This document shows, one piece after another, positions 1-64,000 of a DNA stretch of 64,000 nt. The position numbers were made by a program, and so were the translations under genes. The notes below the pieces were generated by a model. That model was not told where the DNA came from. It did no database searches and worked only from the letters and a program-made list of their open reading frames with translations. This DNA is from Macrostomum lignano. Its lineage: Eukaryota. The stretch's first letter is position 1, and every line of letters begins with the position of its first letter. The stretch is taken from the NCBI GenBank assembly GCA_002269645.1, contig NIVC01000581.1, positions 248,001 to 312,000 of the forward strand, given 5' to 3'.

Positions 1-275
1 AGTACTCTGCACTGACTGCAGGTGCATGCAGTACTCTGCACTGACTGCAGGTGCATGCATTGTTCTGCACTGACTGCAGGTGCATGCATTACTCTGCACT
101 GACTGCAGGTGCATGCAGTACTCTGCACTGACTGCAGGTGCATGCAGTACTCTGCACTGACTGCAGGTGCATGCATTGTTCTGCACTGACTGCAGGTGCA
201 TGCATTACTCTGCACTGACTGCAGGTGCATGCAGTACTCTGCACTGACTGCAGGTGCATGCATTACTCTGCACTG
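1..275. repeat. Minisatellite, 29-bp unit (GTACTCTGCACTGACTGCAGGTGCATGCA), running off the window start
   Basis: About 9 head-to-tail copies read directly. Confidence 0.95.
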
Positions 276-550
276 TTTTCCTGTAAACACGCGATTTTCC
301 GCTTAAAGACCGAAGGCCATCAATCAATATAAAGTGATGTTTCCTATATCCCTTAAAATAGCGTGCTTTTCTGCTACTCAATTCTTTTGCGACTCAAATT
401 TTCTTGTTAATGCGCATGGACTTTTCTAGGATGGTTGGCAGATATTTGCTCGGTTAGGAGCCCCTTTGCGACACGGCCGGCTGAGCGCCTCGCATTTCAA
501 TTGATGCTCGCCTCTCTCTGGGAGCCCCGCAGGCCTGCAGAAGCCGCTCC

Positions 551-640
551 GGCCGTCCGGCTGCATCTCGCGAGTTTCGGCCGTCCGGCTGCATCTCGCG
601 AGTTTCGGCCGTCCGGCTGCATCTCGCGAGTTTCAGCCGT
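551..640. repeat. 28-bp tandem repeat x3 (GCCGTCCGGCTGCATCTCGCGAGTTTCG)
   Basis: Direct reading. Confidence 0.85.
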
Positions 641-2164
641 CCTGCGCTCCAGCGATCAGGGGAGAGGCTGAGGGGATCAGCTGGAGGGCGAGACGGCCAG
701 CGGCTCCGCAACCCCAAATCAATTTCCCTTCCATTTCTTTTCCCCCAAATCATGTTCGTTTATCAGGCAGGCCGGGGCGGAGCAGCGGGGACTCCGGGCT
801 CTGGCACTGTTTGATGGATGACCATGACTGAATTTGCTCGGCTTCCCCATGTCCGCAAGTCTTGCCGATCAGCTCGTTGCCAACTGCTCAGCTATCCGCG
901 TTCCCCTAAATTACCCGGCGATTGCTACTCCAACTTTGGAATCGGGAGCTGTCCCATATTGAGTTTTCCCTGCAGAGTGTTCACAGATCAGGGCATTGCG
1001 GCTCAGTCAGGGGCTTTGGCTGCTTTGAAAGCTAGTCTTAGCAAAAGCCCTGCATACTGCTACCAAATCAAAAAATCTAATTAGCAAGCTCATAAAATTC
1101 GATAGCAGTTTGATAGGTTCATAACCAGTTCTGTGTGTATCAGTTGCTTACAGAGCTCGTGCTGATGCTGAAACTGAAGCTGGACTTCGCGTAGTGAGTA
1201 TTTAGCCAGTCTGCATTGCTCAAGAGAGTGAGATATATCTACTGAGAAGTATAGCACATCAATCAAGCAAATTCTAGGCTTGTGACCCGCTTCTAGGACT
1301 CAGTGTGCAATTCAGCAGCGGGCAACTCCGGAGCCCGTCAGACCCCGCGCAGCCCCCAGTGCAGTGCAGACTTGCAAGTCCTTGGCTGCAGCCAGTCTTG
1401 ATGGCCGCCGTCTGTCTGCTGCACTTTGCAATCAGGAGCCAGGATGGGTGCAGTGGGCGTAACAGCAGGAGGAGCATGGAAACTTTTTTGCTGACTGCCC
1501 AGGGACATTTGTACGGTCGCATGTGCTGCACTAAGATTAGTGACGCTTATTTGAAAAAAAATTAACAGTTCTAATTTTTGCTTCTGGCTTTAACGAAAAG
1601 TTTCGGAAGTGCAGAGTTCGAGATGCAAAAGTACAAGGCAGCCTGAGTTTCTGACTTTTTGGGGACTCTCTCACTGGAGCGAGCTCTACTGCTCAAAGCT
1701 CTAACATTCTAGCTGTCACAGCGGTCCCCAAAGAAGAGCAGCGCACGGTCGCGCTCCAAGGCGAAGGAATAATGGGGCCGCGCCATCGACAGAATCCAGG
1801 GGCGACGGCGTCAGCCAGCAGACAGCCGATGAAACGCGGACTGCGCACCTGTCGTTTTCAACCGGTAGGGTGCCTGCCTGCGGAGCACAGATCGGCGCAG
1901 ATGAAGTGCCTGCCGGCTGGAGTCTCCGACGCCACAGGTCGCTTGGACGGACCGGATCTTCAGAGACTTACAAGTGAAAGCAAGGAAAAATACTGACTCG
2001 AGACTCAGCCTAATTATTGTGATTTATACGAAAAATGTTGCGCCCTGAAAGAATCTATCTGTCTTTTGCTGCATTTGGCGAGGCAGCTGGGGCTTTTACT
2101 CGTATTGGTGTGAGATGCACGACAAGATCCAGGCCATTTTTCTTGCACCAACTCTAAATTAAAG

Positions 2165-2245
2165 TTACCGCTCGCGAAATCGAACTCGCAAACTTATAAC
2201 AGGGACTTTGGCTCAAGAGGACACAGCTCACCTCAGCTTAATACT
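2165..2245 (-). other. Possible tRNA-derived SINE head or degenerate tRNA-like sequence
   Basis: Minus strand has A-box-like TAAGCTGAGGTG and B-box-like GAGTTCGATTTC at tRNA-like spacing. No clean cloverleaf. Confidence 0.25.
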
Positions 2246-2571
2246 CGTATATAATATAAGCATTTGTCTAAGAGCAAAACTTCTGTAAATGCCACTGCTA
2301 AAGTACATGTTTGTCTGGGGCAATCGTTTCATACTACTTAATTGGGTTTGTCTATGGCCAGCAGTGGCCGCCCCACTTTACAGACGGTGCTGCAGTCACT
2401 GCGTTGTCACCACTGGTCCAGTCTGTCTCACAAAAAAACATTTGGACCGGATTAAATCAATTTTGTCAATTATTCAGCCCCGAAGCCGAAGCCATGCTGC
2501 TGGTCTTGCGAATCTTCTGGACAGCCAGTCTGGCAGTGACCTCCTGCCGCGCTGCGGCTAGTGCGAAACAC

Positions 2572-2750
2572 TGGGGTGAGTTCTGCAGCTGAGCACTGGG
2601 TGTCAGAGAATGCTGGGCTGAGTTCTGCAGCTGAGCACTGGGTGTCAGAGAATGCTGGGCTGAGTTCTGCAGCTGAGCACTGGGTGTCAGAGAATGCTGG
2701 GCTGAGTTCTGCAGCTGAGCACTGGGTGTCAGAGAATGCTGGGCTGAATT
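2572..2750. repeat. 42-bp minisatellite x4
   Basis: Direct reading; explains the 14-aa repeat ORFs. Confidence 0.9.
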
Positions 2751-3378
2751 GACTTGTATTGATTGATAAAAAAATAAATATTTTAGTAAATGTAGGTTTG
2801 TGAAGGCATACGGTCGTAATTTTTGTAAAGATTTAAATTCGAAAACAACAAGCAAAATACGCTGTCGGTGCCAGCAAAGATCAAGAGATATCATAATGTT
2901 AACAGCGTCCCAGACCTCAGCGCCTGAGCGCAAACAAGGCCGCTCCGCGGACAGAATTCGGGGCGCCGGCGTCTGCCAGCAGGCAGTCGAAGAAGCGTCG
3001 AGCCTGCAGCGTCGGCAGCAGCACCTCCTGCACCGTCTGTGGGCAGTACGACTCGGTACGGATGAAGTGGCCTGCCAGCTGGAGTCGCCGACGGTGCAAC
3101 GGGTTGCATGAACGAACCAGACAGGGGGGGGGCAGAAAGGCGCGTTGGTGGTGCAGTTGCGCCGCGCGGCCCCCGGTGCCATCCGGAAGATCCACAGTTA
3201 GGCAGTACAAAGCTGCACTTGTTAATAAATTAGTGCATCAGCAACTTTTTGCCTAAAAAACCCTACCGTTTACAGTAGCATAAATAGCACGCGCTTATTT
3301 GCAAAGAAATTTCTACAACCTGCTCTGCTCCCCAACCCTCCATTCGCAGTGAATCCGGGCGACTTTTTCAATTTTCAG

Positions 3379-6300
3379 GGTTCGTCGTCGTCAACTCATC
3401 AGTTGGAGCTCGAGAAGCCGCTGGAATGGGATAAGCTGAATCCGAAGGACCTCAACGTGAGCACCTGATGGGAGCATTGGGGTGAAAAATCAGGATCAAA
3501 AGCTTATATCGGTGAAAAATTCCCCGACTTCAGTTTACAACAGCATGAAGCTAGAATAATTCATTCGCCAAAACCCAGTTGCAAGCATAGGTTTTTGCCT
3601 GTGAAACCGAAACAGCAACTGCAATAGCAGCTACAAAAACTGCCTCTGTTGCATTGCTAAAACCCACCGAACTGCCATCTGTTGCATTGCTAAAACCCAC
3701 CGAACTGCCATCTGTTGCATTGCTAAAACCCACCGAACTGCCATCTGTTGCATTGCTAAAACCCACCGAACTGCCATCTGTTGCATTGCTAAAACCCACC
3801 GAACTGCCATCTGTTGCATTGCTAAAACCCACCGACTGCCCTCAATCGCCAATGCAGGTAAAGTTCGACGTCAGCGTTTTCTATGGCGCGTGCACCATGA
3901 CGCTGCTTGGCTACACCGAGAGCGGCAAGACCACCATTTCCAAGACCGAGGTGAGCCGAAAGCGCCGAATTCGATTCGGGTTTGGGAGCTGGGGAGGCTG
4001 GGGTGGCCGTGCAGTTCAGTCTCTCTCTCTTGCTGTGCACCGCTTCAGAGCCCGTTCGTAGTGCTGGCTGCTCACTCGTTCCAAGTGAACTCAAAGGTGG
4101 GCAAGAGGAACATTCTCGGTTTCAATTTCAAGTGCCGCAGCGTACCTGCGGGGAACACCTGTGAGCTCTACCACATGGGCTACCTGGAGTTGAAGTGCGA
4201 CAACTCGAAAAAGAGGTGAGTCATTTTTATGGCCAGCTGATTTGAAATCCGCCACATCGGGCATTTGTTTCTCAAAGTGCAGTTAAATCAGCTAAACTAC
4301 GAAATTAAACTTGAAAAGTAGAAAGTAATTTTACTTTTAGTAGCGCTTGGCTCTTGCAGCGACCCCCAAGGCCCAGGACAATACCAGCAATTGTTAACGA
4401 ATTCATGGTGTCCTAATTTGTCTTCAATAGCAACACGGGTCCACAGCTCAGTTGGATTTATCCATTTTCTTTGCAGACTCAAATAAGAGGCACAGTTTGC
4501 AGCAAAACCATAGCTCGTATTCTGGCTGACTCAACGGAACTCTGAGTTTTATGGAAGCGACGCCTCTTTTAAAAACTCATTGTCGACTTCAACAGCTGTC
4601 TTGGTGACTCAGTGACTTTGCCTCATGTCCTCAGTGACTTCACCCCATGTCCTCAGTGACTTTGCCTTATTGACTTTGCCTCATGTCCTCAGTGACTTTG
4701 CCTCATGTCCTCAGTGACTTCACCCCATGTCCTCAGTGACTTTGCCTTATTGACTTTGCCTCATGTCCTCAGTGACTTTGCCTCATGTCCTCAGTGACTT
4801 TGCCTCATGTCCTCAGTGACTTCACCCCATGTCCTCAGTGACTTTGCCTTATTGTCCTCAGTGACTTTGCTTCATGTCCTCAGTGACTTCAACCCATGTC
4901 CTCAGTGACTTCACCCTATGTCCTCAGTGACTTCACCCTATGTCCTCTGTGACTTCAACCCCATGTCCTCAGTGACTTTGCCTCATGTCCTCAGTGACTT
5001 CACCCCATGTCCTCTGTGACTTCAACCCCATGTCCTCAGTGACTTTGCCTCATGTCCTCAGTGACTTCACCCCATGTCCTCTGTGACTTTGCCTCATGTC
5101 CTCAGTGACTTCACCCCATGTCCTCAGTGACTTTGCCTCATGTCCTCAGTGACTTTGCCTCATGTCCTCAGTGACTTCACCCCATGTCCTCAGTGACTTT
5201 GCCTCATGTCCTCAGTGACTTTGCCTCATGTCCTCAGTGACTTTGCCTCATGTCCCCAGTGACTTCACCCCATGTCCTCAGTGACTTCAACCCATGTCCT
5301 CAGTGACTTTGCCTCATGTCCTCAGTGACTTCACCCCATGTCCTCAGTGACTTTGCCTCGTGCTCTCAGTGACTTTGCCTCATGTCCTCAGTGACTTTGC
5401 CTCATGTCCCCAGTGACTTCACCCCATGTCCTCAGTGACTTCAACCCATGTCCTCAGTGACTTTGCCTCATGTCCTCAGTGACTTCACCCCATGTCCTCA
5501 GTGACTTTGCCTCATGTCCTCAGTGACTTCACCCCATGTCCTCAGTGACTTTGCCTCATGTCCTCAGTGACTTCACCCCATGTCCTCAGTGACTTTGCCT
5601 TATTGACTTTGCCTCATGTCCTCAGTGACTTTGCCTCATGTCCTCAGTGACTTTGCCTCATGTCCTCAGTGACTTCACCCCATGTCCTCAGTGACTTTGC
5701 CTTATTGTCCTCAGTGACTTTGCTTCATGTCCTCAGTGACTTCAACCCATGTCCTCAGTGACTTCACCCTATGTCCTCAGTGACTTCACCCTATGTCCTC
5801 TGTGACTTCAACCCCATGTCCTCAGTGACTTTGCCTAATGTCCTCAGTGACTTCACCCCATGTCCTCTGTGACTTTGCCTCATGTCCTCAGTGACTTCAC
5901 CCCATGTCCTCAGTGACTTTGCCTTATTGACTTTGCCTCATGTCCTCAGTGACTTTGCCTCATGTCCTCAGTGACTTTGCCTCATGTCCTCAGTGACTTC
6001 ACCCCATGTCCTCAGTGACTTTGCCTTATTGTCCTCAGTGACTTTGCTTCATGTCCTCAGTGACTTCAACCCATGTCCTCAGTGACTTCACCCTATGTCC
6101 TCAGTGACTTCACCCTATGTCCTCTGTGACTTCAACCCCATGTCCTCAGTGACTTTGCCTAATGTCCTCAGTGACTTCACCCCATGTCCTCTGTGACTTT
6201 GCCTCATGTCCTCAGTGACTTCACCCCATGTCCTCAGTGACTTTGCCTCGTGTCCTCAGTGACTTTGTCTCATGTCCTCAGAGACTTCACCTCATGTCCT

Positions 6301-9300
6301 CATTGACTTCACTCCATGTTCTCAGTGAATTCGCCCCCGATCGCCTCCAATGTCCTCAATGACTTTACCTCCAATATCCTTAGTCACTTTGCAGGTATTT
6401 CATAAGACTGGTTCTTCCAGCTAAGGAAATTTTCGATTCGAAGCGATTCGGAACTGTTGAGCATTAAATAACGATCAAACAAAATCGCATCATTTCCTAG
6501 CAAGCGCTCCAATTGCTGAGAACCCCCCGCCGCCCTTGGCAGGAGCTACTCACCCATCATCCCACTGGGCTGGTTCGTGAATCAATACTACAAAGACAAT
6601 AAAATCGATACCTGGGCGCAGGCCCACTGCCAGAACTGGTTCCACAATGAGGACAAGAAGGTCCGGCAGGCCGTTCTCTCACTGGCCTGTCACCCGCTGA
6701 AAGAATACGCTGAAGCCAGCGCTGTGGACTTCAGCTATCAGAAGAATGAGAATATCATAAAATTCAATACGGTCGCCGGCGCCCAAACCGTCCAACCCAG
6801 TCAGAAATGCTACCTGAGCACACCAGTGGCCAGCCACATTGACGGGTGAGCACAAATGGTTTTGCTGTGGCGCTAAAATAAAAATGATGTAGAAATACAG
6901 CTGACCCACTGCCAAGGACCATTGTGAGCAGCGTCTGTCATGAATCGAGTCTGATGCTCAAACAATGCTCGGACGCACGCTGTTTATAGTGAGATCCAGC
7001 TGCTATGATGAAATGCTCTCTGGGGTGCTTGGTCACACCGGCTCACCATTAACCCCCTGCTCTCTGGGGTGCTTGGTCACACCGGCTCACCATTAACCCC
7101 CTGCTCTCTGGGGTGCTTGGTCACACCGGCTCACCATTAACCCCCTGCTCTCTGGGGTGCTTGGTCACACCGGCTCACCATTAACCCCCTGCTCTCTGGG
7201 GTGCTTGGTCACACCGGCTCACCAATAACCCCCTGCTCTCTGGGGTGCTTGGTCACACCGGCTCACCAATAACCCCCTGCTCTCTGGCGTGCTTGGTCAC
7301 ACCGGCTCACCATTAAACCCCTGCTCTCTGAGGTTGTGGATCTCGCCGTTGGCTCTCTGTCTCACCGTCGCCGTCCTAAAAGTTCCAAAATTTTATTCGA
7401 ATAAGTCTGTAAACCGTTTTTATCAATTCGACATCAACCTCGTTCAGTCACATAAAGTTCATTGCTTCAGTTCACCCAGCTGTAGATGGGTGCCAGCATT
7501 AGCTAGGGCGTGTTTTCCATATTCTTATACAAGCGAAGGAATCAAGCTTAAAATATTTTTGTCCTATAACTTTTTATCAGACTACTTATGCATAGTAATG
7601 TTGATTAAATTTTCTCCGCATATTAAAAATCGTTGCAAGCAGTCCGGTAGTTCGCAGAGGTTTGACTCGGGGCCTGCAAGGCAGCCTGACAGGGTGCGGC
7701 GAGGCCTTTTTCTGGAAGACACCATAAAGTCCTCTGATGTGTTGAGCGTGGATAGCAGCCTCACGAAAATGATGCAGACTCCAAAACCGGAAGTTCCGCT
7801 TTTGAAGGAGCCATCCGTGAAGCATTTCCGTGGTCCAGTTGTCACTTGAGGGGATAATGAAATTTTAGCGCCGAGAAAGATTGAGATAGTACTGCCCGTG
7901 TCCGAATGTTTTTGCCATAGCCGCACATGTATTCGATTGTTGGAAATTCCTTTGCTCTCAAGTCTACTTGCTCAAATTCACAGGTAGAGCAGCACGAAAC
8001 AAAAGCCAATTCGAATCAGATTTTTTGTCGCAGAGGAGCTCAGTGAGCATTCTGTGAATGAAACAGCCTCATGTGAACTGAATCTGTGTTTCTGATGCCT
8101 TTCGTGAACTGAATCTGCGTTTCTCCTGCCTTTCGTGAACTGAATCTGCGTTTCTCATGCCTCTGGTGAACTGAATCTGCGTTTCTCGTGCCTCTCGTGT
8201 GCTGAATCTACGTTTCTCATGCCTCATGTGGGCTGAATCTGCGTTTCCCATGCCTCTCGTGAGCTGAATCTGCTTTTCTCATGCCTCTCGTGAGCTGAAT
8301 CTGCTTTTCTCATGCCTCTCGTGAGCTGAATCTGCTTTTCTCATGCCTCTCGTGAGCTGAATCTGCTTTTCTCATGCCTCTCGTGAGCTGAATCTGCTTT
8401 TCTCATGCCTCTCGTGAGCTGAATCTGCTTTTCTCATGCAGCCAGCGCGGCATTCCCGCAGAGATTTGCACGCCGCCCCAACCGCGGAATGCTGCTACGG
8501 CATAAAGGCCAAAAATGTGTTCCTGTTTAAGGAATTTGAAGACTCTGACGTATTCATGTTGCACGGCAGCACCGCCTACCGCTCGCATCCATCCGGTGTG
8601 GACACTCGCTGGACCGACTATTACCTGGTTGGCCAGGTGCCGCACCTGTCGCACTGGTACTGGGACCTGCTGCCCTACCGCTACTGCTGCCTGTGGTGGA
8701 AGGGCGGCGGCTGCAGCGCTTTCTACCACAAGGCGCGGCCCTCGCCCAAGCTGCAGCCGCCAAGAAACGCGCTGAACTCCGCCTTCCTCCTTGGCAACTT
8801 CATCGCCAGGCCGTTCCCATCCGGCAAGGCGGCTCCTAATGCATTCATGTGCAGCAAGCACGGCACCTTCTGGCTGATCAAGACTTCCAGCTTTAAAGTC
8901 CAGGCTCGGACGGGATTCCCGACGTCTTCCAACAAAAAAGTTGGCAAAAAGTCTTCAAGCGCGGCCAGAATCTCCAGTGCTTTCATCGCGGGACTCGCCT
9001 TTGAGACTAAAGGGCTGCCGAATCTTCGCTTTCAGGTTGTGGTGTCCGAGCTCGAGTTCGATTACCACGTGCTCGTCAGCGACACCAGCCGAAAAAATAC
9101 AGAAAAAATCGCGAAGGACAACCGCAGAAGGAACTTTGGCTACGTCTCCATCAGCGATAGGTATACCGAATTCCAAGACAAGCTGGTTGTCGAGAGCTTC
9201 CACCTGACGTACAAAAAGGATGAGCTGGGCATCACCGTGATGCTGCCGCGTATCGGCAGGGAGTTCATCAGGGCCATGTTCAGCGCCAGCGCGGGCGCCA

Positions 9301-11952
9301 ATGTGTCTGGCGGGCTGCTCGGCGAAGTGGCAGGCAGCAGCTCCGTCCTGGCTTACCTGGGTGCCAAGTGCGAGAAGTTCCGCGTACCGGACACCGACAG
9401 CTTGTTTGTGCCGTTCGACGAGAAGAAAATCATCGACACCGCCGCCTCGACAATAACCGCCGCACCGACAGCTCCGGCGAAGGGCGCCGCAACCTCGAAG
9501 GAGCTGAGAATCAGCGGGAAGAAGCTGTCCGATGCGGGTAAGGCAGCCGAGGGCTTCTTGAGCCGCTCACTCTGGTGTCTGTCACGTGTCTGTCTGGTGT
9601 CTGTCACGTGTCTGTCATGTGTCTGTCACGTGTCTGACATGTGTCTGTCACGTGTCTGTCATGTGTCTGTCGTGTGTCTGTCATGTGTCTGTCATGTGTC
9701 TGTCATGTGTCTGTCATGTGTCCGTCGTGTGTCTGTCGTGTGTCTGTCATGTGTCTGTCATGTGTCTGTCGTGTGTCTGTCGTGTGTCTGTCATGTGTCT
9801 GTCATGTGTCTGTCATGTGTCTGTCGTGTCATTCTTGCAGACTCGCCTCGCTGTTGTCTTTTTCAGAATCCGTTGCCTGCTTGGCGATCAAGCAGCATCC
9901 TGATTACTGCACAGCAATCGACAAGGGACTGAAATTCATGCTAAAATCCGAAAAAAGCCACATAAAGAGCGACCCTAAGAAAAGTGCGCAAAGGTGCTTG
10001 TTATATAAAATCTTGATTTATCTGGTAGATTTAGACATAGTCTGCAGGTATTCAAATCTGCCAACTGTATTCAGCCTTTGGCACCTCACCAGCCGCAGCT
10101 GCACCGACTAACCTGTGGCGACTGTCCCCTCCCGCAGATTCATTTGCTTACTGCCGGAGCCCCCCGAATATTTCCGCTGTGCTTTTGGGCACCACTCCAG
10201 GAGCGGGAGTCGGGAGTGGCGAAGAGCTGAAAGCGGACTGCCCCAAAGGTTACCAGCACGGATCACTTGGCAACACCAAGTGCGAAAGAAAAGGCAAAGA
10301 GCTGCGCTTTGAACTGCCTACCGGCTTTAGTTGCCATTGTGAGTGGCTGGACATCTGCCTGTCGGCTATTTTGCCACTGCGTCCGCCCGAGTGTCTGTCA
10401 TGCATGCTTGTGGCCACTGTCTGTCCGAGTGTCTGTCATGCATGCTTGTGGCCACTGTCTGTCCGAGTGTCTGTCATGCGTGCTTGTGGCCACTGTGTCT
10501 GTCCGAGTGTCTGTCATGCATGCTTGTGGCCACTGTCTGTCCGAGTGTCTGTCATGCATGCTTGTGGCCACTGTCTGTCCGAGTGTCTGTCATGCGTGCT
10601 TGTGGCCACTGTGTCTGTCCGAGTGTCTATCATGCATGCTTGTGGCCACTGTCTGTCCGAGTGTCTGTCATGCATGCTTGTGGCCACTGTCTGTCCGAGT
10701 GTCTGTCATGCGTGCTTGTGGCCACTGTGTCTGTCCGAGTGTCTATCATGCATGCTTGTGGCCACTGTCTGTCCGAGTGTCTGTCATGCGTGCTTGTGGC
10801 CACTGTCTGTCCGAGTGTCTGTCATGCATGCTTGTGGCCACTGTGTCTGTCCGAGTGTCTATCATGAATGCTTGTGGCCACTGTGTCTGCCCGAGTGTCT
10901 ATCATGCATGCTTGTGGCCACTGTCTGCCCGAGTGTCTGTCATGCGTGCTTGTGGCCACTGTGTCTGTCCGAGTGTCTATCATGAATGCTTGTGGCCACT
11001 GTGTCTGCCCGAGTGTCTATCATGCATGCTTGTGGCCACTGTCTGCCCGAGTGTCTGTCATGCGTGCTTGTGGCCACTGTGTCTGTCCGAGTGTCTGTCA
11101 TGCATGCTTGTGGCCACTGTCTGTCCGAGTGTCTGTCATGCGTGCTTGTGGCCACTGTCTGTCCGAGTGTCTGTCATGCGTGCTTGTGGCCACTGTGTCT
11201 GTCCGAGTGTCTATCATGAATGCTTGTGGCCACTGTGTCTGCCCGAGTGTCTATCATGCATGCTTGTGGCCACTGTCTGTCCGAGTGTCTGTCATGCGTG
11301 CTTGTGGCCACTGTGTCTGTCCGAGTGTCTGTCATGCATGCTTGTGGCCACTGTCTGCCCGAGTGTCTGTCATGCGTGCTTGTGGCCACTGTGTCTGTCC
11401 GAGTGTCTGTCATGCATGCTTTGGCCACTGTGTCTGTCACGATGCCAGTAGTGAAATTTTGCCTGACGAATTACCTTTTTAAACGCGGGGATTTCTGTCT
11501 GGATTTTGTGCGGAGAGATTCTGACGCAGCCTATCTTATTGACTTTTGCGCGAATTGCAAATCTTTATGTCCTTGGCTGCTGAACTCAGTGCTGTACAAT
11601 TTAAAGCCCTCACAACATTCATCTGAAAGACCATGCAGGCCACTCCTAAACTGTCAAACCATCCGCAGTATCAATTCCTGACAAGAAGAACTTTGACAAG
11701 GCGACGGGCTGGTACAAGGGTCGCGGTGACTTCAAGTTCCATCAGCACGAGGAGAAGGCGGGCGGCGGGCCAATCAGCTGGCGCGTCGGCCAGAGCCTCG
11801 TCCCCCCCGATGGCAACAGCAACAAGGGGCGCGGCCGCAGCGACGACGATCACGCAGGGCGGCTGGGAGGCAGCGCGGCTCTGGTGGCGGCTGCGGCTGC
11901 AGCGGCGTGGTGGACCCGGCTGCTTCTGCTCCATCTTGATGATGCACCGTAG
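3379..11952 (+). CDS. Multi-exon Mesh/SUSD2-like protein (AMOP - VWD - Sushi - hydrophobic C-terminus). Approximate exons 3379-3456, 3858-3950, 4088-4215, 6543-6845, 8441-~9570, ~10190-10348, ~11684-11952; 5' exons uncertain.
   Basis: PIIPLGWFVNQY...WAQAHCQNWF resembles the Mesh pre-AMOP segment. CCYG...HGSTAYRSH...WDLLPYRYCCLW...ARPS fits AMOP. GTFWLIKTSSFKVQART fits the VWD start. CPKGY...KC...FSCH is Sushi-like. GT-AG junctions are visible. Confidence 0.65.
3644..3835. repeat. 33-bp intronic minisatellite x~6
   Basis: Direct reading. Confidence 0.9.
4605..6370. repeat. 1.8-kb satellite of ~21-22-bp variant units (CCTCATGTCCTCAGTGACTTTG / CCCCATGTCCTCAGTGACTTCA)
   Basis: Direct reading. 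Confidence 0.95.
7013..7330. repeat. 44-bp minisatellite x7
   Basis: Direct reading. Confidence 0.9.
8070..8436. repeat. 31-bp minisatellite abutting a splice acceptor
   Basis: Direct reading; the last unit ends CTTTTCTCATGCAG. Confidence 0.9.
9572..9830. repeat. (TGTCTGTCA/TGTGTCTGTCA) low-complexity repeat
   Basis: Direct reading. Confidence 0.9.
10385..11440. repeat. 38/40-bp minisatellite (TGTCTGTCCGAGTGTCTGTCATGCATGCTTGTGGCCAC)
   Basis: Direct reading. Confidence 0.95.
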
Positions 11953-13096
11953 CTGCGACTGCCAGCTGATGCAGTTCTGCTGGAGGGGAACTGCTGACAA
12001 CAGGGCAGGTCCAGTCCCGATCCATTTTTATTTCAGCCGGCTGCAAACCGCTGCCGGATCCTCTAAATTGTTCACCTGACACCCGGACTCAACCTGCTAC
12101 TCGCCATCATCGCTTGTTTTTACTCAAAGAACCTCGCGATCCCACTTAAAATCACTGCCTATTCACTGAAATTGATCACCCACCCAGATCCTCAAAATGA
12201 AAACTGTTACCAAATATTCCTAAATGAATTGCAGCCAGCATCAACAATGAGAAATATAAATACAATATTCCTAATTCAATAGCATGCTCTAGTTGCTATG
12301 GGGACATTAGAAACTAAAAATATGCCTATCATTCTTCTCTAATCCAATTCTCACACTCGGATGTACTCTGTTCAGTCAGCTTTATCACAGCTTGTCGAAG
12401 ACTCAGCCTTAGTATCAATGAAGTCCGGAAATTCTTGTGGTCCAGCTATCAGTGTCTTAGTTCTTAAAGTACAATTGTGCGCTGTAAATCGCAGACAAAA
12501 GTTAATAGTACAAAAAGCACTTTGACTTAGCTTGACTTAGCTGCAGGGTGGTCCGTTCCGTAGACACAGCGGGGAGGCGAGGGTCGCCCATTCCGCTAGC
12601 CCCTGAAGGCCCGCAGACAGGCAGAGGCGTGGGGCCGGTCAGGGTAGTCCGCCGGTCTGTCCTGCAGCGTGATCTTCCGTTGGGAAGAAACTGGCTCGTC
12701 TAGTCGCCCGAAGGAACTGGATAAGCCGTGAGATGCTGTCGGGCTGGCAGACCTCGTCGATGGACGGGTTCGGCCCGAGGAAGCGTAGCCGGTCTCTGTT
12801 AAAGAAAGGGCAGTGACAAACAAAGTGCTGAGCATCTTCATTGTCGTACTCGCAAAAGGGGCAAGGCTCGCTCTCGAGGTCACCTCGGAGGAAGCAGTGC
12901 CTGGCGAGGTAGCCATGGCCGGTAAGGGTCATGACAAGAGCTCGAATATCCTTCCGATTCTGGTTCAGAAGGATGTTTCTGAGCCTGCGAGACGGGCAGG
13001 GAACCGCGGCACGAGATTGCCGGCAGTTTTGGGTGCCCGCCCATCTGTCCCTGTGGAGGGAGTCAGCCCAGTCGTCGATCTGACGATTGATGACTG

Positions 13097-13702
13097 TCAA
13101 GGGCATAGGGACCAGGGGGCAGGGCCGAAAAAAGAGCCAGAGCCGCCCCTCTTGGCGAGGGTGTCTGCCAGCTCGTTCCCCGGAAACCCTGCGTGCCCTG
13201 GGATCCACTTCAGCCTGACAGTATTGCTACTGGCCAGGAGGTTGAGCTGCCGGGCGCAGTCGGCGACTGTCCGGGAGTTCGTTGTGGTGTGGCAAAGGGC
13301 CTGTAAGGCCGCTTGGCTGTCGGAGTTGATGAAAATAGTCTTTCCTCTCATACCCTTGGCGTTCAGCTCTGCAGCGCAAGAGCTGATGGCAAGGACTTCG
13401 TTCTGGAAGACTGTGGAGAGTCTACCAGTGTGCTGGGCATGCGTGGCAATTACGCGGCCGTTGATGATGATGCAGACCCCAAAGCCGGCGCGACCGTCTT
13501 TGATGGATCTGTCCGTGTAGCAATGGACCTCCTGGAAATTCCAGGGGTCATTGGCAGCATCCCTAGAGGGGATGGTGACCTTGTAGCGCTGAAAGAGGTT
13601 GAGAGTGCGGGGTTCGCCGTCAGATAGGACGTGGAGCCCGCCGCTGTCTCTCAAGTCCTTGAGGCAGAGGTCGGCGTGGGGCAGAAGCTTGCGCTTAGCC
13701 AT
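13097..13702 (-). CDS. LINE RNase H domain
   Basis: RNase HI motifs as listed for the element. Confidence 0.85.
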   Translation of the reverse strand: MAKRKLLPHADLCLKDLRDSGGLHVLSDGEPRTLNLFQRYKVTIPSRDAANDPWNFQEVHCYTDRSIKDGRAGFGVCIIINGRVIATHAQHTGRLSTVFQNEVLAISSCAAELNAKGMRGKTIFINSDSQAALQALCHTTTNSRTVADCARQLNLLASSNTVRLKWIPGHAGFPGNELADTLAKRGGSGSFFGPAPWSLCP

Positions 13703-13838
13703 GGCCCTATGGCCCTATGAGGATGGTCAGCTGAGTCAGACCAATATGAATTGTGGACTTAGGCGGCAAGCGCTTAGCCCAGTCATCAGAGAGCCCTAGG
13801 ATCACCGTAGCCCCCTTCTCCTTCCGTTGACCTCAAGG

Positions 13839-14540
13839 TCAGGGTGCAGCTTTAGCAATATTTATTTGCCTAAGCTGATCTCCGGACTTAATGGCATTGC
13901 CGGCCGGGATCCAGACGCGAAAGCGCTGGGTCTTTTGTCGCTCGCCCTCGCTGGCGAAGACGAGCTTGCCGAGCTTCTTGGGCCAGTTCAGCTTCGGCAG
14001 AAGCTCGCGTAGATTGCGGCTGCTCTCCTCCGAGCTGGACCAGATGAAGATGCAGCCGTCGGTCTTGGCAGAATTGACCACGCTCACAGGGCGGCCCGCC
14101 AGGAGCTGGTCGATGAGCGCAGCATCAATGGTGCGCCAGGCACTGTCGAGCTTGTCGGCCGTGAGGTCTTGCTCTTCCCCGAAGACGATGACCGCCGGTT
14201 GGATCTTGACCTTTGAGGCGTAGTTGGTGGCGGCGGTTCCCGAAGGCCCGGCCGCGCTTGTGGCAGGTTTACTGGGTGGCTCCTTAGCGGGGGTTGTATC
14301 CTGGGGGGCAGGGGTTGCTGTGGCTCCTTTCGGCCCAACAGCAGCCTCGCCCTCCCTAGGTTCCCCCTCCGCCGGTGGCCGGCCCGCAGTATCCCGCAGT
14401 CGCCGTCGCCGCTCGTTGCGGCGTTGGTTGCGGGCGCGTCGGGCTTCAGCGGAGGGCCCGGTTGCGCGTGCGGGCATGTCACCGGACGGAGTTGCCGGGG
14501 CCCCGGCTTCAGCGGGGTTGAAAGAGGCGGATGACGCCAT
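13839..14540 (-). CDS. LINE ORF1 (gag-like; continues via frameshift to ~13720)
   Basis: Low-complexity Pro/Ala/Arg N-terminus followed by a folded domain; position 5' in the element. Confidence 0.65.
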   Translation of the reverse strand: MASSASFNPAEAGAPATPSGDMPARATGPSAEARRARNQRRNERRRRLRDTAGRPPAEGEPREGEAAVGPKGATATPAPQDTTPAKEPPSKPATSAAGPSGTAATNYASKVKIQPAVIVFGEEQDLTADKLDSAWRTIDAALIDQLLAGRPVSVVNSAKTDGCIFIWSSSEESSRNLRELLPKLNWPKKLGKLVFASEGERQKTQRFRVWIPAGNAIKSGDQLRQINIAKAAP

Positions 14541-16429
14541 AGCTGAAAGCGGGAAGGAGTGAGCTGAGTCACAAAAGAAAGAGGAAAGAAGAAAAAGAAA
14601 AGGACCGCTAGCGACCGGACAACCCCCCGGCCTTCCAGCCCATTGGTACGGTCAAACACCTTACGCATTAGGGGGTACGTTAAGCAGTACCACGGCCTGC
14701 AGGCTGTCAAGCCAGATCCGCATACCCAAGTTCGGCCGAAGCCACTGGATGGGTCGCCAGCGTCGGAGCCCAGTCAGTCCAGCAGCCCTAGGGTCTGCCT
14801 TGAACACACGCGGGGACGAGTACCCCTCGGTCGACTTGCAAAACAGCGTGAGGGGGGTCTGCGGCTGCCAGCGGCAAATAGCGGGTGCAGACCTCCCTCC
14901 AGCCTTGACCTGCTGAAGATAGGGGCAGGCGTGAAGCATCGCAGACCGTAGCCCATAGGCCTGGTCTGTCTCATACTTCACTGGCGTGCTGAATACACCT
15001 TCGCGTGCGTACAAAAAGCACAATAAGTCTGATTTATATAAGTCGGCTTCTTCCTGTCGGGTGACGTCAATTTTATAAAGCTCGCTTAGGATCTCGCTTA
15101 GAGTTTCAAGGCTGCTATGATTTTTTGACTAATTCAAATTACGAGCCTAGTCTGTCTGTTAATGAGATATGATTATAAAAGTGCTTATCCCATGCAGACA
15201 GTTTGCAGATTATCTCAGTCAGAATGAGGCTGAGATAGTGCTCTGTAGTTTTCTCTGCAATTATTATGCAGAATGCGCTCACCGATTTGGCTTGTACGAC
15301 TCGATGAAAGTGCAAACAATTCTCTAGCAGCTGCTGGGTCTGACTCGGGCACATGTTGCGCATTGCTCAAGCATTGCTAAGCCCTGAGCAGCACAAGCAG
15401 TTAAACAGAACGTGTCCCATGCTGTACGCTCATTGTTTAACGCTTTGTAATGATAATATTATTTAAGGCTACTCAGAGTAAATATGCATTCCTGAGACAA
15501 TAGATAATGATCATCGGTCCCAGTGCGTCTAAGAGCGACTGTCTGGCGAGCGCCGGTAGGTAACAGAGTTATCGTGCAACAATTGTGCAACAATAATACC
15601 AACTGAAGTCAGCGTCCATGACAAACTTAAAATAATCGTATAGCTTATTCTATTGGCTGCACAGCAAAAACACTCCGGCTCCCATCCATTTCAGCCAGAC
15701 ATCAAAGGCGAGGCAGCAATTTGACCCAGACGGTTGACAGGCGGAGACGGCCGGTCGGAGAATTCCAAATGAGCCCGGTGCGGAGGCCGCTCCTGTGGAG
15801 GAGCCGCGGGCAGGCCCGGGACCGATGCCCAACCCCGACATGGCTTGGCAACCGAGGGGTGGATGCGTGGGCCGGCCCGCATAGGGAACAGTAAAAGAAC
15901 TGAGCCCCCCCATATGCTCTAACGCAACCAGAACAAATCCGCTAAGCCTAAACGTCTAGCCCTCACCCCCGAAGTAACGGGCATGTCTAGTGCTGTTTTA
16001 ATTGCATGCGCTAATTGTGCAAACCTTGCTGTCGTTAGGTAAGCGGTTCCCCACCTCAGTGGCGGCAGACAAACTGTAGGAAAACTAAAAATATACCGAA
16101 TTTAAGCCCTGAGCGCATTCCTGCTTTCAGAGCCCGCTCTGAAGATTCTCTCAAATTCTTTAAGTCAGTAAGTAATAAAGTTAGCCATAGGCGGTCTTCA
16201 GTTGTAAGCCACTGTGAAACCACGACTTGGAGTTCGCCGATGTTAAAAGAAAACAGAGACGTACAATTTTCAATATTACTCCACTGTTGACGATTTGATT
16301 AAGGTGATCGATCCGTGCGCTATCTCCTCAATCCCATTTGTCTCTTAAACTCTAGCTTTTAGCCCCGCGAATTTCCCGGCTAATTTAATCCAGTCTAATT
16401 CTTCCTGGCCTGAAGCGGTTCTGGAATAT

Positions 16430-16975
16430 TTGAATAGGCGCTGCGATTGAGGTGCAGGTCGCAAGCCCTCCCGCTCCTACTGCAGTCGGCACTATGCGAA
16501 ATGGGCACTGAGCTCCGAACTGCATAATAACTATGCTCGTACCTAAGCAAAATAGTTGCAAACCTACAGCGTATTCACGTCTTCTCTGGCCCAAATCTGA
16601 GTCTGTGCCAACTGAGATCAACTTCGTCTGCTCTGTTTCTGCTGCTTCCACAGAACTGTTTCTGCGACCAGCATTTATTTTCATCTTTACTGCACGGCCC
16701 CGTCATGCAGCCCAGATCGCCCAGATCGCTTGCTAATTTGGTTTTGCTGCTCCCATTAGCCGCACTGATTTATGCAGTAAGCACCCGCTTCATGGCACCG
16801 ACGGCACTGAGTCAACAACAACAGTTGAAGCCAACAAAAACCGAGCCAACCAAGTACCGAGTCAACAGCAGCAACAGTTGAAGGCGAAGCCAACCGAAAA
16901 AACTGTCGTGGCGTCGTTTTATCGGATATGCGGCTATGCTGCAGTTCACCGCCAGGAGCAGGTGAGACGATCTGT
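16430..16975 (+). pseudogene. Duplicated, frameshifted copy of the FkbM gene 5' region and exon 1 (16705-16961)
   Basis: Near-identical to 37600-37640 plus 37960-38450; indels break the frame; no downstream exons follow. Confidence 0.75.
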
Positions 16976-17074
16976 ACGTGCTGGAAGCTGCTAAAGTAAT
17001 TAACAAGAAGCCCATTGATTGAGCTGTTTTTGGTTTATTTGTCCAAACTAAACAACTAACACTGGCCACACACA

Positions 17075-18100
17075 GCAGCACTTCCTTGGCGCTCGTTGGC
17101 GGCTGCACCTTGATAGCTTGGACGTGCGACGGGTGGACTCTGGAGGCGCTCAGCTCATAGCCTTGCAAGTTGACCTTGTCCTGGCGCCAGGCGCACTTGG
17201 CCGTGTTGATGGCCACGTTGTGCGTAATCAAAGCTTGCAGCACCTTGAACAGGCGCTTGTCGTGTGCCCTTGATGCCGCGTGCACCACGATGTCCTCAAT
17301 AAAGTGCACTGCGCTCTTGATGCCACTGAAGATCTTGGCCATCGTTTTCTGGAACGTGGATGTTGCACTACTCAGGCCGAAAGACACCCTCCGATATCGA
17401 TACGAGCGTGTAGGCCTCGCTATATCACGAACGTCGTCAGATTTCTGCAGTCCTCGGCCAGCTCCAGTTGCAGGCACGACGAGTTCAGGTTCAACTTGGA
17501 GAAGCATCGCGACCCTGCGAACTCGGCGGAGAGCTCCTCATCAAAGGTCGGTAGTGGGTATCTGTCCGGCATGATGTTTTAGTTTGGGCCTCTCAGGTTG
17601 TTGCAGATCCGAATCCAGCCATTTGGCACCAACGGCTAGGTTTGACCAGCAGTTCGAGGCGTCGACCTCCTCGATGATGCCTGGTCGATTTCCTTTTGAA
17701 CAGAATCCCTTAGGCTGAGCGGTACGCTGCGCAACTGTTGAGCTGTCGGTTGCACCGCGGGGTTGACTCGCGGCCTGTGCTGGAAGACTTTGATGTGTCC
17801 GAGTCCCTGAGCTGAGTCAGTTGGTCGAACCGGCCTGGAATCCAGTCAGGCAGGGCTCTCGTGCCGACTGTCTGCACTCGCTCGCCGTCTGCAGTGACGA
17901 TCCGGAGTCCCAGCTGATCCATGAGGTCAACATCCCAGAATGTCAGATCAGGTCTTGACCCCGCTGATGTTGACACAAGGCACTACCTTGTCTTTGAGCT
18001 GCACCGAGGTCAGGCCGCAGGACTTGCACTTCTGCCCTTTTGCTGGGCAGGTTTGTCCACCGAATGCGCCTGTAGTGTGAGCATCTTTTGCGTTGTATTC
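17075..18100 (-). mobile_element. Ty3/gypsy-like remnant: gag knuckle, protease-RT linker and degenerate RT
   Basis: YRYRRVSFGLSSATSTFQKTM, HFIEDIVV (decayed YxDD), AINTAKC; CPAKGQKCKSCG gag knuckle at ~18000-18050. Confidence 0.75.
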
Positions 18101-19264
18101 TGTTAGATAATTGATTGTATTAGTTTTTATATTGTTAATTATTATTTTGCTTCAAAATAGTCACGCGTTTTCAATGTACTTTTTTCTTGTTAGTTAGAAT
18201 CAATTTTGCGTAAACAGGCTAGAAGTCAGACGCCAATTGTGACTCAGCGGAGGGTTGAGTTTTTCTGCGAACCCCAGCTTTGCGCGGCCAGCCAATCAGA
18301 ACCGGCCTGGACCCTGGCACGTGGCAAAATCCAAGTCTACCCGGCGCCGCGGGCACAGTGCAATTCAGCTTAGCGAGCGGCCGGCCAGACGACCACCACC
18401 CGGCTTGAGGGGGGGGGTTTGAGGGGTTTGACTCTGACTATATATGAAAGTGTGTTTGGCGGTCGGATCTCACTTCTGTTTTTCCCTTCTTTCCCCGGCT
18501 TTGGTTTTGTTCCAGCTTCCCGGCCGTTTTGCCTTGTTTTTGGTTTTGGTTTGGTTTTGGTTTTTGTTTTTGAGTTCGTCACCCGGGTCCGTGTTTTGCT
18601 CCCTGCCCGACCGCTTCAGTCTTGTAGCGTAACGTCTACGGCAAATTTTTGTCTGAAGTCGTCGCTATTAAGCGCGGTCTAGGTAGAGACTGTCGGATTT
18701 GACCAAGTACGTGGCCTCGACCCAGAGGGCCTCAGTGTCACACTGAAGGGCAGCGCTGATAGAATTTAGTCAGTGCTCCGTTGAACGGTCAATTCGGCAG
18801 GGCTCTCGTTTGAATGTAGGTTCTGGTTTAGGCCAGGGGTTAGGAGTCTTCTCCGTGGTCCCGTGTTCGGTTCCTCTTCTTCCTCAGCTGAGATCCGCTT
18901 GCCAATTGCGTAATTAATTATTACTAATCGTTGTATCGTTATTATTGTTCGTTCAAATCATCTGCGCCGCGAATCGCATTGAATCTTGTAACTTTATTAA
19001 ATCTAATTAAATCGTCAAGTTAATCAAAATTAGTCATTCTTGCTAGGATTATCACTCTCTAAATCCATTCGGTTCGTCTTCCCCTGTGCTCTTTCTTTTC
19101 TTGTACTGTACCTGCGGCTATTGGAGAAAGACTGGTAGGACTCGCCGACCGGCGATAGGCGATTAGGGCCAATATTTTTAAAATCTCCGAACGCTCCAAG
19201 TAGGTTTGTCTAGGGCCTAAATAATTGCTTATCGTGCATGCTATATGCATTTATTGTATCTATC
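18101..19264. mobile_element. Possible solo LTR or other insertion splitting the gypsy gag
   Basis: Starts TGTTAGATA and ends TATCTATCA (8/9 inverted match, TG..CA); AT-rich with CCAAT/TATA-like motifs; no TSD found. Confidence 0.35.
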
Positions 19265-19331
19265 ACACGCCGCTGAGCCGCAGTTGCCGCAGCTCCGGCC
19301 GTCAGCTGTCGGCTTCGGTGCCTCACGCAAC

Positions 19332-19670
19332 AGTAGTAGATACGATACAAAATTGCCAGCAAACCGTTCTCAGTATTCAAAGAGAATTGATCATTATCAA
19401 GTTGAAATGAATCGTTTTTCACTCCATTATCGCTCGTCTTCACTCCGCTCAACTCGCTCCGCTCATCCTCGCTTCATTCCGCTCAAACACACTTCATTTC
19501 AACTTGATAATGATCAATTCTCTTTGAATACTGAGAATTCGCTCTCGTCGTTCGCTTTAGTTTGCTGGCAATTTTGTATCGTATTCAAAAAGCATCCAAA
19601 CACACACAAACACACACAAACCCGTCGCCCGCGCCGTAGGCGCGAAGGGTCTTTTTCTGTTACTAAAAAT
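19332..19670 (+). repeat. Left terminal inverted repeat (339 bp)
   Basis: Reverse complement of 36431-36769; no differences seen. Confidence 0.95.
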
Positions 19671-19968
19671 GAACCGAGTTTACAACTTTTCAGTAAGTGA
19701 TACTTTTGAGACCGTTGCTAAAAATGCAGAGATAATAAAACAGCACATATTGAATGGAATAATTGAGGAAGTTTATTTAAAATACGACGACAAGCACGAA
19801 CTAAAACTTTATCCTTTAGAGTTAGATGGTTTGTATGATTTAGAACAAGAGGGTGAGTTAATATTTCAACTTGGAGATTATTTAAATTCCGAGGATTGGG
19901 AGGTTAGGTCAACAGATTCCGAATCAACAAATAGTTCTTATGAAACTAGTGATTCAGATAATCTGTAA
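19669..19968 (+). CDS. Polinton hypothetical protein, 99 aa, acidic
   Basis: ATG in TAAAAATG context; open frame. Confidence 0.65.
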   Translation: MNRVYNFSVSDTFETVAKNAEIIKQHILNGIIEEVYLKYDDKHELKLYPLELDGLYDLEQEGELIFQLGDYLNSEDWEVRSTDSESTNSSYETSDSDNL

Positions 19969-19984
19969 AAATATAACTAAAAAA

Positions 19985-20152
19985 ATGAACATAAATTATT
20001 CCTACATTGGCAAAGTTCCAGTTAAAGAACTTCATGAAAATTTAAGTTTGGTAACAGTTGAACAAATGTCAATAATGATATTAGTAGCTACAATAGTAAT
20101 AATATTACTTTTGTTTGTTATAAAAAAATTACTACCTTGTTGCCTTAAGTAA
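19985..20152 (+). CDS. Small single-TM protein, 55 aa
   Basis: AAAAAAATG start; hydrophobic IMILVATIVIILLLFVI. Confidence 0.55.
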   Translation: MNINYSYIGKVPVKELHENLSLVTVEQMSIMILVATIVIILLLFVIKKLLPCCLK

Positions 20153-21745
20153 TTGGCTTTCATAAAACGAACCCAATATTTCTTCACCATCTTTATCAGC
20201 AATGATATAGGTTGTAGGATTTGTATTTAAAACTTTACTAACAGAAAATTTCTCACTTATTTTCTAATATCCTTTTCTTCCCTTTTCAAACTTATCTTTC
20301 CATTTATAGATATAAACAGAATCACCAACTTTAAAAGGTTTATTTTTCTTTTTTTCAAATTCTCCAAAAGTAACTTTAACTTTTTCAGGATTGTTATAAG
20401 CTTGTTGCGGAGTCATATTTATAGCCGAATGAAATGAATTATTATAATCTTTCACTACGTCTAATAATATCTTTACCCATTTTTGGTTACCATTAAGCCT
20501 AAACTCAAACCACAATTTCTTACCTAAAGTTCGATTAAATCTTTCTATTAAAGCGTTTTTGCTTTCGCCATAAATAGAATAAATCTTATTAATATACTCC
20601 CCATTAGCGTCCTTTTTCCTTTCTTTTCCTTTTTCAAAATGATATAATTTATACATATGTGGATTATAAAATTCCTTTCCTTCATCAACACATAAACGTT
20701 CACTTTTTTCTCCAATACTTCTAAAAGCAGAAGCAACCTCGTCTCCTTTTTTGGACTTCAAAGGAACAGCCCACGCATATCGAGTAAAACCATCTAATAT
20801 AGTTAAAATATATTTATATCCCCGATCGGACGGCATAGCCATTAAATCAGCATACCAAATTTCATTCTTTTTAAAGTTCATGATCTTTCTGTAAAATTTC
20901 GGTTTTCGGTATTCTTTGTGAAGAATCTTTGCCTCATCAGAACTTAACCCACCACCACTTAATAGCAAACACTCAACACAATTATTTCCATGTTGATTAT
21001 AATTAATTCCCAAACCAAATTTAACTTTAGACTGCAAAATCTTTTTAACCATCCACCGAGTTAATCTTTGGCCAACCGACAATTCTTGCAGATTATCTAA
21101 TCCTTCAATCATTTTTCTATCGGCTTCATGCTTTAATTTTAATGCTTCCTCAGGAGAGTTCTTATCAGCATCTCTGTATGCTAAGTCATGATAATATGCT
21201 AACCAATCAATTCCGTTAATGGAAATTGAATCTGCTTTTGGAGTTCCATCTGGATTTAATCTCAAATCCAATCTTGTCCCGGGTAGTTTACCCCCAATCT
21301 TTCGATAGAGGCTGGAGCACACCTTAAACGGCTAAATTACCACCCATCTCCGTCTGCTCATCTGAACCTTCTCCATATCGGCCACCGGACGGACTTAGGA
21401 GCTTGGCTGCGCATTGCCACCTTGTCTTCAAGCTTGTTACCTTTGGGAAGAGGAGTTACCTCTGTTCCTTCAAAAGATTTCTCAATTGAAGTGGACTTGA
21501 AGCTGTATGACGGGTTTCACGCAATTTGAAGATGTCGCCACTAATAGTGACTAGCAAGGACATTGACTTCCTCACTCAGGCCACGGATAACCTGCAAACG
21601 AGTACCCTGGAATGTGTAATTCATTTGTATACTTCCCACTAGTAAAAACGCTTGGTAAGCTTGTTAATCCTTTTTGAACATCCAACAAGCCACCTTCATA
21701 CACAAGTTGGTCGTTCCTTCGGATCGCGAACGTTGTTTGGTTCAT
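20132..21745 (-). CDS. PLA2-like domain fused to rve (DDE) integrase. Exon 1 21745-21590, exon 2 21283-20132, with a premature TAG at 20264-20266.
   Basis: Joined frame gives ELHIPGYSFAG|PGTRL...IDWLAYYHDLAY (parvovirus-type PLA2). Integrase motifs WYADL, ILDGFTRYAW, VDEGKEF, LIERFNRTL. Read-through of the stop gives KVLNTNPTTY...GSFYESQL, typical of Polinton integrase C-termini. Confidence 0.9.
21284..21589 (-). ncRNA. Group I self-splicing intron, IC1-like, 306 nt, no internal ORF
   Basis: P AAAUUGCGUG, Q AAUGCGCAGC, R GUUCAGAUGAGCA, S UAAGGUGUGCUCC. P3 CAUCUUC/GGAGAUG, P7 GAGCA/UGCUC, P5abc with GAAA and GUAA loops, P9 with GAAA loop, P1 with U.G at the splice site. Removal restores the frame and the conserved motif. 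Confidence 0.9.
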
Positions 21746-22248
21746 TTTTAATGTCTAAAAAACAATTTTCAATGAGTTTAATTATTTCCAAATATTGATC
21801 ACCATATAAAAATTTTAAAGCAAATTCCCCAGTTAACAGAGTAACACCATTATCAAATACTTTATGTACAGGATTTTTAGTGGTGTTATTAATGCAAATA
21901 TAATATAAATCAAATTCGGGATTGACATATTTAAATTCTAATAACTTCTGAATATTTCTAAATCGACTCGATATTATCAGACTAATATATTATCTGATCT
22001 GTATTATCAGACGATTTTAACTCTAACGCAACTTTTCTTTTAGTATGAATTAAATCAATTCTATTTATTTTTTCAAAACCAAAATATTCAATAGCTAATA
22101 ATTCATAAAGAGATCCAAGCCTCATTTGAATAGTTTTAATACGGTTTGCAATTATTAAATCATCTTGAAATATTTTATTTAGTATTCTATCTGATCCAAT
22201 CTTTTCACAAATGGGTTTACAAAGGTGTCTTTTTATTGCTATATCCAT
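21696..22248 (-). pseudogene. PD-(D/E)xK restriction-endonuclease-like protein, disrupted near 21975-22005
   Basis: IKTIQMRLG...RIDL...VALELKSSDNTD, then in another frame SSRFRNIQKLLEFK...ICINN...GEFALKFLYGD. Confidence 0.6.
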
Positions 22249-22272
22249 TTTATAAAAAACAAATTTAACAAA

Positions 22273-22956
22273 TTAATTAATTCCAGTATGTCCGGCAGCT
22301 TTGGCAGCGGCTAAAACAAGTTTTCGCGGAGTCTTTAATCCTTGCCCAACAGCCCTTTTATTATTTATGGAATCAACAATATGCTTATACAATCTAGTTC
22401 TTTTAACAGCACTTTCACCCAAATCATCATAAAAAATTTTAGCACTTATTAATTCGTCCCGAGTATATAAATCAGGATTAAACTTTACACTAGGGTTTGT
22501 AACAATATTAAATGCTCCACCCAACTCTATATATAAATCATCCCGACTTTTTGTAACCCTAGTACCAACCCGATAATTATCATTCCCTAAATTTATAACA
22601 GCAACACTCGCTGGCGCACCTCTTTGAAATCGCTCAATATCACCACCACGTTCCGCAGCTCTAATCTCTGCAACTCTCAAAACAGCCCGTGCCTCATCAT
22701 AAGTAGGCGGCTCATCCTCCACAATATCTTCCTCTTTTGGCTCCGTATTCTTTGCTATTTTTTCAAGAAGGTCTTTATCAGTTTTTGTTAATTCACTAAT
22801 TTTCCCCGTAATAGGATTAACAAAAGGAGCAGCAAATTTTTCGCCAGCTAACTGTATTCCTAGCTTTCTTTTTTGTAAATCTCTAACAAAATCAGAATAT
22901 CTTTGCTTCTCTTTATAAATCGCCAACTCTCCATCAACGTCCATAAACTGACTCAT
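22273..22956 (-). CDS. Polinton hypothetical protein, 227 aa (possible virion core protein)
   Basis: Intact ORF; AAAAAATG start; C-terminal GQGL motif. Confidence 0.7.
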   Translation of the reverse strand: MSQFMDVDGELAIYKEKQRYSDFVRDLQKRKLGIQLAGEKFAAPFVNPITGKISELTKTDKDLLEKIAKNTEPKEEDIVEDEPPTYDEARAVLRVAEIRAAERGGDIERFQRGAPASVAVINLGNDNYRVGTRVTKSRDDLYIELGGAFNIVTNPSVKFNPDLYTRDELISAKIFYDDLGESAVKRTRLYKHIVDSINNKRAVGQGLKTPRKLVLAAAKAAGHTGIN

Positions 22957-22990
22957 TTTTTAACATAAAAAACTTTTTTAACCTATAAAA

Positions 22991-24472
22991 ATGGCCGAGA
23001 CAAAAACCATTTGGAGTGATAAATTTCATTTCAAAAAACAACGACAGTATATCAATGAGGTCAGATCAAGAGATTTAAATTACACCCAACCAACAAGCGA
23101 TAATTCAAATAACTTTACAACGGGAACAGTAACTTTTGACATTGGTGCAACCAGCAGCATATTGGATATGAAAAATGCGTTTTTCCGAGTTAGGTGGTTG
23201 TATACCAGAAACGATGGAACAGCCCTTACAGCCCCCGATATCGCTGATCGCGCTGGCATTATTATAGAAAATGATTGGTTTTATAAATGTTTTTCCCAAG
23301 CACAACTAACCATTAACGGAGCCGAGGTTGAGACGGCTACAAACCCAGCAGAGATTAATGGAGTTTTGAAACATTTAAATTATACATATTTATCAAAACA
23401 GGTTGGTGATAACGTTGGATGGATGCCTGATAAGGGAGATGGTAGACCATGGATTTTTCCCCAAATAACACCAGCAGCTGGCGCAGACACCGCAGCTCTT
23501 ATTAATTATTTAAATAATAATATAGTTCCGGTTGTAACGGATCTAACCAACACCAAAAATATAAACACTGGTTTTATAGACCGTCGGAATAAATTCCCAG
23601 TCGCGGTTTTAACCACAGCAACCGCTTATGAGGAAGACTTTTCAATCTTTCCACTATTTGGGTTTTTCTCACCAAATCGGGTATGGAAGGGATTAAAATT
23701 TGGGGTACAACTGCAAATATCTGGTGGATATCAGCCCAGGATACTTTTTGGAAGTTCAACCTCAACCGATATTGCAGTTCGAATTGTTTCGATTAAATTA
23801 GTTGTGCCAACTATCGAGGTAACTGCTCCGCTTTTAAAACATATTGATGATCAGATAATGTTAGACCAGGATATATTTTATTTGAATCGCCGCCACTTTA
23901 TGCGAACCATTAATAACAATCAGGATTCATTCCAGTGGCAAATCATACAAACAAAACGTCGGGTGAGGTATATTTTTATTTGGTTTAAAATACCAAACAG
24001 AACTAGCAAAAGAGGAAACGGTGATTTATATTGGCTTCAATCTGGTGATGTAGCAGCTCAAGCAGCCACCGCAAGTGACAACGCGCTTTCGGCGATTAAC
24101 ACATTTAATCTTCAGAACATCCGACTGCAGGTTGATGATCAATATTATCCTGTTAAAAACCCCCTTAATCTAAATGTTGGAAATAATGATGTTAATGATT
24201 TTATAAAATATTATCAGGATTACGTCAAAAACGAAGCCTACGCCATTCCTCAATATACTCCCACAGAGTTTCTAAACATTCACCCCGTGGTTGTTTTTGA
24301 TCTAACCGCACAGAAAGCAAATGTAGCAAATATTGGTTTGAATTATATGTTGGAGATTAATAAAACTGGAAATCAGGCAGTAGACGCCCACGCATTGTTT
24401 CTAGAGGAGTATATGGCGATTGCTAAAGCCGACGGCACCGTTGTTCAGGACGCCCCCATAGGAAAAAGTTAG
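22991..24472 (+). CDS. Major capsid protein (double jelly-roll, Polinton PY/hexon-like), 493 aa
   Basis: Intact ORF of MCP size next to ATPase and minor capsid; beta-rich pattern (VTFDI, FFRVRW, IVSIKLVVP, YIFIWF, VVVFDL). Confidence 0.85.
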   Translation: MAETKTIWSDKFHFKKQRQYINEVRSRDLNYTQPTSDNSNNFTTGTVTFDIGATSSILDMKNAFFRVRWLYTRNDGTALTAPDIADRAGIIIENDWFYKCFSQAQLTINGAEVETATNPAEINGVLKHLNYTYLSKQVGDNVGWMPDKGDGRPWIFPQITPAAGADTAALINYLNNNIVPVVTDLTNTKNINTGFIDRRNKFPVAVLTTATAYEEDFSIFPLFGFFSPNRVWKGLKFGVQLQISGGYQPRILFGSSTSTDIAVRIVSIKLVVPTIEVTAPLLKHIDDQIMLDQDIFYLNRRHFMRTINNNQDSFQWQIIQTKRRVRYIFIWFKIPNRTSKRGNGDLYWLQSGDVAAQAATASDNALSAINTFNLQNIRLQVDDQYYPVKNPLNLNVGNNDVNDFIKYYQDYVKNEAYAIPQYTPTEFLNIHPVVVFDLTAQKANVANIGLNYMLEINKTGNQAVDAHALFLEEYMAIAKADGTVVQDAPIGKS

Positions 24473-24492
24473 TTAATTTATTTCCTTAAAAA

Positions 24493-25263
24493 ATGGTAAA
24501 GCCAAAACATAATAAAATATTTCCCAACGACCCTTTTCTTTGTTTAGTTGTTGGAGGATCAGGTAAAGGAAAAACACACTTTGTTTATGATTTATTAACA
24601 ACCAATGGAATGTTAGATTATAATAATTTAATAATATATACAAATAGACCTAGAATAAAATATTATGAATTTCTTAAACATGGATTAAAAAACAAACTAA
24701 AAAAAGATATTTTATTTAGAATGTTAAGAGCATATGAGCAATATGAGGACGACGATGAACCAAAATTCAAACTTTCTGACATTGAGGGTTTATGTAGAGA
24801 AACTGCGCAGAATCCAGAAAACGTCGACAACAACTCCCCAACGATCCAAATATCAAACAGATTAACCTATGATAAAATCCCAAAAGACGATAAAACATTA
24901 ATTGTATTTGATGATTGTATTTATGATGGTGATCAAGAGTTGCAAAAAGAAATTTTTGTTAGCGGCAGAGGAGATGGAATTGGGGCATTTTATCTTACTC
25001 AATCCTTTAGAGAATTAGATTCAATTATAAAAAAGAATGCTAGCTGTTGTGTAATGTTTGATCTAGATAACTATGATTTAAAAAATATACACGTGAGATT
25101 TAACCCTGGTTTAGATCCAAAACCATTCAAAAGCATGTGTAAAAAAATTTGGGATGACAACCAATACAAACATATTTATATCAACACTAGGTTAGAAAGG
25201 AGAAATAGAATCTTACAAAATTTGATACACGAGGAAGAGGAAGAGGAAGAGGACGAGGAGTAA
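24493..25263 (+). CDS. A32/FtsK-like DNA packaging ATPase, 256 aa
   Basis: Walker A GGSGKGKT, Walker B IVFDD, YLTQSF. Confidence 0.93.
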   Translation: MVKPKHNKIFPNDPFLCLVVGGSGKGKTHFVYDLLTTNGMLDYNNLIIYTNRPRIKYYEFLKHGLKNKLKKDILFRMLRAYEQYEDDDEPKFKLSDIEGLCRETAQNPENVDNNSPTIQISNRLTYDKIPKDDKTLIVFDDCIYDGDQELQKEIFVSGRGDGIGAFYLTQSFRELDSIIKKNASCCVMFDLDNYDLKNIHVRFNPGLDPKPFKSMCKKIWDDNQYKHIYINTRLERRNRILQNLIHEEEEEEEDEE

Positions 25264-25297
25264 TGGTCGGACTTTGGTACTAATTCACACTATAAAA

Positions 25298-26083
25298 ATG
25301 GCAGTGAACCTCGATACAATAAAACAAGTGGTTGATAGAACCAACGCAAGATTTAGTACGACTTTACAATTTGTAATGACAAGCAGCGAGCAAAGGATTC
25401 AATTACGTAACCCACTAACTCTTGATCAGACATTAAGTTATGAAATTGGTTTAATAATGTTTTCAGTTTTTAACATGCCTCAATTGATTAATGCAACAAA
25501 TAATCAATTTAGATATTCTAAAGATTCAGGAGCAAATTGGACAACCATTACTATAACACCGGGCGCATATAACTATACTGATTTGAATACCGTAATACAA
25601 GCTGAGTTAACAGATAATAGTGATTGGGTAGCAGACGCGATTGTTATAGGAGTTGATTTACCATCAGGCAGATTCACACTTACGTTAGCAGCCGGATATC
25701 AGGTTGATTTTACAATTGCCAATTCACTTAGAACCATATTAGGATTTAATTCCCGAATCGTTACCACATCAACCACGGGCGATACCGTGGGAAATATTGA
25801 AGGCGGAGTCAACACAATTAATATTACAACCGATATTTCAAATGGTGGTTATATAACAGATGATAACGGATTCTTGGTTCAGCGCGGAATTATTTATTCA
25901 ATTCCATTTTTAGCTGTGCCAATTGGGGATAAAATGATAGTTGCACCTCAAACCCCAATTTATTATCCACTAAATCAATATAATTTACAATCAATTTATA
26001 TAAGAGTTGTAGATGATTCGGATCGACTTATTAGTTTTGGCGGACAAGCAATAACAATAATTTTAAGAATAAAACAGGTTTAA
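25298..26083 (+). CDS. Minor capsid protein (penton-like), 261 aa
   Basis: ATG in TATAAAAATG at 25298; ITITPGAYN, LGF, IYYPL, IRVVDDSDRLISFGG pattern typical of Polinton mCP. Confidence 0.8.
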   Translation: MAVNLDTIKQVVDRTNARFSTTLQFVMTSSEQRIQLRNPLTLDQTLSYEIGLIMFSVFNMPQLINATNNQFRYSKDSGANWTTITITPGAYNYTDLNTVIQAELTDNSDWVADAIVIGVDLPSGRFTLTLAAGYQVDFTIANSLRTILGFNSRIVTTSTTGDTVGNIEGGVNTINITTDISNGGYITDDNGFLVQRGIIYSIPFLAVPIGDKMIVAPQTPIYYPLNQYNLQSIYIRVVDDSDRLISFGGQAITIILRIKQV

Positions 26084-26093
26084 TATTCTAAAA

Positions 26094-26303
26094 ATGGGTA
26101 ATAGTACCGAAGGTATGATAAAAAATCAAATGGTAAAAGTTCAAAAAGCAAAAGATAATTATGAAATCGAATTAACAAAATTGAAACATCTACAAGCCGA
26201 AAAAACAAGACAGGAACTATTAAAACCCGCGGATAGTCGCCACGTAGTGTCGCGGACTTTGTCCGAGAAACTAACAAAAACAAAGAGTTTTTCAGGAACA
26301 TAA
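26094..26303 (+). CDS. Small coiled-coil protein, 69 aa
   Basis: TAAAAATG start; tightly packed between neighbours. Confidence 0.55.
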   Translation: MGNSTEGMIKNQMVKVQKAKDNYEIELTKLKHLQAEKTRQELLKPADSRHVVSRTLSEKLTKTKSFSGT

Positions 26304-26304
26304 A

Positions 26305-26737
26305 ATGACTATGAGTTGGAATCAGTTCAAACAAAGATATGGAACGGACACAACAAGTAATATTGAATTGACAAACTGGGCGCGGCAATTAAAAATAAAA
26401 CCATTCAGATGTGTTATGCGCGATGAGATAAAAGACTTACCACGATATGGATCTTTCATTGTCAATATTGAAACAACCAAAGAAAATGGTGTACATTGGT
26501 CAGCAGTTTATTCAAAACCCAAACTCGTTTATTTTTTTGATTCATTTGGCCTACCCCCGTTGCATGAAATAAAAGACAAATTTAAATACTAAAAATCGAT
26601 TATGTGGAGATTATCACGAACAGTTTCAAACCTTTGATAAAAGTTATTGTGGACAGGCGGCGTTGTATTTTTTATATAAAATTCGTAACTCGAAAGAAAC
26701 TCCAGAGGATTTTAAAAACATATTGGATTCATTTTAA
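26305..26737 (+). pseudogene. Adenain-like cysteine protease with a 1-nt frameshift at ~26590
   Basis: GVHWSAV (His), YFFDSFG (Asp), and after the shift QFQTFDKSYCG (Gln/Cys). Confidence 0.9.
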
Positions 26738-26760
26738 TATGGTAAAAATGGACTCTAAAA

Positions 26761-28754
26761 ATGTTATTTAGTGGAACACCCTCATGGAACGGAACTTCAA
26801 GAACTGGCGGCGGAGAATCGAGTGGAATAAGTGTTACATTTGGAGACAACCGATATATAAATAAAGACGAAGGTTATAAAAAAGTGAAATCGATACTAAA
26901 TTAAATTTAAAACGGAATGTTGCAGATTCCTATACCAAAACTCAAATCGATAATTCATTAAATTTAAAACGCAATACTGCGGATTCATATAGCAAGACGG
27001 AAATAGATAATTCATTAAATTTAAAACGTAATATATTAGATTCTTATAGTCAAGCCGAAGTTGATTTCGAACTTAATTTAAAACGGAATGTGGCAGATTC
27101 ATATACCAAAACGGAAATTGATAATTCATTAAATTTAAAAAGAGATATAACCGATTCTTATACCAAAACCGAGGTTGATAATTCGTTAAATTTAAAAAGA
27201 GATATAAGCGATTCCTATAGTCAAACTCAAATAGATAACTCCTTAAATTTGAAACGAAATGTCGCGGATTCTTATACCAAAACCGAGGTTGATAATATAG
27301 TCGGGAGCGGAACCCCAAAACAAGATAGGTTCCAAACCGTTCAAACCGGTCATGTACCAACAATGGCTGCTTGGAGTGGAAACGGTTTTGCGATCACAGC
27401 AAGCTCGGCATTTAATACAACCAGCTTTGCAAGTTGGAAAGCTTTTGATGGGGACGACGCAACGGATTGGGCAACTAATGCAACACAAACAGATTACTGG
27501 ATTCAAGTCCAATGTCCATCCGCGATAATGTGTTATAAAATTGATTTGCGTGGTAGACCGTCGCCCTCAACCGAGCACCCTGCTTCATGGCGATTTGAAG
27601 GAAGTAATGACAATACAAGTTATGATGTTTTGATTCCGGCGGCGAGTTCGGCGGAGTTAAATAATTCAACCCAAACATTTAATGTCACACAAAATTTTGA
27701 TAAAGAATATTCATATTTCAAATTGTTTTGTCTTACATCAACATCGGGTTCAACCAATCCAGGCTTATCAACATTTCAGATTTACAGGCAGACTTTTACC
27801 GTTATTGATTTGAATTTAGGAGCAGTAAATCAGTCTATTGATATGGGTGGTAATACAATTACTAATATATCTACTATAAACGATAACACATCTGTTGTGA
27901 CTAAAGGTTATGTCGATACGGTTGTAACACAAACGGCGGACGGTAGAATGTCTTTTAATGATAAAATTAAATTGGATGGTATTCCGGCAATTGATGCCGC
28001 TTTATATGAGCCAGTAATATGTAATTGGAATGGCTATCAAAACCCAACAACTGCTGGCGATATTTTTCCAACTGGGTCTATGGTTGGAAATGCGATTTAT
28101 ATTGATTATCAAAACGGCGCAAGAATTACTGACGAAGGCGCTGGACTCAATGGAGCGTTACAATTTAATTTCACCCATTTCCGTAATGTTTCTGTCTCCT
28201 TCTATTTCCGAGTTGCTAATGCTGCGGGTGGTGGAGCTGGTGCAGACGCCGTTTAGTTTTATGCTTACTGCCACCAACGACCAACAACGGAATATGGATC
28301 TGATTTAACAACCGACGCCGGCTTAATAGTGTTTGCTAGTGAATGGCATGACAGATTCGGCTTGCTTTGGAGTAATAAAAAAGCTGACGGAGCAACCGTC
28401 CGCAATGACGTTCTAAATGACGCCGACCAAACTGTAACCTATGCCAATATTGATAATGGCAATTGGCATCTTTTTGAAATTAATATTCTTAATCAAAGAG
28501 TTTGGTATCAGTTAAGCTCATACAATGTTGCTGGAGATTCTTTGACACTAATTGGGCAAAATGTTTTTACGTATGATAGTGGCACTTGGGGAGATCTAGA
28601 TAAATCCGGAACGCTTATGGGGTTTGGTGCTCGAACCGGAGGAGCGGATGCGGCGCATTTTATTCGTGGAGCAATAGTTTGTGGTAGTACATCATTTGGT
28701 TATACTTTTCCATCTACTCCTTATTTGGAAAGGCCGCCGGTAGCTATCAGCTAA
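26761..28754 (+). pseudogene. Fibre/receptor-binding-like protein: 19-aa repeats, discoidin (F5/8C)-like domain, L-type-lectin-like C-terminus. 1-nt deletion at ~26880 and TAG at 28254-28256.
   Basis: 7+ copies of SYTKTEIDNSLNLKRNVAD; ASSAF...WKAFDGD...W...YWIQV...FEGSND; GADAV*FY...GFGARTGG; ORFs 27090 and 28329 share a frame. Confidence 0.7.
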
Positions 28755-28804
28755 AGCTGCGACCCTACGGGGCGATAAGTTAGTCTAAAATATTTCTATA
28801 TAAA

Positions 28805-29134
28805 ATGGCTTTTAGCAGAACTCCATCAATGCGGCAAGGTAATAATATTATTATTCCGATTCCTAAACAAGAATCAAATATAAAAACTTTTAGATCTCAT
28901 ACCAAAATTTTATTTAGCGGAGTGAATGTTCAAGACAATAAGAAACTTCAGGAGTTAATTAAATTATTAAAAAACCATATTATATTACAAGAGTTTTGGA
29001 AGATTGGATTTAAATGGGAGAAAAAAGAAAGAATAACTCCAATCCAATACTTATTGAGCGCTGGACAGATTCCTAAGGAGCGTGGGGAATTCATTTTGGT
29101 GTTATTAAAAATAGACAAAAATGTCGGTGTCTGA
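28805..29134 (+). CDS. Polinton hypothetical protein, 109 aa
   Basis: TATAAAATG start; intact. Confidence 0.6.
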   Translation: MAFSRTPSMRQGNNIIIPIPKQESNIKTFRSHTKILFSGVNVQDNKKLQELIKLLKNHIILQEFWKIGFKWEKKERITPIQYLLSAGQIPKERGEFILVLLKIDKNVGV

Positions 29135-29803
29135 AGCGGACAGAAAAGAGCGCGATCTATTTAACCAACGTAAAGGACGCATGTTAAGTAATGTCGATCG
29201 AATAAATTATGATTATGATTTATATAGTAAAAAATTAAGAAAGCTTTCAAACCATATCAGGAATATGGATTTTTTCAATATTGGTTTTGGAAGTTTATCA
29301 ATGTTATGTGTAATCGTTTTGGGTATTTTGCAATCGATTCCAACTATTAATTTATCTCAATTATTTTTAGGTATTTCAATTGGTTCAATATCAGGTTTTG
29401 AATTAATAATAAACTTATCAATTCTTTTGGCAATTAAACTATATCTTAAAAAAGAAAGGATAAATATAAATCACTAAGAGATGTTGCTAAACAATATAAA
29501 AATCAGTTATATTTATATGTGCAAAAAATATTAGATGATGGAGAGATTACAATATATGAGTTAACAACCGCGGTTGAGTTATATGATAAATATTTAAAAG
29601 ATAGAAATCGAATTTTAGATATTGAAGCTTTTACCGATATGGAATTGAAAGAATTAAGACTTGACAAACCGAACCCTCCACCTATAGAAACGATCGGACA
29701 AAGTCCGCGTTCCTTCGGAACGATGGAGTACCAGCCTGAGGTTATAGCTGATGGTGTACAAAGCCCACGGTCAGGTAGCACGATAGAACTTCAGGTTGTG
29801 TAA
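29121..29803 (+). pseudogene. Two-TM membrane protein, frameshifted at ~29470
   Basis: Two hydrophobic helices; the downstream frame is open from ~29475 (LRDVAKQYKNQLYLYVQKIL) to 29803. Confidence 0.55.
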
Positions 29804-29827
29804 TTTATTAAAAATATATTCTAAAAA

Positions 29828-30175
29828 ATGGATCAAGGAATAATACATAAAGTTATTTTGGATGCGAACTCCTGCCCGTCTACCAAAGATGTAACCTTTT
29901 ACGTAACGAAAGAAGAATTAAATGTAGAGGATAAAATCCTTTTTAAAATGGCTTCGGTAGATGGTATAAATATATATACGCAGATGTTGGATGGTTCTTA
30001 TCCATGCTACTTTTTTGGTGTATATATTATTAAAAATTATGTTAGGGGGTTGGTTGGTATTCCCCAAAAAAACCTGCCACAATATATGCAAGAAGAATTT
30101 GTTTTATATGGTGCTCCATTTAGTATTAAAAGTGTGGAAATAATTAATTTAGAGAGTTTAAGAAATTCTATGTAG
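29828..30175 (+). CDS. Polinton hypothetical protein, 115 aa
   Basis: TAAAAAATG start; intact. Confidence 0.6.
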   Translation: MDQGIIHKVILDANSCPSTKDVTFYVTKEELNVEDKILFKMASVDGINIYTQMLDGSYPCYFFGVYIIKNYVRGLVGIPQKNLPQYMQEEFVLYGAPFSIKSVEIINLESLRNSM

Positions 30176-30698
30176 ACCCATCAGTAACTTTTTTAATACA
30201 TAAGTTATATATTCTTCCCACAATGGTAATTGCCTTTTGATTCGAGGTTCAAATTTTTTATCAATACATAAAAATACCAATGACTTTTTCAATAACATTT
30301 CACTTGGGATATTTCTGATCCTTATATGTTTTGTGTTCTCTCTCATAAGAAAATTGAAATAATATCCAACCAGAGTTAAAATCCTCTCGGAGTCTTTCGA
30401 ACTTAATCCTTTTCCTTTATTTAAATGAAAAAAGTTATTATATAAATAAACATTATTTCCGGGGATGGCATTAATTTGTGTGCCGTCTGGCATTTGAAGG
30501 GATGGGTGTGAAATGTCACATGATAAATTTCTTATAATTGTGTTTTTGAAATAGTAATATGAGTTTTCAATCTTTTTTGTTTTTTTCAAATTGATATATC
30601 TTAGCGCATGAATAACACATGTGATATATATCTCAATTTGCTGTTTGTCCTCTTTGCATAGTAATATTACATTTATTACATTCATATCTGTGTTTCAT
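30158..30698 (-). pseudogene. Hypothetical protein, probably with an N-terminal CxxC...CxxC zinc ribbon, disrupted
   Basis: AAAAAAATG at 30698 reads MKHRYECNKC...AN*DIYHMCYSC; the C-terminal part is in the 30158-30685 frame. Confidence 0.4.
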
Positions 30699-30724
30699 TT
30701 TTTTATTATTTTTTTAGAATAAAA

Positions 30725-31048
30725 ATGGAAACCTGGTTCAAAACCGATTCTAATAAAATTAATTTTCTAACCACCAATTCTCTGGTGCCGAAGGAGTATG
30801 ATATAATATGTTTAAGACAGGTTAAATTTATCGGAATTCAATCGATATTTTTACAACTAAACGGTGGAACAATACTATGCTTAAGCGGCGATGAGGTTAA
30901 AGAATTCCCAACGATTGTTATAAATAAACCTAAAACTTTTATTATGAAATACTCACCAACGGATGGTTTGCAATTTAAACAAAGACAAGCAATAAACAAA
31001 AAGGTTGACAGGACTGTAAAATTGGCTGCTGTTTGGGAGGAAGACTAA
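30725..31048 (+). CDS. Polinton hypothetical protein, 107 aa
   Basis: TAAAAATG start; intact. Confidence 0.6.
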   Translation: METWFKTDSNKINFLTTNSLVPKEYDIICLRQVKFIGIQSIFLQLNGGTILCLSGDEVKEFPTIVINKPKTFIMKYSPTDGLQFKQRQAINKKVDRTVKLAAVWEED

Positions 31049-31063
31049 ATTTTTTATAAGAAA

Positions 31064-31329
31064 ATGGCGAGCGTAAAAAACCTTCTGTGCACTCACAATA
31101 AAGAAATGAATGATATTAATAAAAAATTAAATATAATTAACGAACAGAAATATAGTGATTATGGAGACCGAACGAAGTTCGCGTATCTTTACGATGATAT
31201 GTTTCCGATTCGATATGAATTAGAAAAAAGAGAACTTTTATAAAAGCCGCAATTGCTTATGCTGAAACCGTTATTGAAAATGAGATAGATCGTCTTGTTA
31301 GACGAATAAAAATACTTCGAAAAAAGTAA
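31064..31329 (+). pseudogene. Small helical protein, frameshifted at ~31240
   Basis: AAAATG start; continuation KAAIAYAETVIENEID in a shifted frame. Confidence 0.4.
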
Positions 31330-31424
31330 AAGAGTGTTTAAGTTATCCTGACGATTGCGAAGATAATTGGTGTTCTATAAAATATGAAATGGAAATGGAT
31401 ATTCTACTTAAGGAATTACATGCT

Positions 31425-34400
31425 TTAGTTTTTTATAAGTGCTAGTTCATCAATATCAAACTCAAAACAATTATAATCAACATCAAAAAGTAAGCTGTTA
31501 TAATATTCAATTGTATGTTCATGTTCCGGTTTGTCATCAAAATAATTTTTAAAGAATGGTTTCATAATTCCTTTTTTATCCGGTTTTTCTCTTTTATAAG
31601 TATTAATTGATGGTGTATATGTTTTTGATATAAAACCTTGACCAATTGTTATACCACCTTCAAACGATCGTTTCCATGGGGCGTTATTATTTACTTTTAT
31701 TGATTGACCATCATATAAAGTTTTAAACGATGCAAAATTAACCCTATCGTTTGCACAACCTTTAAATGTTTTTTTCTCTTCCAATATAAAACCGTCTTTC
31801 AACAAAAGACAATATTTAATTTTAGGAGCGATAAAATATCCGAATATAATTCCGCCCTCTCCATAATCGTTTTTTCCTTGACTTAAATTATTTCCGACGT
31901 GCCCATTTTTATTTAATGTATCCCAATGTTTTTTATGTATATATAATGAATCGGTGTCTCCGTAATAAATTTCTGGATTCTTTGATCCGTCGATTGATGT
32001 GATAAAATTATTCATAATTCTTCTTGAATGAGCTAAAATAAATATGCCTAATTGAGCAGAACAAAGTCCGGTTGTTGGATTGTCGTCGTCTTCTATATAT
32101 TCTTGCGTGTCTTTCTTTTTTTCTACATAAAATAAGTCGTCACATATTTTCTCATATGACTTGATTGTGTCGTCGTATTCATTTTTTAATGTATTCAAAT
32201 TCCAGAGATGTGTTGTGAAAGTAATGTCTCTTTGAACTGTTTTACCATATAATGAATTTAATAGTGTTTTTATCAATTCAGAACCCGCCTCATTATTTTC
32301 TTTTTTAAATACTTTTCTCATTTTTTCTCATTTCAAAAAGATTTGTAATATAATTCTGAAACGGAGAGAAATCGTAATTTTTCTCATATACAATTCCACT
32401 ATATATCTTTAATATTTTACCACCCATTCTTACGATTTCTTGTATGTCTACCGAGCAAAGGGTGTCGATTACCTTTCCGTTTCTGAACCTATTTAATGTT
32501 TTTGTTTCGTTTGCTTTTGTCTCCGGATTATAAAATTTCTCTTTGTCCTTAGATGGGAGATGCTGAAGAAAAACGGTGTTAGGATTTTCATACATAATCT
32601 TTAAAATCGCTGTTTTTGGTCGAAACGTTTGGGAATTAAACTGTGACAAAAAATATTTTTCCTCGCTTATATCAAACACCCTACCACTTTCTGCTCTTGG
32701 GTATTCACTATCTTTATCAGACATGGCGGATGGGTACAATGACACCCCATCAAAGTTCATTAAACAATCAGATACAGTACCCAATTCGTTTTTTAATTTA
32801 ATTGCAATTTTCTTTTTTTCTTCCATATCGCTTTTGAGATAAGTTGATATAACCTCGCATGGGTCGGCTGTTGGTGTTTTTAAGTGGTCTTTTACAACGT
32901 CTACAATTGTTTGAAAACATTCGCTTTCGTATTTATTTATTAGTGCAAATACTCTGCCTCCTTTGACTGCCTCCCGCATAAATCTTCTTATATAGGGGTC
33001 AATATGAGAGTAAACAGAAAATTCTTTTCTTAATAATGTTTGATATTTCGTTTTTTCAAGCTTAGACAAGTCAAAATAATCTTCTATTTTCAATGGAGAA
33101 ATTATTTGTTCGACTTTCTTAATATAGTTGGTTTTTTCTTTTGTCTTTAGGTATTCTTTCATTTTGTCTTCCACTCTAACAAAATCTTTAAACCAACATT
33201 TTAATGTTAAACTTGAACATGTAAGAGTATCAAACATTGTCATGCCTCCAATTGCATATGCGATTTCGTTATACTTATGAATACAAGCACACAAAGAAAT
33301 AAGATCAAATTGTAAATATTCATACCATTCATCAATCCGTTCTAGATAATCGTCCTCAGTAATGTCATGCACCATTGATGTCTTGCGCAAATCCTCTCTA
33401 ATTGTCATTGACGAACAAAACTTTTTTAAACTCATTGAGGCGTGTTGATATGAACAAAGCATCGTAATGGTTTGTTTTGAATCCTTATGTTTCTTCTTTT
33501 TATCTTTGTTTATAAACGCTGATACCTCTTTTGACATATAATCATTAACAAAAGTTATTGATAATATTCCTCTGGGGGTTTTAAGAATTTTAATTGGTTT
33601 TATGTTGCAAAATAGTGGTATATAAGAATCAAAGCGGGATGAGTTATGGGCGATCAAAACAATCTTTTTTGACTTAACTGAACCAAGGTATTTAAACATT
33701 TTTCTAACGCAGTCCGTTTTTGTTCCGTCTGTTTTGAAATCACATCCGCGATCTGAAATCAAGATCTTAGTTAATTTCTTTATCGACTCTGGGCTTTCGT
33801 TACAATTATTAGAAAAGTCATTATAGTTTAAAAGACCAACAGCATACGGACATGCTTGTTGATTATCGTTTAAATATGTTTCAAAATCAAATATGTATAC
33901 GTTTGATTTATTTGGATTTGTCGGAGTATTAAACATTTTTATCTCTTGCACACTATCCGATTTTGGGTTTTTAAATACTACTTTATAATTCTCTTTTATC
34001 CAATCAAGACCAATTCCTCGTTGTTTATTGGATATGAGGCAATAATGTCCAATATGATAATCAGCTGCGTGGTAGTAATTTATTAATAACCAATCGTGGT
34101 GGATGCCTCTTTGTGACTTTGGTTCTATTCCCCGATTATTAGGGTTATACATAAACCTATGTTCAAATTAAAATGCTCATTGAATTTTCCAATTCTTGAA
34201 TTTGTCATTATGCCTCTTTGAGTTCTTGAGTTGTACAACCAAGCGCCATATTCTTCTTTAGACGGTGTGTTATCACCATAAATAAATTTAACACACTTAT
34301 AGAAGCAATTACCATCACTAGGTATGAAACAATACTCATCCTGATACTCTGCAATTTCACACATGACGTTTGTGCCCATACCTTGCTTTGACCTTTCGTG

Positions 34401-35018
34401 TTTAATCGTAATGACGTTTGGTGTCATTTTAAGTCTTCCAGAAAACACGCTTAGATTCATATCATAGTTTTCTACCAAATGTTTAAACCAAGCTTGAAAC
34501 TGACTTATATTATAAAATGTTGCTAAGTATTGATTAATTTCTTCCCGATCATCGCCGGTTTTGTTATAAAAATATTGTACTCTCGCGTTAGTAATTTCAA
34601 CACTATATCCGTTTGAAAGTTGTGTTTCAATAAAGTCTAAGACATTCTGCATTGGTTCAAACCTATATACTCGAATAAATTCTTCTAGTGGTTGTTCAGA
34701 CGATTTAATGTTTGTTTTCCGACGTTGGGTTTTCTTTTGATTTTTTTCTAGCTCTGCTATTCTTTTTTCATATTCGGCCTTTTCTATTAATCGTTTCATT
34801 TCATATTCTGCCCTTATATCATTTGCTAATGCTTTTATTTGTTGTTCTTGTATTTCTCTTTCTCTTTGTCTCTCTCTTTGTCTTTGTCTTGCTCTTTGCC
34901 GACGGTGCTGTCTTTGGCGCTGTTCAATTTGTTCAACCTGTCTTTGTAATCGATTGAACTGTTCGCGCTCGTTTGCAAGAAGTTGTCGAATCTGATCTGG
35001 GGTCAGTCTTTGTTCCAT
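31425..35018 (-). pseudogene. Protein-primed family B DNA polymerase in three pieces (frameshift at ~34150; 10-bp duplication at 32313-32332)
   Basis: Exo I IFDFET, Exo II AHNSSRFD, Exo III YLQFD, KGGRV, DGVSLYPSAM, KTLLNSLYGK, YGDTDS. Confidence 0.95.
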
Positions 35019-35105
35019 TTTATAGAATAAAATTTATACAATATTTACTACCCTACTCGAGTTGCGCTTTTGGTAAAATTAGCCCGCTGCCTGAAACGTT
35101 TGCAT

Positions 35106-36010
35106 TTAAAAAATTCCAGATCCCGCTTTTGGTCTCATTTCAAGATATAAGCCGCTTCCGTCGTGCTTTTCAATTATGTTAAAATCTTTTCCTAATTTAT
35201 TAAAAATCTTCTGAACAGCTGGCCTAAAATTGGCTCCGATATTATCAAAAAATCCTTTAGCTTTTTTGCCGGTTTTTTCCAAAGTTTGTCCGAATTCGTG
35301 TAATTTATCTGCTACAACCCCGCTTCCGTGGGTCGTTCCTTGTAAGATTAAACCCTTTCCAGCCGCTAATTTAGCTTCTGCATTTCTTTTTTGTTCTGCT
35401 GTTGCCGAACTACTATTAATAGTATCAATCAGTTTTTGTTTAAATTGAGCATCCTGAGTTATTTGCTGTCTTTGGAATTCAGCCTCTCGTTTGGCTTTTT
35501 CATCCGCAGCTTTTTTGTCGTTTACTGCTTTTGCAATTCCAGCCGCCCCACCTGCTACTCCACCAGCTGCTCCGATTCCTGCAAAAATTATTGGGAGCAA
35601 AGTTGCAAGCGGAAGTATACCCCCCTGTTTTGCTTTTAATTCTCCTAGCTGTTTTCGATTATCATGAATTCTTTTGGCTGCTAAACCAGTTGCTCCAGCT
35701 GCTCCCAGTCCTAAAAGAATTGGTAGAATGGGCAATAATCCACCGTCCTTTTTAGTATGAGTCTCCAATAAAAATTTCACATCGGATTCCGTTAACCTAT
35801 AGTTTTTATTGTTATGCTTAAATGAAATTGGCCTTCCTTCTTGTGCATATTTTGCAGCGAGTTTAAAAGTATCGATATTATAATCTAATTTTTTACCTAA
35901 ACGATCTAATCTTTTTAACATTGAATGACTCTGTTTATTATCATCCAAGTTTAAGGTGTCTACTATTTCTCCTATAAAATATAGGCGCCCTTCATCATTA
36001 ACTGCGTTAT
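35106..36010 (-). CDS. Adenovirus pX-like / membrane-active virion core protein; original ATG apparently lost
   Basis: Two GG-[LI]LP hydrophobic Gly/Ala-rich segments (GGLLPILPILLGLGAAGA; GGILPLATLLPIIFAGIGAAG) resembling the pX C-terminus; frame open back to TATAAAAAT-AAC (one G short of ATG). Confidence 0.6.
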
Positions 36011-36020
36011 TTTTATATTA

Positions 36021-36422
36021 CTAAAACTTCTTTAATCCTTTTCCACCTTTAATGGTAGTTAGCATTTTATTAAAATCTTGGATATCTTTATTACTTATTG
36101 GGTTGGTTTTAGTGGGTGTTTCAGTAGGTTGTGCGGCTTCTTGTGCTAATTTTAAATCTTTTATTGCTTTTATTTGTGAGAGGGTGTCGTTAAATTCTCT
36201 CCATTTTTTAAGTTCCTCCGCTGCCCTAGCCGCTTCTATTCCGCCCTTTACCGCATTTGTTATAGAGCCTGCAGCCGAGCCCGCTTGTCCTATCAAGCCC
36301 ATATTATCTTTAACCAAATTTGCTGCTGATCCTATCACATCAAAAAGACCCTCACCTCGGTATTCAACTGGGTCTCCTACTTGCAATTCATTTAGATTGG
36401 ATAGTTGGGTAATGTGTGTCAT
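36021..36422 (-). CDS. Polinton hypothetical (possible core) protein, 133 aa
   Basis: AAAAATG start next to the TIR; GEGL and GKGL motifs; amphipathic Gly/Ala segment. Confidence 0.6.
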   Translation of the reverse strand: MTHITQLSNLNELQVGDPVEYRGEGLFDVIGSAANLVKDNMGLIGQAGSAAGSITNAVKGGIEAARAAEELKKWREFNDTLSQIKAIKDLKLAQEAAQPTETPTKTNPISNKDIQDFNKMLTTIKGGKGLKKF

Positions 36423-36430
36423 TTTTGTCT

Positions 36431-36769
36431 ATTTTTAGTAACAGAAAAAGACCCTTCGCGCCTACGGCGCGGGCGACGGGTTTGTGTGTGTTTGTGTGTG
36501 TTTGGATGCTTTTTGAATACGATACAAAATTGCCAGCAAACTAAAGCGAACGACGAGAGCGAATTCTCAGTATTCAAAGAGAATTGATCATTATCAAGTT
36601 GAAATGAAGTGTGTTTGAGCGGAATGAAGCGAGGATGAGCGGAGCGAGTTGAGCGGAGTGAAGACGAGCGATAATGGAGTGAAAAACGATTCATTTCAAC
36701 TTGATAATGATCAATTCTCTTTGAATACTGAGAACGGTTTGCTGGCAATTTTGTATCGTATCTACTACT
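36431..36769 (-). repeat. Right terminal inverted repeat (339 bp)
   Basis: Reverse complement of 19332-19670. Confidence 0.95.
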
Positions 36770-36775
36770 CGCAAC

Positions 36776-37244
36776 TTTGCCACCGCTCCGCTGTTCTCGG
36801 CCTTGCTGATCTGCTGGACCGCGAATGAGTTGTTTGGTTCTGCGTGGCTGCCTCCCATGATGGCCTGGGCCTCCAGCAGTCCAGTTTCCAGTCGCTCCGC
36901 CAACGGCCAGCTGTCGCCAAGGTCAGCTCCGACTCCATAAGCAGTTTGCTACCGGATGTGGTGGCTGAGCACTTTCTGAGTGATTACTGAGCCAATCGGC
37001 CCTGCCTTAGCATCTTCTGTGCTGCTCATGACTTGGCAAATTTTAGAGTTCGCGCCTGTGCTGAGTCACACTCGCCCAAACAATGGATTTTTCCTCGCGC
37101 GCTTGCGGCGCAAAATGTAGTAAGAGAGAGAGACAAGTTCAGTCTAAGAAAAACGCTCAAACCCTCACACGAAGGATGGCGAGACTTCTATATTTATACG
37201 AGAACGCATGCAAGTATAGAATCAAGTGCGCATGCACTCGTACA
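36776..37244 (-). mobile_element. 5' part of the gypsy-like remnant: gag segment plus candidate short LTR (37116-37244)
   Basis: Frame ...GAVAKLR runs across the Polinton TSD into EAPKP...CGNCGS; TGTA...TACA segment contains TATAAATA. Confidence 0.45.
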
Positions 37245-38170
37245 TCGCATTCCCTTTCCCCCAATTACTGACCAGCAGTACCAGCTTAGCAAGTACGCTC
37301 AACTTTACAACAGAGCAGATTCGAACTTTTATAGAGATTTTACGATTTAAATCACATTCGTCTACTTGTCTCAGTAGTCTAAAGTGAATTTTTCACACTT
37401 CCTGACCAGTAGTCCCAAGAATTATGGTAAACATACGAGATTATAGCAAATCTGCTATGAGATTGTTGTTGAGCTTCTAAGGGATTATTAGTTGAGATTT
37501 TAGTATATAGGATGTCATTGAAAAATAGTGGGGTGAAAAGCTGCTTTTATTTGAAAATTTTTACTTTTTTTGTTGATTGCTACTCTTCAAATAGGCGCTG
37601 CAATCGAGGCCCTTCCGCTCCTACTGCATTCCGCACTGTGAGAAGTAGCTGAATAAAATATCTGTAGCGTTTCGGTAATCTTGACTCATTTCCAGTACAG
37701 CGTACGGCGCAGATAAGCACAGGGAACAATAGAGAGAGACTCAGTTTGGTTCAATTGTGGGGCACAAATGCAGGCAAGATCGAGTACAGCGAGTGTGAGA
37801 CCCCAGCTTCAGGCTGCTTTTCAGCCGCTCATGGCAGCGCCATATGGAAAAGGGTAATTCAATATCCAACTCGGGGGCATGGGGCTCTGGTGGCTTTGAG
37901 AAAAAGAAAAACATTCTTTTCCATCTATCTACAGCTTCGCAAATTACGAGCAAAGCGAATGGCCATTGTGCTCACTGCACTGAGCTCCGCGCTGCGAAAT
38001 AACTACGCTCGTACCTGAGCAAAATAGTTGTAAACTTACAGCGCTCATATATCCACGTCTTGCCTGGCCCAAACCTGAGTCTGCGCCAACTGAGCTCAAC
38101 TCAGTCTGCTCCATTCCTGCTGTCTCTGCGCCCAATGTTTTAATTTTCATCTTTACTGCACGGCCCCGTC

Positions 38171-41100
38171 ATGCAGCCCAGATCGCCCAGATCGCTTGTT
38201 AATTTGGTTTTGCTGCTCCTTTTGGCCGCACTGATTTATGCAGTAAGCACCCGCTTCATGGCACCGACGGCACTGAGTCAACAACAACAGTTGAAGCCAA
38301 CAAAAAACCGAGCCAACGATGTACCGAGTCAACAGCAGCAACAGTTGAAGGCGAATCCAACCGAAAAAACTGTCGTGGCGTCGTTTTATCGGAAATGCGG
38401 CTATGCTGCAGTTCACCGCCAGGAGCAGGTGAGACGATCTGTGCGGGCTGTTCCAGCTGCTACGCAGGTTTTTTTTACCCCAATTAGTACCCCACACTAA
38501 TGGGTGCGCGTCTTGTTTGTCATAGAGGAAATGGCACCCTCAGTTTTCCTTCCCCCGGAGCGATAATGGAACAGTGGGATAGTGGGGTGCCCTGGTCCCC
38601 ACGCAGTTCTTCTTCTGTCTAAAATCTCATCAAGCGCACATATGGTTATACTGACTGCTCAGTACAAATGAAATATATATATATGGTTGATGAATTAGGA
38701 AAACTGATGAATGTGTAGCGAAAAATAATTCAATCAGCATACCATGCAGAAAGCTAATAAGCCAGGAAACAGTCACTTCTGCACAGCATTTGGTTGTAGC
38801 AACAGGGCCTCAAGTTCGTCAGCAATCTCATTTCACTCCTTCTTGAAGGACAATGATTTTAAGAAAAAATGAATAGCTGCTCTCCACCGCGAAGATTTCA
38901 AACCTTCAAAGCATTCCAAGGTGTGCTCTGAGCACTTTTCTCCAGAGTGTTTTGTGCAACCTGTAGAAGGATTTCGGCCATTGGAACGGAAGCGACTCTA
39001 TCCGGAAGCAGTGCCCTCTATTTTCCCGGCTTTCCGAGTCATTTGAGTAGCACTCCTGCGAAGACGATAAAGACAATGACTTCGGCTGCTGCTGGCCAAA
39101 TCGACTTCTCAAGCTTCATCAAGGATGCCGAGGAAAATGCGCCCTCACAGCTGGCTGAAGAGGAAAGTGCGACGGCTCAATCTGAGGCCGCACCCGCTGA
39201 TGACTGCCACCAAAACTGTGCCAGTAAGGAGCTGTTTAATAAGAAAGTGAAGGCTTTGAGAAATCTTCGGCGCCGGTACAGGAGGCTTACACAGGCAAGT
39301 GACGATTCTAAAGTAATGACCCGTTCTTTGCAACTTGCGCGTGAGCAACTGGAGAGAAAATATAGAAGCATTTGCCGTCTGCGGTCCAAGAATTCGCGCT
39401 TAAAAAGTAAGGCGAAATCACTGCTTCAGCTGATCACGTCGCTAAAGGGACAAAATGTCCTTTCTGCAGCTGAGGCTTCGCGACTGAACTTTCTGGCATG
39501 CAACTCTCTTCTTAATAGCTTGCTGTCCCAGAAGAATCCGCGCTCAAAGAAATTCTCTCCTGAAGTAAAGAAGTTTGCCTCGACATTGCACTTTTACAGT
39601 GCAAAGGCGTACCAGTATGTCCGTAAATGCTTTTAACTTCCTCATCCTGCTACACTTCGCCGATGAACATCAAATGTCAAATGTCTTGCCGGATTTTGCG
39701 AATCATCCTTCCAAGAGCTTTCAAGACGACGCAACTCGCCTGGTGCAGAAGCTTTTGCCTACTGTAATGTGGTGGCAGATGAAATGTCACTTGAGAAGCT
39801 GATCGAATGGGATTCCTGTGAAGGCAAATTCTTTGGCTACGTGGACAAGGGCGACGGAGCAGTGACTGATAAGGAGGCCACCTCTTCGCTTGTAATTATA
39901 GCCGTTGGACTCAAAAGCAACTGGAAGCTGCCTCTTGGTTACTTCTTAGTCAATGGCGTCAAGAGTGACTTTCTGTCCAATGTAATTGAAGAGGCCATTG
40001 CACGCTTGTATCAGATTGGCATCATTGCGGCATCGTTCACGTGTGACGGAACGCAGCATAATATCAGAGCAATGGAAATCTTTGGCGCTAGTCTTGGTGC
40101 AATTGATGAAATCAGGGCCTCGTTCCAGCACCCGTGCGACCAGACGATCTCTGTTGCAACTTTTCTGGATGCGGCTCACATGCTCAAGCTGCTGCGCAAC
40201 CAGTGGCAAGCACTTGGAAGGATTGTGTGGCCAGGTAGAGGTAGAATTGAATGGCAGTATATACGTGAGCCTTCTACGGGAAGTTCAAGAGCGCCACGGC
40301 CTGGGCAATAAGCTGAGCAGGTTTCACATTAATTTTAGCAATCTAAAAATGAAGGTCTATCTCGCCGCACAGCTCTTCAGCGAGTCTGTTGCCGACTCAC
40401 TGCGCTGGGTCCATCAACAGCAATTCCCTGGATTCGAGCATCCTGATGTACTTATAACCGCAGACTTTGTCGAACGCATCAACGATCTGTTCGATGCATT
40501 CAATTCAAAACAGCTTGTGAACTACAAATCGAAAATGGGCCTGAGAGCTGACAATGAGCAAAAGTGGCAGACCTTCTTCGATGACTGCATCAGTATGCTT
40601 GCGAGCCTGGAGACAGTCAGCAGTCAGAAAATCATTTCCACTCTAAAGAAAACTGGCTTTCTCGGCTTCATCAGCAACAGCCATGCAGTGATTTCACTCG
40701 CTCAGTTTCTCTTTTCAACTAGTGACTTTTTTCCTGTTGAAATACAAGTTGTCCTAAGATTTTCTCGAATTGTTTTTAACGCCATTCGGCTTCGCAACGG
40801 ATGGAATCACAACCCGACTCCCAGACAATTCCGATTTGCTTTTCGCCAGCTGCTGGTCCACGCAGGCACTGGAATCATTCCATCGGCAGGTGCCAACGTC
40901 AGACAGCAGGATGAGACTGTACAACTGTCTCTACTTTGTTTGCAGTCATCAGCGGATTCCAGTTCTCAACTTCTATGGAGTCCTATGCCTGTGCTGAACT
41001 CAGTTGGAAAGCGTGTGGATTCGATTCAGCACTGCAGCTCCTTGTCAACTTGCGAGATGTGCCAGTCCGTTGTGCACTATATAGGAGGAGCTGTGGTTCG

Positions 41101-44100
41101 CAGTGTGCTGAAGATCATGGACTGTGCACCGTGTCGCTGCGCCCTGCTTGGCAGCTCAAGCTTATCTGATTCCGGTGATTCGCGTCCTTCCGTCCTCCCT
41201 CGCCCTGCAAAAGAATTCAACGAATAGCGAAGGCCGCGGAGGACTTGTGTTTCCCAGCGCTGATGCATTCCGAATGTTTCTGCATGCAGAGTATGTTATC
41301 CGGCGATCCTCCTATGACTGCAGCTTTCGGAGCGCACTCGCCATCCAGGAGATTCTGCGGCTGCCAGCCAATCTATTTCGGTGATCTGGATTCTCATTCA
41401 GTTGTCTCCAGCATCGGCATTGAATCCCACAAGCTGCACCTCATTCGAGTTCTCAGCCAGTTTTTCATCAACGTGCGCATGAAGAAGGTAGCCAAGGATC
41501 TCTCCACTGCCAAGTCTGGAAGGAGGCAGAAACTGCTGAGAACAGCTATTTTTCTTAACTTGTATTGCGTGCTAAAATTTCCTTGCTGTTGGACTTGAGC
41601 AAACATCCGCTTGAAAACCCAATATATGCTAATTTTTTTGAGAACATGTATCATATAAATCCTATAGAGTGCACATGAATAAAATTAGCCAGGCACTATA
41701 GGGTGCTTAATGCTTACATAAGGGCAGCGCCAGTGGGGAAATCCTCAACTTTAGTTCCATTATCGATCGCGGAGGGGGGTTTCCCGGGGGACCATTTTTT
41801 CTACACTAAAACTGACACGCCCCTCTCTCCCCTGTGCGCAGTCAGGGAGCGCAGCGAGCCAATAGGATTCCCTGACACAACTCATTTTTCAACGGTATAA
41901 TAAATAACAGGGCCTTTGTCAATGCGTTACTGCAGCGCGATTCGACTGGCTCGAAATTTCATAATCTAACTGCCACAATAAGCAAGCATCAGTAGGTAAA
42001 TTTAAACCTTGATTCATTTTGATTAAATTCTTGGACTCGGCCAGAATCACATTTTTTATGAGTTCAATTATTAGAAATTCCATGGGTATTACTACTCCAA
42101 AATGGGTTACTACTCAGAGGCTTGATACCCCGATTCGGATACCGATAAACAGTGAAAAACATTGCTGCGAAGCCAACAGTTAAATCCCATTGATTGAGTT
42201 ATTTTTTTGCTGTGAGTTTTATCTCGCTTTAAGTCGAAAATACTAAAGTTAACTCAGGATTGCGACCCTGGCCACGCCACAGACAATTTGCCTGCAAATC
42301 CCATTGTCAAAGACCCCTTATCTCGACATTATGGACAACTGCCTGTGTATCTGAATGTGCACTGCTATGCCGACAACTGCCTGAGTATCTGAATGTGCAC
42401 TGCTATGCCGACAACTGCCTGAGTATCTGAATGTGCACTGCTATGCCGACAACTGCCTGAGTATCTGAATGTGCACTGCTATGCCGACAACTGCCTGAGT
42501 ATCTGAATGTGCACTGCTATGCCGACAACTGCCTGTGTATCTGAATGTGCACGGCTATGTTGAAAATCAGTACACATGCGCCGGGACAAGTGAAAAAAGC
42601 CTGTTGAATCACGACTCATGTTTTCAAGCTGAATGTGAACACTAAATGGAGCTTCATTTACAGACTGAGCGAGGGGAGATGGGGAGACATGGGACATATG
42701 GGAGGAAGCAGAGATTCATGTAAGGAACGTAATGTAAGATGAACAGATAATGGAGGAGAAATAAAAGAGAAAGATCTCGCAATGCTAATCAGTTTACGAA
42801 AGTTTACCAAAAGTTTACGCTGATCAGTTACAGGGAAAGCCTTCAAAATCGCTCTTAAAGAGAAAACCAATTCTACCAATTCTACTCCAGGTGCAAAAAA
42901 TCTGCCAGCGCGAGCAAACACCGCAGCTGCCCGTCTGCTTAGCCATCAGAGTCGAGCACTTGGACCAGCGCGACTTTCGCCAGGCTGCTTTGGCGCTGCC
43001 GTCCGGCTCCAAGCTGCGGATCTTCGTCCACCCCATCAAGGATGCGATCTCAAACTTCATCGTGAACTCCGGTGGCTGGGACCCCCGCGGGGTGAACAAA
43101 ATCCTGCGGGCTCTGGCCGCGCTGCCCAGCGCTGCTTTTGTTGACATCGGCTGCAATCTGGGCGTCTTCAGCCTACGGGCAGCGCATCTCGGACGGCCGG
43201 TGGTGTCCATCGATGCTAATTACGAGGTATGGGCTTTTTAACAGCTCTCCAAGCAGTTCTCCTTGTGCAAACCAAAAAACACGGGAACCTTGAGAGTACC
43301 AATTGGTTTCTAACGGGTTCGGAATCTGGCCGAAAGAAGTAAAAGTCGATTATTTCTGGCTCAAGCACCTGCACGTCGCTTTTATTGTAGGAATTGTTCA
43401 GGAATGGACTTTTTAGCCTTGTTTAAAAGAGCTTTGTTTCTGAAAGGGATTTGAAAAAAAACTTAGAAATTTGATAGGAGAGCGCTTTTACTTAACTGTG
43501 GAAATCCCATGGGCATGAGAATGAGAGGGGAGATGAGAAAGAAAGAAGAAATGGGAGAGGAGATGAGAGAGAGGTGAAAGAGGAGAGAGGAGAGGTGAGA
43601 GGGGAGAGGGGAGAGAGGAGAGAGGGGAGGGGAGAGAGGGTAGGCGAGAGAGGAGAAAGGGACAGATAGGAGATGAGACGGAGATGAGAGGTGAGAGCGG
43701 GAGATGAGAGAGATGAGAGGTAAGAGATGAGGTGAGGGAGAGAGAAGAAATGAGAGAGGTGCGAGGGTATCAGCTGTCAAGCTGTCGAGAGGCGAGTTGC
43801 CGCAGACTTTCAAGCCCGCTGGATGTGTGGTTCGCATGTAATAGAAAAATTAGGAGCTAATCTTTGACCATCTTCTCAGTACCTCTTAGTCCCACTAAAT
43901 ATGATCGGCGTGTACAATGTAATGCAATCCGGCACAATGTGCAAAATGTGATCCGGCCCCTCAATAATGCAGAATGTGACCCGGCCCCTCAATCTCGCAG
44001 AATGTCAGCCGGCCACTCAATCTTGCAGAATGTGATCCGGCCCCTCAATCTTGCAGAATGTGATCCGGCCCCTCAATCTTGCAGAATGTGACCCGGCCCC

Positions 44101-44706
44101 CTCAATCTTGCAGAATGTGACCCGGCCCCTCAATCTTGCAGAATGTGACCCGGCCCCTCAATCTTGCAGAATGTGATCCGGCTCCGTAAGTCAATTCTGG
44201 CCAACGGCCTGCACCGACAGTCGGAAATCTACTGGAACGCGTTGTCCACCGAGCCAGGCACGCTGAAGATGCGCCTTCCGGGTGACTGCAATGTCGGTGG
44301 AGGGATGCCGATGCGCGACCAGCAGCAGTCGGAGTGGCTGAAGGACCCCATTGAGGTGCGCACAGTCGGTCTCGACAGCATCCTGTTGGGCAGCCAAGTG
44401 CTCAAGGATACGGATGAACTGGTCATCAAAATCGATATTGAGGGTTACGAATGGGTTGCCATGACAACGGCGGAGCAGGCGTTCAGGCGGTTTAAAGTGG
44501 CCGCCGTGCTGATGGAGTGGCGTGGCACGCAGATTTTTCATCCAAATAAGGCCGCCGTTCTGCTGGAGTTTTTAAAGGCTCGGAATTTTTCCGCCATCAG
44601 CCTCGACAAGCCGCCCGCTCTGTTGAATTCGAGCGCCCACAGCAGCTGGCCACCGGACGTGATCTGGGTCAGAAGGGATTATTGGAAACTAGCGAACATT
44701 CTGTGA
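38171..44706 (+). CDS. FkbM-family SAM methyltransferase with N-terminal signal/TM anchor. Exons 38171-38428, 42891-43226, 44170-44706 (~376 aa).
   Basis: FVDIGCNLG, VVSIDAN, IKIDIEGYE motifs; all junctions GT-AG and phase 0. Confidence 0.85.
38520..41815 (+). mobile_element. Decayed P-element-family (THAP9-like) DNA transposon in FkbM intron 1
   Basis: THAP domain from ATG 38744 (CTAFGC...*...VCSEHF...AVPSIF; W codon now TGA at 38870); DEMSL, CDG, DAAHMLKLLRN, KMKVYLAAQLFS, NHNPT; imperfect TIR-like ends; no TSD. Confidence 0.85.
42339..42560. repeat. 38-bp minisatellite x~5.5
   Basis: Direct reading. Confidence 0.9.
43500..43760. repeat. GA-rich low-complexity tract
   Basis: Direct reading. 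Confidence 0.85.
43935..44180. repeat. 28-29-bp minisatellite built from the exon 3 splice acceptor
   Basis: Unit CCTCAATCTTGCAG|AATGTGATCCGGCC. Confidence 0.9.
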
Positions 44707-46538
44707 GCTGTAGTGTGAAGCTACATGAACTTGAAGGCTACTAGGATTTTGAAGAGCAACTGCAGAACAGCCTTGGCGATACATGTACTGTATTTGAAGA
44801 CCTCCCTCTGAAAGCATGTGCAGCAGAAAGAATCGAAGACACGTGAATCAATGTGTTTTATGCCTGTAATCATTACACTTTGGACTCGTTGCTGTTGTTC
44901 GAATCGAAAGTCGGTAGCAGTGCAGCTGCACTCGTTCGTGCCTTTTCACTCTAGGCTCGTGTGGTATACTATATAGACATTCGAGTAAGTGCTCATATTG
45001 AGCAATAAACTCATGCTGAAAAATATACAGAAACAAGTTGTTCCCAGTTAAAGTGAAAAACCAGGAAGTTCACATTTTATTTTGATTCCGATTTTTCGTT
45101 GATTCAGTGGCGGTTTTCGCGCCCAAACCGCAGGATTTTTCAGGTTTTAAATCTGCATCTGGAGGCAGAAGCAGTTGATCCACTTTGCCATGTGCCATCC
45201 AGCATGCAAGACAATCCAAAATACAAGACAGGCTACTCAATGCTGATCATTTTGCTACTGTGGGCCGTTTGCACAAACAGCACAGTAAATAATTTAGCAG
45301 TTATGTATTTAAAAATTTTGTAGATTGTTCACCTTACGGTTGTTAATTTGGGCGTCACGGCGCCAGCAGTCGGCAGCGGCGGTAGTAAAATATCGATGCC
45401 GATGGCAGTGGGTGCGACAAAAGGGCAGTAGCGAGTGCGGGTGCCGAAAAGATGCAGTATGGGACTACTAGGGAACAGGCTAAACTACTGATAGTAATAC
45501 AGCATTTGCAAGCAATTGAACCGGGAAAATCAAGCTGACCCGAAGAAAACGGTATCGAGGCCAATAAGCGTTCCAGATTCCCTTGAATCGCCCTAGAGCC
45601 GTTGCAGGTTGCAGGAAAGAAGTGACTCCAGACGACTCTTAAACGAGATGTCACGGTAAAACTGCCATCCAGAGTCGCTCAAGAATCAAGTTGAATCCCT
45701 GGATTTTGTCCCAATAAAGTCTTTCTTTAACGGTTGAGACTTGCACTTCATAGCCTATGGTCTATAGAGCAACCAGCTTTGGAATCCGTAGTAGTGCGAG
45801 CTCACACCATCAACAAACAGCAACAACTGGTTGAATTAGACCAACCGTGATGAAGAGGCGTGCCTGCCATCTAATTATGCAAGTGCTGTGAAAGCAAATG
45901 ACAGGCGATAGAGTGCAGCCGATTAGATGCTACCCTAAAGTCTCAAATCCGTTCGTCCATAGAGCCTTCTTTGGATCGTAGGACACTAGGCCACTAGGAT
46001 TTTATCGCTAATAGGCTCAATGGGCTTGCACACTGCTGTAGTAAGAGGACACAGGAGGTTTTAATAATGGCCCTACCAGCGGCACTGACAACACCCGCCA
46101 TGCCGGACTGAAAAGCAGCATCTTTGTACAGAGAACAGCATAAGAAAGCATGCACGGCAGAGCAATTGAGAATTGGTTAGTATTCATGGACGGCTTCAAA
46201 GCGGAATACCTCAATGTATGAGGAGGAACATAGGGAACAGCAAATGTCAACATGCCTACTCGACACAGTAGCACAGTGCTTTAGTCACAGCTAGACAGTC
46301 AGTTGGACAGAGTTGTATTACATCAGCTAAGTGATAAACAGCAGCCAACTAAGGCCAAATGGTGTGTAGCATTAAAAGTCAGAAGTTCACGCGTCAGTCA
46401 AGGTCAGTCAGAGTCAAGTTGTGACATACAAAAATTGGCGATTAAACAGGCTACAGTTTAATCGGAGATCTACAGTTTCGAGAGGAAATGTACAGAGGAA
46501 AGGGGCATTGAGTTACTAGCTGGGGCCGGGAGCACAGG

Positions 46539-48923
46539 TCAGGCCGATTCCTCTGGCCACGTGACTTGCAGGTTGTCTGTGTCCTCATTCAGAGTGTAGT
46601 AGGCCTGGTGCTGCTGCTGCTGCAGGTGCCCAACTGAGCTCGGCGAGGCGGTCAGGCGGCTGACGGGCAGCGGCGACTCGCTGCTCTGCCAGCTGCTGCC
46701 GCAGTGGTGCCTGCAGTAGGAGTGGTCCGAGTACGGCAGGGCGTAGCTGCAAAGGGTTGCGCGGGTTGGATTGAGGAGTTGGACAGCGGATTGAGGGGTT
46801 GGACAGCGGATTAAGGGGCTGGATAGCGGATTGAGGGGGTTGGATAGCGGATTGAGGAGTTGGACAGCGGATTGAGGAGTTGGATAGCGGATTGAGGGGT
46901 TGGACAGCGGATTGAGGGGTTGGACAGCGGATTGAGGAGTTGGATAGCGGATTGAGGGGTTGGACAGCGGATTGAGGGGTTGGATAGCGGATTGAGGGGT
47001 TGGATAGCGGATTGAGGGGTTGGATAGCGGATTGAGGGGTTGGATAGCGGATTGAGGGGTTGGATAGCGGATTGAGGGGTTGGATAGCGGATTGAGGGGT
47101 TGGATAGCGGATTGAGGAGTTGGATAGCGGATTGAGGAGTTGGACAGCGGATTGAGGAGTTGGATAGCGGATTGAGGGGGTTGGATAGCGGATTGAGGGG
47201 TTGGATAGCGGATTGAGGAGTTGGATAGCGGATTGAGAAGTTGGATAGCGGATTGAGGGTTGGATAGCAGATTGATTGAACAGCGGATTGACTGACAGCG
47301 GATCGGATTGACGACTCGCGATTGACATTGAAGATTTTGAAGCACAGATAAATCTGAAAATCTGGGCAACTCACGGTGTGCAAAACTGGGGCTGGGCGGC
47401 CGTGTGAACACTGAGGCCATCCAGCTGGTGCTGCTGGTATTGCTGCTGATTCTGCTGCCGCTTGCTGGTAGCCGCGGCAACGGCGGCTGCAGCTGCCGCA
47501 GTGGCCGCAGCCTCCGCCTCCCGCCGCCGCTGCCTGGCCGCCGCGGAACCGCTGGCAGACAGGAAGATGAGGTTCGGGTTATTCAGCGACGCCTTGGAGG
47601 GCCGACCGCGGCCGCGCTTCTGAATGATGAACGGCGCCACGCCAAAGGCGGCAGCGGCGGCGCTCCCGCCCAGCCGGGCCATGGTGCGGCACAGGCGGGC
47701 GAGGCAGACGGCTTTGTCCAGGCGCAGGTTGGGGTAGCGCTTCTTGGCCTGGCAAACCTCGCAGCGGCCGCAGTCGACCCGCAGCCGGCAGGAGTCGCAG
47801 TAGCCGCAGCGCTTGGGGAAGCGGAAGACGCTGGTGGAGGCGAAGTCATCCTCATCAAGCAGCGAGTTGGCGGCCCTGTCCCGGTCGGCCGCGGCCTCCG
47901 CGTCGGAGTCCTCCTCGGCCGTTGGCGGCCGGTAGCCACCCGCGGTCTCCATCTCGTCGTCGGTGGCGGACTCGTCCTCCGCGGGCAGCAGCATCATGTG
48001 CGCGGAGTCGTCCTCCGCTGGCTCCGCCGCCTCGTCCTCGCTGATGCCCTCGTCTCCGCTGGCGTCCGCGATAATCACCGGCTCGGCTTCAGCCGGGCGC
48101 AGTGGCGGCTGCTGGTGCGCGGAGGCCAGCTTGGCCGGAGGGGGGTCTGCAAGGAGTTGAGGTGGCGGCTTCAGTGCCAGCCCTGCGCCCGACTCTGGCA
48201 GGATTCCCACCATCAAAGCCTGCTTCAATTAGATTGCTGAGATACCAAAAGTCATACGGAGAGCAAGAGCTTGGGTTAGGCCAAAGGACAGTGGTCCTTG
48301 GTTAGGCCATTACTGGGATTCCAATGCTAATACGGGGATGCTGTTATCTTAGACAAGAAGGCTTGATGTCAGGGCTTTTTCTTAGGCTTTTAGGCCGCTT
48401 TATGACCCAAGACTCTGGGACAACACAAGTGACTCTGGGGTCGTAGAGCCGTATCTGAGGCGCGCTAGAGTCGCTATAGTCACTAAGCTGTGTCGAAAGC
48501 GCATCTGCGCTCTGGGATGCCCAAGCCGCTCCGCAGCGCAGGCTCACCATCGTCACCGAAGGCTCGCCGCCGCTTCGGCTGTCGCTGGGAGCGCCGCCTG
48601 CCCGAGCAGGCTGGGCAGCGAAAGGCCTCGCCGTTGATTCGGCCAGCGTCGACGGGCGAGACGCCGACGCAGTCGCCGTGGAACCACTCCTGGCAGGCAT
48701 CGCAGGCGATCATGAACCGGCGAGTGTCGCTGGTGCGGCAGACGCAGTAGACGGGAGCGGCGGCTGCGCTGCTCCGCTTGCTGCCGCTGTTGGCCGCCGT
48801 CCTGCCAGCCTTGACGGCTCTGGCGGCACTGCGAGGGTGGCGAGTCTGGAACAGCGAACAGGGGGGCGGGCCGCGATATGACTGATCCCCGCCAGGACTC
48901 TTGATTGTAGCATCTGGACCCAT
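46539..48923 (-). CDS. PHD finger + CXXC zinc-finger protein (CFP1/CXXC1-like). Exons 48923-48548, 48146-47375, 46746-46539 (~451 aa).
   Basis: VYCVCR...MIACDACQEWFHGDCV...FRCPAC; KRCGYCDSC...DCGRCEVC...CLARLC; phase-compatible GT-AG junctions. Confidence 0.8.
46770..47300. repeat. 20-bp intronic minisatellite (TGGATAGCGGATTGAGGGGT)
   Basis: Direct reading. Confidence 0.95.
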
Positions 48924-50650
48924 GGCCCAGCTGCATCAGTTGAATGACCTGTGATACACAAAGCTCATGTGCAGAGCTCCACGAGTTGGGCTGAGATGGA
49001 CATATATACACTGCCTATATACAGGAAATTTGTACTGAATACTGATAGCTAGATAGTACACACTATTCAAATCCTATTTCAGCAGGCATGACATACACAT
49101 ACCAGTCTCACCTAGACTATATAATGTACTTATTTTTGCATCCTTGATGAATATTTTGCTTTTGCTTCGATTTATCTTGCTATTCTTTTAATTCGTACTG
49201 GTTTTTAGGAAATTAAACTGATAAGGATATAAGTGCTCTCAATTTTACTTAAAAATGACAAGCTTTTTATGTTTGCTATATAAAAATAAACTACTTAGCC
49301 ATTGTTTTAGCCACATTTATATTTATTTAAGGCATTATTTATTTATGCTTCTATTCTTTTATTTTACAAAATAGATACAACCTACATAAAAAATCAATAT
49401 ATATTAGATATAGATATCTTACACCTATTATATTTATTTGAAGCAGAGGGGCTATGTGCACTGTGACATACTTCAAGAAACTATCATATATCCAGAAGCA
49501 TTATTGCCAACAATTCAATGAATAAAGTTTGTTCACAATTCAACCTAAAAGTTATGAAACTGATCAACTATTGGTCAATAAATTGCCATAGCATATATTC
49601 TTTTGGAAGATGTTTGTCTTGAGGTTTCTATACTTTAGGTGGCAGTTTCTAAGTCACATACAAATATTTTTGAGAAGCTCTTATCATAACTTGTAATGAT
49701 GGAAATAATGTGGCCTCACTAGCATTTCTGTGGCTTATTTCTACTAATTCTACTAATAAGACTAATTTCTTAAGAGTATTAGTCATTTATAGTATAATCC
49801 ATTTGGTATACAATGATATGAGGTGTTACTTTTATATATAGATGATTGTCTTCCAAAAAATGTACCTAATATAACTATGCACCTAGCATGATCTAGACTA
49901 TGGTGCTTTTATACATAACTATAAAATATAAGCTATTTTGAAGAGCTTCATTTAGGAAAGTAGAACTTTTGACTAAATATTTCTTATAAAATTATTATAG
50001 GCTTAATATTTTAATGCAATAATTTGTTAATAATTGTTTATTAATACTCGTAGATACTAAATTTAAAATAGTAAAATCAATCAATGACTCCATCTATGAA
50101 CAAATAAGGTAAAATGTAGAATATTAAATAATAAATGTAAAACCACCTACATTTTATAAATAAAGTAATAAAATACATGCACATTGCACATTGTGGCTTA
50201 CAAAATAACAGGCCCAGCCAACAAATTATGGGGAGTTTGCTATATTGTAAGCCAATTTTAATTCATATTGATTTGTTAAGTAAAAGAGAAAGTATTAATA
50301 TTTCGTATTATTATGTTGCTTACTGGGTTTTTTTAGGCCATATGGTAGCCACTGGCTACCCAAAAAAGCCATTGGCAACTGGATTTTTGGCATTAGAGGT
50401 CAATCTAGCAACTTTATTTTTCCCATGCCAGTTGCCAATTTGAAATAAAAGTGCTATATGAATCTAAGTTGTGGCAAATACTAAGTTGCAAAAATTGAAA
50501 ATGCAAATAACAAGTCCCAGACAGTCTTACTCCTGCAGTCATACAGTGCATATATGTTTAATAAGCCTTAGAAATCTGTCCTTAAGAATTTGGCTAGTTG
50601 CCAATGGGCAACCAAAAATAGCCATTGGCAACTGGATTTTGAGCCCTAAG

Positions 50651-51004
50651 CAGTGGTCGTGGCGAGTCTCCTTCTAAATTTTCGCGCCACCCAAATTTTT
50701 TCGCGCCATAGGTATCTATATATACAGCTAAGAATACCCAACAAATTCAGACATGCACATGTGAATATGAAGGTAAAAATAGTTATGGAGGTGCAGAACA
50801 TCATGAAATTTAATTATTCAAATGGGTGCCTGGAGTTTAAAGCTTCTTAATGAAAAAATAGCGCAAAAATGGGGGAATATTTTTCATATTTTTGCGCCAT
50901 TAGCCATCCGCATTTTTCGCGCCATGGTCACAGAATTCACGTATTCGCGCCATTTTCGCGCAGGCGCGAATTCGCGCCACCGCGCGCCACCGCCACGACC
51001 ACTG
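50651..51004. mobile_element. hAT-like MITE, 354 bp
   Basis: 14-bp TIR CAGTGGTCGTGGCG; flanks GCCCTAAG / GCCTTAAG (7/8 TSD). Confidence 0.75.
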
Positions 51005-51291
51005 GCCTTAAGGGCCAGCTGGCAACTGGATTTCCAACCTTAAAAAACCCAAGTTGCTTATTTATCTAAAAAATGTATTTTTCAAAAAGCAAATGTCTTT
51101 TAATATATATTAGCTCAATTGTTATATAGCATAGACCCTACTATGGTAGTTGTTGCACAAAAAATTATTCTCCCTATATTTTTTATAAAATTAAAAGAAT
51201 TGCCTCAGTGGGAAGAAGTGTTCTGCAATTGATAATCCACAAAAAAATTCTCAGCAATAACAACTAAAAAATCAAACTCATTACTTTATAT

Positions 51292-51837
51292 CCATAGTCA
51301 GGAAGGTGGCATAGTGTGCGCCGGAATAATTTTTTGGGACGATTTGTGCGCCGTCTATGCGCCATTTGTGCGCTGTCTGTGCGCCGTCTGTGCGCCACTT
51401 TTCACGAGTAGAGTTTTCTAAGAAAGGCTTTCGTATGAAAAGTCTTTGAAATGTTATGCATATTTGAATTTTAAACAAACTTAAATTATACCTACAAATA
51501 GAGTAATGCAAAATTAACGTTCTTAGCGATAATTTTTACTAATTTTATTTATTGTTGATTTTAGAGAAGCAACAAGTTTATCACTGACTTTCTAGACTAT
51601 ACAAATCTCCTTTATTTTACGTAAAATTGTTAATTTGCATTACAATTTTCATGCATGTCAGGGACCTTATGCGCCACAATTATGCGCCGCATGCGCTAGG
51701 GACCTCAGTGTGCACCATGATTGTGCACCAAATGCGCCAGGGACCTCAGTGTGCGCCGTGCTTGTGCGCCAATGTGCGCCGAGACCCTTTGTGTGCGCGG
51801 GAATTTTCCCTCTCAGAGGCCACCTTCCTGACTATGG
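51292..51837. mobile_element. MITE with 19-bp TIR (CCATAGTCAGGAAGGTGGC) and subterminal TGCGCC repeats
   Basis: Perfect inverted match at 51292-51310 and 51819-51837; no TSD seen. Confidence 0.65.
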
Positions 51838-54800
51838 CTTCATATATGATCCAAAATATCATACCACAATGCCAAAAAAACTTGTTAGCATTATTGCTAG
51901 GCCTATTGCTATTTGAATTGGTAGGTTTTTTGCAAATTGACTTTTAGGCAATTGTCAAGTTTCATTTGTTAAATTATTTTGACTCTAGATAGTCAATTTG
52001 ATAGTTGATGGTCAAGATGTTAACAAATGAACGAGTCTTAACAGAAACAAATAAAAAGTATTATTGTCTATAGTCAAATTGCCAACAAATAGCAAAAGCT
52101 TTATATGCTAAAGTAGTAGGAAATCCATAATTAGATATTCCTAAATGCCTTCATTGGGTTCAGTTCAGTTGAAACCACAATTCCTCTAGTCTAAGACTAA
52201 GTATGTTTCAAATAAGGCGTATGAGTCCCATGCATGGCACATAGGAAGTCCTAATAAAGTCCTAAATGCCTTGCTAAATTTAGGACTTTATTAGTCATTT
52301 GTTATTTGTCAACTTGTTAAAGATCATTGATGTTCAGACTTGACCATAGACCTTTTTTCAAGTTGAAAAATGTTCAAATATTCTGGCCATAGACTATTGC
52401 AGCTTTCTAGGATCAGATACATTATAACAAGTTTTGAAGCATCAAAGTTAATGCTTAATCAGGCTTAAGTCTCTTAACAGTATTTATTTGTACTTAAAAT
52501 AATTTTTAATTACTTTTCTGGAATCAAAATAATTTAACAAAGGAAACTTGACAATTGCTGACTTTTGGCAAAAATGTATTTGGCAAAAAGGTTTTTAGCA
52601 AATAATCTAGTAGGCCTAGGCTTATTCTATATAGTGGTAAGTAGTGGATCAAAGATTTTTGAAGTAGGAGGCAGATTGGCCTGAAATAAGTTCCAAATAA
52701 TCCCAAAATTTCAATACTCAAAATTGCAAAAATGCTGCATTAATTAAATTATTTTAATACTTTTTCCTTACTTTCTGTCACCTATGGATGGCATGGAAGG
52801 CCTACAATAGTCTTCAGAATCATGTATTGGTAAATAATCACTAGCAATTTGTGGACCCCAATGACACACACCACTGTGAACACTGTGCCCTACACTAACT
52901 TTTATTTAAATTCCTTACTTTCAACATTAAGTTTTAAAAAATTTAATGCAGCAAACTAGGATTAGGCCTATGCCCTCCCCCTTATGAGCAAGTCCAGCCA
53001 CAGCAAAAGAGGAAGGGAGTCTGCCATCGTTAATAATTAGGCTAGCAAATATTTCAGAATTTCGAAATACCTAACTGAACAATCTAAGCACTACGATAGC
53101 CTAGATATGCTCAAATTTGTATTTGTAGTTTTTTAAACTATTTTATTATGACATCACGGTTTTTTAATTGATTGCAACATACGATCTAATCAAAATTAAA
53201 AAGCAGTGAATCTCCTGTAGGAATCTACTTTTAATTTTTATTATGATATAAGAATAATTTGTTAGGATAAAGGACAATAGATAGCCGATAGGAATAACAG
53301 GTAGCACTGAAAGAGAAAATAAAAAACTAAAGCGTTGTGCGGTGGATCGATGTCTAGGAAATACCAGTATTATTTCCGGTTTCAAAACTTTATAATACTT
53401 TGAGTATTTTTAAAGCAGTAACGTAAAATTAGTTTTATGTTTCAGAAATTTTACTGTAAGTTTTTTTGTTTTTCTTATTTTAAAAACTGTAGGTATAGTG
53501 TTTGTTTTTTTAATACACCGGATACGTTAAAGCATTTCGCCTTTAAGTCAAAAGGTTATAGGCAGATTCACCCGTATGGCAGATTGAAAACCACAGCTCC
53601 GTCCGTGACCTTATCCTGTAGCGAAACTGCAAGTTTCTAGTAGATTCTTGAGTCAAAGTTGATTTGTATTTGCTTTGTGAGTTAACGATGAAAATGGTTA
53701 AATAGGGCATTTACGAACTGCGATAGCGCTAATTGAATGCTAAATAAAATTCATGGTGAGCTCCAAAAATTTCCTGTGCTGGCAAGGTTATTTGATGTAC
53801 ATGTACTGCATATAAAATTACGGTTAGAAAACATAAAATATTTATTAAAACTATTGTTCTATTTCAGAATATACTTACTGTACACGCGATGTACAAATTC
53901 TGAAATTCAGAATATCTTTGTCTTTAGAACGTACAGAGTCTCTATAGGCACCTGGTGCCACCTTTTTAAAGGTGCCGACGGCGTCGAGTGTGTTGATTGA
54001 ATGCTTAAAAGACTAGCTGAGGATGTCCAGTAGTTGAGGCTTGCCCACTGTCGAGGTTTGATCAGTGAAAATCAAGAAATTTGCAACAGGGTCCAGAAGC
54101 TCCGCCTGATTGGCGTACAGGACAGTACTGAACACACTAGCCCTTCCGAAAAATCCGAAAAATCCGACCTTCTGGCAGAATCGTCGAATATCTCGACGGT
54201 TCGGATGGCTGCAGCGACTTGAATCTAATTGTTTCAGAAGGTTAACGCAACAAAGTTAGCCCGGCCTGTGTTTTTGAACTTCGTGTGCCTGCGTTGCTCC
54301 GCAGAAATCCCCACCTTGGTAGTTCTACTGTTAAGTCAATTAAAGGTCGCAGCAGAATCGCAGCAGGAACTCGACAGCAGCACGAAGTAGGCTACAAGCG
54401 TGTACATATGCATGTACATACATAAGGACTGACTGCTGGTGCTAACTCTTTTTGATAGTAGCAGTTGAATAGATCAGGGATTCTTTAACATTTTCAAAAA
54501 TGTCATCATATCGTTTATAAAAAAGCTAGCTAGATTATCTAAAAACTGTAAAAAAACAGCTAGTCTCTAAATCGTAAAAACATTTACACTAGCCTGTCGT
54601 GAAAATAATTGCATTATTAATATTTTAAAAAGTAACGTGAATGTGTTGCTTAACTCAGACAAGAATCATAAAACTTCCCTAAGATTTTATTTTCCATAAG
54701 AAACCCCCAGACGGCATTTTGCTACGTCACGTGACCTTACACCGAGCGGAGCATCGTATGTACACTGCAATGTACGCAATGGAAGCACTGCAACAATGAA

Positions 54801-54910
54801 TCGTGTTATAAGTGACACAGATTGAATTTACCCAGGTGGGCCTGACTTCTGTGCGATCTTCTGCACAGAGCCTGTTTCAAGGCAAAATCAGCACACCGCG
54901 GAGTCCTATA

Positions 54911-57616
54911 ATGGCACCTTCAGACAAGCTGGACCGACTGTGCGAGCAGCTCAGGCCGATCCTGGTCCTCGGCATCGGCTGCGCCAGCTCCCTGCTCATC
55001 GTCACCAACATACGCTGCCGCGGCCTCGTGCTTTCTATCGTGGCCGGGGAGTCGCCGGCGTCCGTGCCCGAGTTTGCCGCACCTTGGCTGGCCGCGGCGC
55101 CCGGCATCTTCACCTACCTGTTCGTGCCCCTGTTCACCGGTAAAGTTATTGGCTTTTCTAAGGAAAAAGTTCTTAAACAGAGCCCAAACTCTTGAAGTCT
55201 GAGTTAGTACATAAAATACTTCGAATTTTTATGATCCGAGTGAGATCCCAAAGGAAATGCAACGTGCCTCTCACATGTTTTTTATCTACTTCGTATATCT
55301 GGTGGAAGTTGAATGTCAATGATAAATAGAAAAAGACTTTATAGATTTTATACGCCCATAAGCTCGTTCAGATTTGAAGAAGACGGCAGATCTTTGATCG
55401 AAATTAAATGGAAGCTGGCAATAGATGGAAACGCTAAAATTCGCTTACTTGGCACAGAATCCTTGATGATGCTTCTAGTTAATTTGGCAACACCGGCGAG
55501 ATGAGGATCCTCGCTACCCCAGGGGGTCAGTGCATTTGCCGCCAAGACCTGCAAACTAAGCAGTGCTAAACATGCATTAACATGCATCATCCGTGTGACC
55601 AGCCACCGCAAAGAAGTGGCCAATAAAGCTGAGCTCCACTTCGTCCTGCTGTGATTGGGTAGCAGCTCTGAGCCCCAGTTCGTCCTGCTGTGATTGGGTA
55701 GCAGCTCTGGGCCCCAGTTCGTCCCGCTGTGATTGGGTAGCAGCTCTGGGTCCCAGTTCGTCCCGCTGTGATTGGGTAGCAGCTCTTCATTTGCGGTGTA
55801 TTATCTGATAGGAGCTGCAACCCACCTCAATCTCAGCATTGTACAATCTGTACTATTCTGTACGCCTGACCGACTTTGAGAGAGTCAGTTTCGGCTCTAA
55901 ACGAGGGTTGTAACGTGAAATTTTTCCATTCCCGGGTCCATAAAGATCGATAAAATCAATGTACAGTTGGTTTAAACCCATCAAACCCATTGACTTGAGC
56001 ATTTTTAGTCCGCGGAGCTACAGGCGGTAATGTGAGCCAGCCTTAGGAATTTGCAACTAAGAACCAAGACGACTGTACATGTAGATCCATGAGGCTCATT
56101 GAACACCTGTACACTTCTTTGCAGGCCTGGTAGACAATTTCAGGCTGAGCTACCGGCAATGCCTGCTCGCAGCGGGAGCCATCGCCTTTCTGAGCGCCCT
56201 GCTGCTTTTTTTCACGCCGCGGCGCGCCTCAGTCATCGAACTGCTGCTGCCCGCCGATGCCGCAGTCGGCGGTCTGAGCGCCAGCCTCGTACTGTCCGTT
56301 GTCCTGCTGGCCACCGACGACTGCTTCCCGGCTGACTCCGGGATTCGAACTCTGGCCACCACCCTGGTGCAGGTAGCTAGTTGCGCTTTCACTTGGGATT
56401 ACATGCTCTGTTTGGCATCACCTGTCAGTTGCAGAAGCTCTGCAAACTCAGAGTTCCCTGAGCTCAGAAAGCCGTCCATATTTGCCACAGGGCGTCGCTT
56501 TTGGCGGTTTCTTCCTCGTGGAGGCGCAGACGGCCCTCGCCCTGCGTCTCGGCTGGCGGGCGGCCCTCCTCCTACATGGCGGCTGCGCGGCCGGCCTCGG
56601 TCTGCTTGGCGCGACCGTCTTTCCCGACCGCCGTCCCGTGCGACCCTCAGTTTCCATGGAAACCAGCGGCAGCCCTATTGACTCCCTGTGCAGTCCTGGC
56701 GAGTGGAACAGACGGCTTCTGAGCCTCTCTCAGGTGATTAGTTACAGCGCTCTGTGACTATAATTATGTCTGACTAAAGTATAAAACGAAAATATTTAAG
56801 CACTCAATGTGGTCACGTTGTGCTGGGTGATTGCCGTTTAAGGATTCGATAGTGCTGAGATCATTCGCGACTCCAGCAATCCAGCTTTGCCTGAACTCTT
56901 CTAAATAGAAAAACATTTTTTGTCCTCGGCTGCACTGCGTCTCTGTAGGCTCCTCCCTCATCGTCCACAATCAGTTCGAACTCAGCTCGAGCCGCACCGT
57001 GTTGCTGTGGCTGCTCGAACGGCTGCTGGCCTCTCTGGTCTCCGATGGCGTCTTCCAGTTCCTGCTCGTCCGTTCTGGCGCTGCTCGCCACTCCGCCGAG
57101 TTCGCAGGCTCGTGGCCCGCCCCTCCGCAGCAGCTGCTGTCTGCCGACGGCGCCTTGCCGGCGTTGCTGTTTTCGGCGGGCTCCACGGCCTCCTACCTGA
57201 GCGGCGCGGTGATCGGCTGCCTGCTGCCTGGCCGGCGGCTTCTGATTGGCCACGCGGCCTCAGCGCTGCTGACCGGCTGCTCCCTCCTCGGCTGGTCAGC
57301 CGTCCTCGGCACGAGCCGACTCCGCAACGCAGAGCTGCTGCTGGCCTGGGCAGGTGGCCTCGGCATCGGCGGCATCGGCAGCTGCGCCTATGCCGCCGGA
57401 GAGGCTGCTACTGGCGTCCCGGCGCGGTCCGTTTACGCCTTCAGCCGCCTGGCTGGCGGGTTGGCCATCGCCGTCGAGCTGGAGGTTCGTCAGGCCCTGC
57501 CGATTGGCGGCGCCAGCCTGCAAGACCAGCGGCTGCTCCTCCGCCTGCTGCTACTGCTGGCAGCCGCTCAGCTGGGCGTTGTGCTGCTTCTGATTCGACA
57601 AATGCCAAACAGCTGA
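54911..57616 (+). CDS. MFS transporter (monocarboxylate-transporter-like). Approximate exons 54911-55139, 56125-56372, 56490-56732, 56949-57616.
   Basis: Multiple TM helices; RLGWRAALLLHGG motif; GT-AG junctions. Confidence 0.55.
55630..55785. repeat. 39-bp minisatellite x4
   Basis: Direct reading. Confidence 0.85.
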
Positions 57617-58830
57617 CTGCTGACTGACTGCTGCTGACTGAATGCTGCCGACTGAGTGCTGCTGACTGAGTGCTGCTGACTGCTGACTGCTGACTGGTGC
57701 TGACTGCTGACTGCTGACTGCTGACTGCTGACTGCTGACTGCTGACTGCTGACTGCTGACTGAGTGCTGCTGACTGCTGACTGGTGCTGACAGCTGACTG
57801 CTGACTGGTGCTGACTGCTGACTGCTGACTGCTGACTGCTGACTGCTGACTGGTGCTGACTGCTGACTGCTGACTGCTGCTGACTGCTGACTGCTGACTG
57901 GTGCTGACTGCTGACTGTTGAGTGCTGACAGCTGACTGCTGACTGCTGCTGACTGCTGACTGCTGACTGCTGACTGCTGACTACTGCTGACTGCTGACTG
58001 CTGACTGCTGACTACTGCTGACTGCTTCTGACTGCTGACTGCTGACTGGTGCTGACTGCTTCTGACTGCTGACTGCTGACTGCTGACTGCTGACTGCTGA
58101 CTGCTGACTGCTGACTACTGCTGACTGCTTCTGACTGCTGACTGCTGACTGGTGCTGACTGCTGACTGCTGACTGCTGACTGCTGCTGACTGCTGACTGC
58201 TTCTGACTGCTGACTGCTGACTGCTGACTGCTGACTGCTGACTGCTGACTGCTGACTACTGCTGACTGCTGACTGCTGACTGCTGACTGCTGACTGCTTC
58301 TGACTGCTGACTGCTGACTGGTGCTGACTGCTGACTGCTGACTGCTGACTGCTGACTGCTGACTGCTTCTGACTGCTGACTGCTGACTGCTGACTGGTGC
58401 TGACTGCTGACTGCTGACTGCTGACTGCTGACTGCTGACTGCTGACTGCTGACTGCTGACTGCTGACTGCTGACTGCTGACTGCTGACTGCTGCTGACTG
58501 CTGACTGCTGACTGCTGACTGCTGCTGACTGCTGACTGCTGACTGCTGACTGCTGACTGCTGACTGCTGACTGCTGCTGACTGCTGACTGCTGACTGGTG
58601 CTGACAGCTGACTGCTGACTGCTGACTGCTGACTGCTGACTGCTGACTACTGCTGACTGCTTCTGACTGCTGACTGCTGACTGGTGCTGACTGCTGACTG
58701 CTGACTGCTGACTGCTGACTGCTGACTGCTTCTGACTGCTGACTGCTGACTGGTGCTGACTGCTGACTGCTGACTGCTGACTGCTGACTGCTGACTGCTG
58801 ACTGCTGACTGCTGACTGCTGACTGCTGCT
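57615..58830. repeat. 1.2-kb 7-bp microsatellite (GCTGACT)n
   Basis: Direct reading. Confidence 0.97.
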
Positions 58831-59740
58831 ACAAGTGTCAAGCCACTACGAGCTATTTTTCACACAACTTTTTGTGTCCCAGTGTCCAGCAGTTGCTGTG
58901 CATGCGTAGTGAATTCAGAATATTTCAGAATTCAGAATTCAGAGTAAAATAAATGTGGATCCAGAGTTCACTGTCGCTTAGAGCTGCAATAAAAACTTAT
59001 TACGAGCGTAATAAGCCTCATTTTGAGTATTTAATTGTTGGCTTAAAGTTTATTTTAACAACAAACTGTTTTTTGTAATTCCTGCTGAGTCATAGAAATT
59101 CAATTCGGGTTTTTTTAATCACTCCAGCTCTGATTGAAGCTTCAGCTCCACGCCAATAACCGAGACAAAGCACAACTCAGGGAGCTATTTCAGTTGTTAC
59201 AGTAACCTTTAAGTCGTAGCGATATAGTTTCAAAAAGTATATTTATAATTAGAAAAGTAAAGCATCATTGATTAATCAACGGTGGCACTCTGAAAGCCGT
59301 GAAATTGATAAGAGTAATTTATAGAGTAGAGAAAGGGAAGAGTTGCTGAGTCCTGTGTTACAGAGTATGTCGGATAGAAGGCAGAAACACATCAGATGTG
59401 GGGTAGAAGAAGCTTGGAGCCCAGCCAGGACGGCGGCCTGCAGATCGCAATACTAGAGGCTTCATTTCTCGGGGCATAATATTTCGTATTTTTTTTTCTT
59501 TCAACATAATCTTTTGCGACAGGCAGATTTTTGTTGCGGCTTCCGGCTGGCCGGGCTTATCAAAACAGGCAAGGAGAAAGGAATCCCCTGCCAAGATCGA
59601 AGAGCTTTTCGAAGAGTGCAGAGTGCGAATATTTCTACAGGTATCGGGTCAAGAGTTCAAGTTGCTAGAAAATTGTTGCTCAAAGTCTACACAAAATTGG
59701 CAGAGCTAGTTCAGAATTTCGAGTCCCCGGTCACTCTCGG

Positions 59741-62700
59741 CTACAGGTCCGTTGAGCCTTCCTCTCCATCGGCCCCGTCTGCCTCGTAGGCCTCGTTGAC
59801 CACCTCTGCGCTGGTTGGGTTCTCGGCGGAGGCTGGAGCAGCGGAGGCGGGGGCAGCTGCAGTGCCGGCCTCGGCCGCTCCAAAGGCTGCTGCGCCGCCT
59901 CCGGCTGCAGCGGCGGTGGGAGCCACCACAGAGCTAGCGCCCATCACCACCTTAACGACCACAAAGATGGCGAGACCGATCAGGGCAACGCCAAGGATCG
60001 GGATCACGGTAACAAGAGCGTAGAAGCCAGAGTCTGGGCTGTCCTGGGGACCGATCGGTGGCCTCGTGCTGCTGCTCGGCGCCTGAGTGGTCATCGTTGT
60101 CGGCTCTGGAGTCATTGTGGTGGTCGTAGCCGAAGTACTGGTCGAGGTGATCGTAGTCGGACTAGTGGCTGAGCTGGTCGTAGTCGGCGGTGCAGTTGTC
60201 GAGGTCGTCGTCGGTGTGGCCGTCGGACTCGTAGCAGTTGTAGTCGCAGGGTAGACCAGATCGTCAACATAGGGCAGGACTTTCTCCCACCAGCCGCAGT
60301 CCTGCCTGCGGAAGCCAAAGTTCAGCTCTGGGAACCTGTCAATGCCGAGAGCCCGGAAGTACTTGGTCTTCTTGAAGCCCAGCTCGTATGGCCTCCAGGT
60401 TGGGGAGCTGGGATTAGCATTCGGGTTTCCGTCCCTGGCAAACTTGACGAAGCGCCTCATGATGGATTCAGAGAGGTTGGCTCTCTCAACGGTTTCGGCA
60501 GGGCCCGGGCTTGTTGGATTTCCGAAGAAGAAGAAGGCGTCTTCGACTGAAAATATCAGACGGGTCGTGGCTAGCTTGATCTAGTAGTGCAAAGACCTGG
60601 CGATTCGCAATGGGAAAAAACTCATTGTAACTTACACAGCGTCGCGCCCAACAGGGGCAGGCTTTCCCCTTGGAACAGAGCTTTCTCGTCAAACAGATAG
60701 TAATAAGTGGAGTTGGTAGGGTTTTTCTCGACAAACTTCTCGGTAAACTCGGTGATGTCGCAAGTGAAATAGCGGTCGCTCAGCGCCTCCGCCCACTCGC
60801 GAATCTTGAGCTCGAAGCTCTCCAGGTTTGCCCATGGGGATTTGAATAGTTTGAGAGCCTCCTGTCCGCTGGTTGTCATTTGAGTCGGGAACCTTGGGAA
60901 GAAAGTGTTGGACTCGACCAGGGCCTGAGGTTATGCGGAAATCGGGAATATTTTATTTATTATTTTGGTAGCAACAAAGCAAATTTTCGAAGCCAAGTAG
61001 TCAGTATCAAAGTGACAGTTACCTGTCGGTACGTTTCCAGAGTAAAGTTCTCCTTGTTCAAAATAATGTTGCCTACAATGCGCTCCAGCAGGAAGTTTCC
61101 TGGGCTGCTGGTCTGGCCGATGATCATCGGCATCTTCGCAAATTTGCCATCCCGGACGAGAACCCATGGGTCAGCGGTAAAGAAGTCATTGTCAATGATG
61201 GGCTGGAACTCAATGCCCGTGAAAATCTGGTTGAAATCTTCCTGCTTCTCGTTAATAACGTCGGCTGAGAGAGACTGCAGGCAGTTGACCACATCAGAGC
61301 TGCAGTTCAAAGTCCTGACGAACTCGGCATGGTACTGCTTCACAAAGTCTGGCTTGTCGCTGAGCGGGTAGCTTTGGATCGGGCTGCCAGTCATCATGAT
61401 GACTCGGTGGAACGGCTTGTTTGCAGTCGGTTCTCTGAGGAGGTGGTATCCAACAGAGATGGAGCCGGCCTCAGCTCCCGCCAGTGTTATGGCATTCTTG
61501 TCACCACCGAATGCTTCAATGTTCTTCGCCACCCAGCTGATGGCAGCCTCCTGGTCGAACAAGCCCATGTTTCCGGTGATACCGCTGGCCATCGAGCTAT
61601 TCAGAGCCAAGAAGCCAAAGGCGCCGAGTCGATAGTTGATTGTAACGATCACAGCTTGCTCGTGGTCCAGGATATTCTCTCCGTTCCAGCGTGATTCCGC
61701 CGAGGATCCAACTTCAAAGAAGCCACCGTGAATGAACACAATCACCGGGTACGTGCCGCTAGGGTTGCTTTCGGTTCTTGGTGTCCAGATATTTAGAGTG
61801 AGGCAATCTTCGGTCATGTTCGCGAAATTGTAGTAATTCCTTTGATAGCATGGAAGTCCCATTTCCAGTGCCATATGAGTCACACCTAAGCATCAGTACA
61901 ACATTGATTGGTTAATTGTCTAAGCAAAGACTCCATTAGTAACGCAAAACTGACTTACCATCACCAGCGTCCCTCAACGGCTCGGGCTTCTTAAAACGCA
62001 GATCTCCCAACGGTGGCTGGGCGTATCGCACACCCAAAAACTCCGATATTGTGTTATTGTCCGTGGTCAGCACTGTGCTTCCAACAACTGTGCCATAGCC
62101 GCTTACTGAGACATTATAGTTCCGAATTGCAGTCCTCGTTCTTCTCGGGATGATCCTGTCAGATTTGGGAGCCTCATTGGTGGTAACGTCAGGCAGAGAC
62201 AGCGCGGACTTCCGTCGCAGTGGTTCGGGCGACTTCTTTGCACTTTTCACCAGGCCATCGACATACGGCAGATCATAGTACCAGACTCCGCAGCGTTGAA
62301 TAGTGCTGGCTCCTTCGGTGGCATTGTAGCGATCACTATAGAGGTTGTTGTAGTCGGCGTAGTCCCATACTCCGAGTTTTGTTGTCTGCCAGGATGGATC
62401 TAAAGTGTTTGGGACGTGGTTTGCATTATTCATCTTGCATATCATGAAATAATTTGAATTTTTAAGAGACATTTGTATTTTTTACTCACTTGGCTTGCCG
62501 TCCTTTACGAACTTGACAATGTCGCGCATCATGCGAACGGAAAGGTTTCTGTGCGATTCTGGGTAGGCGATGCCAGTGCCCGCCGGAATGCCAAAGAAGT
62601 AGCGCAGATCGGCCTGATGGTCTGAGCCCAGTTGCATTCGATCAGTATCCCATGGGTCTCGAGCAGTAAACACGTACAGGTAGGTCTCAGTGCTGGTCTG

Positions 62701-64000
62701 GTTCCGGCCCTTCTGCACGATTGTCTCCCACACAGGGCAAAGGAAATAGCGATCTCCGACTGCCTGGCCCCAGGTGTTAAGCAGAGTCTGCTTGTCGGGA
62801 CTGCCGATGTAGTCGTCGAAGTACAGATTGATAAAGTCCGTGCCAGTTTCGCTCAGTTTGCGAGGGAATCGCGGGTGGTAAGGGAAAGTTCGGTTGAGAA
62901 GCTGAAAATGAATTACGGTTCCAATCATGAATTTTAACCGTTTGGTATTTGTAGAAAACGCACTAAAATTTGGTCAAATTACTATTTACCTGCGTGTAGG
63001 TTTCTGCATCAATGTCAGCGAGGGTTAGATTCTGGTTCACCAGGGCTTGTTCAACATAGCTTCCACCGGTGTCAGTTGTGAATCCCATTAGCATTTCAGT
63101 GTTTGACGAGCCTTGCTCCTGGTGCCTCCAAGCCTCAAGTGGGTCGCGGTTGTTGAAGAAGGCACTATCCAGCACAGGTCTAAACTCTAGAGTGAGAAGT
63201 AGCTGCAGGAATGGAGTTTGAGCGTCCACAATATTTTTAGTATCCAGAGTTTTAAGGCAGGTGATGGCCTCGGAGATATTAGTACTTGGGCAGCCAAGCG
63301 CGAGGGACACGAATGCAAGGTTCAGCTCTCGGGTGTTTTCCTTGCCTCCGTTGCTGTCGTACCAGGCCATTGGCATTGTTGGCGAGCCACCCATCATGAT
63401 CGCTCGCTTGAAATTCTGCTTCGATGCGGTGATGCTGTGGAATCCAACGGCTGCTGCTCCGATGCCGTGGCCAGCTAGTGCAATGTTCTCGGGGTCTCCA
63501 CCGAACATGCTGATGTACCTCTTCACCTCGTTCAACGCCAGACGCTGATCCAACAAACCCATGTTTCCAGGAAGCTCGCTATCGCTAAGATATAGGAAGC
63601 CGAATGCGCCCAGCCGGTAGGCCACAGTGACTAGAACAACATCCTCGTACGAGAGAAGATTCTCACCGAACAGTTCGCGCTGACTGATGGAGCCGGATTC
63701 AAAGTTCCCGCCGTGAAGGTAAACAATCACTGGGTAGTTGCGTCCTTGAACTGCACCGGGCGTCCAGATGTTTAGGTACAGACAGTCTTCAGAGTATGCT
63801 ACACCAAGAGTGCGATTGTCTTGTGGACAAGCATGAGGCAGCGTTTGAGCAATAAATGTGCCCGGACTGTTGGGAATAGCTCTCGGCGGAGCAAATCGGA
63901 GGTCTCCGACAGGAGGTTCCGCATACGGCACGCCCAGAAATCGAGAGATGTTCTTCATTCCGTTTGGTGTGAGAACGCGATGTCCGACGATTGAAAGGTC
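59741..64000 (-). CDS. Cholinesterase-like adhesion-type membrane protein with at least two tandem non-catalytic carboxylesterase domains, a Thr-rich stalk, TM helix and short tail; 5' end outside the window
   Basis: Two sets of FLGV.YA.PP.GDLRF, EDCL.LNIW, HGG.F..GS, YRLGAFGFL, GNMGL.DQ, FGGD; nucleophile elbows GHGIG and GAEAG; TM ALVTVIPILGVALIGLAIFVVV. Confidence 0.85.

Follow-up and report, generated by a model that had tools for sequence, protein, structure and literature searches.

Reviews place nuclear group I introns only in the rRNA genes of microbial eukaryotes (PMC3679873), and the animal group I introns of a 2025 database come from placozoans, corals and sponges only, most of them mitochondrial (PMC11835236). 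What, then, is a group I-like insert doing in a protein gene of a Polinton integrated in the genome of Macrostomum lignano, and what keeps it there? The window analysed here is a 64,000-nucleotide stretch of contig NIVC01000581.1 (positions 248,001 to 312,000), and all positions below are counted from its first letter. We found that the insert is a true group I intron, and a self-splicing-type intron is a kind of RNA element hitherto unreported from animal chromosomes. The intron seems to replace the usual protective methylase of a restriction enzyme, as it covers the sole predicted cut site of the element.

The Polinton/Maverick has the long terminal inverted repeats, AG...CT termini and 6-bp target duplication expected of its ends, and the core set of pPolB, rve integrase and A32 ATPase is present (Table 1). 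Integrase and ATPase are recognised by E-value, the integrase in exon 2 alone scoring below the Pfam cut-off, and the intron-less relative L168 matches both PF08398 and rve. The double jelly-roll capsid protein is assigned indirectly, through its likeness to the L170 protein, and the protease frame matches no Pfam or PHROGs family. A MIR8643 match on the terminal hairpin, the sole one obtained when seven whole loci (27.6 kb) were scanned with Rfam, whose filters discarded the introns, is spurious. The genome is that of an animal, with 86 Wnt and 33 collagen IV NC1 matches, and three contigs (C952, C506 and C67) hold Wnt exons together with intron-bearing copies. In these respects an earlier note, made from the letters alone, had read both the Polinton host gene and its animal nuclear setting correctly. 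There are 143 intron-filled sites in the genome, and the window copy is a decaying member of this population, with a broken nuclease, a polymerase in three frames, a terminal A in the intron and an extra base at its guanosine site.

Table 1. Features of the Polinton and of its intron in the window
Feature	Position	Strand	Remarks
Target-site duplication, 6 bp	19326..19331 (left)	+	right copy 36770-36775
Polinton/Maverick element	19332..36769	.	17,438 bp, AT-rich, zero GGNCC
Left terminal inverted repeat	19332..19670	+	339 nt, complementarity to right repeat 100%, internal hairpins
Exon 2: remaining PLA2 domain and rve integrase	20264..21283	-	rve E 9e-7; in-frame internal ATG 21112
Group I intron	21284..21589	-	306 nt, no ORF, last base A
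P9.0, P9 with GAAA loop	21284..21313	-	terminal A at 21284
P7 (21359-21355 with 21319-21315), P3 3' strand, P8	21315..21360	-
P6a	21371..21401	-	tetraloop-receptor-like motif
P5abc extension	21426..21502	-	GAAA loop L5b, A-rich bulge
P2.1 hairpin	21535..21553	-	in the second Polinton family, its loop harbours the endonuclease ORF
P1 helix with U.G pair at 5' splice site	21577..21594	-	internal guide sequence 21577-21584
Exon 1	21590..21745	-	52 codons, the last being the Gly of Gly-Pro in the PLA2 calcium loop
Free-standing Eco47II-family restriction endonuclease gene	21756..22248	-	broken here: two frames, stop 21982
Conserved ORF, function unassigned	22273..22956	-	upstream of the nuclease slot
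Major capsid protein	22991..24472	+	no Pfam match of its own; 24% identical to the L170 protein, which matches PF21738
A32-type packaging ATPase	24493..25263	+
Minor capsid protein, probable	25298..26083	+	from position and likeness to an L170 gene
Adenain-like protease (motif-level likeness alone)	26305..26800 (end approximate)	+	split over two frames
Fibre-like gene(s)	26880..28754	+	57-nt repeats, F5/8 type C domain
Protein-primed DNA polymerase B	31425..35018	-	three open frames in window copy
PZ-like protein	35106..35921	-	weak Adeno_PX match
Right terminal inverted repeat	36431..36769	-

The intron stands out by its GC content of 0.477, close to the 48% counted by hand in the note, against 0.22-0.39 in the adjoining 100-nt bins. 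Rfam RF00028 matches positions 21293-21599 with 45.5 bits (E 2.5e-10), under the gathering score of 50, and a whole-window Rfam scan at gathering level gave no match; the twin copy L002, whose intron differs from that of the window by one base, reaches 55.3 bits, another short sister (L019) 65.9, and the long introns 72.7-91 (all 28 scored). The P3-P7 and P4-P6 core is present, with the guanosine-site pair G-C in 46 of 47 distinct introns, across which P3, P4, P5a, P5b, P6a, P7 and P9.0 are conserved. Two-sided changes occur in 12 of 57 pairs, against 0-4 when partners are shifted by 1-3 columns, a count that omits P1 and P9, where gap placement is unreliable. Also, between the two Polinton families that carry the intron (family A, that of the window, and family B, their integrases being merely 52-57% identical), three P7 pairs and one P4 pair changed on both sides. 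The last exon base is T at every intron-bearing junction listed. The fold drawn by eye in the earlier note, P1 and P10 included, agrees with these helices except for the register of P5c, given there as GAG-GUAA-CUC: by covariation, the partner of GAG is the second CUC (G-C in 39/47, C-G in 7/47). The window copy has one additional base, at 21360 within the guanosine-site bulge, which is missing in its twin and in 15 other aligned introns listed. IC1 introns are recognised by a P5abc with an A-rich bulge, a GAAA L5b and a receptor in P6a, and Tetrahymena-type ones by a P9.1/P9.2 extension. All of the former are found here, as are P2 and P2.1; the P9.1/P9.2 extension is absent, a single P9 hairpin preceding the intron 3' end, and therefore the intron is called IC1-like, as before, and not assigned to IC1.

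A nuclease accompanies the intron in both families. In family A a free-standing gene precedes the intron by 150-650 nt; in family B the ORF lies inside the intron, in the P2.1 loop. It matches Pfam RE_Eco47II (PF09553) with scores of 28.8 and 26.2 (cut-off 25.9), has a conserved D...ExK motif, even if the window gene itself is broken, and finds its top fold match in the restriction enzyme EcoO109I (Z 9.7, rmsd 3.8, 167 aligned). One sequence match in the PDB was discarded as due to chance, and Foldseek gave none at E 0.001 or better against viral models. The gene is under purifying selection (mean dN 0.038 and dS 0.167 over 36 pairs). EcoO109I cuts RG^GNCCY (PMC3089450) and RM.MhoV, an Eco47II homologue, recognises GGNCC (PMC12376442); from this known site of the family and from the loss of sites described below, we infer that the Polinton enzyme cuts GGNCC. 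Each of the 12 loci checked that hold a distant relative of the nuclease has a C5 methylase in convergent orientation to it. The Polinton elements hold no cognate methylase, and the only C5 methylase found in the genome is one intron-split gene on three contigs (6 matches of 10 candidates). The 112 nuclease matches include none of the 20 empty-site contigs of these families. The sequence pattern used to find empty sites is itself noisy (60 matches, with 36 in the control), and only the 22 matches that fit the two families were used; for family B, C20 is the sole one inspected of 17 empty-site contigs, and for family A alone the absence from three of three empty copies is not significant. In many intron-bearing copies an HNH/Endo VII-like gene occupies the slot instead, which counts against the reading that we prefer. 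Eleven metagenomic homologues of the nuclease have tails that translate the same ribozyme core; 90 environmental nuclease loci show neither group I core nor Polinton gene, and viral contigs gave no match to the nuclease (a single query), the PLA2 part or the P5b motif. A quick protein tree, with support of 86-89 at key nodes, does not fix whether the gene moved from the intron to the upstream slot or the other way.

The intron splits exactly the Gly|Pro codon junction that spells GGNCC, and this word is missing from the whole element. Its expected number is 10.0 under a Markov model, 21.7 under dinucleotide shuffles (zero reached in 0/300) and 15.1 under codon shuffles (0/2000), which makes it the most depleted among 256 gapped 5-mers; CCNGG is the second (10 vs 15.5). 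At the protein level, Gly-Pro occurs 0 times in 4,316 aa against 8.3 expected (1/2000), and Pro-Gly 6 times. All four GGNCC variants are lost, which argues for a short recognition site in the predicted enzyme. In family B there are also none in 8,850 bp (5.8 expected), and 64,711 bp of family A sequence, in 27 distinct segments, hold only three, which are the three empty intron sites. The host flanks, on the other hand, have 121 against 143.7 expected (46.6 kb), and the unrelated Polinton of locus L167 in the same genome, which lacks family B genes and serves as a control, has 4 against 7.5; L168, an empty allele of family B, offers little element sequence past the integrase. Of the viral or metagenomic control loci for which at least 4 are expected, 69 in all, none is free of GGNCC. 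Against our reading, environmental restriction-modification loci are depleted in CCNGG (0.47) and not in GGNCC (0.94).

We consider it probable that a giant-virus intron and a restriction enzyme came to form a homing or exclusion pair, whose specificity arises from the purge of sites. The Eco47II-type nuclease would derive from a restriction-modification pair, have left its methylase behind and travel with the group I intron. The Polinton lineage has shed every GGNCC, and with it every Gly-Pro codon pair, except that of the PLA2 calcium loop, which reads GGNCC under any codon choice and whose centre the intron interrupts. With the intron in the middle of the site the DNA of the element would therefore be uncuttable, and splicing would put Gly-Pro back in the mRNA. 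If an intron-less sister element shared the cell, it would receive a single cut, at the empty site, and be either lost (exclusion) or repaired from the intron-bearing genome (homing). In this sense a 5-bp enzyme may act as a homing endonuclease because the virus made its site unique, and the nuclease inside the intron in family B or adjoining it in family A would amount to collaborative homing. If GGNCC is indeed the site, the insertion destroys the target and the gene is absent from empty alleles, as for homing endonucleases. We lean slightly towards the more specific version of this proposal, in which a bare 5-bp enzyme, a genome-wide purge and a last site lying under a working intron, in place of a methylase, turned the enzyme into a homing endonuclease; if it is true, catalytically active group I introns exist in animal nuclear protein-coding genes, many of them with a terminal A. 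Expression of the nuclease would be confined to a phase or compartment that tolerates damage to host DNA. A 5-bp cutter would otherwise shred that DNA at the density of sites counted in the flanks, which counts against the proposal.

The nuclease might instead be a weapon against other DNA: unrelated elements, a helper giant virus or, in a lytic phase, the chromosomes of the host. The intron would then merely protect its bearer at the one site that cannot be purged, and homing would be incidental. A genome-wide purge suits a 5-bp cutter that acts on any DNA, the gene stands free in family A, intron nucleases were proposed as competition weapons in Bodo saltans virus (excerpt of PMC5871332), and such competition was shown for a phage (excerpt of PMC11620839). 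The location of the gene within the intron in family B and in the metagenomic homologues speaks against it, and so does the exon 2 tree, in which filled alleles are intermingled with empty and second-type ones, as repeated transfer predicts. We regard this account as unlikely, though it shares the antidote logic of the homing or exclusion pair and the two are not mutually exclusive. Far less probable is that a restriction system outside the element, of a giant virus or an earlier host, drove the purge while intron and nuclease hitch-hiked. Giant viruses do have Eco47II-methylase pairs, and copies without intron or nuclease are also free of GGNCC elsewhere; yet the unrelated Polinton of the same genome retains its sites, and the element has its own nuclease of a GGNCC family, under purifying selection and located within or beside the intron in two families with such distant integrases.

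Whether the intron is spliced raises two further alternatives. Exon 1 (..YSFAG) and exon 2 (PGTRL..) share one frame across the insert, as the note had stated, and three natural intron-less copies (L035, L036 and L056) have contiguous codons at exactly the window junction; intron-less alleles with an uninterrupted gene, which the note had suggested looking for, occur in both families. The insert could be an intron of the spliceosomal type, or a structured insertion that arose by chance, given the AG at the end of exon 1 and the GT that follows it, a minimum-energy folding that is not unusual (z -0.59) and a score of the window copy under the Rfam gathering level. None of the eight in-frame acceptors yields an open frame by GT-AG splicing, sister copies exceed the gathering score and P4, P5 and P7 covary, which leaves this idea with a negligible probability. 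A more substantial objection is that the short introns, including that of the window, no longer splice and are decaying baggage, these copies spreading by an integrase that starts at the internal ATG or is provided in trans. The last intron base is A in 29 of 47 distinct introns, G in 16 (all 8 long introns among them) and ambiguous in 2, the share of A being inflated because loci were picked by likeness to an A-ending copy. The window copy also has its extra base at the guanosine site, and among the contigs of three runs guessed to be RNA, and of one other run, none links the two exons directly, no listed holder being on record as RNA. That search covered run contigs on L048:950-1900, one abundant A-ending haplotype, and as genomic intron-less copies also went undetected at the likeness used, its sensitivity is limited to that haplotype; the contigs span both intron borders with intron coverage like that of the exons, and those that end exactly at the 5' splice site are explained by a variant 30 nt upstream and so are not counted as splicing. 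On the other side, core conservation is equal in A-ending and G-ending introns, exon 2 is open in 15 of 15 distinct A-ending copies (L031-L060, picked as best integrase matches), and the coral mitochondrial ND5-717 intron, whose last base is A, is spliced in vivo (excerpt of PMC6545197). We hold failure of splicing in the short introns at large to be highly improbable; applied to the window copy alone it may be a real possibility, short of likely. We file the G-ending copies as group I members and the window copy as an A-ending variant, with ND5-717 as precedent. The in-frame ATG of exon 2 precedes the entire integrase core and therefore the integrase need not depend on splicing, contrary to what the note had supposed; the PLA2 domain does depend on it. 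The note had been silent on the terminal A and the extra base, and also on the nuclease partner and the GGNCC purge.

In the literature covered, chiefly outside subscription journals, we found no report of group I introns in animal Polintons or of homing by Eco47II-type enzymes. The claim of the note that such introns were undescribed for Polintons stands for animals and fails for protist Polinton-like viruses, since those of Rhodomonas lacustris, Paulinella micropora and Desmodesmus armatus likewise have a protein gene with RF00028 introns about 300 nt long (PMC12220804). According to the excerpt of that report, the introns interrupt a short ORF that precedes the capsid gene, have no annotated endonuclease and are protist-restricted; the Macrostomum Polinton differs by its animal genome, its PLA2-integrase gene, and its Eco47II nuclease with the accompanying site purge. 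The polr2a/b introns of Bodo saltans virus share the core family, and masking of the nuclease target and interference at co-infection were proposed for them (excerpt of PMC5871332); giant-virus intron nucleases are HNH or GIY-YIG, whereas here a type II enzyme of a 5-bp family is found in a small virus integrated in animal chromosomes. Nuclear rDNA IC1 introns are likewise P5abc-type with an ORF in a peripheral loop, but their nucleases are of the His-Cys box type with sites of 15-20 bp (excerpt of PMC3679873). A restriction-enzyme fold within a group I intron is also known from I-Ssp6803I and I-Bth0305I, which belong to other families (PF11645, Vsr-like), the site of the former being 17 bp (excerpt of PMC3424549); the Polinton nuclease is closely derived from Eco47II enzymes that pair with a methylase, and a short site is the one that the evidence favours. 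With the Eco47II type II systems (PF09553) it has sequence family, fold and catalytic motif in common, and differs in having no methylase, apparent protection lying in site loss and intron. Collaborative homing, in which a free-standing nuclease stands by an ORF-less intron, was proposed as a forerunner stage (Bonocora and Shub 2009, via the excerpt of PMC11296320) and is known from phages (same excerpt); the Macrostomum genome has both states. As for animals, hexacoral ND5-717 is a group I intron that ends in A with its exons still ligated, but it is mitochondrial and obligatory and sits in an unrelated host gene (excerpt of PMC6545197).

More than 100 copies in a protein gene of animal chromosomes would permit a test of ribozyme splicing of mRNA in an animal nucleus. 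The link to the nuclease offers a plausible path from restriction enzyme to homing endonuclease without a long site, its free-standing and intron-encoded stages coexisting in one genome. Homing or exclusion requires two element genomes per cell, and together with the giant-virus-like intron and nuclease this gives indirect evidence that animal Polintons live, or lived, virally alongside giant viruses. The origin in protist or fungal rDNA suggested in the note finds no support, as the relatives found, in a search whose scope was without rDNA, are introns of giant-virus protein genes. The 80 IMG/VR viral intron loci (L171-L250) hold no Eco47II nuclease, which counts against our reading, and no Polinton gene; 73 of them match the intron core, the best 25 at 62-70% identity, in keeping with an intron family that is probably common in giant viruses, and one giant-virus intron has the same P7 variant.

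The insert at 21284-21589 (-) measures 306 nt with a GC content of 0.477 and parts a 52-codon exon ending in YSFAG from an exon that starts with PGTRL, both in one frame, as the earlier note had described. The group I core that it proposed was borne out by covariance models: the insert matches Rfam RF00028 over the full model with 45.5 bits (E 2.5e-10), and the introns of the twin copy L002, 1 base different, and of locus L019 reach 55.3 and 65.9 bits. Since the gathering score is 50, the window copy was overlooked by a routine Rfam scan of the window, where the insert was not detected. Its folding energy is unremarkable by itself (z -0.59). A GT-AG spliceosomal junction, which the note had set against the ribozyme, was tried with the exon-end GT as donor and rejected, as 0/8 AG acceptors leave the frame open. 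The observation stood and the interpretation held in part only. IC1 features and the numbering of P7 follow general usage.

The 5' junction of filled (intron-bearing) sites has 143 exact matches in the genome and none for the control, a copy count that may include redundant haplotypes, as many genes turn up two or three times, in nearly identical form, on separate contigs. Sixty loci were fetched as best matches, five places being fetched twice. In the filled ones the insert invariably occupies one codon junction; three others are empty (intron-less) with contiguous codons, two contain an intron of a second type, and a further one is a rearranged fragment. At L038:1260-1500, a rearranged copy fuses the polymerase start to the 3' half of the intron. 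Genome-wide, 28 RF00028 matches were scored at 72.7-91 bits, of a rough 29,353 candidates, and all their contigs also contain the Eco47II-family nuclease. Ten of these, once fetched, showed the window's intron kind in a second Polinton family (family B), whose integrase is 52-57% identical to that of the window's family A; in eight copies with exon 1 in view, the intron lies at family A's junction. An empty family B allele (L168) has 91-95% identity to intron-bearing exon 2, and a pattern search found its junction at 19 sites on 17 contigs (contig C20 was inspected). In this sense, the intron-less and intron-bearing relatives sought by the note exist in both families. The integrase search gave 1,824 candidates, 119 of them scored, which by sequence points to a very large Polinton load. 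Family B gene order is unlike that of family A, with structural genes downstream of the integrase, and one element has a RING-finger ORF (L170:440-751). An unrelated Polinton (L167:1-4225) encodes PLA2 and integrase as separate genes on opposite strands; its polymerase has an Endonuclease VII-like insert and GGNCC sites are retained.

The long introns of family B hold an ORF in the P2.1 loop that reads on through the ribozyme core and matches RE_Eco47II above the cut-off. Residues 1-164 of the nuclease model folded with confidence, and among 48,161 chains the best fold match was EcoO109I (Z 9.7, rmsd 3.8, 167 aligned; the runner-up has Z 6.0). EcoO109I cuts RG^GNCCY (PMC3089450), an Eco47II homologue recognises GGNCC (PMC12376442), and PMC3424549 places Eco47II among type II enzymes, mostly of bacteria. 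The genome search gave 112 nuclease matches among 124 candidates. In family A the nuclease gene is free-standing, directly upstream of exon 1. Of 59 loci examined, 16 have it unbroken, most of the others having an HNH/Endo VII-like gene in its place. Three alternative genes occur in this slot (for example L035:825-1391, L048:462-1088 and L026:881-1345), namely the Eco47II nuclease, a zinc-finger HNH/Endo VII-like nuclease (phrog_1035, E 5.5e-11) and a 155-aa ORF without family match; all three empty family A copies have the HNH-like gene. Mean dN is 0.038 and dS 0.167 (36 pairs), and between families dN is ~0.26 and dS >2; judged by dN/dS, the nuclease is under purifying selection.

Relatives at ~30% identity are free-standing, with a convergent C5 methylase at 12/12 loci checked; four of their ten viral matches are giant-virus assemblies. 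In the Polinton elements no methylase was found, and the genome matches correspond to one intron-split gene on three contigs. Closer homologues (n=17, 46-63% identity) are metagenomic. Eleven proteins of the tree set have C-terminal tails that translate the ribozyme core, and therefore the intron-nuclease unit is present outside the Macrostomum lignano genome. A quick protein tree places the free-standing nucleases as sister to the intronic ones, within the core-tailed clade (support 86-89), and weakly suggests that the gene may have escaped from the intron into a free-standing position.

Any Gly-Pro codon pair reads GGNCC, and the intron splits such a pair after its third base. In the window element GGNCC is found 0 times. 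A Markov model expects 10.0, dinucleotide shuffles give 21.7 (0/300 reach zero) and codon shuffles 15.1 (0/2000); among 256 gapped 5-mers no other is as depleted (the next stands at 0.64). Its proteins (4,316 residues) contain no Gly-Pro against 8.3 expected (1/2000) and six Pro-Gly. Family B also lacks GGNCC in 8,850 bp (5.8 expected), and one empty family A copy has none across 8,983 bp of its part lying upstream of the junction, and 3 within an insert that looks foreign. Across 27 distinct segments (64,711 bp), GGNCC occurs at three empty junctions only. Controls retained the site: host flanks have 121 against 143.7 expected, the unrelated Polinton has 4 where 7.5 are expected, and no zero was seen among 69 control loci. 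The loss of all four GGNCC variants argues for a 5-bp specificity and against a long site. At environmental Eco47II-methylase loci (L077-L166), whose specificity is a presumed one, CCNGG is depleted (0.47 of expected) and GGNCC is not, which counts against the reading proposed here; methylase owners need not, however, avoid their own site.

We propose that the nuclease would cut GGNCC, that the element would be immune through site loss plus the intron, and that empty sister elements would be cut once and then excluded or converted. The nuclease was found on 0/20 contigs with an empty site. For the host to survive, its expression would have to be restricted. In the exon 2 tree, filled, empty and second-type alleles are interspersed, which would fit repeated transfer but also ordinary recombination. 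The note had made integrase expression dependent on self-splicing, but an in-frame ATG at 21112 offers the integrase a possible start without splicing. Its RNA check brought no support: contigs of three runs guessed to be RNA and a fourth span both intron borders and showed no ligated junction, a weak test on one A-ending haplotype, as contigs may include DNA and no run is recorded as RNA.

Concerning the ribozyme, an 18-nt P4/P6 motif gave at least 122 matching stretches in viral contigs. Of 80 fetched viral loci, 73 align to a short intron (the 25 best with 62-70% identity) and 18 bear giant-virus assembly names; among 19 flanking ORFs scanned, ten were NCLDV capsid, RNA polymerase or topoisomerase II and three HNH nucleases. 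One viral locus (L185) shares the window's P7 variant. In this comparison against viral contigs the data show a giant-virus source for the ribozyme, which in the note's view the virus had picked up, possibly in a protist or fungal host; a link to rDNA is possible.

The unit belongs with the known mobile group I introns that carry an endonuclease. One account (PMC3679873) confines nuclear group I introns to the rRNA genes of microbial eukaryotes and gives their His-Cys nucleases sites of 15-20 bp; animal ones are listed for placozoans, corals and sponges only, mostly mitochondrial (PMC11835236). Intron nucleases were proposed as weapons in Bodo saltans virus (PMC5871332) and shown to act so in a phage (PMC11620839); PMC11296320 cites collaborative homing. 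For the Polintons' virus group, restriction-modification systems are suggested by a 2026 preprint (10.64898/2026.10.13.758929), and a preprint on nematode Polintons (10.1101/2023.08.22.554363) goes no further than speculating that an HNH domain came from an intron. Our literature search found no report of an intron-plus-Eco47II-nuclease system in animal Polintons; the note's impression that such an intron is undescribed for Polintons holds for animals but not more widely, since Polinton-like viruses of three protists carry RF00028 introns (PMC12220804). Two traits are apparently unreported: the presence in animal chromosomes, and a restriction enzyme that would gain its specificity from the purging of its site.

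The structure was compared in 47 distinct introns (39 short, 8 long; sample biased to the window's type). Between families, two-sided changes affect three pairs of P7 and one of P4; in 7 copies a block of four P2 pairs is swapped, and there is one two-sided change in each of P3, P5a and P5b. Leaving out P1 and P9, such changes occur in 12/57 pairs, compared with 0-4 once partners are slid, and pairing is kept in 94% of cells, compared with 38-54%; the structure being taken from the window copy and changes being inherited, these represent few independent events. P5c calls for a register other than the note's. The 3' end is A in 29/47 introns, including the window's, and G in 16/47, including all 8 long ones (2 unclear); coral ND5-717 splices with a terminal A (PMC6545197). 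In the window copy the bulge of the guanosine site contains one additional base, 21360, which the twin copy lacks and which may be an assembly error.

The window element is 17,438 bp long, with perfect inverted repeats of 339 nt, AGTAGT ends and a 6-bp target duplication, and encodes rve integrase, A32 ATPase, pPolB and a capsid protein assigned via a relative matching PF21738. Its flanks carry AMOP, carboxylesterase, CXXC, PHD and P-element domains. By sequence matches to Wnt (86 among 92 candidates) and collagen IV NC1 (33 among 44), neither of them matched in control genomes, the genome is judged animal, as the note had assumed; contig C952 joins a Wnt exon to a filled site 24 kb away.

Features of the window around the intron
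Feature	Position	Remark
Eco47II-family nuclease gene, window copy	21756-22248	broken
GC-rich hairpin insert	21715-21740	~30 nt
Terminal repeats	19332-19670 and 36431-36769	nested hairpins, arms 53 nt and 25 nt
Repeat flanking the Polinton, ~310 nt	16674-16983 and 38140-38450	96-97% alike, 21.5 kb apart; overlaps reverse-transcriptase fragment
AMOP domain	8418-9932	host side; many tandem repeats around host-side features
FkbM-type methyltransferase	44149-44706	host side
CXXC and PHD fingers	47371-48935	host side
Carboxylesterase	59741-62973	host side; multi-exon
P-element transposase	38932-41227	host side
RNase H	13097-13714	host side

The second intron type (L037:1169-1500 and L057) is 332 nt long, scores 38.3 bits with RF00028 and is inserted at the 5' site of the window type; it differs from that type in P3/P4/P7 and shares P2.1 and P5abc. 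Its best-fitting 3' end leaves out the Pro-Gly codons, so that ligated exons would be without GGNCC, and ~20 integrase matches resemble this type. Seven distinct type A introns (among them L025, L028, L029, L039, L043 and L058) have a P2 hairpin resembling that of L037, which suggests possible module exchange between introns. Hairpin inserts like the window's, also found in introns of L040, L067, L070 and L071, are present in some copies and absent from others, in intron loops and at the exon 1 start, resembling mobile double-hairpin elements. A contig of sequencing run X1 with a loose end at L048:1240 leaves P2.1 into sequence unlike the known nuclease ORF start, a hint of what may be another loop insertion variant.

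Follow-up and report, generated by a model that had tools for sequence, protein, structure and literature searches.

The stretch of DNA analysed here (hereafter the window) comprises 64,000 nucleotides of the Macrostomum lignano contig NIVC01000581.1 and contains a Polinton (Maverick) element with terminal inverted repeats of 339 nt that are 100% complementary and a 6-bp target duplication, CGCAAC (Table 1). Pfam searches of the element detected pPolB (PF03175, E 2.5e-7) and the A32 ATPase (PF04665, E 1.6e-6) together with an rve integrase (PF00665, E 9e-7) under the Pfam cut-off, while a 493-aa ORF at 22991-24472 gave no informative Pfam match. The PolB gene is split over three ORFs (31425-35033) and the integrase ends early (20264), yet the terminal repeats are identical. 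Contig C4485 has the same PolB and integrase breaks, and in addition its ATPase gene holds an insert of 5.2 kb (L079, 285-5492) without counterpart in the window (24785-24789). Genes near the Polinton include AMOP and cholinesterase-like genes whose named matches are nearly all animal (33-45% identity), which points to an animal host, and the window further contains fragmented tandem intronless carboxylesterase genes (59741-63958) and a fragmented P-element-type transposase (39076-41227).

The full fusion protein encoded by the intron-bearing gene can be read in a natural intronless copy, where Pfam recognizes a PLA2-like domain (PF08398, 31.6 bits in copy L033) and rve (PF00665). Exon 2 of the window copy ends after 339 codons and the intronless copies run longer. 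The intron sits in the PLA2 portion of the gene, outside the integrase domain, and splits a G-P-G motif. An ATG at 21112 inside exon 2 is a possible splicing-independent start for the integrase.

The window intron was matched by the Rfam model RF00028 with 45.5 bits (E 7e-10; gathering score 50 bits). Its fold contains the P3-P7 core and the P4-P6 domain, with compensatory pairs in P2, P3 and P9, and no endonuclease is encoded within its 306 nt. The interrupted gene exists uninterrupted in three natural copies, with junctions reading GCA GGT CCC GGG (L031, L032) or GCA GGC CCG GGG (L033), and these show that the 3′ splice site directly follows A21284. The original prediction had placed the site there from the reading frame, P10 and P9.0, and the intronless copies uphold it independently; the AG/CU pairing of P9.0 and the retained equivalent of the Tetrahymena G264-C311 pair, both of which it had also described, are present. 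Among the copies scored, the U.G pair of P1 at the 5′ splice site was found in 77/77 introns ending in A (omega-A) and 28/28 ending in G (omega-G), and the G-C guanosine-binding pair of P7 was kept in 105/105. Omega-G is regarded as near-invariant in group I introns; the window intron ends in A. The peripheral domains P5abc, P2.1 and P9.1/P9.2 are features of the IC1 subgroup, of which P5abc and P2.1 are present in the window intron and P9.1/P9.2 are absent. P2, P2.1, P5abc with its A-rich bulge, P9.0 and the G264-C311 pair are shared with the Tetrahymena IC1 intron, from which the present introns differ by the missing P9.1/P9.2, by P7 pairs 266-309 and 267-308 and base 306, and by ending mostly in omega-A.

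Table 1. Positions of the Polinton, its intron-bearing gene and the intron elements in the window
Feature	Position	Strand	Basis or remark
Polinton (Maverick) bearing the intron	19332..36769	.	Terminal repeats, target duplication, pPolB, A32 ATPase and rve matches
Exon 2	20264..21283	-	PGTRLDLR start; phospholipase A2-like domain fused to rve integrase
Omega nucleotide A	21284..21284	-	Last intron base by intronless copies
Group I intron, 306 nt, P5abc-type, no internal ORF	21284..21589	-	RF00028 match; intronless copies; fold
P9.0, AG 21313-21312 with CU 21286-21285, around P9 GAAA hairpin 21311-21292	21285..21313	-	
P7 3′ strand UGCUCC	21314..21319	-	C311-equivalent at 21315
P7 5′ strand GA(U)GAGCA	21355..21362	-	G264-equivalent at 21359
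Extra U in P7 bulge	21360..21360	-	Private to window copy, or assembly error
Internal guide sequence	21577..21589	-	P1 21581-21577; P10 strand 21589-21582
Exon 1 of PLA2-integrase fusion	21590..21745	-	Ends ...HIPGYSFAG; gives U of U.G splice pair
Free-standing Eco47II-like nuclease gene just upstream of exon 1	21696..22272	-	Split near 21985 in window copy

The omega nucleotide and the P7 bulge in the intron family

We searched the host genome assembly (764 Mb) with a sequence pattern that took P7 and exon 2 as its anchors. Of 111 family copies, 82 end in A, 29 in G and none in C or U; these counts are lower bounds, and some of the contigs counted, such as C581/C4485, are duplicates or alleles of one another (omega-G, 31 rows minus 2 unrelated; non-G, 89 rows minus 4 duplicates and 3 unrelated). 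The original prediction had left a choice between a G-to-A decay mutation and a natural variant. Decay of a single copy can be rejected, since 82 of 111 copies share the terminal A and their flanking exons are under selection; as the majority state of the family, omega-A is rather a natural variant. Sequences were compared for a non-random set of 107 loci (78 omega-A, 29 omega-G) made up of 30 best matches, 20 copies picked mostly for G, and 57 omega-A copies. The omega state changes at least six times on the intron tree and at least four times on the exon-2 tree, from which we conclude that the copies recombine, and two intron haplotypes are identical except at omega. Recombination or homing is the likely cause of this scattered distribution.

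The P7 sequence GAGCA/UGCUC occurs in A- and G-ending copies alike (27/28 omega-G family copies). A P7 pocket specific for A is ruled out, as the same P7 is found in the omega-G copies and in omega-G introns of giant viruses; at most, the family-wide P7 permits omega-A without requiring it.

The extra U in the P7 bulge, visible at 21360 in the window as originally described, turned out to be private to this copy. The P7 region has 114 matches in the genome, and among the 100 that were listed the window copy alone has the extra base; among the copies scored it was seen in 1/105. Contig C4485, with the same insertion site and flanks, 99.9% identity to the window and omega-A, is without it, and four public runs, all of contigs, omit it in 4/4 cases at the full depth covering 21360. 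The U is therefore not a family trait. One-base indels are frequent in this assembly; the extra U was either inserted in this copy alone or reflects an assembly error, and it forms no part of a variant pocket. The suggestion that it remodels the guanosine-binding pocket is thus left unsupported. The proposed comparison with sister copies, expected under simple decay to give a one-base bulge together with omega-G, confirmed the bulge, but most sisters have omega-A. That terminal A and extra U were joined, either by decay of one copy or in a special adenosine pocket, can be regarded as refuted: both occur in the window copy, which bears other breaks, but omega-A is found in 82 copies and the U in one, so that the two are independent traits, and the copy at the same site has A without U.

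Contigs in two of the public runs (X1, X2) share the ends of the intron but continue into dissimilar sequence, with loose ends at 21361, 21548 and 21584, which hints at further intron variants outside the copies examined. Among the rows listed for the four runs, three of them presumably RNA, no exon-exon junction appeared, which speaks neither for nor against splicing. A loose end in run X3 resembled a spliced piece, but the intron and exon 1 of the matching copy type would both have aligned.

Probable splicing of the A-ending introns

Judged from patterns of sequence conservation, the omega-A introns probably still splice, in all likelihood with lower efficiency than those ending in G, and we hold this to be the best-founded reading. 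In the omega-A copies, purifying selection continues to act on the codons that flank the intron. Pairwise pN/pS among 78 omega-A copies was 0.066 for PLA2, 0.032 for the first eight codons after omega and 0.277 for exon 1; omega-G copies gave similar values of 0.057, 0 and 0.261, respectively. Codons were considered specific to omega-A when present in at least two omega-A copies and absent from all others, with the exons analysed separately. Their ratio of synonymous to nonsynonymous changes was 15:9 in PLA2 (p 6e-5) and 7:2 in exon 1 (p 0.001), and the integrase had 31 synonymous and 29 nonsynonymous changes (p 4e-8). Exon-1 singletons appear neutral (5 to 12), which counts against this reading. 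Of the PLA2 motif, the His-Asp (H32, D33 of exon 2) and the Tyr (Y36) are conserved in 78/78 omega-A copies, and exon 2 is free of stops and frameshifts for 300 codons in 52/76 omega-A vs 18/28 omega-G copies (p 0.81). In the ribozyme, P7 pairs are kept in 77/77 omega-A copies, all five P3 combinations are still paired, and variation is shared among omega-A copies at 6/69 core vs 56/235 peripheral columns. In unspliced RNA the first stop falls at codon 1 to 7 in 105/105 copies, so that production of the phospholipase and of the integrase fused to it would depend on splicing.

Because the copies recombine, those with omega-A could have acquired selected exon variants from others that end in G or have no intron, whether or not these were sampled. 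A rather unlikely alternative is that omega-A introns fail to complete splicing and that their elements travel as passengers, relying on protein made by omega-G or intronless copies (or on integrase made from an internal start), with exons that look selected through continued import of working sequence by recombination or homing. The mosaic intron and exon-2 trees would fit such a scenario, and the 29 omega-G and 3 intronless copies are possible helpers. Nuclease genes adjoin the intron-bearing gene, the internal ATG is at hand, and one exon haplotype accounts for 46 of the 78 sampled omega-A copies, so that one burst could suffice. However, codons private to omega-A copies remain biased towards synonymous change. 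In-register exon haplotypes number 20 after omega-A and 9 after omega-G, and the 20 found within 15 nt of omega-A differ by almost no amino-acid change. Broken frames are not in excess, core and P9.0 are conserved, and not a single omega-C or omega-U has appeared.

In Tetrahymena, changes of omega-G to A strongly slow exon ligation. If the A-ending introns do splice, the first step would take place with free guanosine bound at the intact P7 G-C pair; the use of guanosine is probable since this pair is unchanged. In the second step P9.0 and P10, rather than binding of omega, would position the 3′ splice site, so that either purine might be tolerated at omega. The GAGCA/UGCUC P7 is preceded by a G in J8/7, which in Tetrahymena numbering alters the 306.266-309 layer under the pocket. 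P9.0 is intact in 82/82 omega-A vs 16/29 omega-G copies, with CU kept in all 82 of the former, and a P10 pair at exon base +3 was found in 15/20 omega-A vs 2/9 omega-G haplotypes (p 0.014; 6 indel copies dropped). These patterns are consistent with A-ending introns leaning on both helices. The links of P9.0 and P10 to omega involve adjacent bases and just four independent pairs, on which sign tests for compensation were not significant (p 0.25 and 1). P9.0 and P10 have been described to strengthen 3′-site binding (PMC2588497). According to a further source, the P7 G-C pair defines the 3′ splice site via omega-G (PMC5192423), which counts against the reading favoured here.

Host A-to-I editing might offer another route, in which omega-A becomes inosine in the precursor and fits the unchanged guanosine pocket, with splicing made dependent on the host. 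A and G are the sole omega states, the pocket is identical in both kinds of copies, and omega, in a nuclear element of an animal, is flanked by the helices P9.0 and P10. Inosine is a weak guanosine substitute and ADAR prefers a 5′ U. Omega is, however, unpaired and the helices beside it are short, the mitochondrial ND5-717 intron splices with omega-A, and the literature search listed no precedent; we consider editing improbable. Still further down the scale we place removal of the intron by the spliceosome via a CAG|GU donor overlapping the 5′ splice site. In nearly all copies this donor precedes the group I site by 2 nt. Nevertheless, the in-frame AG acceptors of most copies are 16 or 49 nt within exon 2 and their use would delete PGTRL, the most strongly selected part, 15/105 copies have no in-frame acceptor, and the ribozyme core is conserved.

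Returning to splicing by the ribozyme, we can sketch a wider picture, although as a whole it is doubtful. Polinton-borne group I ribozymes might have colonised the chromosomes of an animal, and the omega-G rule might have been relaxed in one of their lineages, where a rebuilt P7 layer or host A-to-I editing might let A-ending introns ligate exons, and the A and G alleles might act as a tunable throttle on an entry phospholipase and the integrase.

A sister intron and the adjoining nucleases

A search of the host genome with RF00028 revealed 28 matches stronger than the window copy. We examined 27 of these (L138-L152, L158-L169), all from a second Polinton family whose intron interrupts PLA2 at the same position and scores 72.7-91 bits; an example can be found at G000:C4052:44100-47500. 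P7 of the second family is near-canonical (GACUU/AAGUC-type) and omega is G in 29/29. The contrast of 82/111 with 0/29 omega-A introns compares two lineages, and its p value is no independent test. In four second-family introns that were read fully, P1 and P2 match those of the window, and an Eco47II-like PD-(D/E)XK nuclease ORF in the P2.1 loop reads into the core. This intron-borne nuclease scored over the Pfam cut-off (PF09553, 28.3 bits).

The free-standing nuclease of the window family is 64% identical to the intron-borne one, and an unsplit relative of the window gene (L005) matched Pfam RE_Eco47II under the cut-off (E 0.0013). Across the family (L001-L033) the slot upstream of exon 1, at 21696-22272 in the window, is occupied by an Eco47II-like gene, an HNH-like zinc-finger nuclease or an unrelated ORF (L025); the intronless copies likewise have an HNH-like gene there. 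The intron has likely spread by homing, a view suggested by the Eco47II-like nuclease inside the second-family intron and by its relative or an HNH-like gene adjoining the window family.

The exon-1 codons just ahead of the intron (window 21590-21625; L001-L137) differ in the amino acids they encode, reading HIPGYSFAG, HLPSMNFTG or HIPSYNFAG, while at the start of exon 2 synonymous change has reached saturation, a pattern to be expected close to the target of a nuclease. Both exon 1 and the loops of the intron repeatedly contain small hairpin inserts of about 30 nt, many of them in frame, that resemble mobile double-hairpin elements. Their sites are 21707-21736 in the window, the P5 loop (L045, L048, L053, L138), P6a (L152) and exon 1 (L084, L132).

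Comparison with known systems

Nuclear group I introns have been described as confined to microbial rRNA genes (PMC3679873). Literature listings, which are thin in subscription journals, gave no report of group I introns in the Polintons or nuclear genes of animals, and we found no description of the host setting in which the omega-A introns occur here. The present introns thereby place group I introns in a protein gene of animal nuclear DNA, with a restriction-enzyme-like nuclease seen both within and beside introns at the same site. A protein search of viral contigs revealed no related locus, and 20 metagenome matches to the intron core included two Rfam group I matches and no Polinton.

Introns of protist Polinton-like viruses (Rhodomonas, Paulinella, Desmodesmus) likewise belong to RF00028 and measure about 300-380 nt (PMC12220804). 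The section of that report on these introns names protist hosts only, places the Rhodomonas intron in a small gene that precedes the capsid gene, and makes no mention of omega (PMC12220804), whereas the window intron has an animal host and lies in a PLA2-integrase gene. Group I introns are also found in giant viruses, for example in the chlorovirus TFIIS gene (PMC7019647). Four giant-virus-like contigs (L035, L037, L060, L066) share the GAGCA/UGCUC P7 and J8/7 with the window family; their introns lie before an RNA-polymerase-like (F)DGDEMN motif and after nuclease-like ORFs and, unlike the window intron, end in G where the exon is readable. With a fifth contig (L072) included, all have this P7, each intron follows a nuclease-like ORF, and most precede the polymerase-like motif. 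Concerning the gene itself, a parvovirus VP1-like PLA2 in an animal Polinton has been described as adintovirus PLA2X (PMC8502044). PLA2 is here fused to the rve integrase instead of a C-terminal pX domain (PMC8502044), and a weak pX match occurs in a separate ORF. Intronless PLA2-integrase fusions also occur elsewhere (P0123, P0125-P0128).

The closest likeness for a terminal A is the ND5-717 intron of hexacoral mitochondria, which has omega-A and whose exons are ligated correctly in vivo with more than 70% of the RNA unspliced (PMC6545197). It shares with the window family a natural omega-A in a protein-coding gene, and its ligation in vivo is of low efficiency (PMC6545197, PMC8146996). ND5-717 is mitochondrial, obligatory and vertically inherited with omega-A, whereas the window intron is nuclear-integrated, viral and optional, with A and G segregating. 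ND5-717, the sole natural omega-A exception we found in print, is a large mitochondrial intron for which these sources describe no twin ending in G. In the genome studied here, a compact 300-nt intron occurs naturally in about 80 alleles that end in A and 29 that end in G. Alleles lacking the intron and the canonical sister intron can serve as controls, and the choice of a 3′ splice site without omega-G thereby becomes directly testable.
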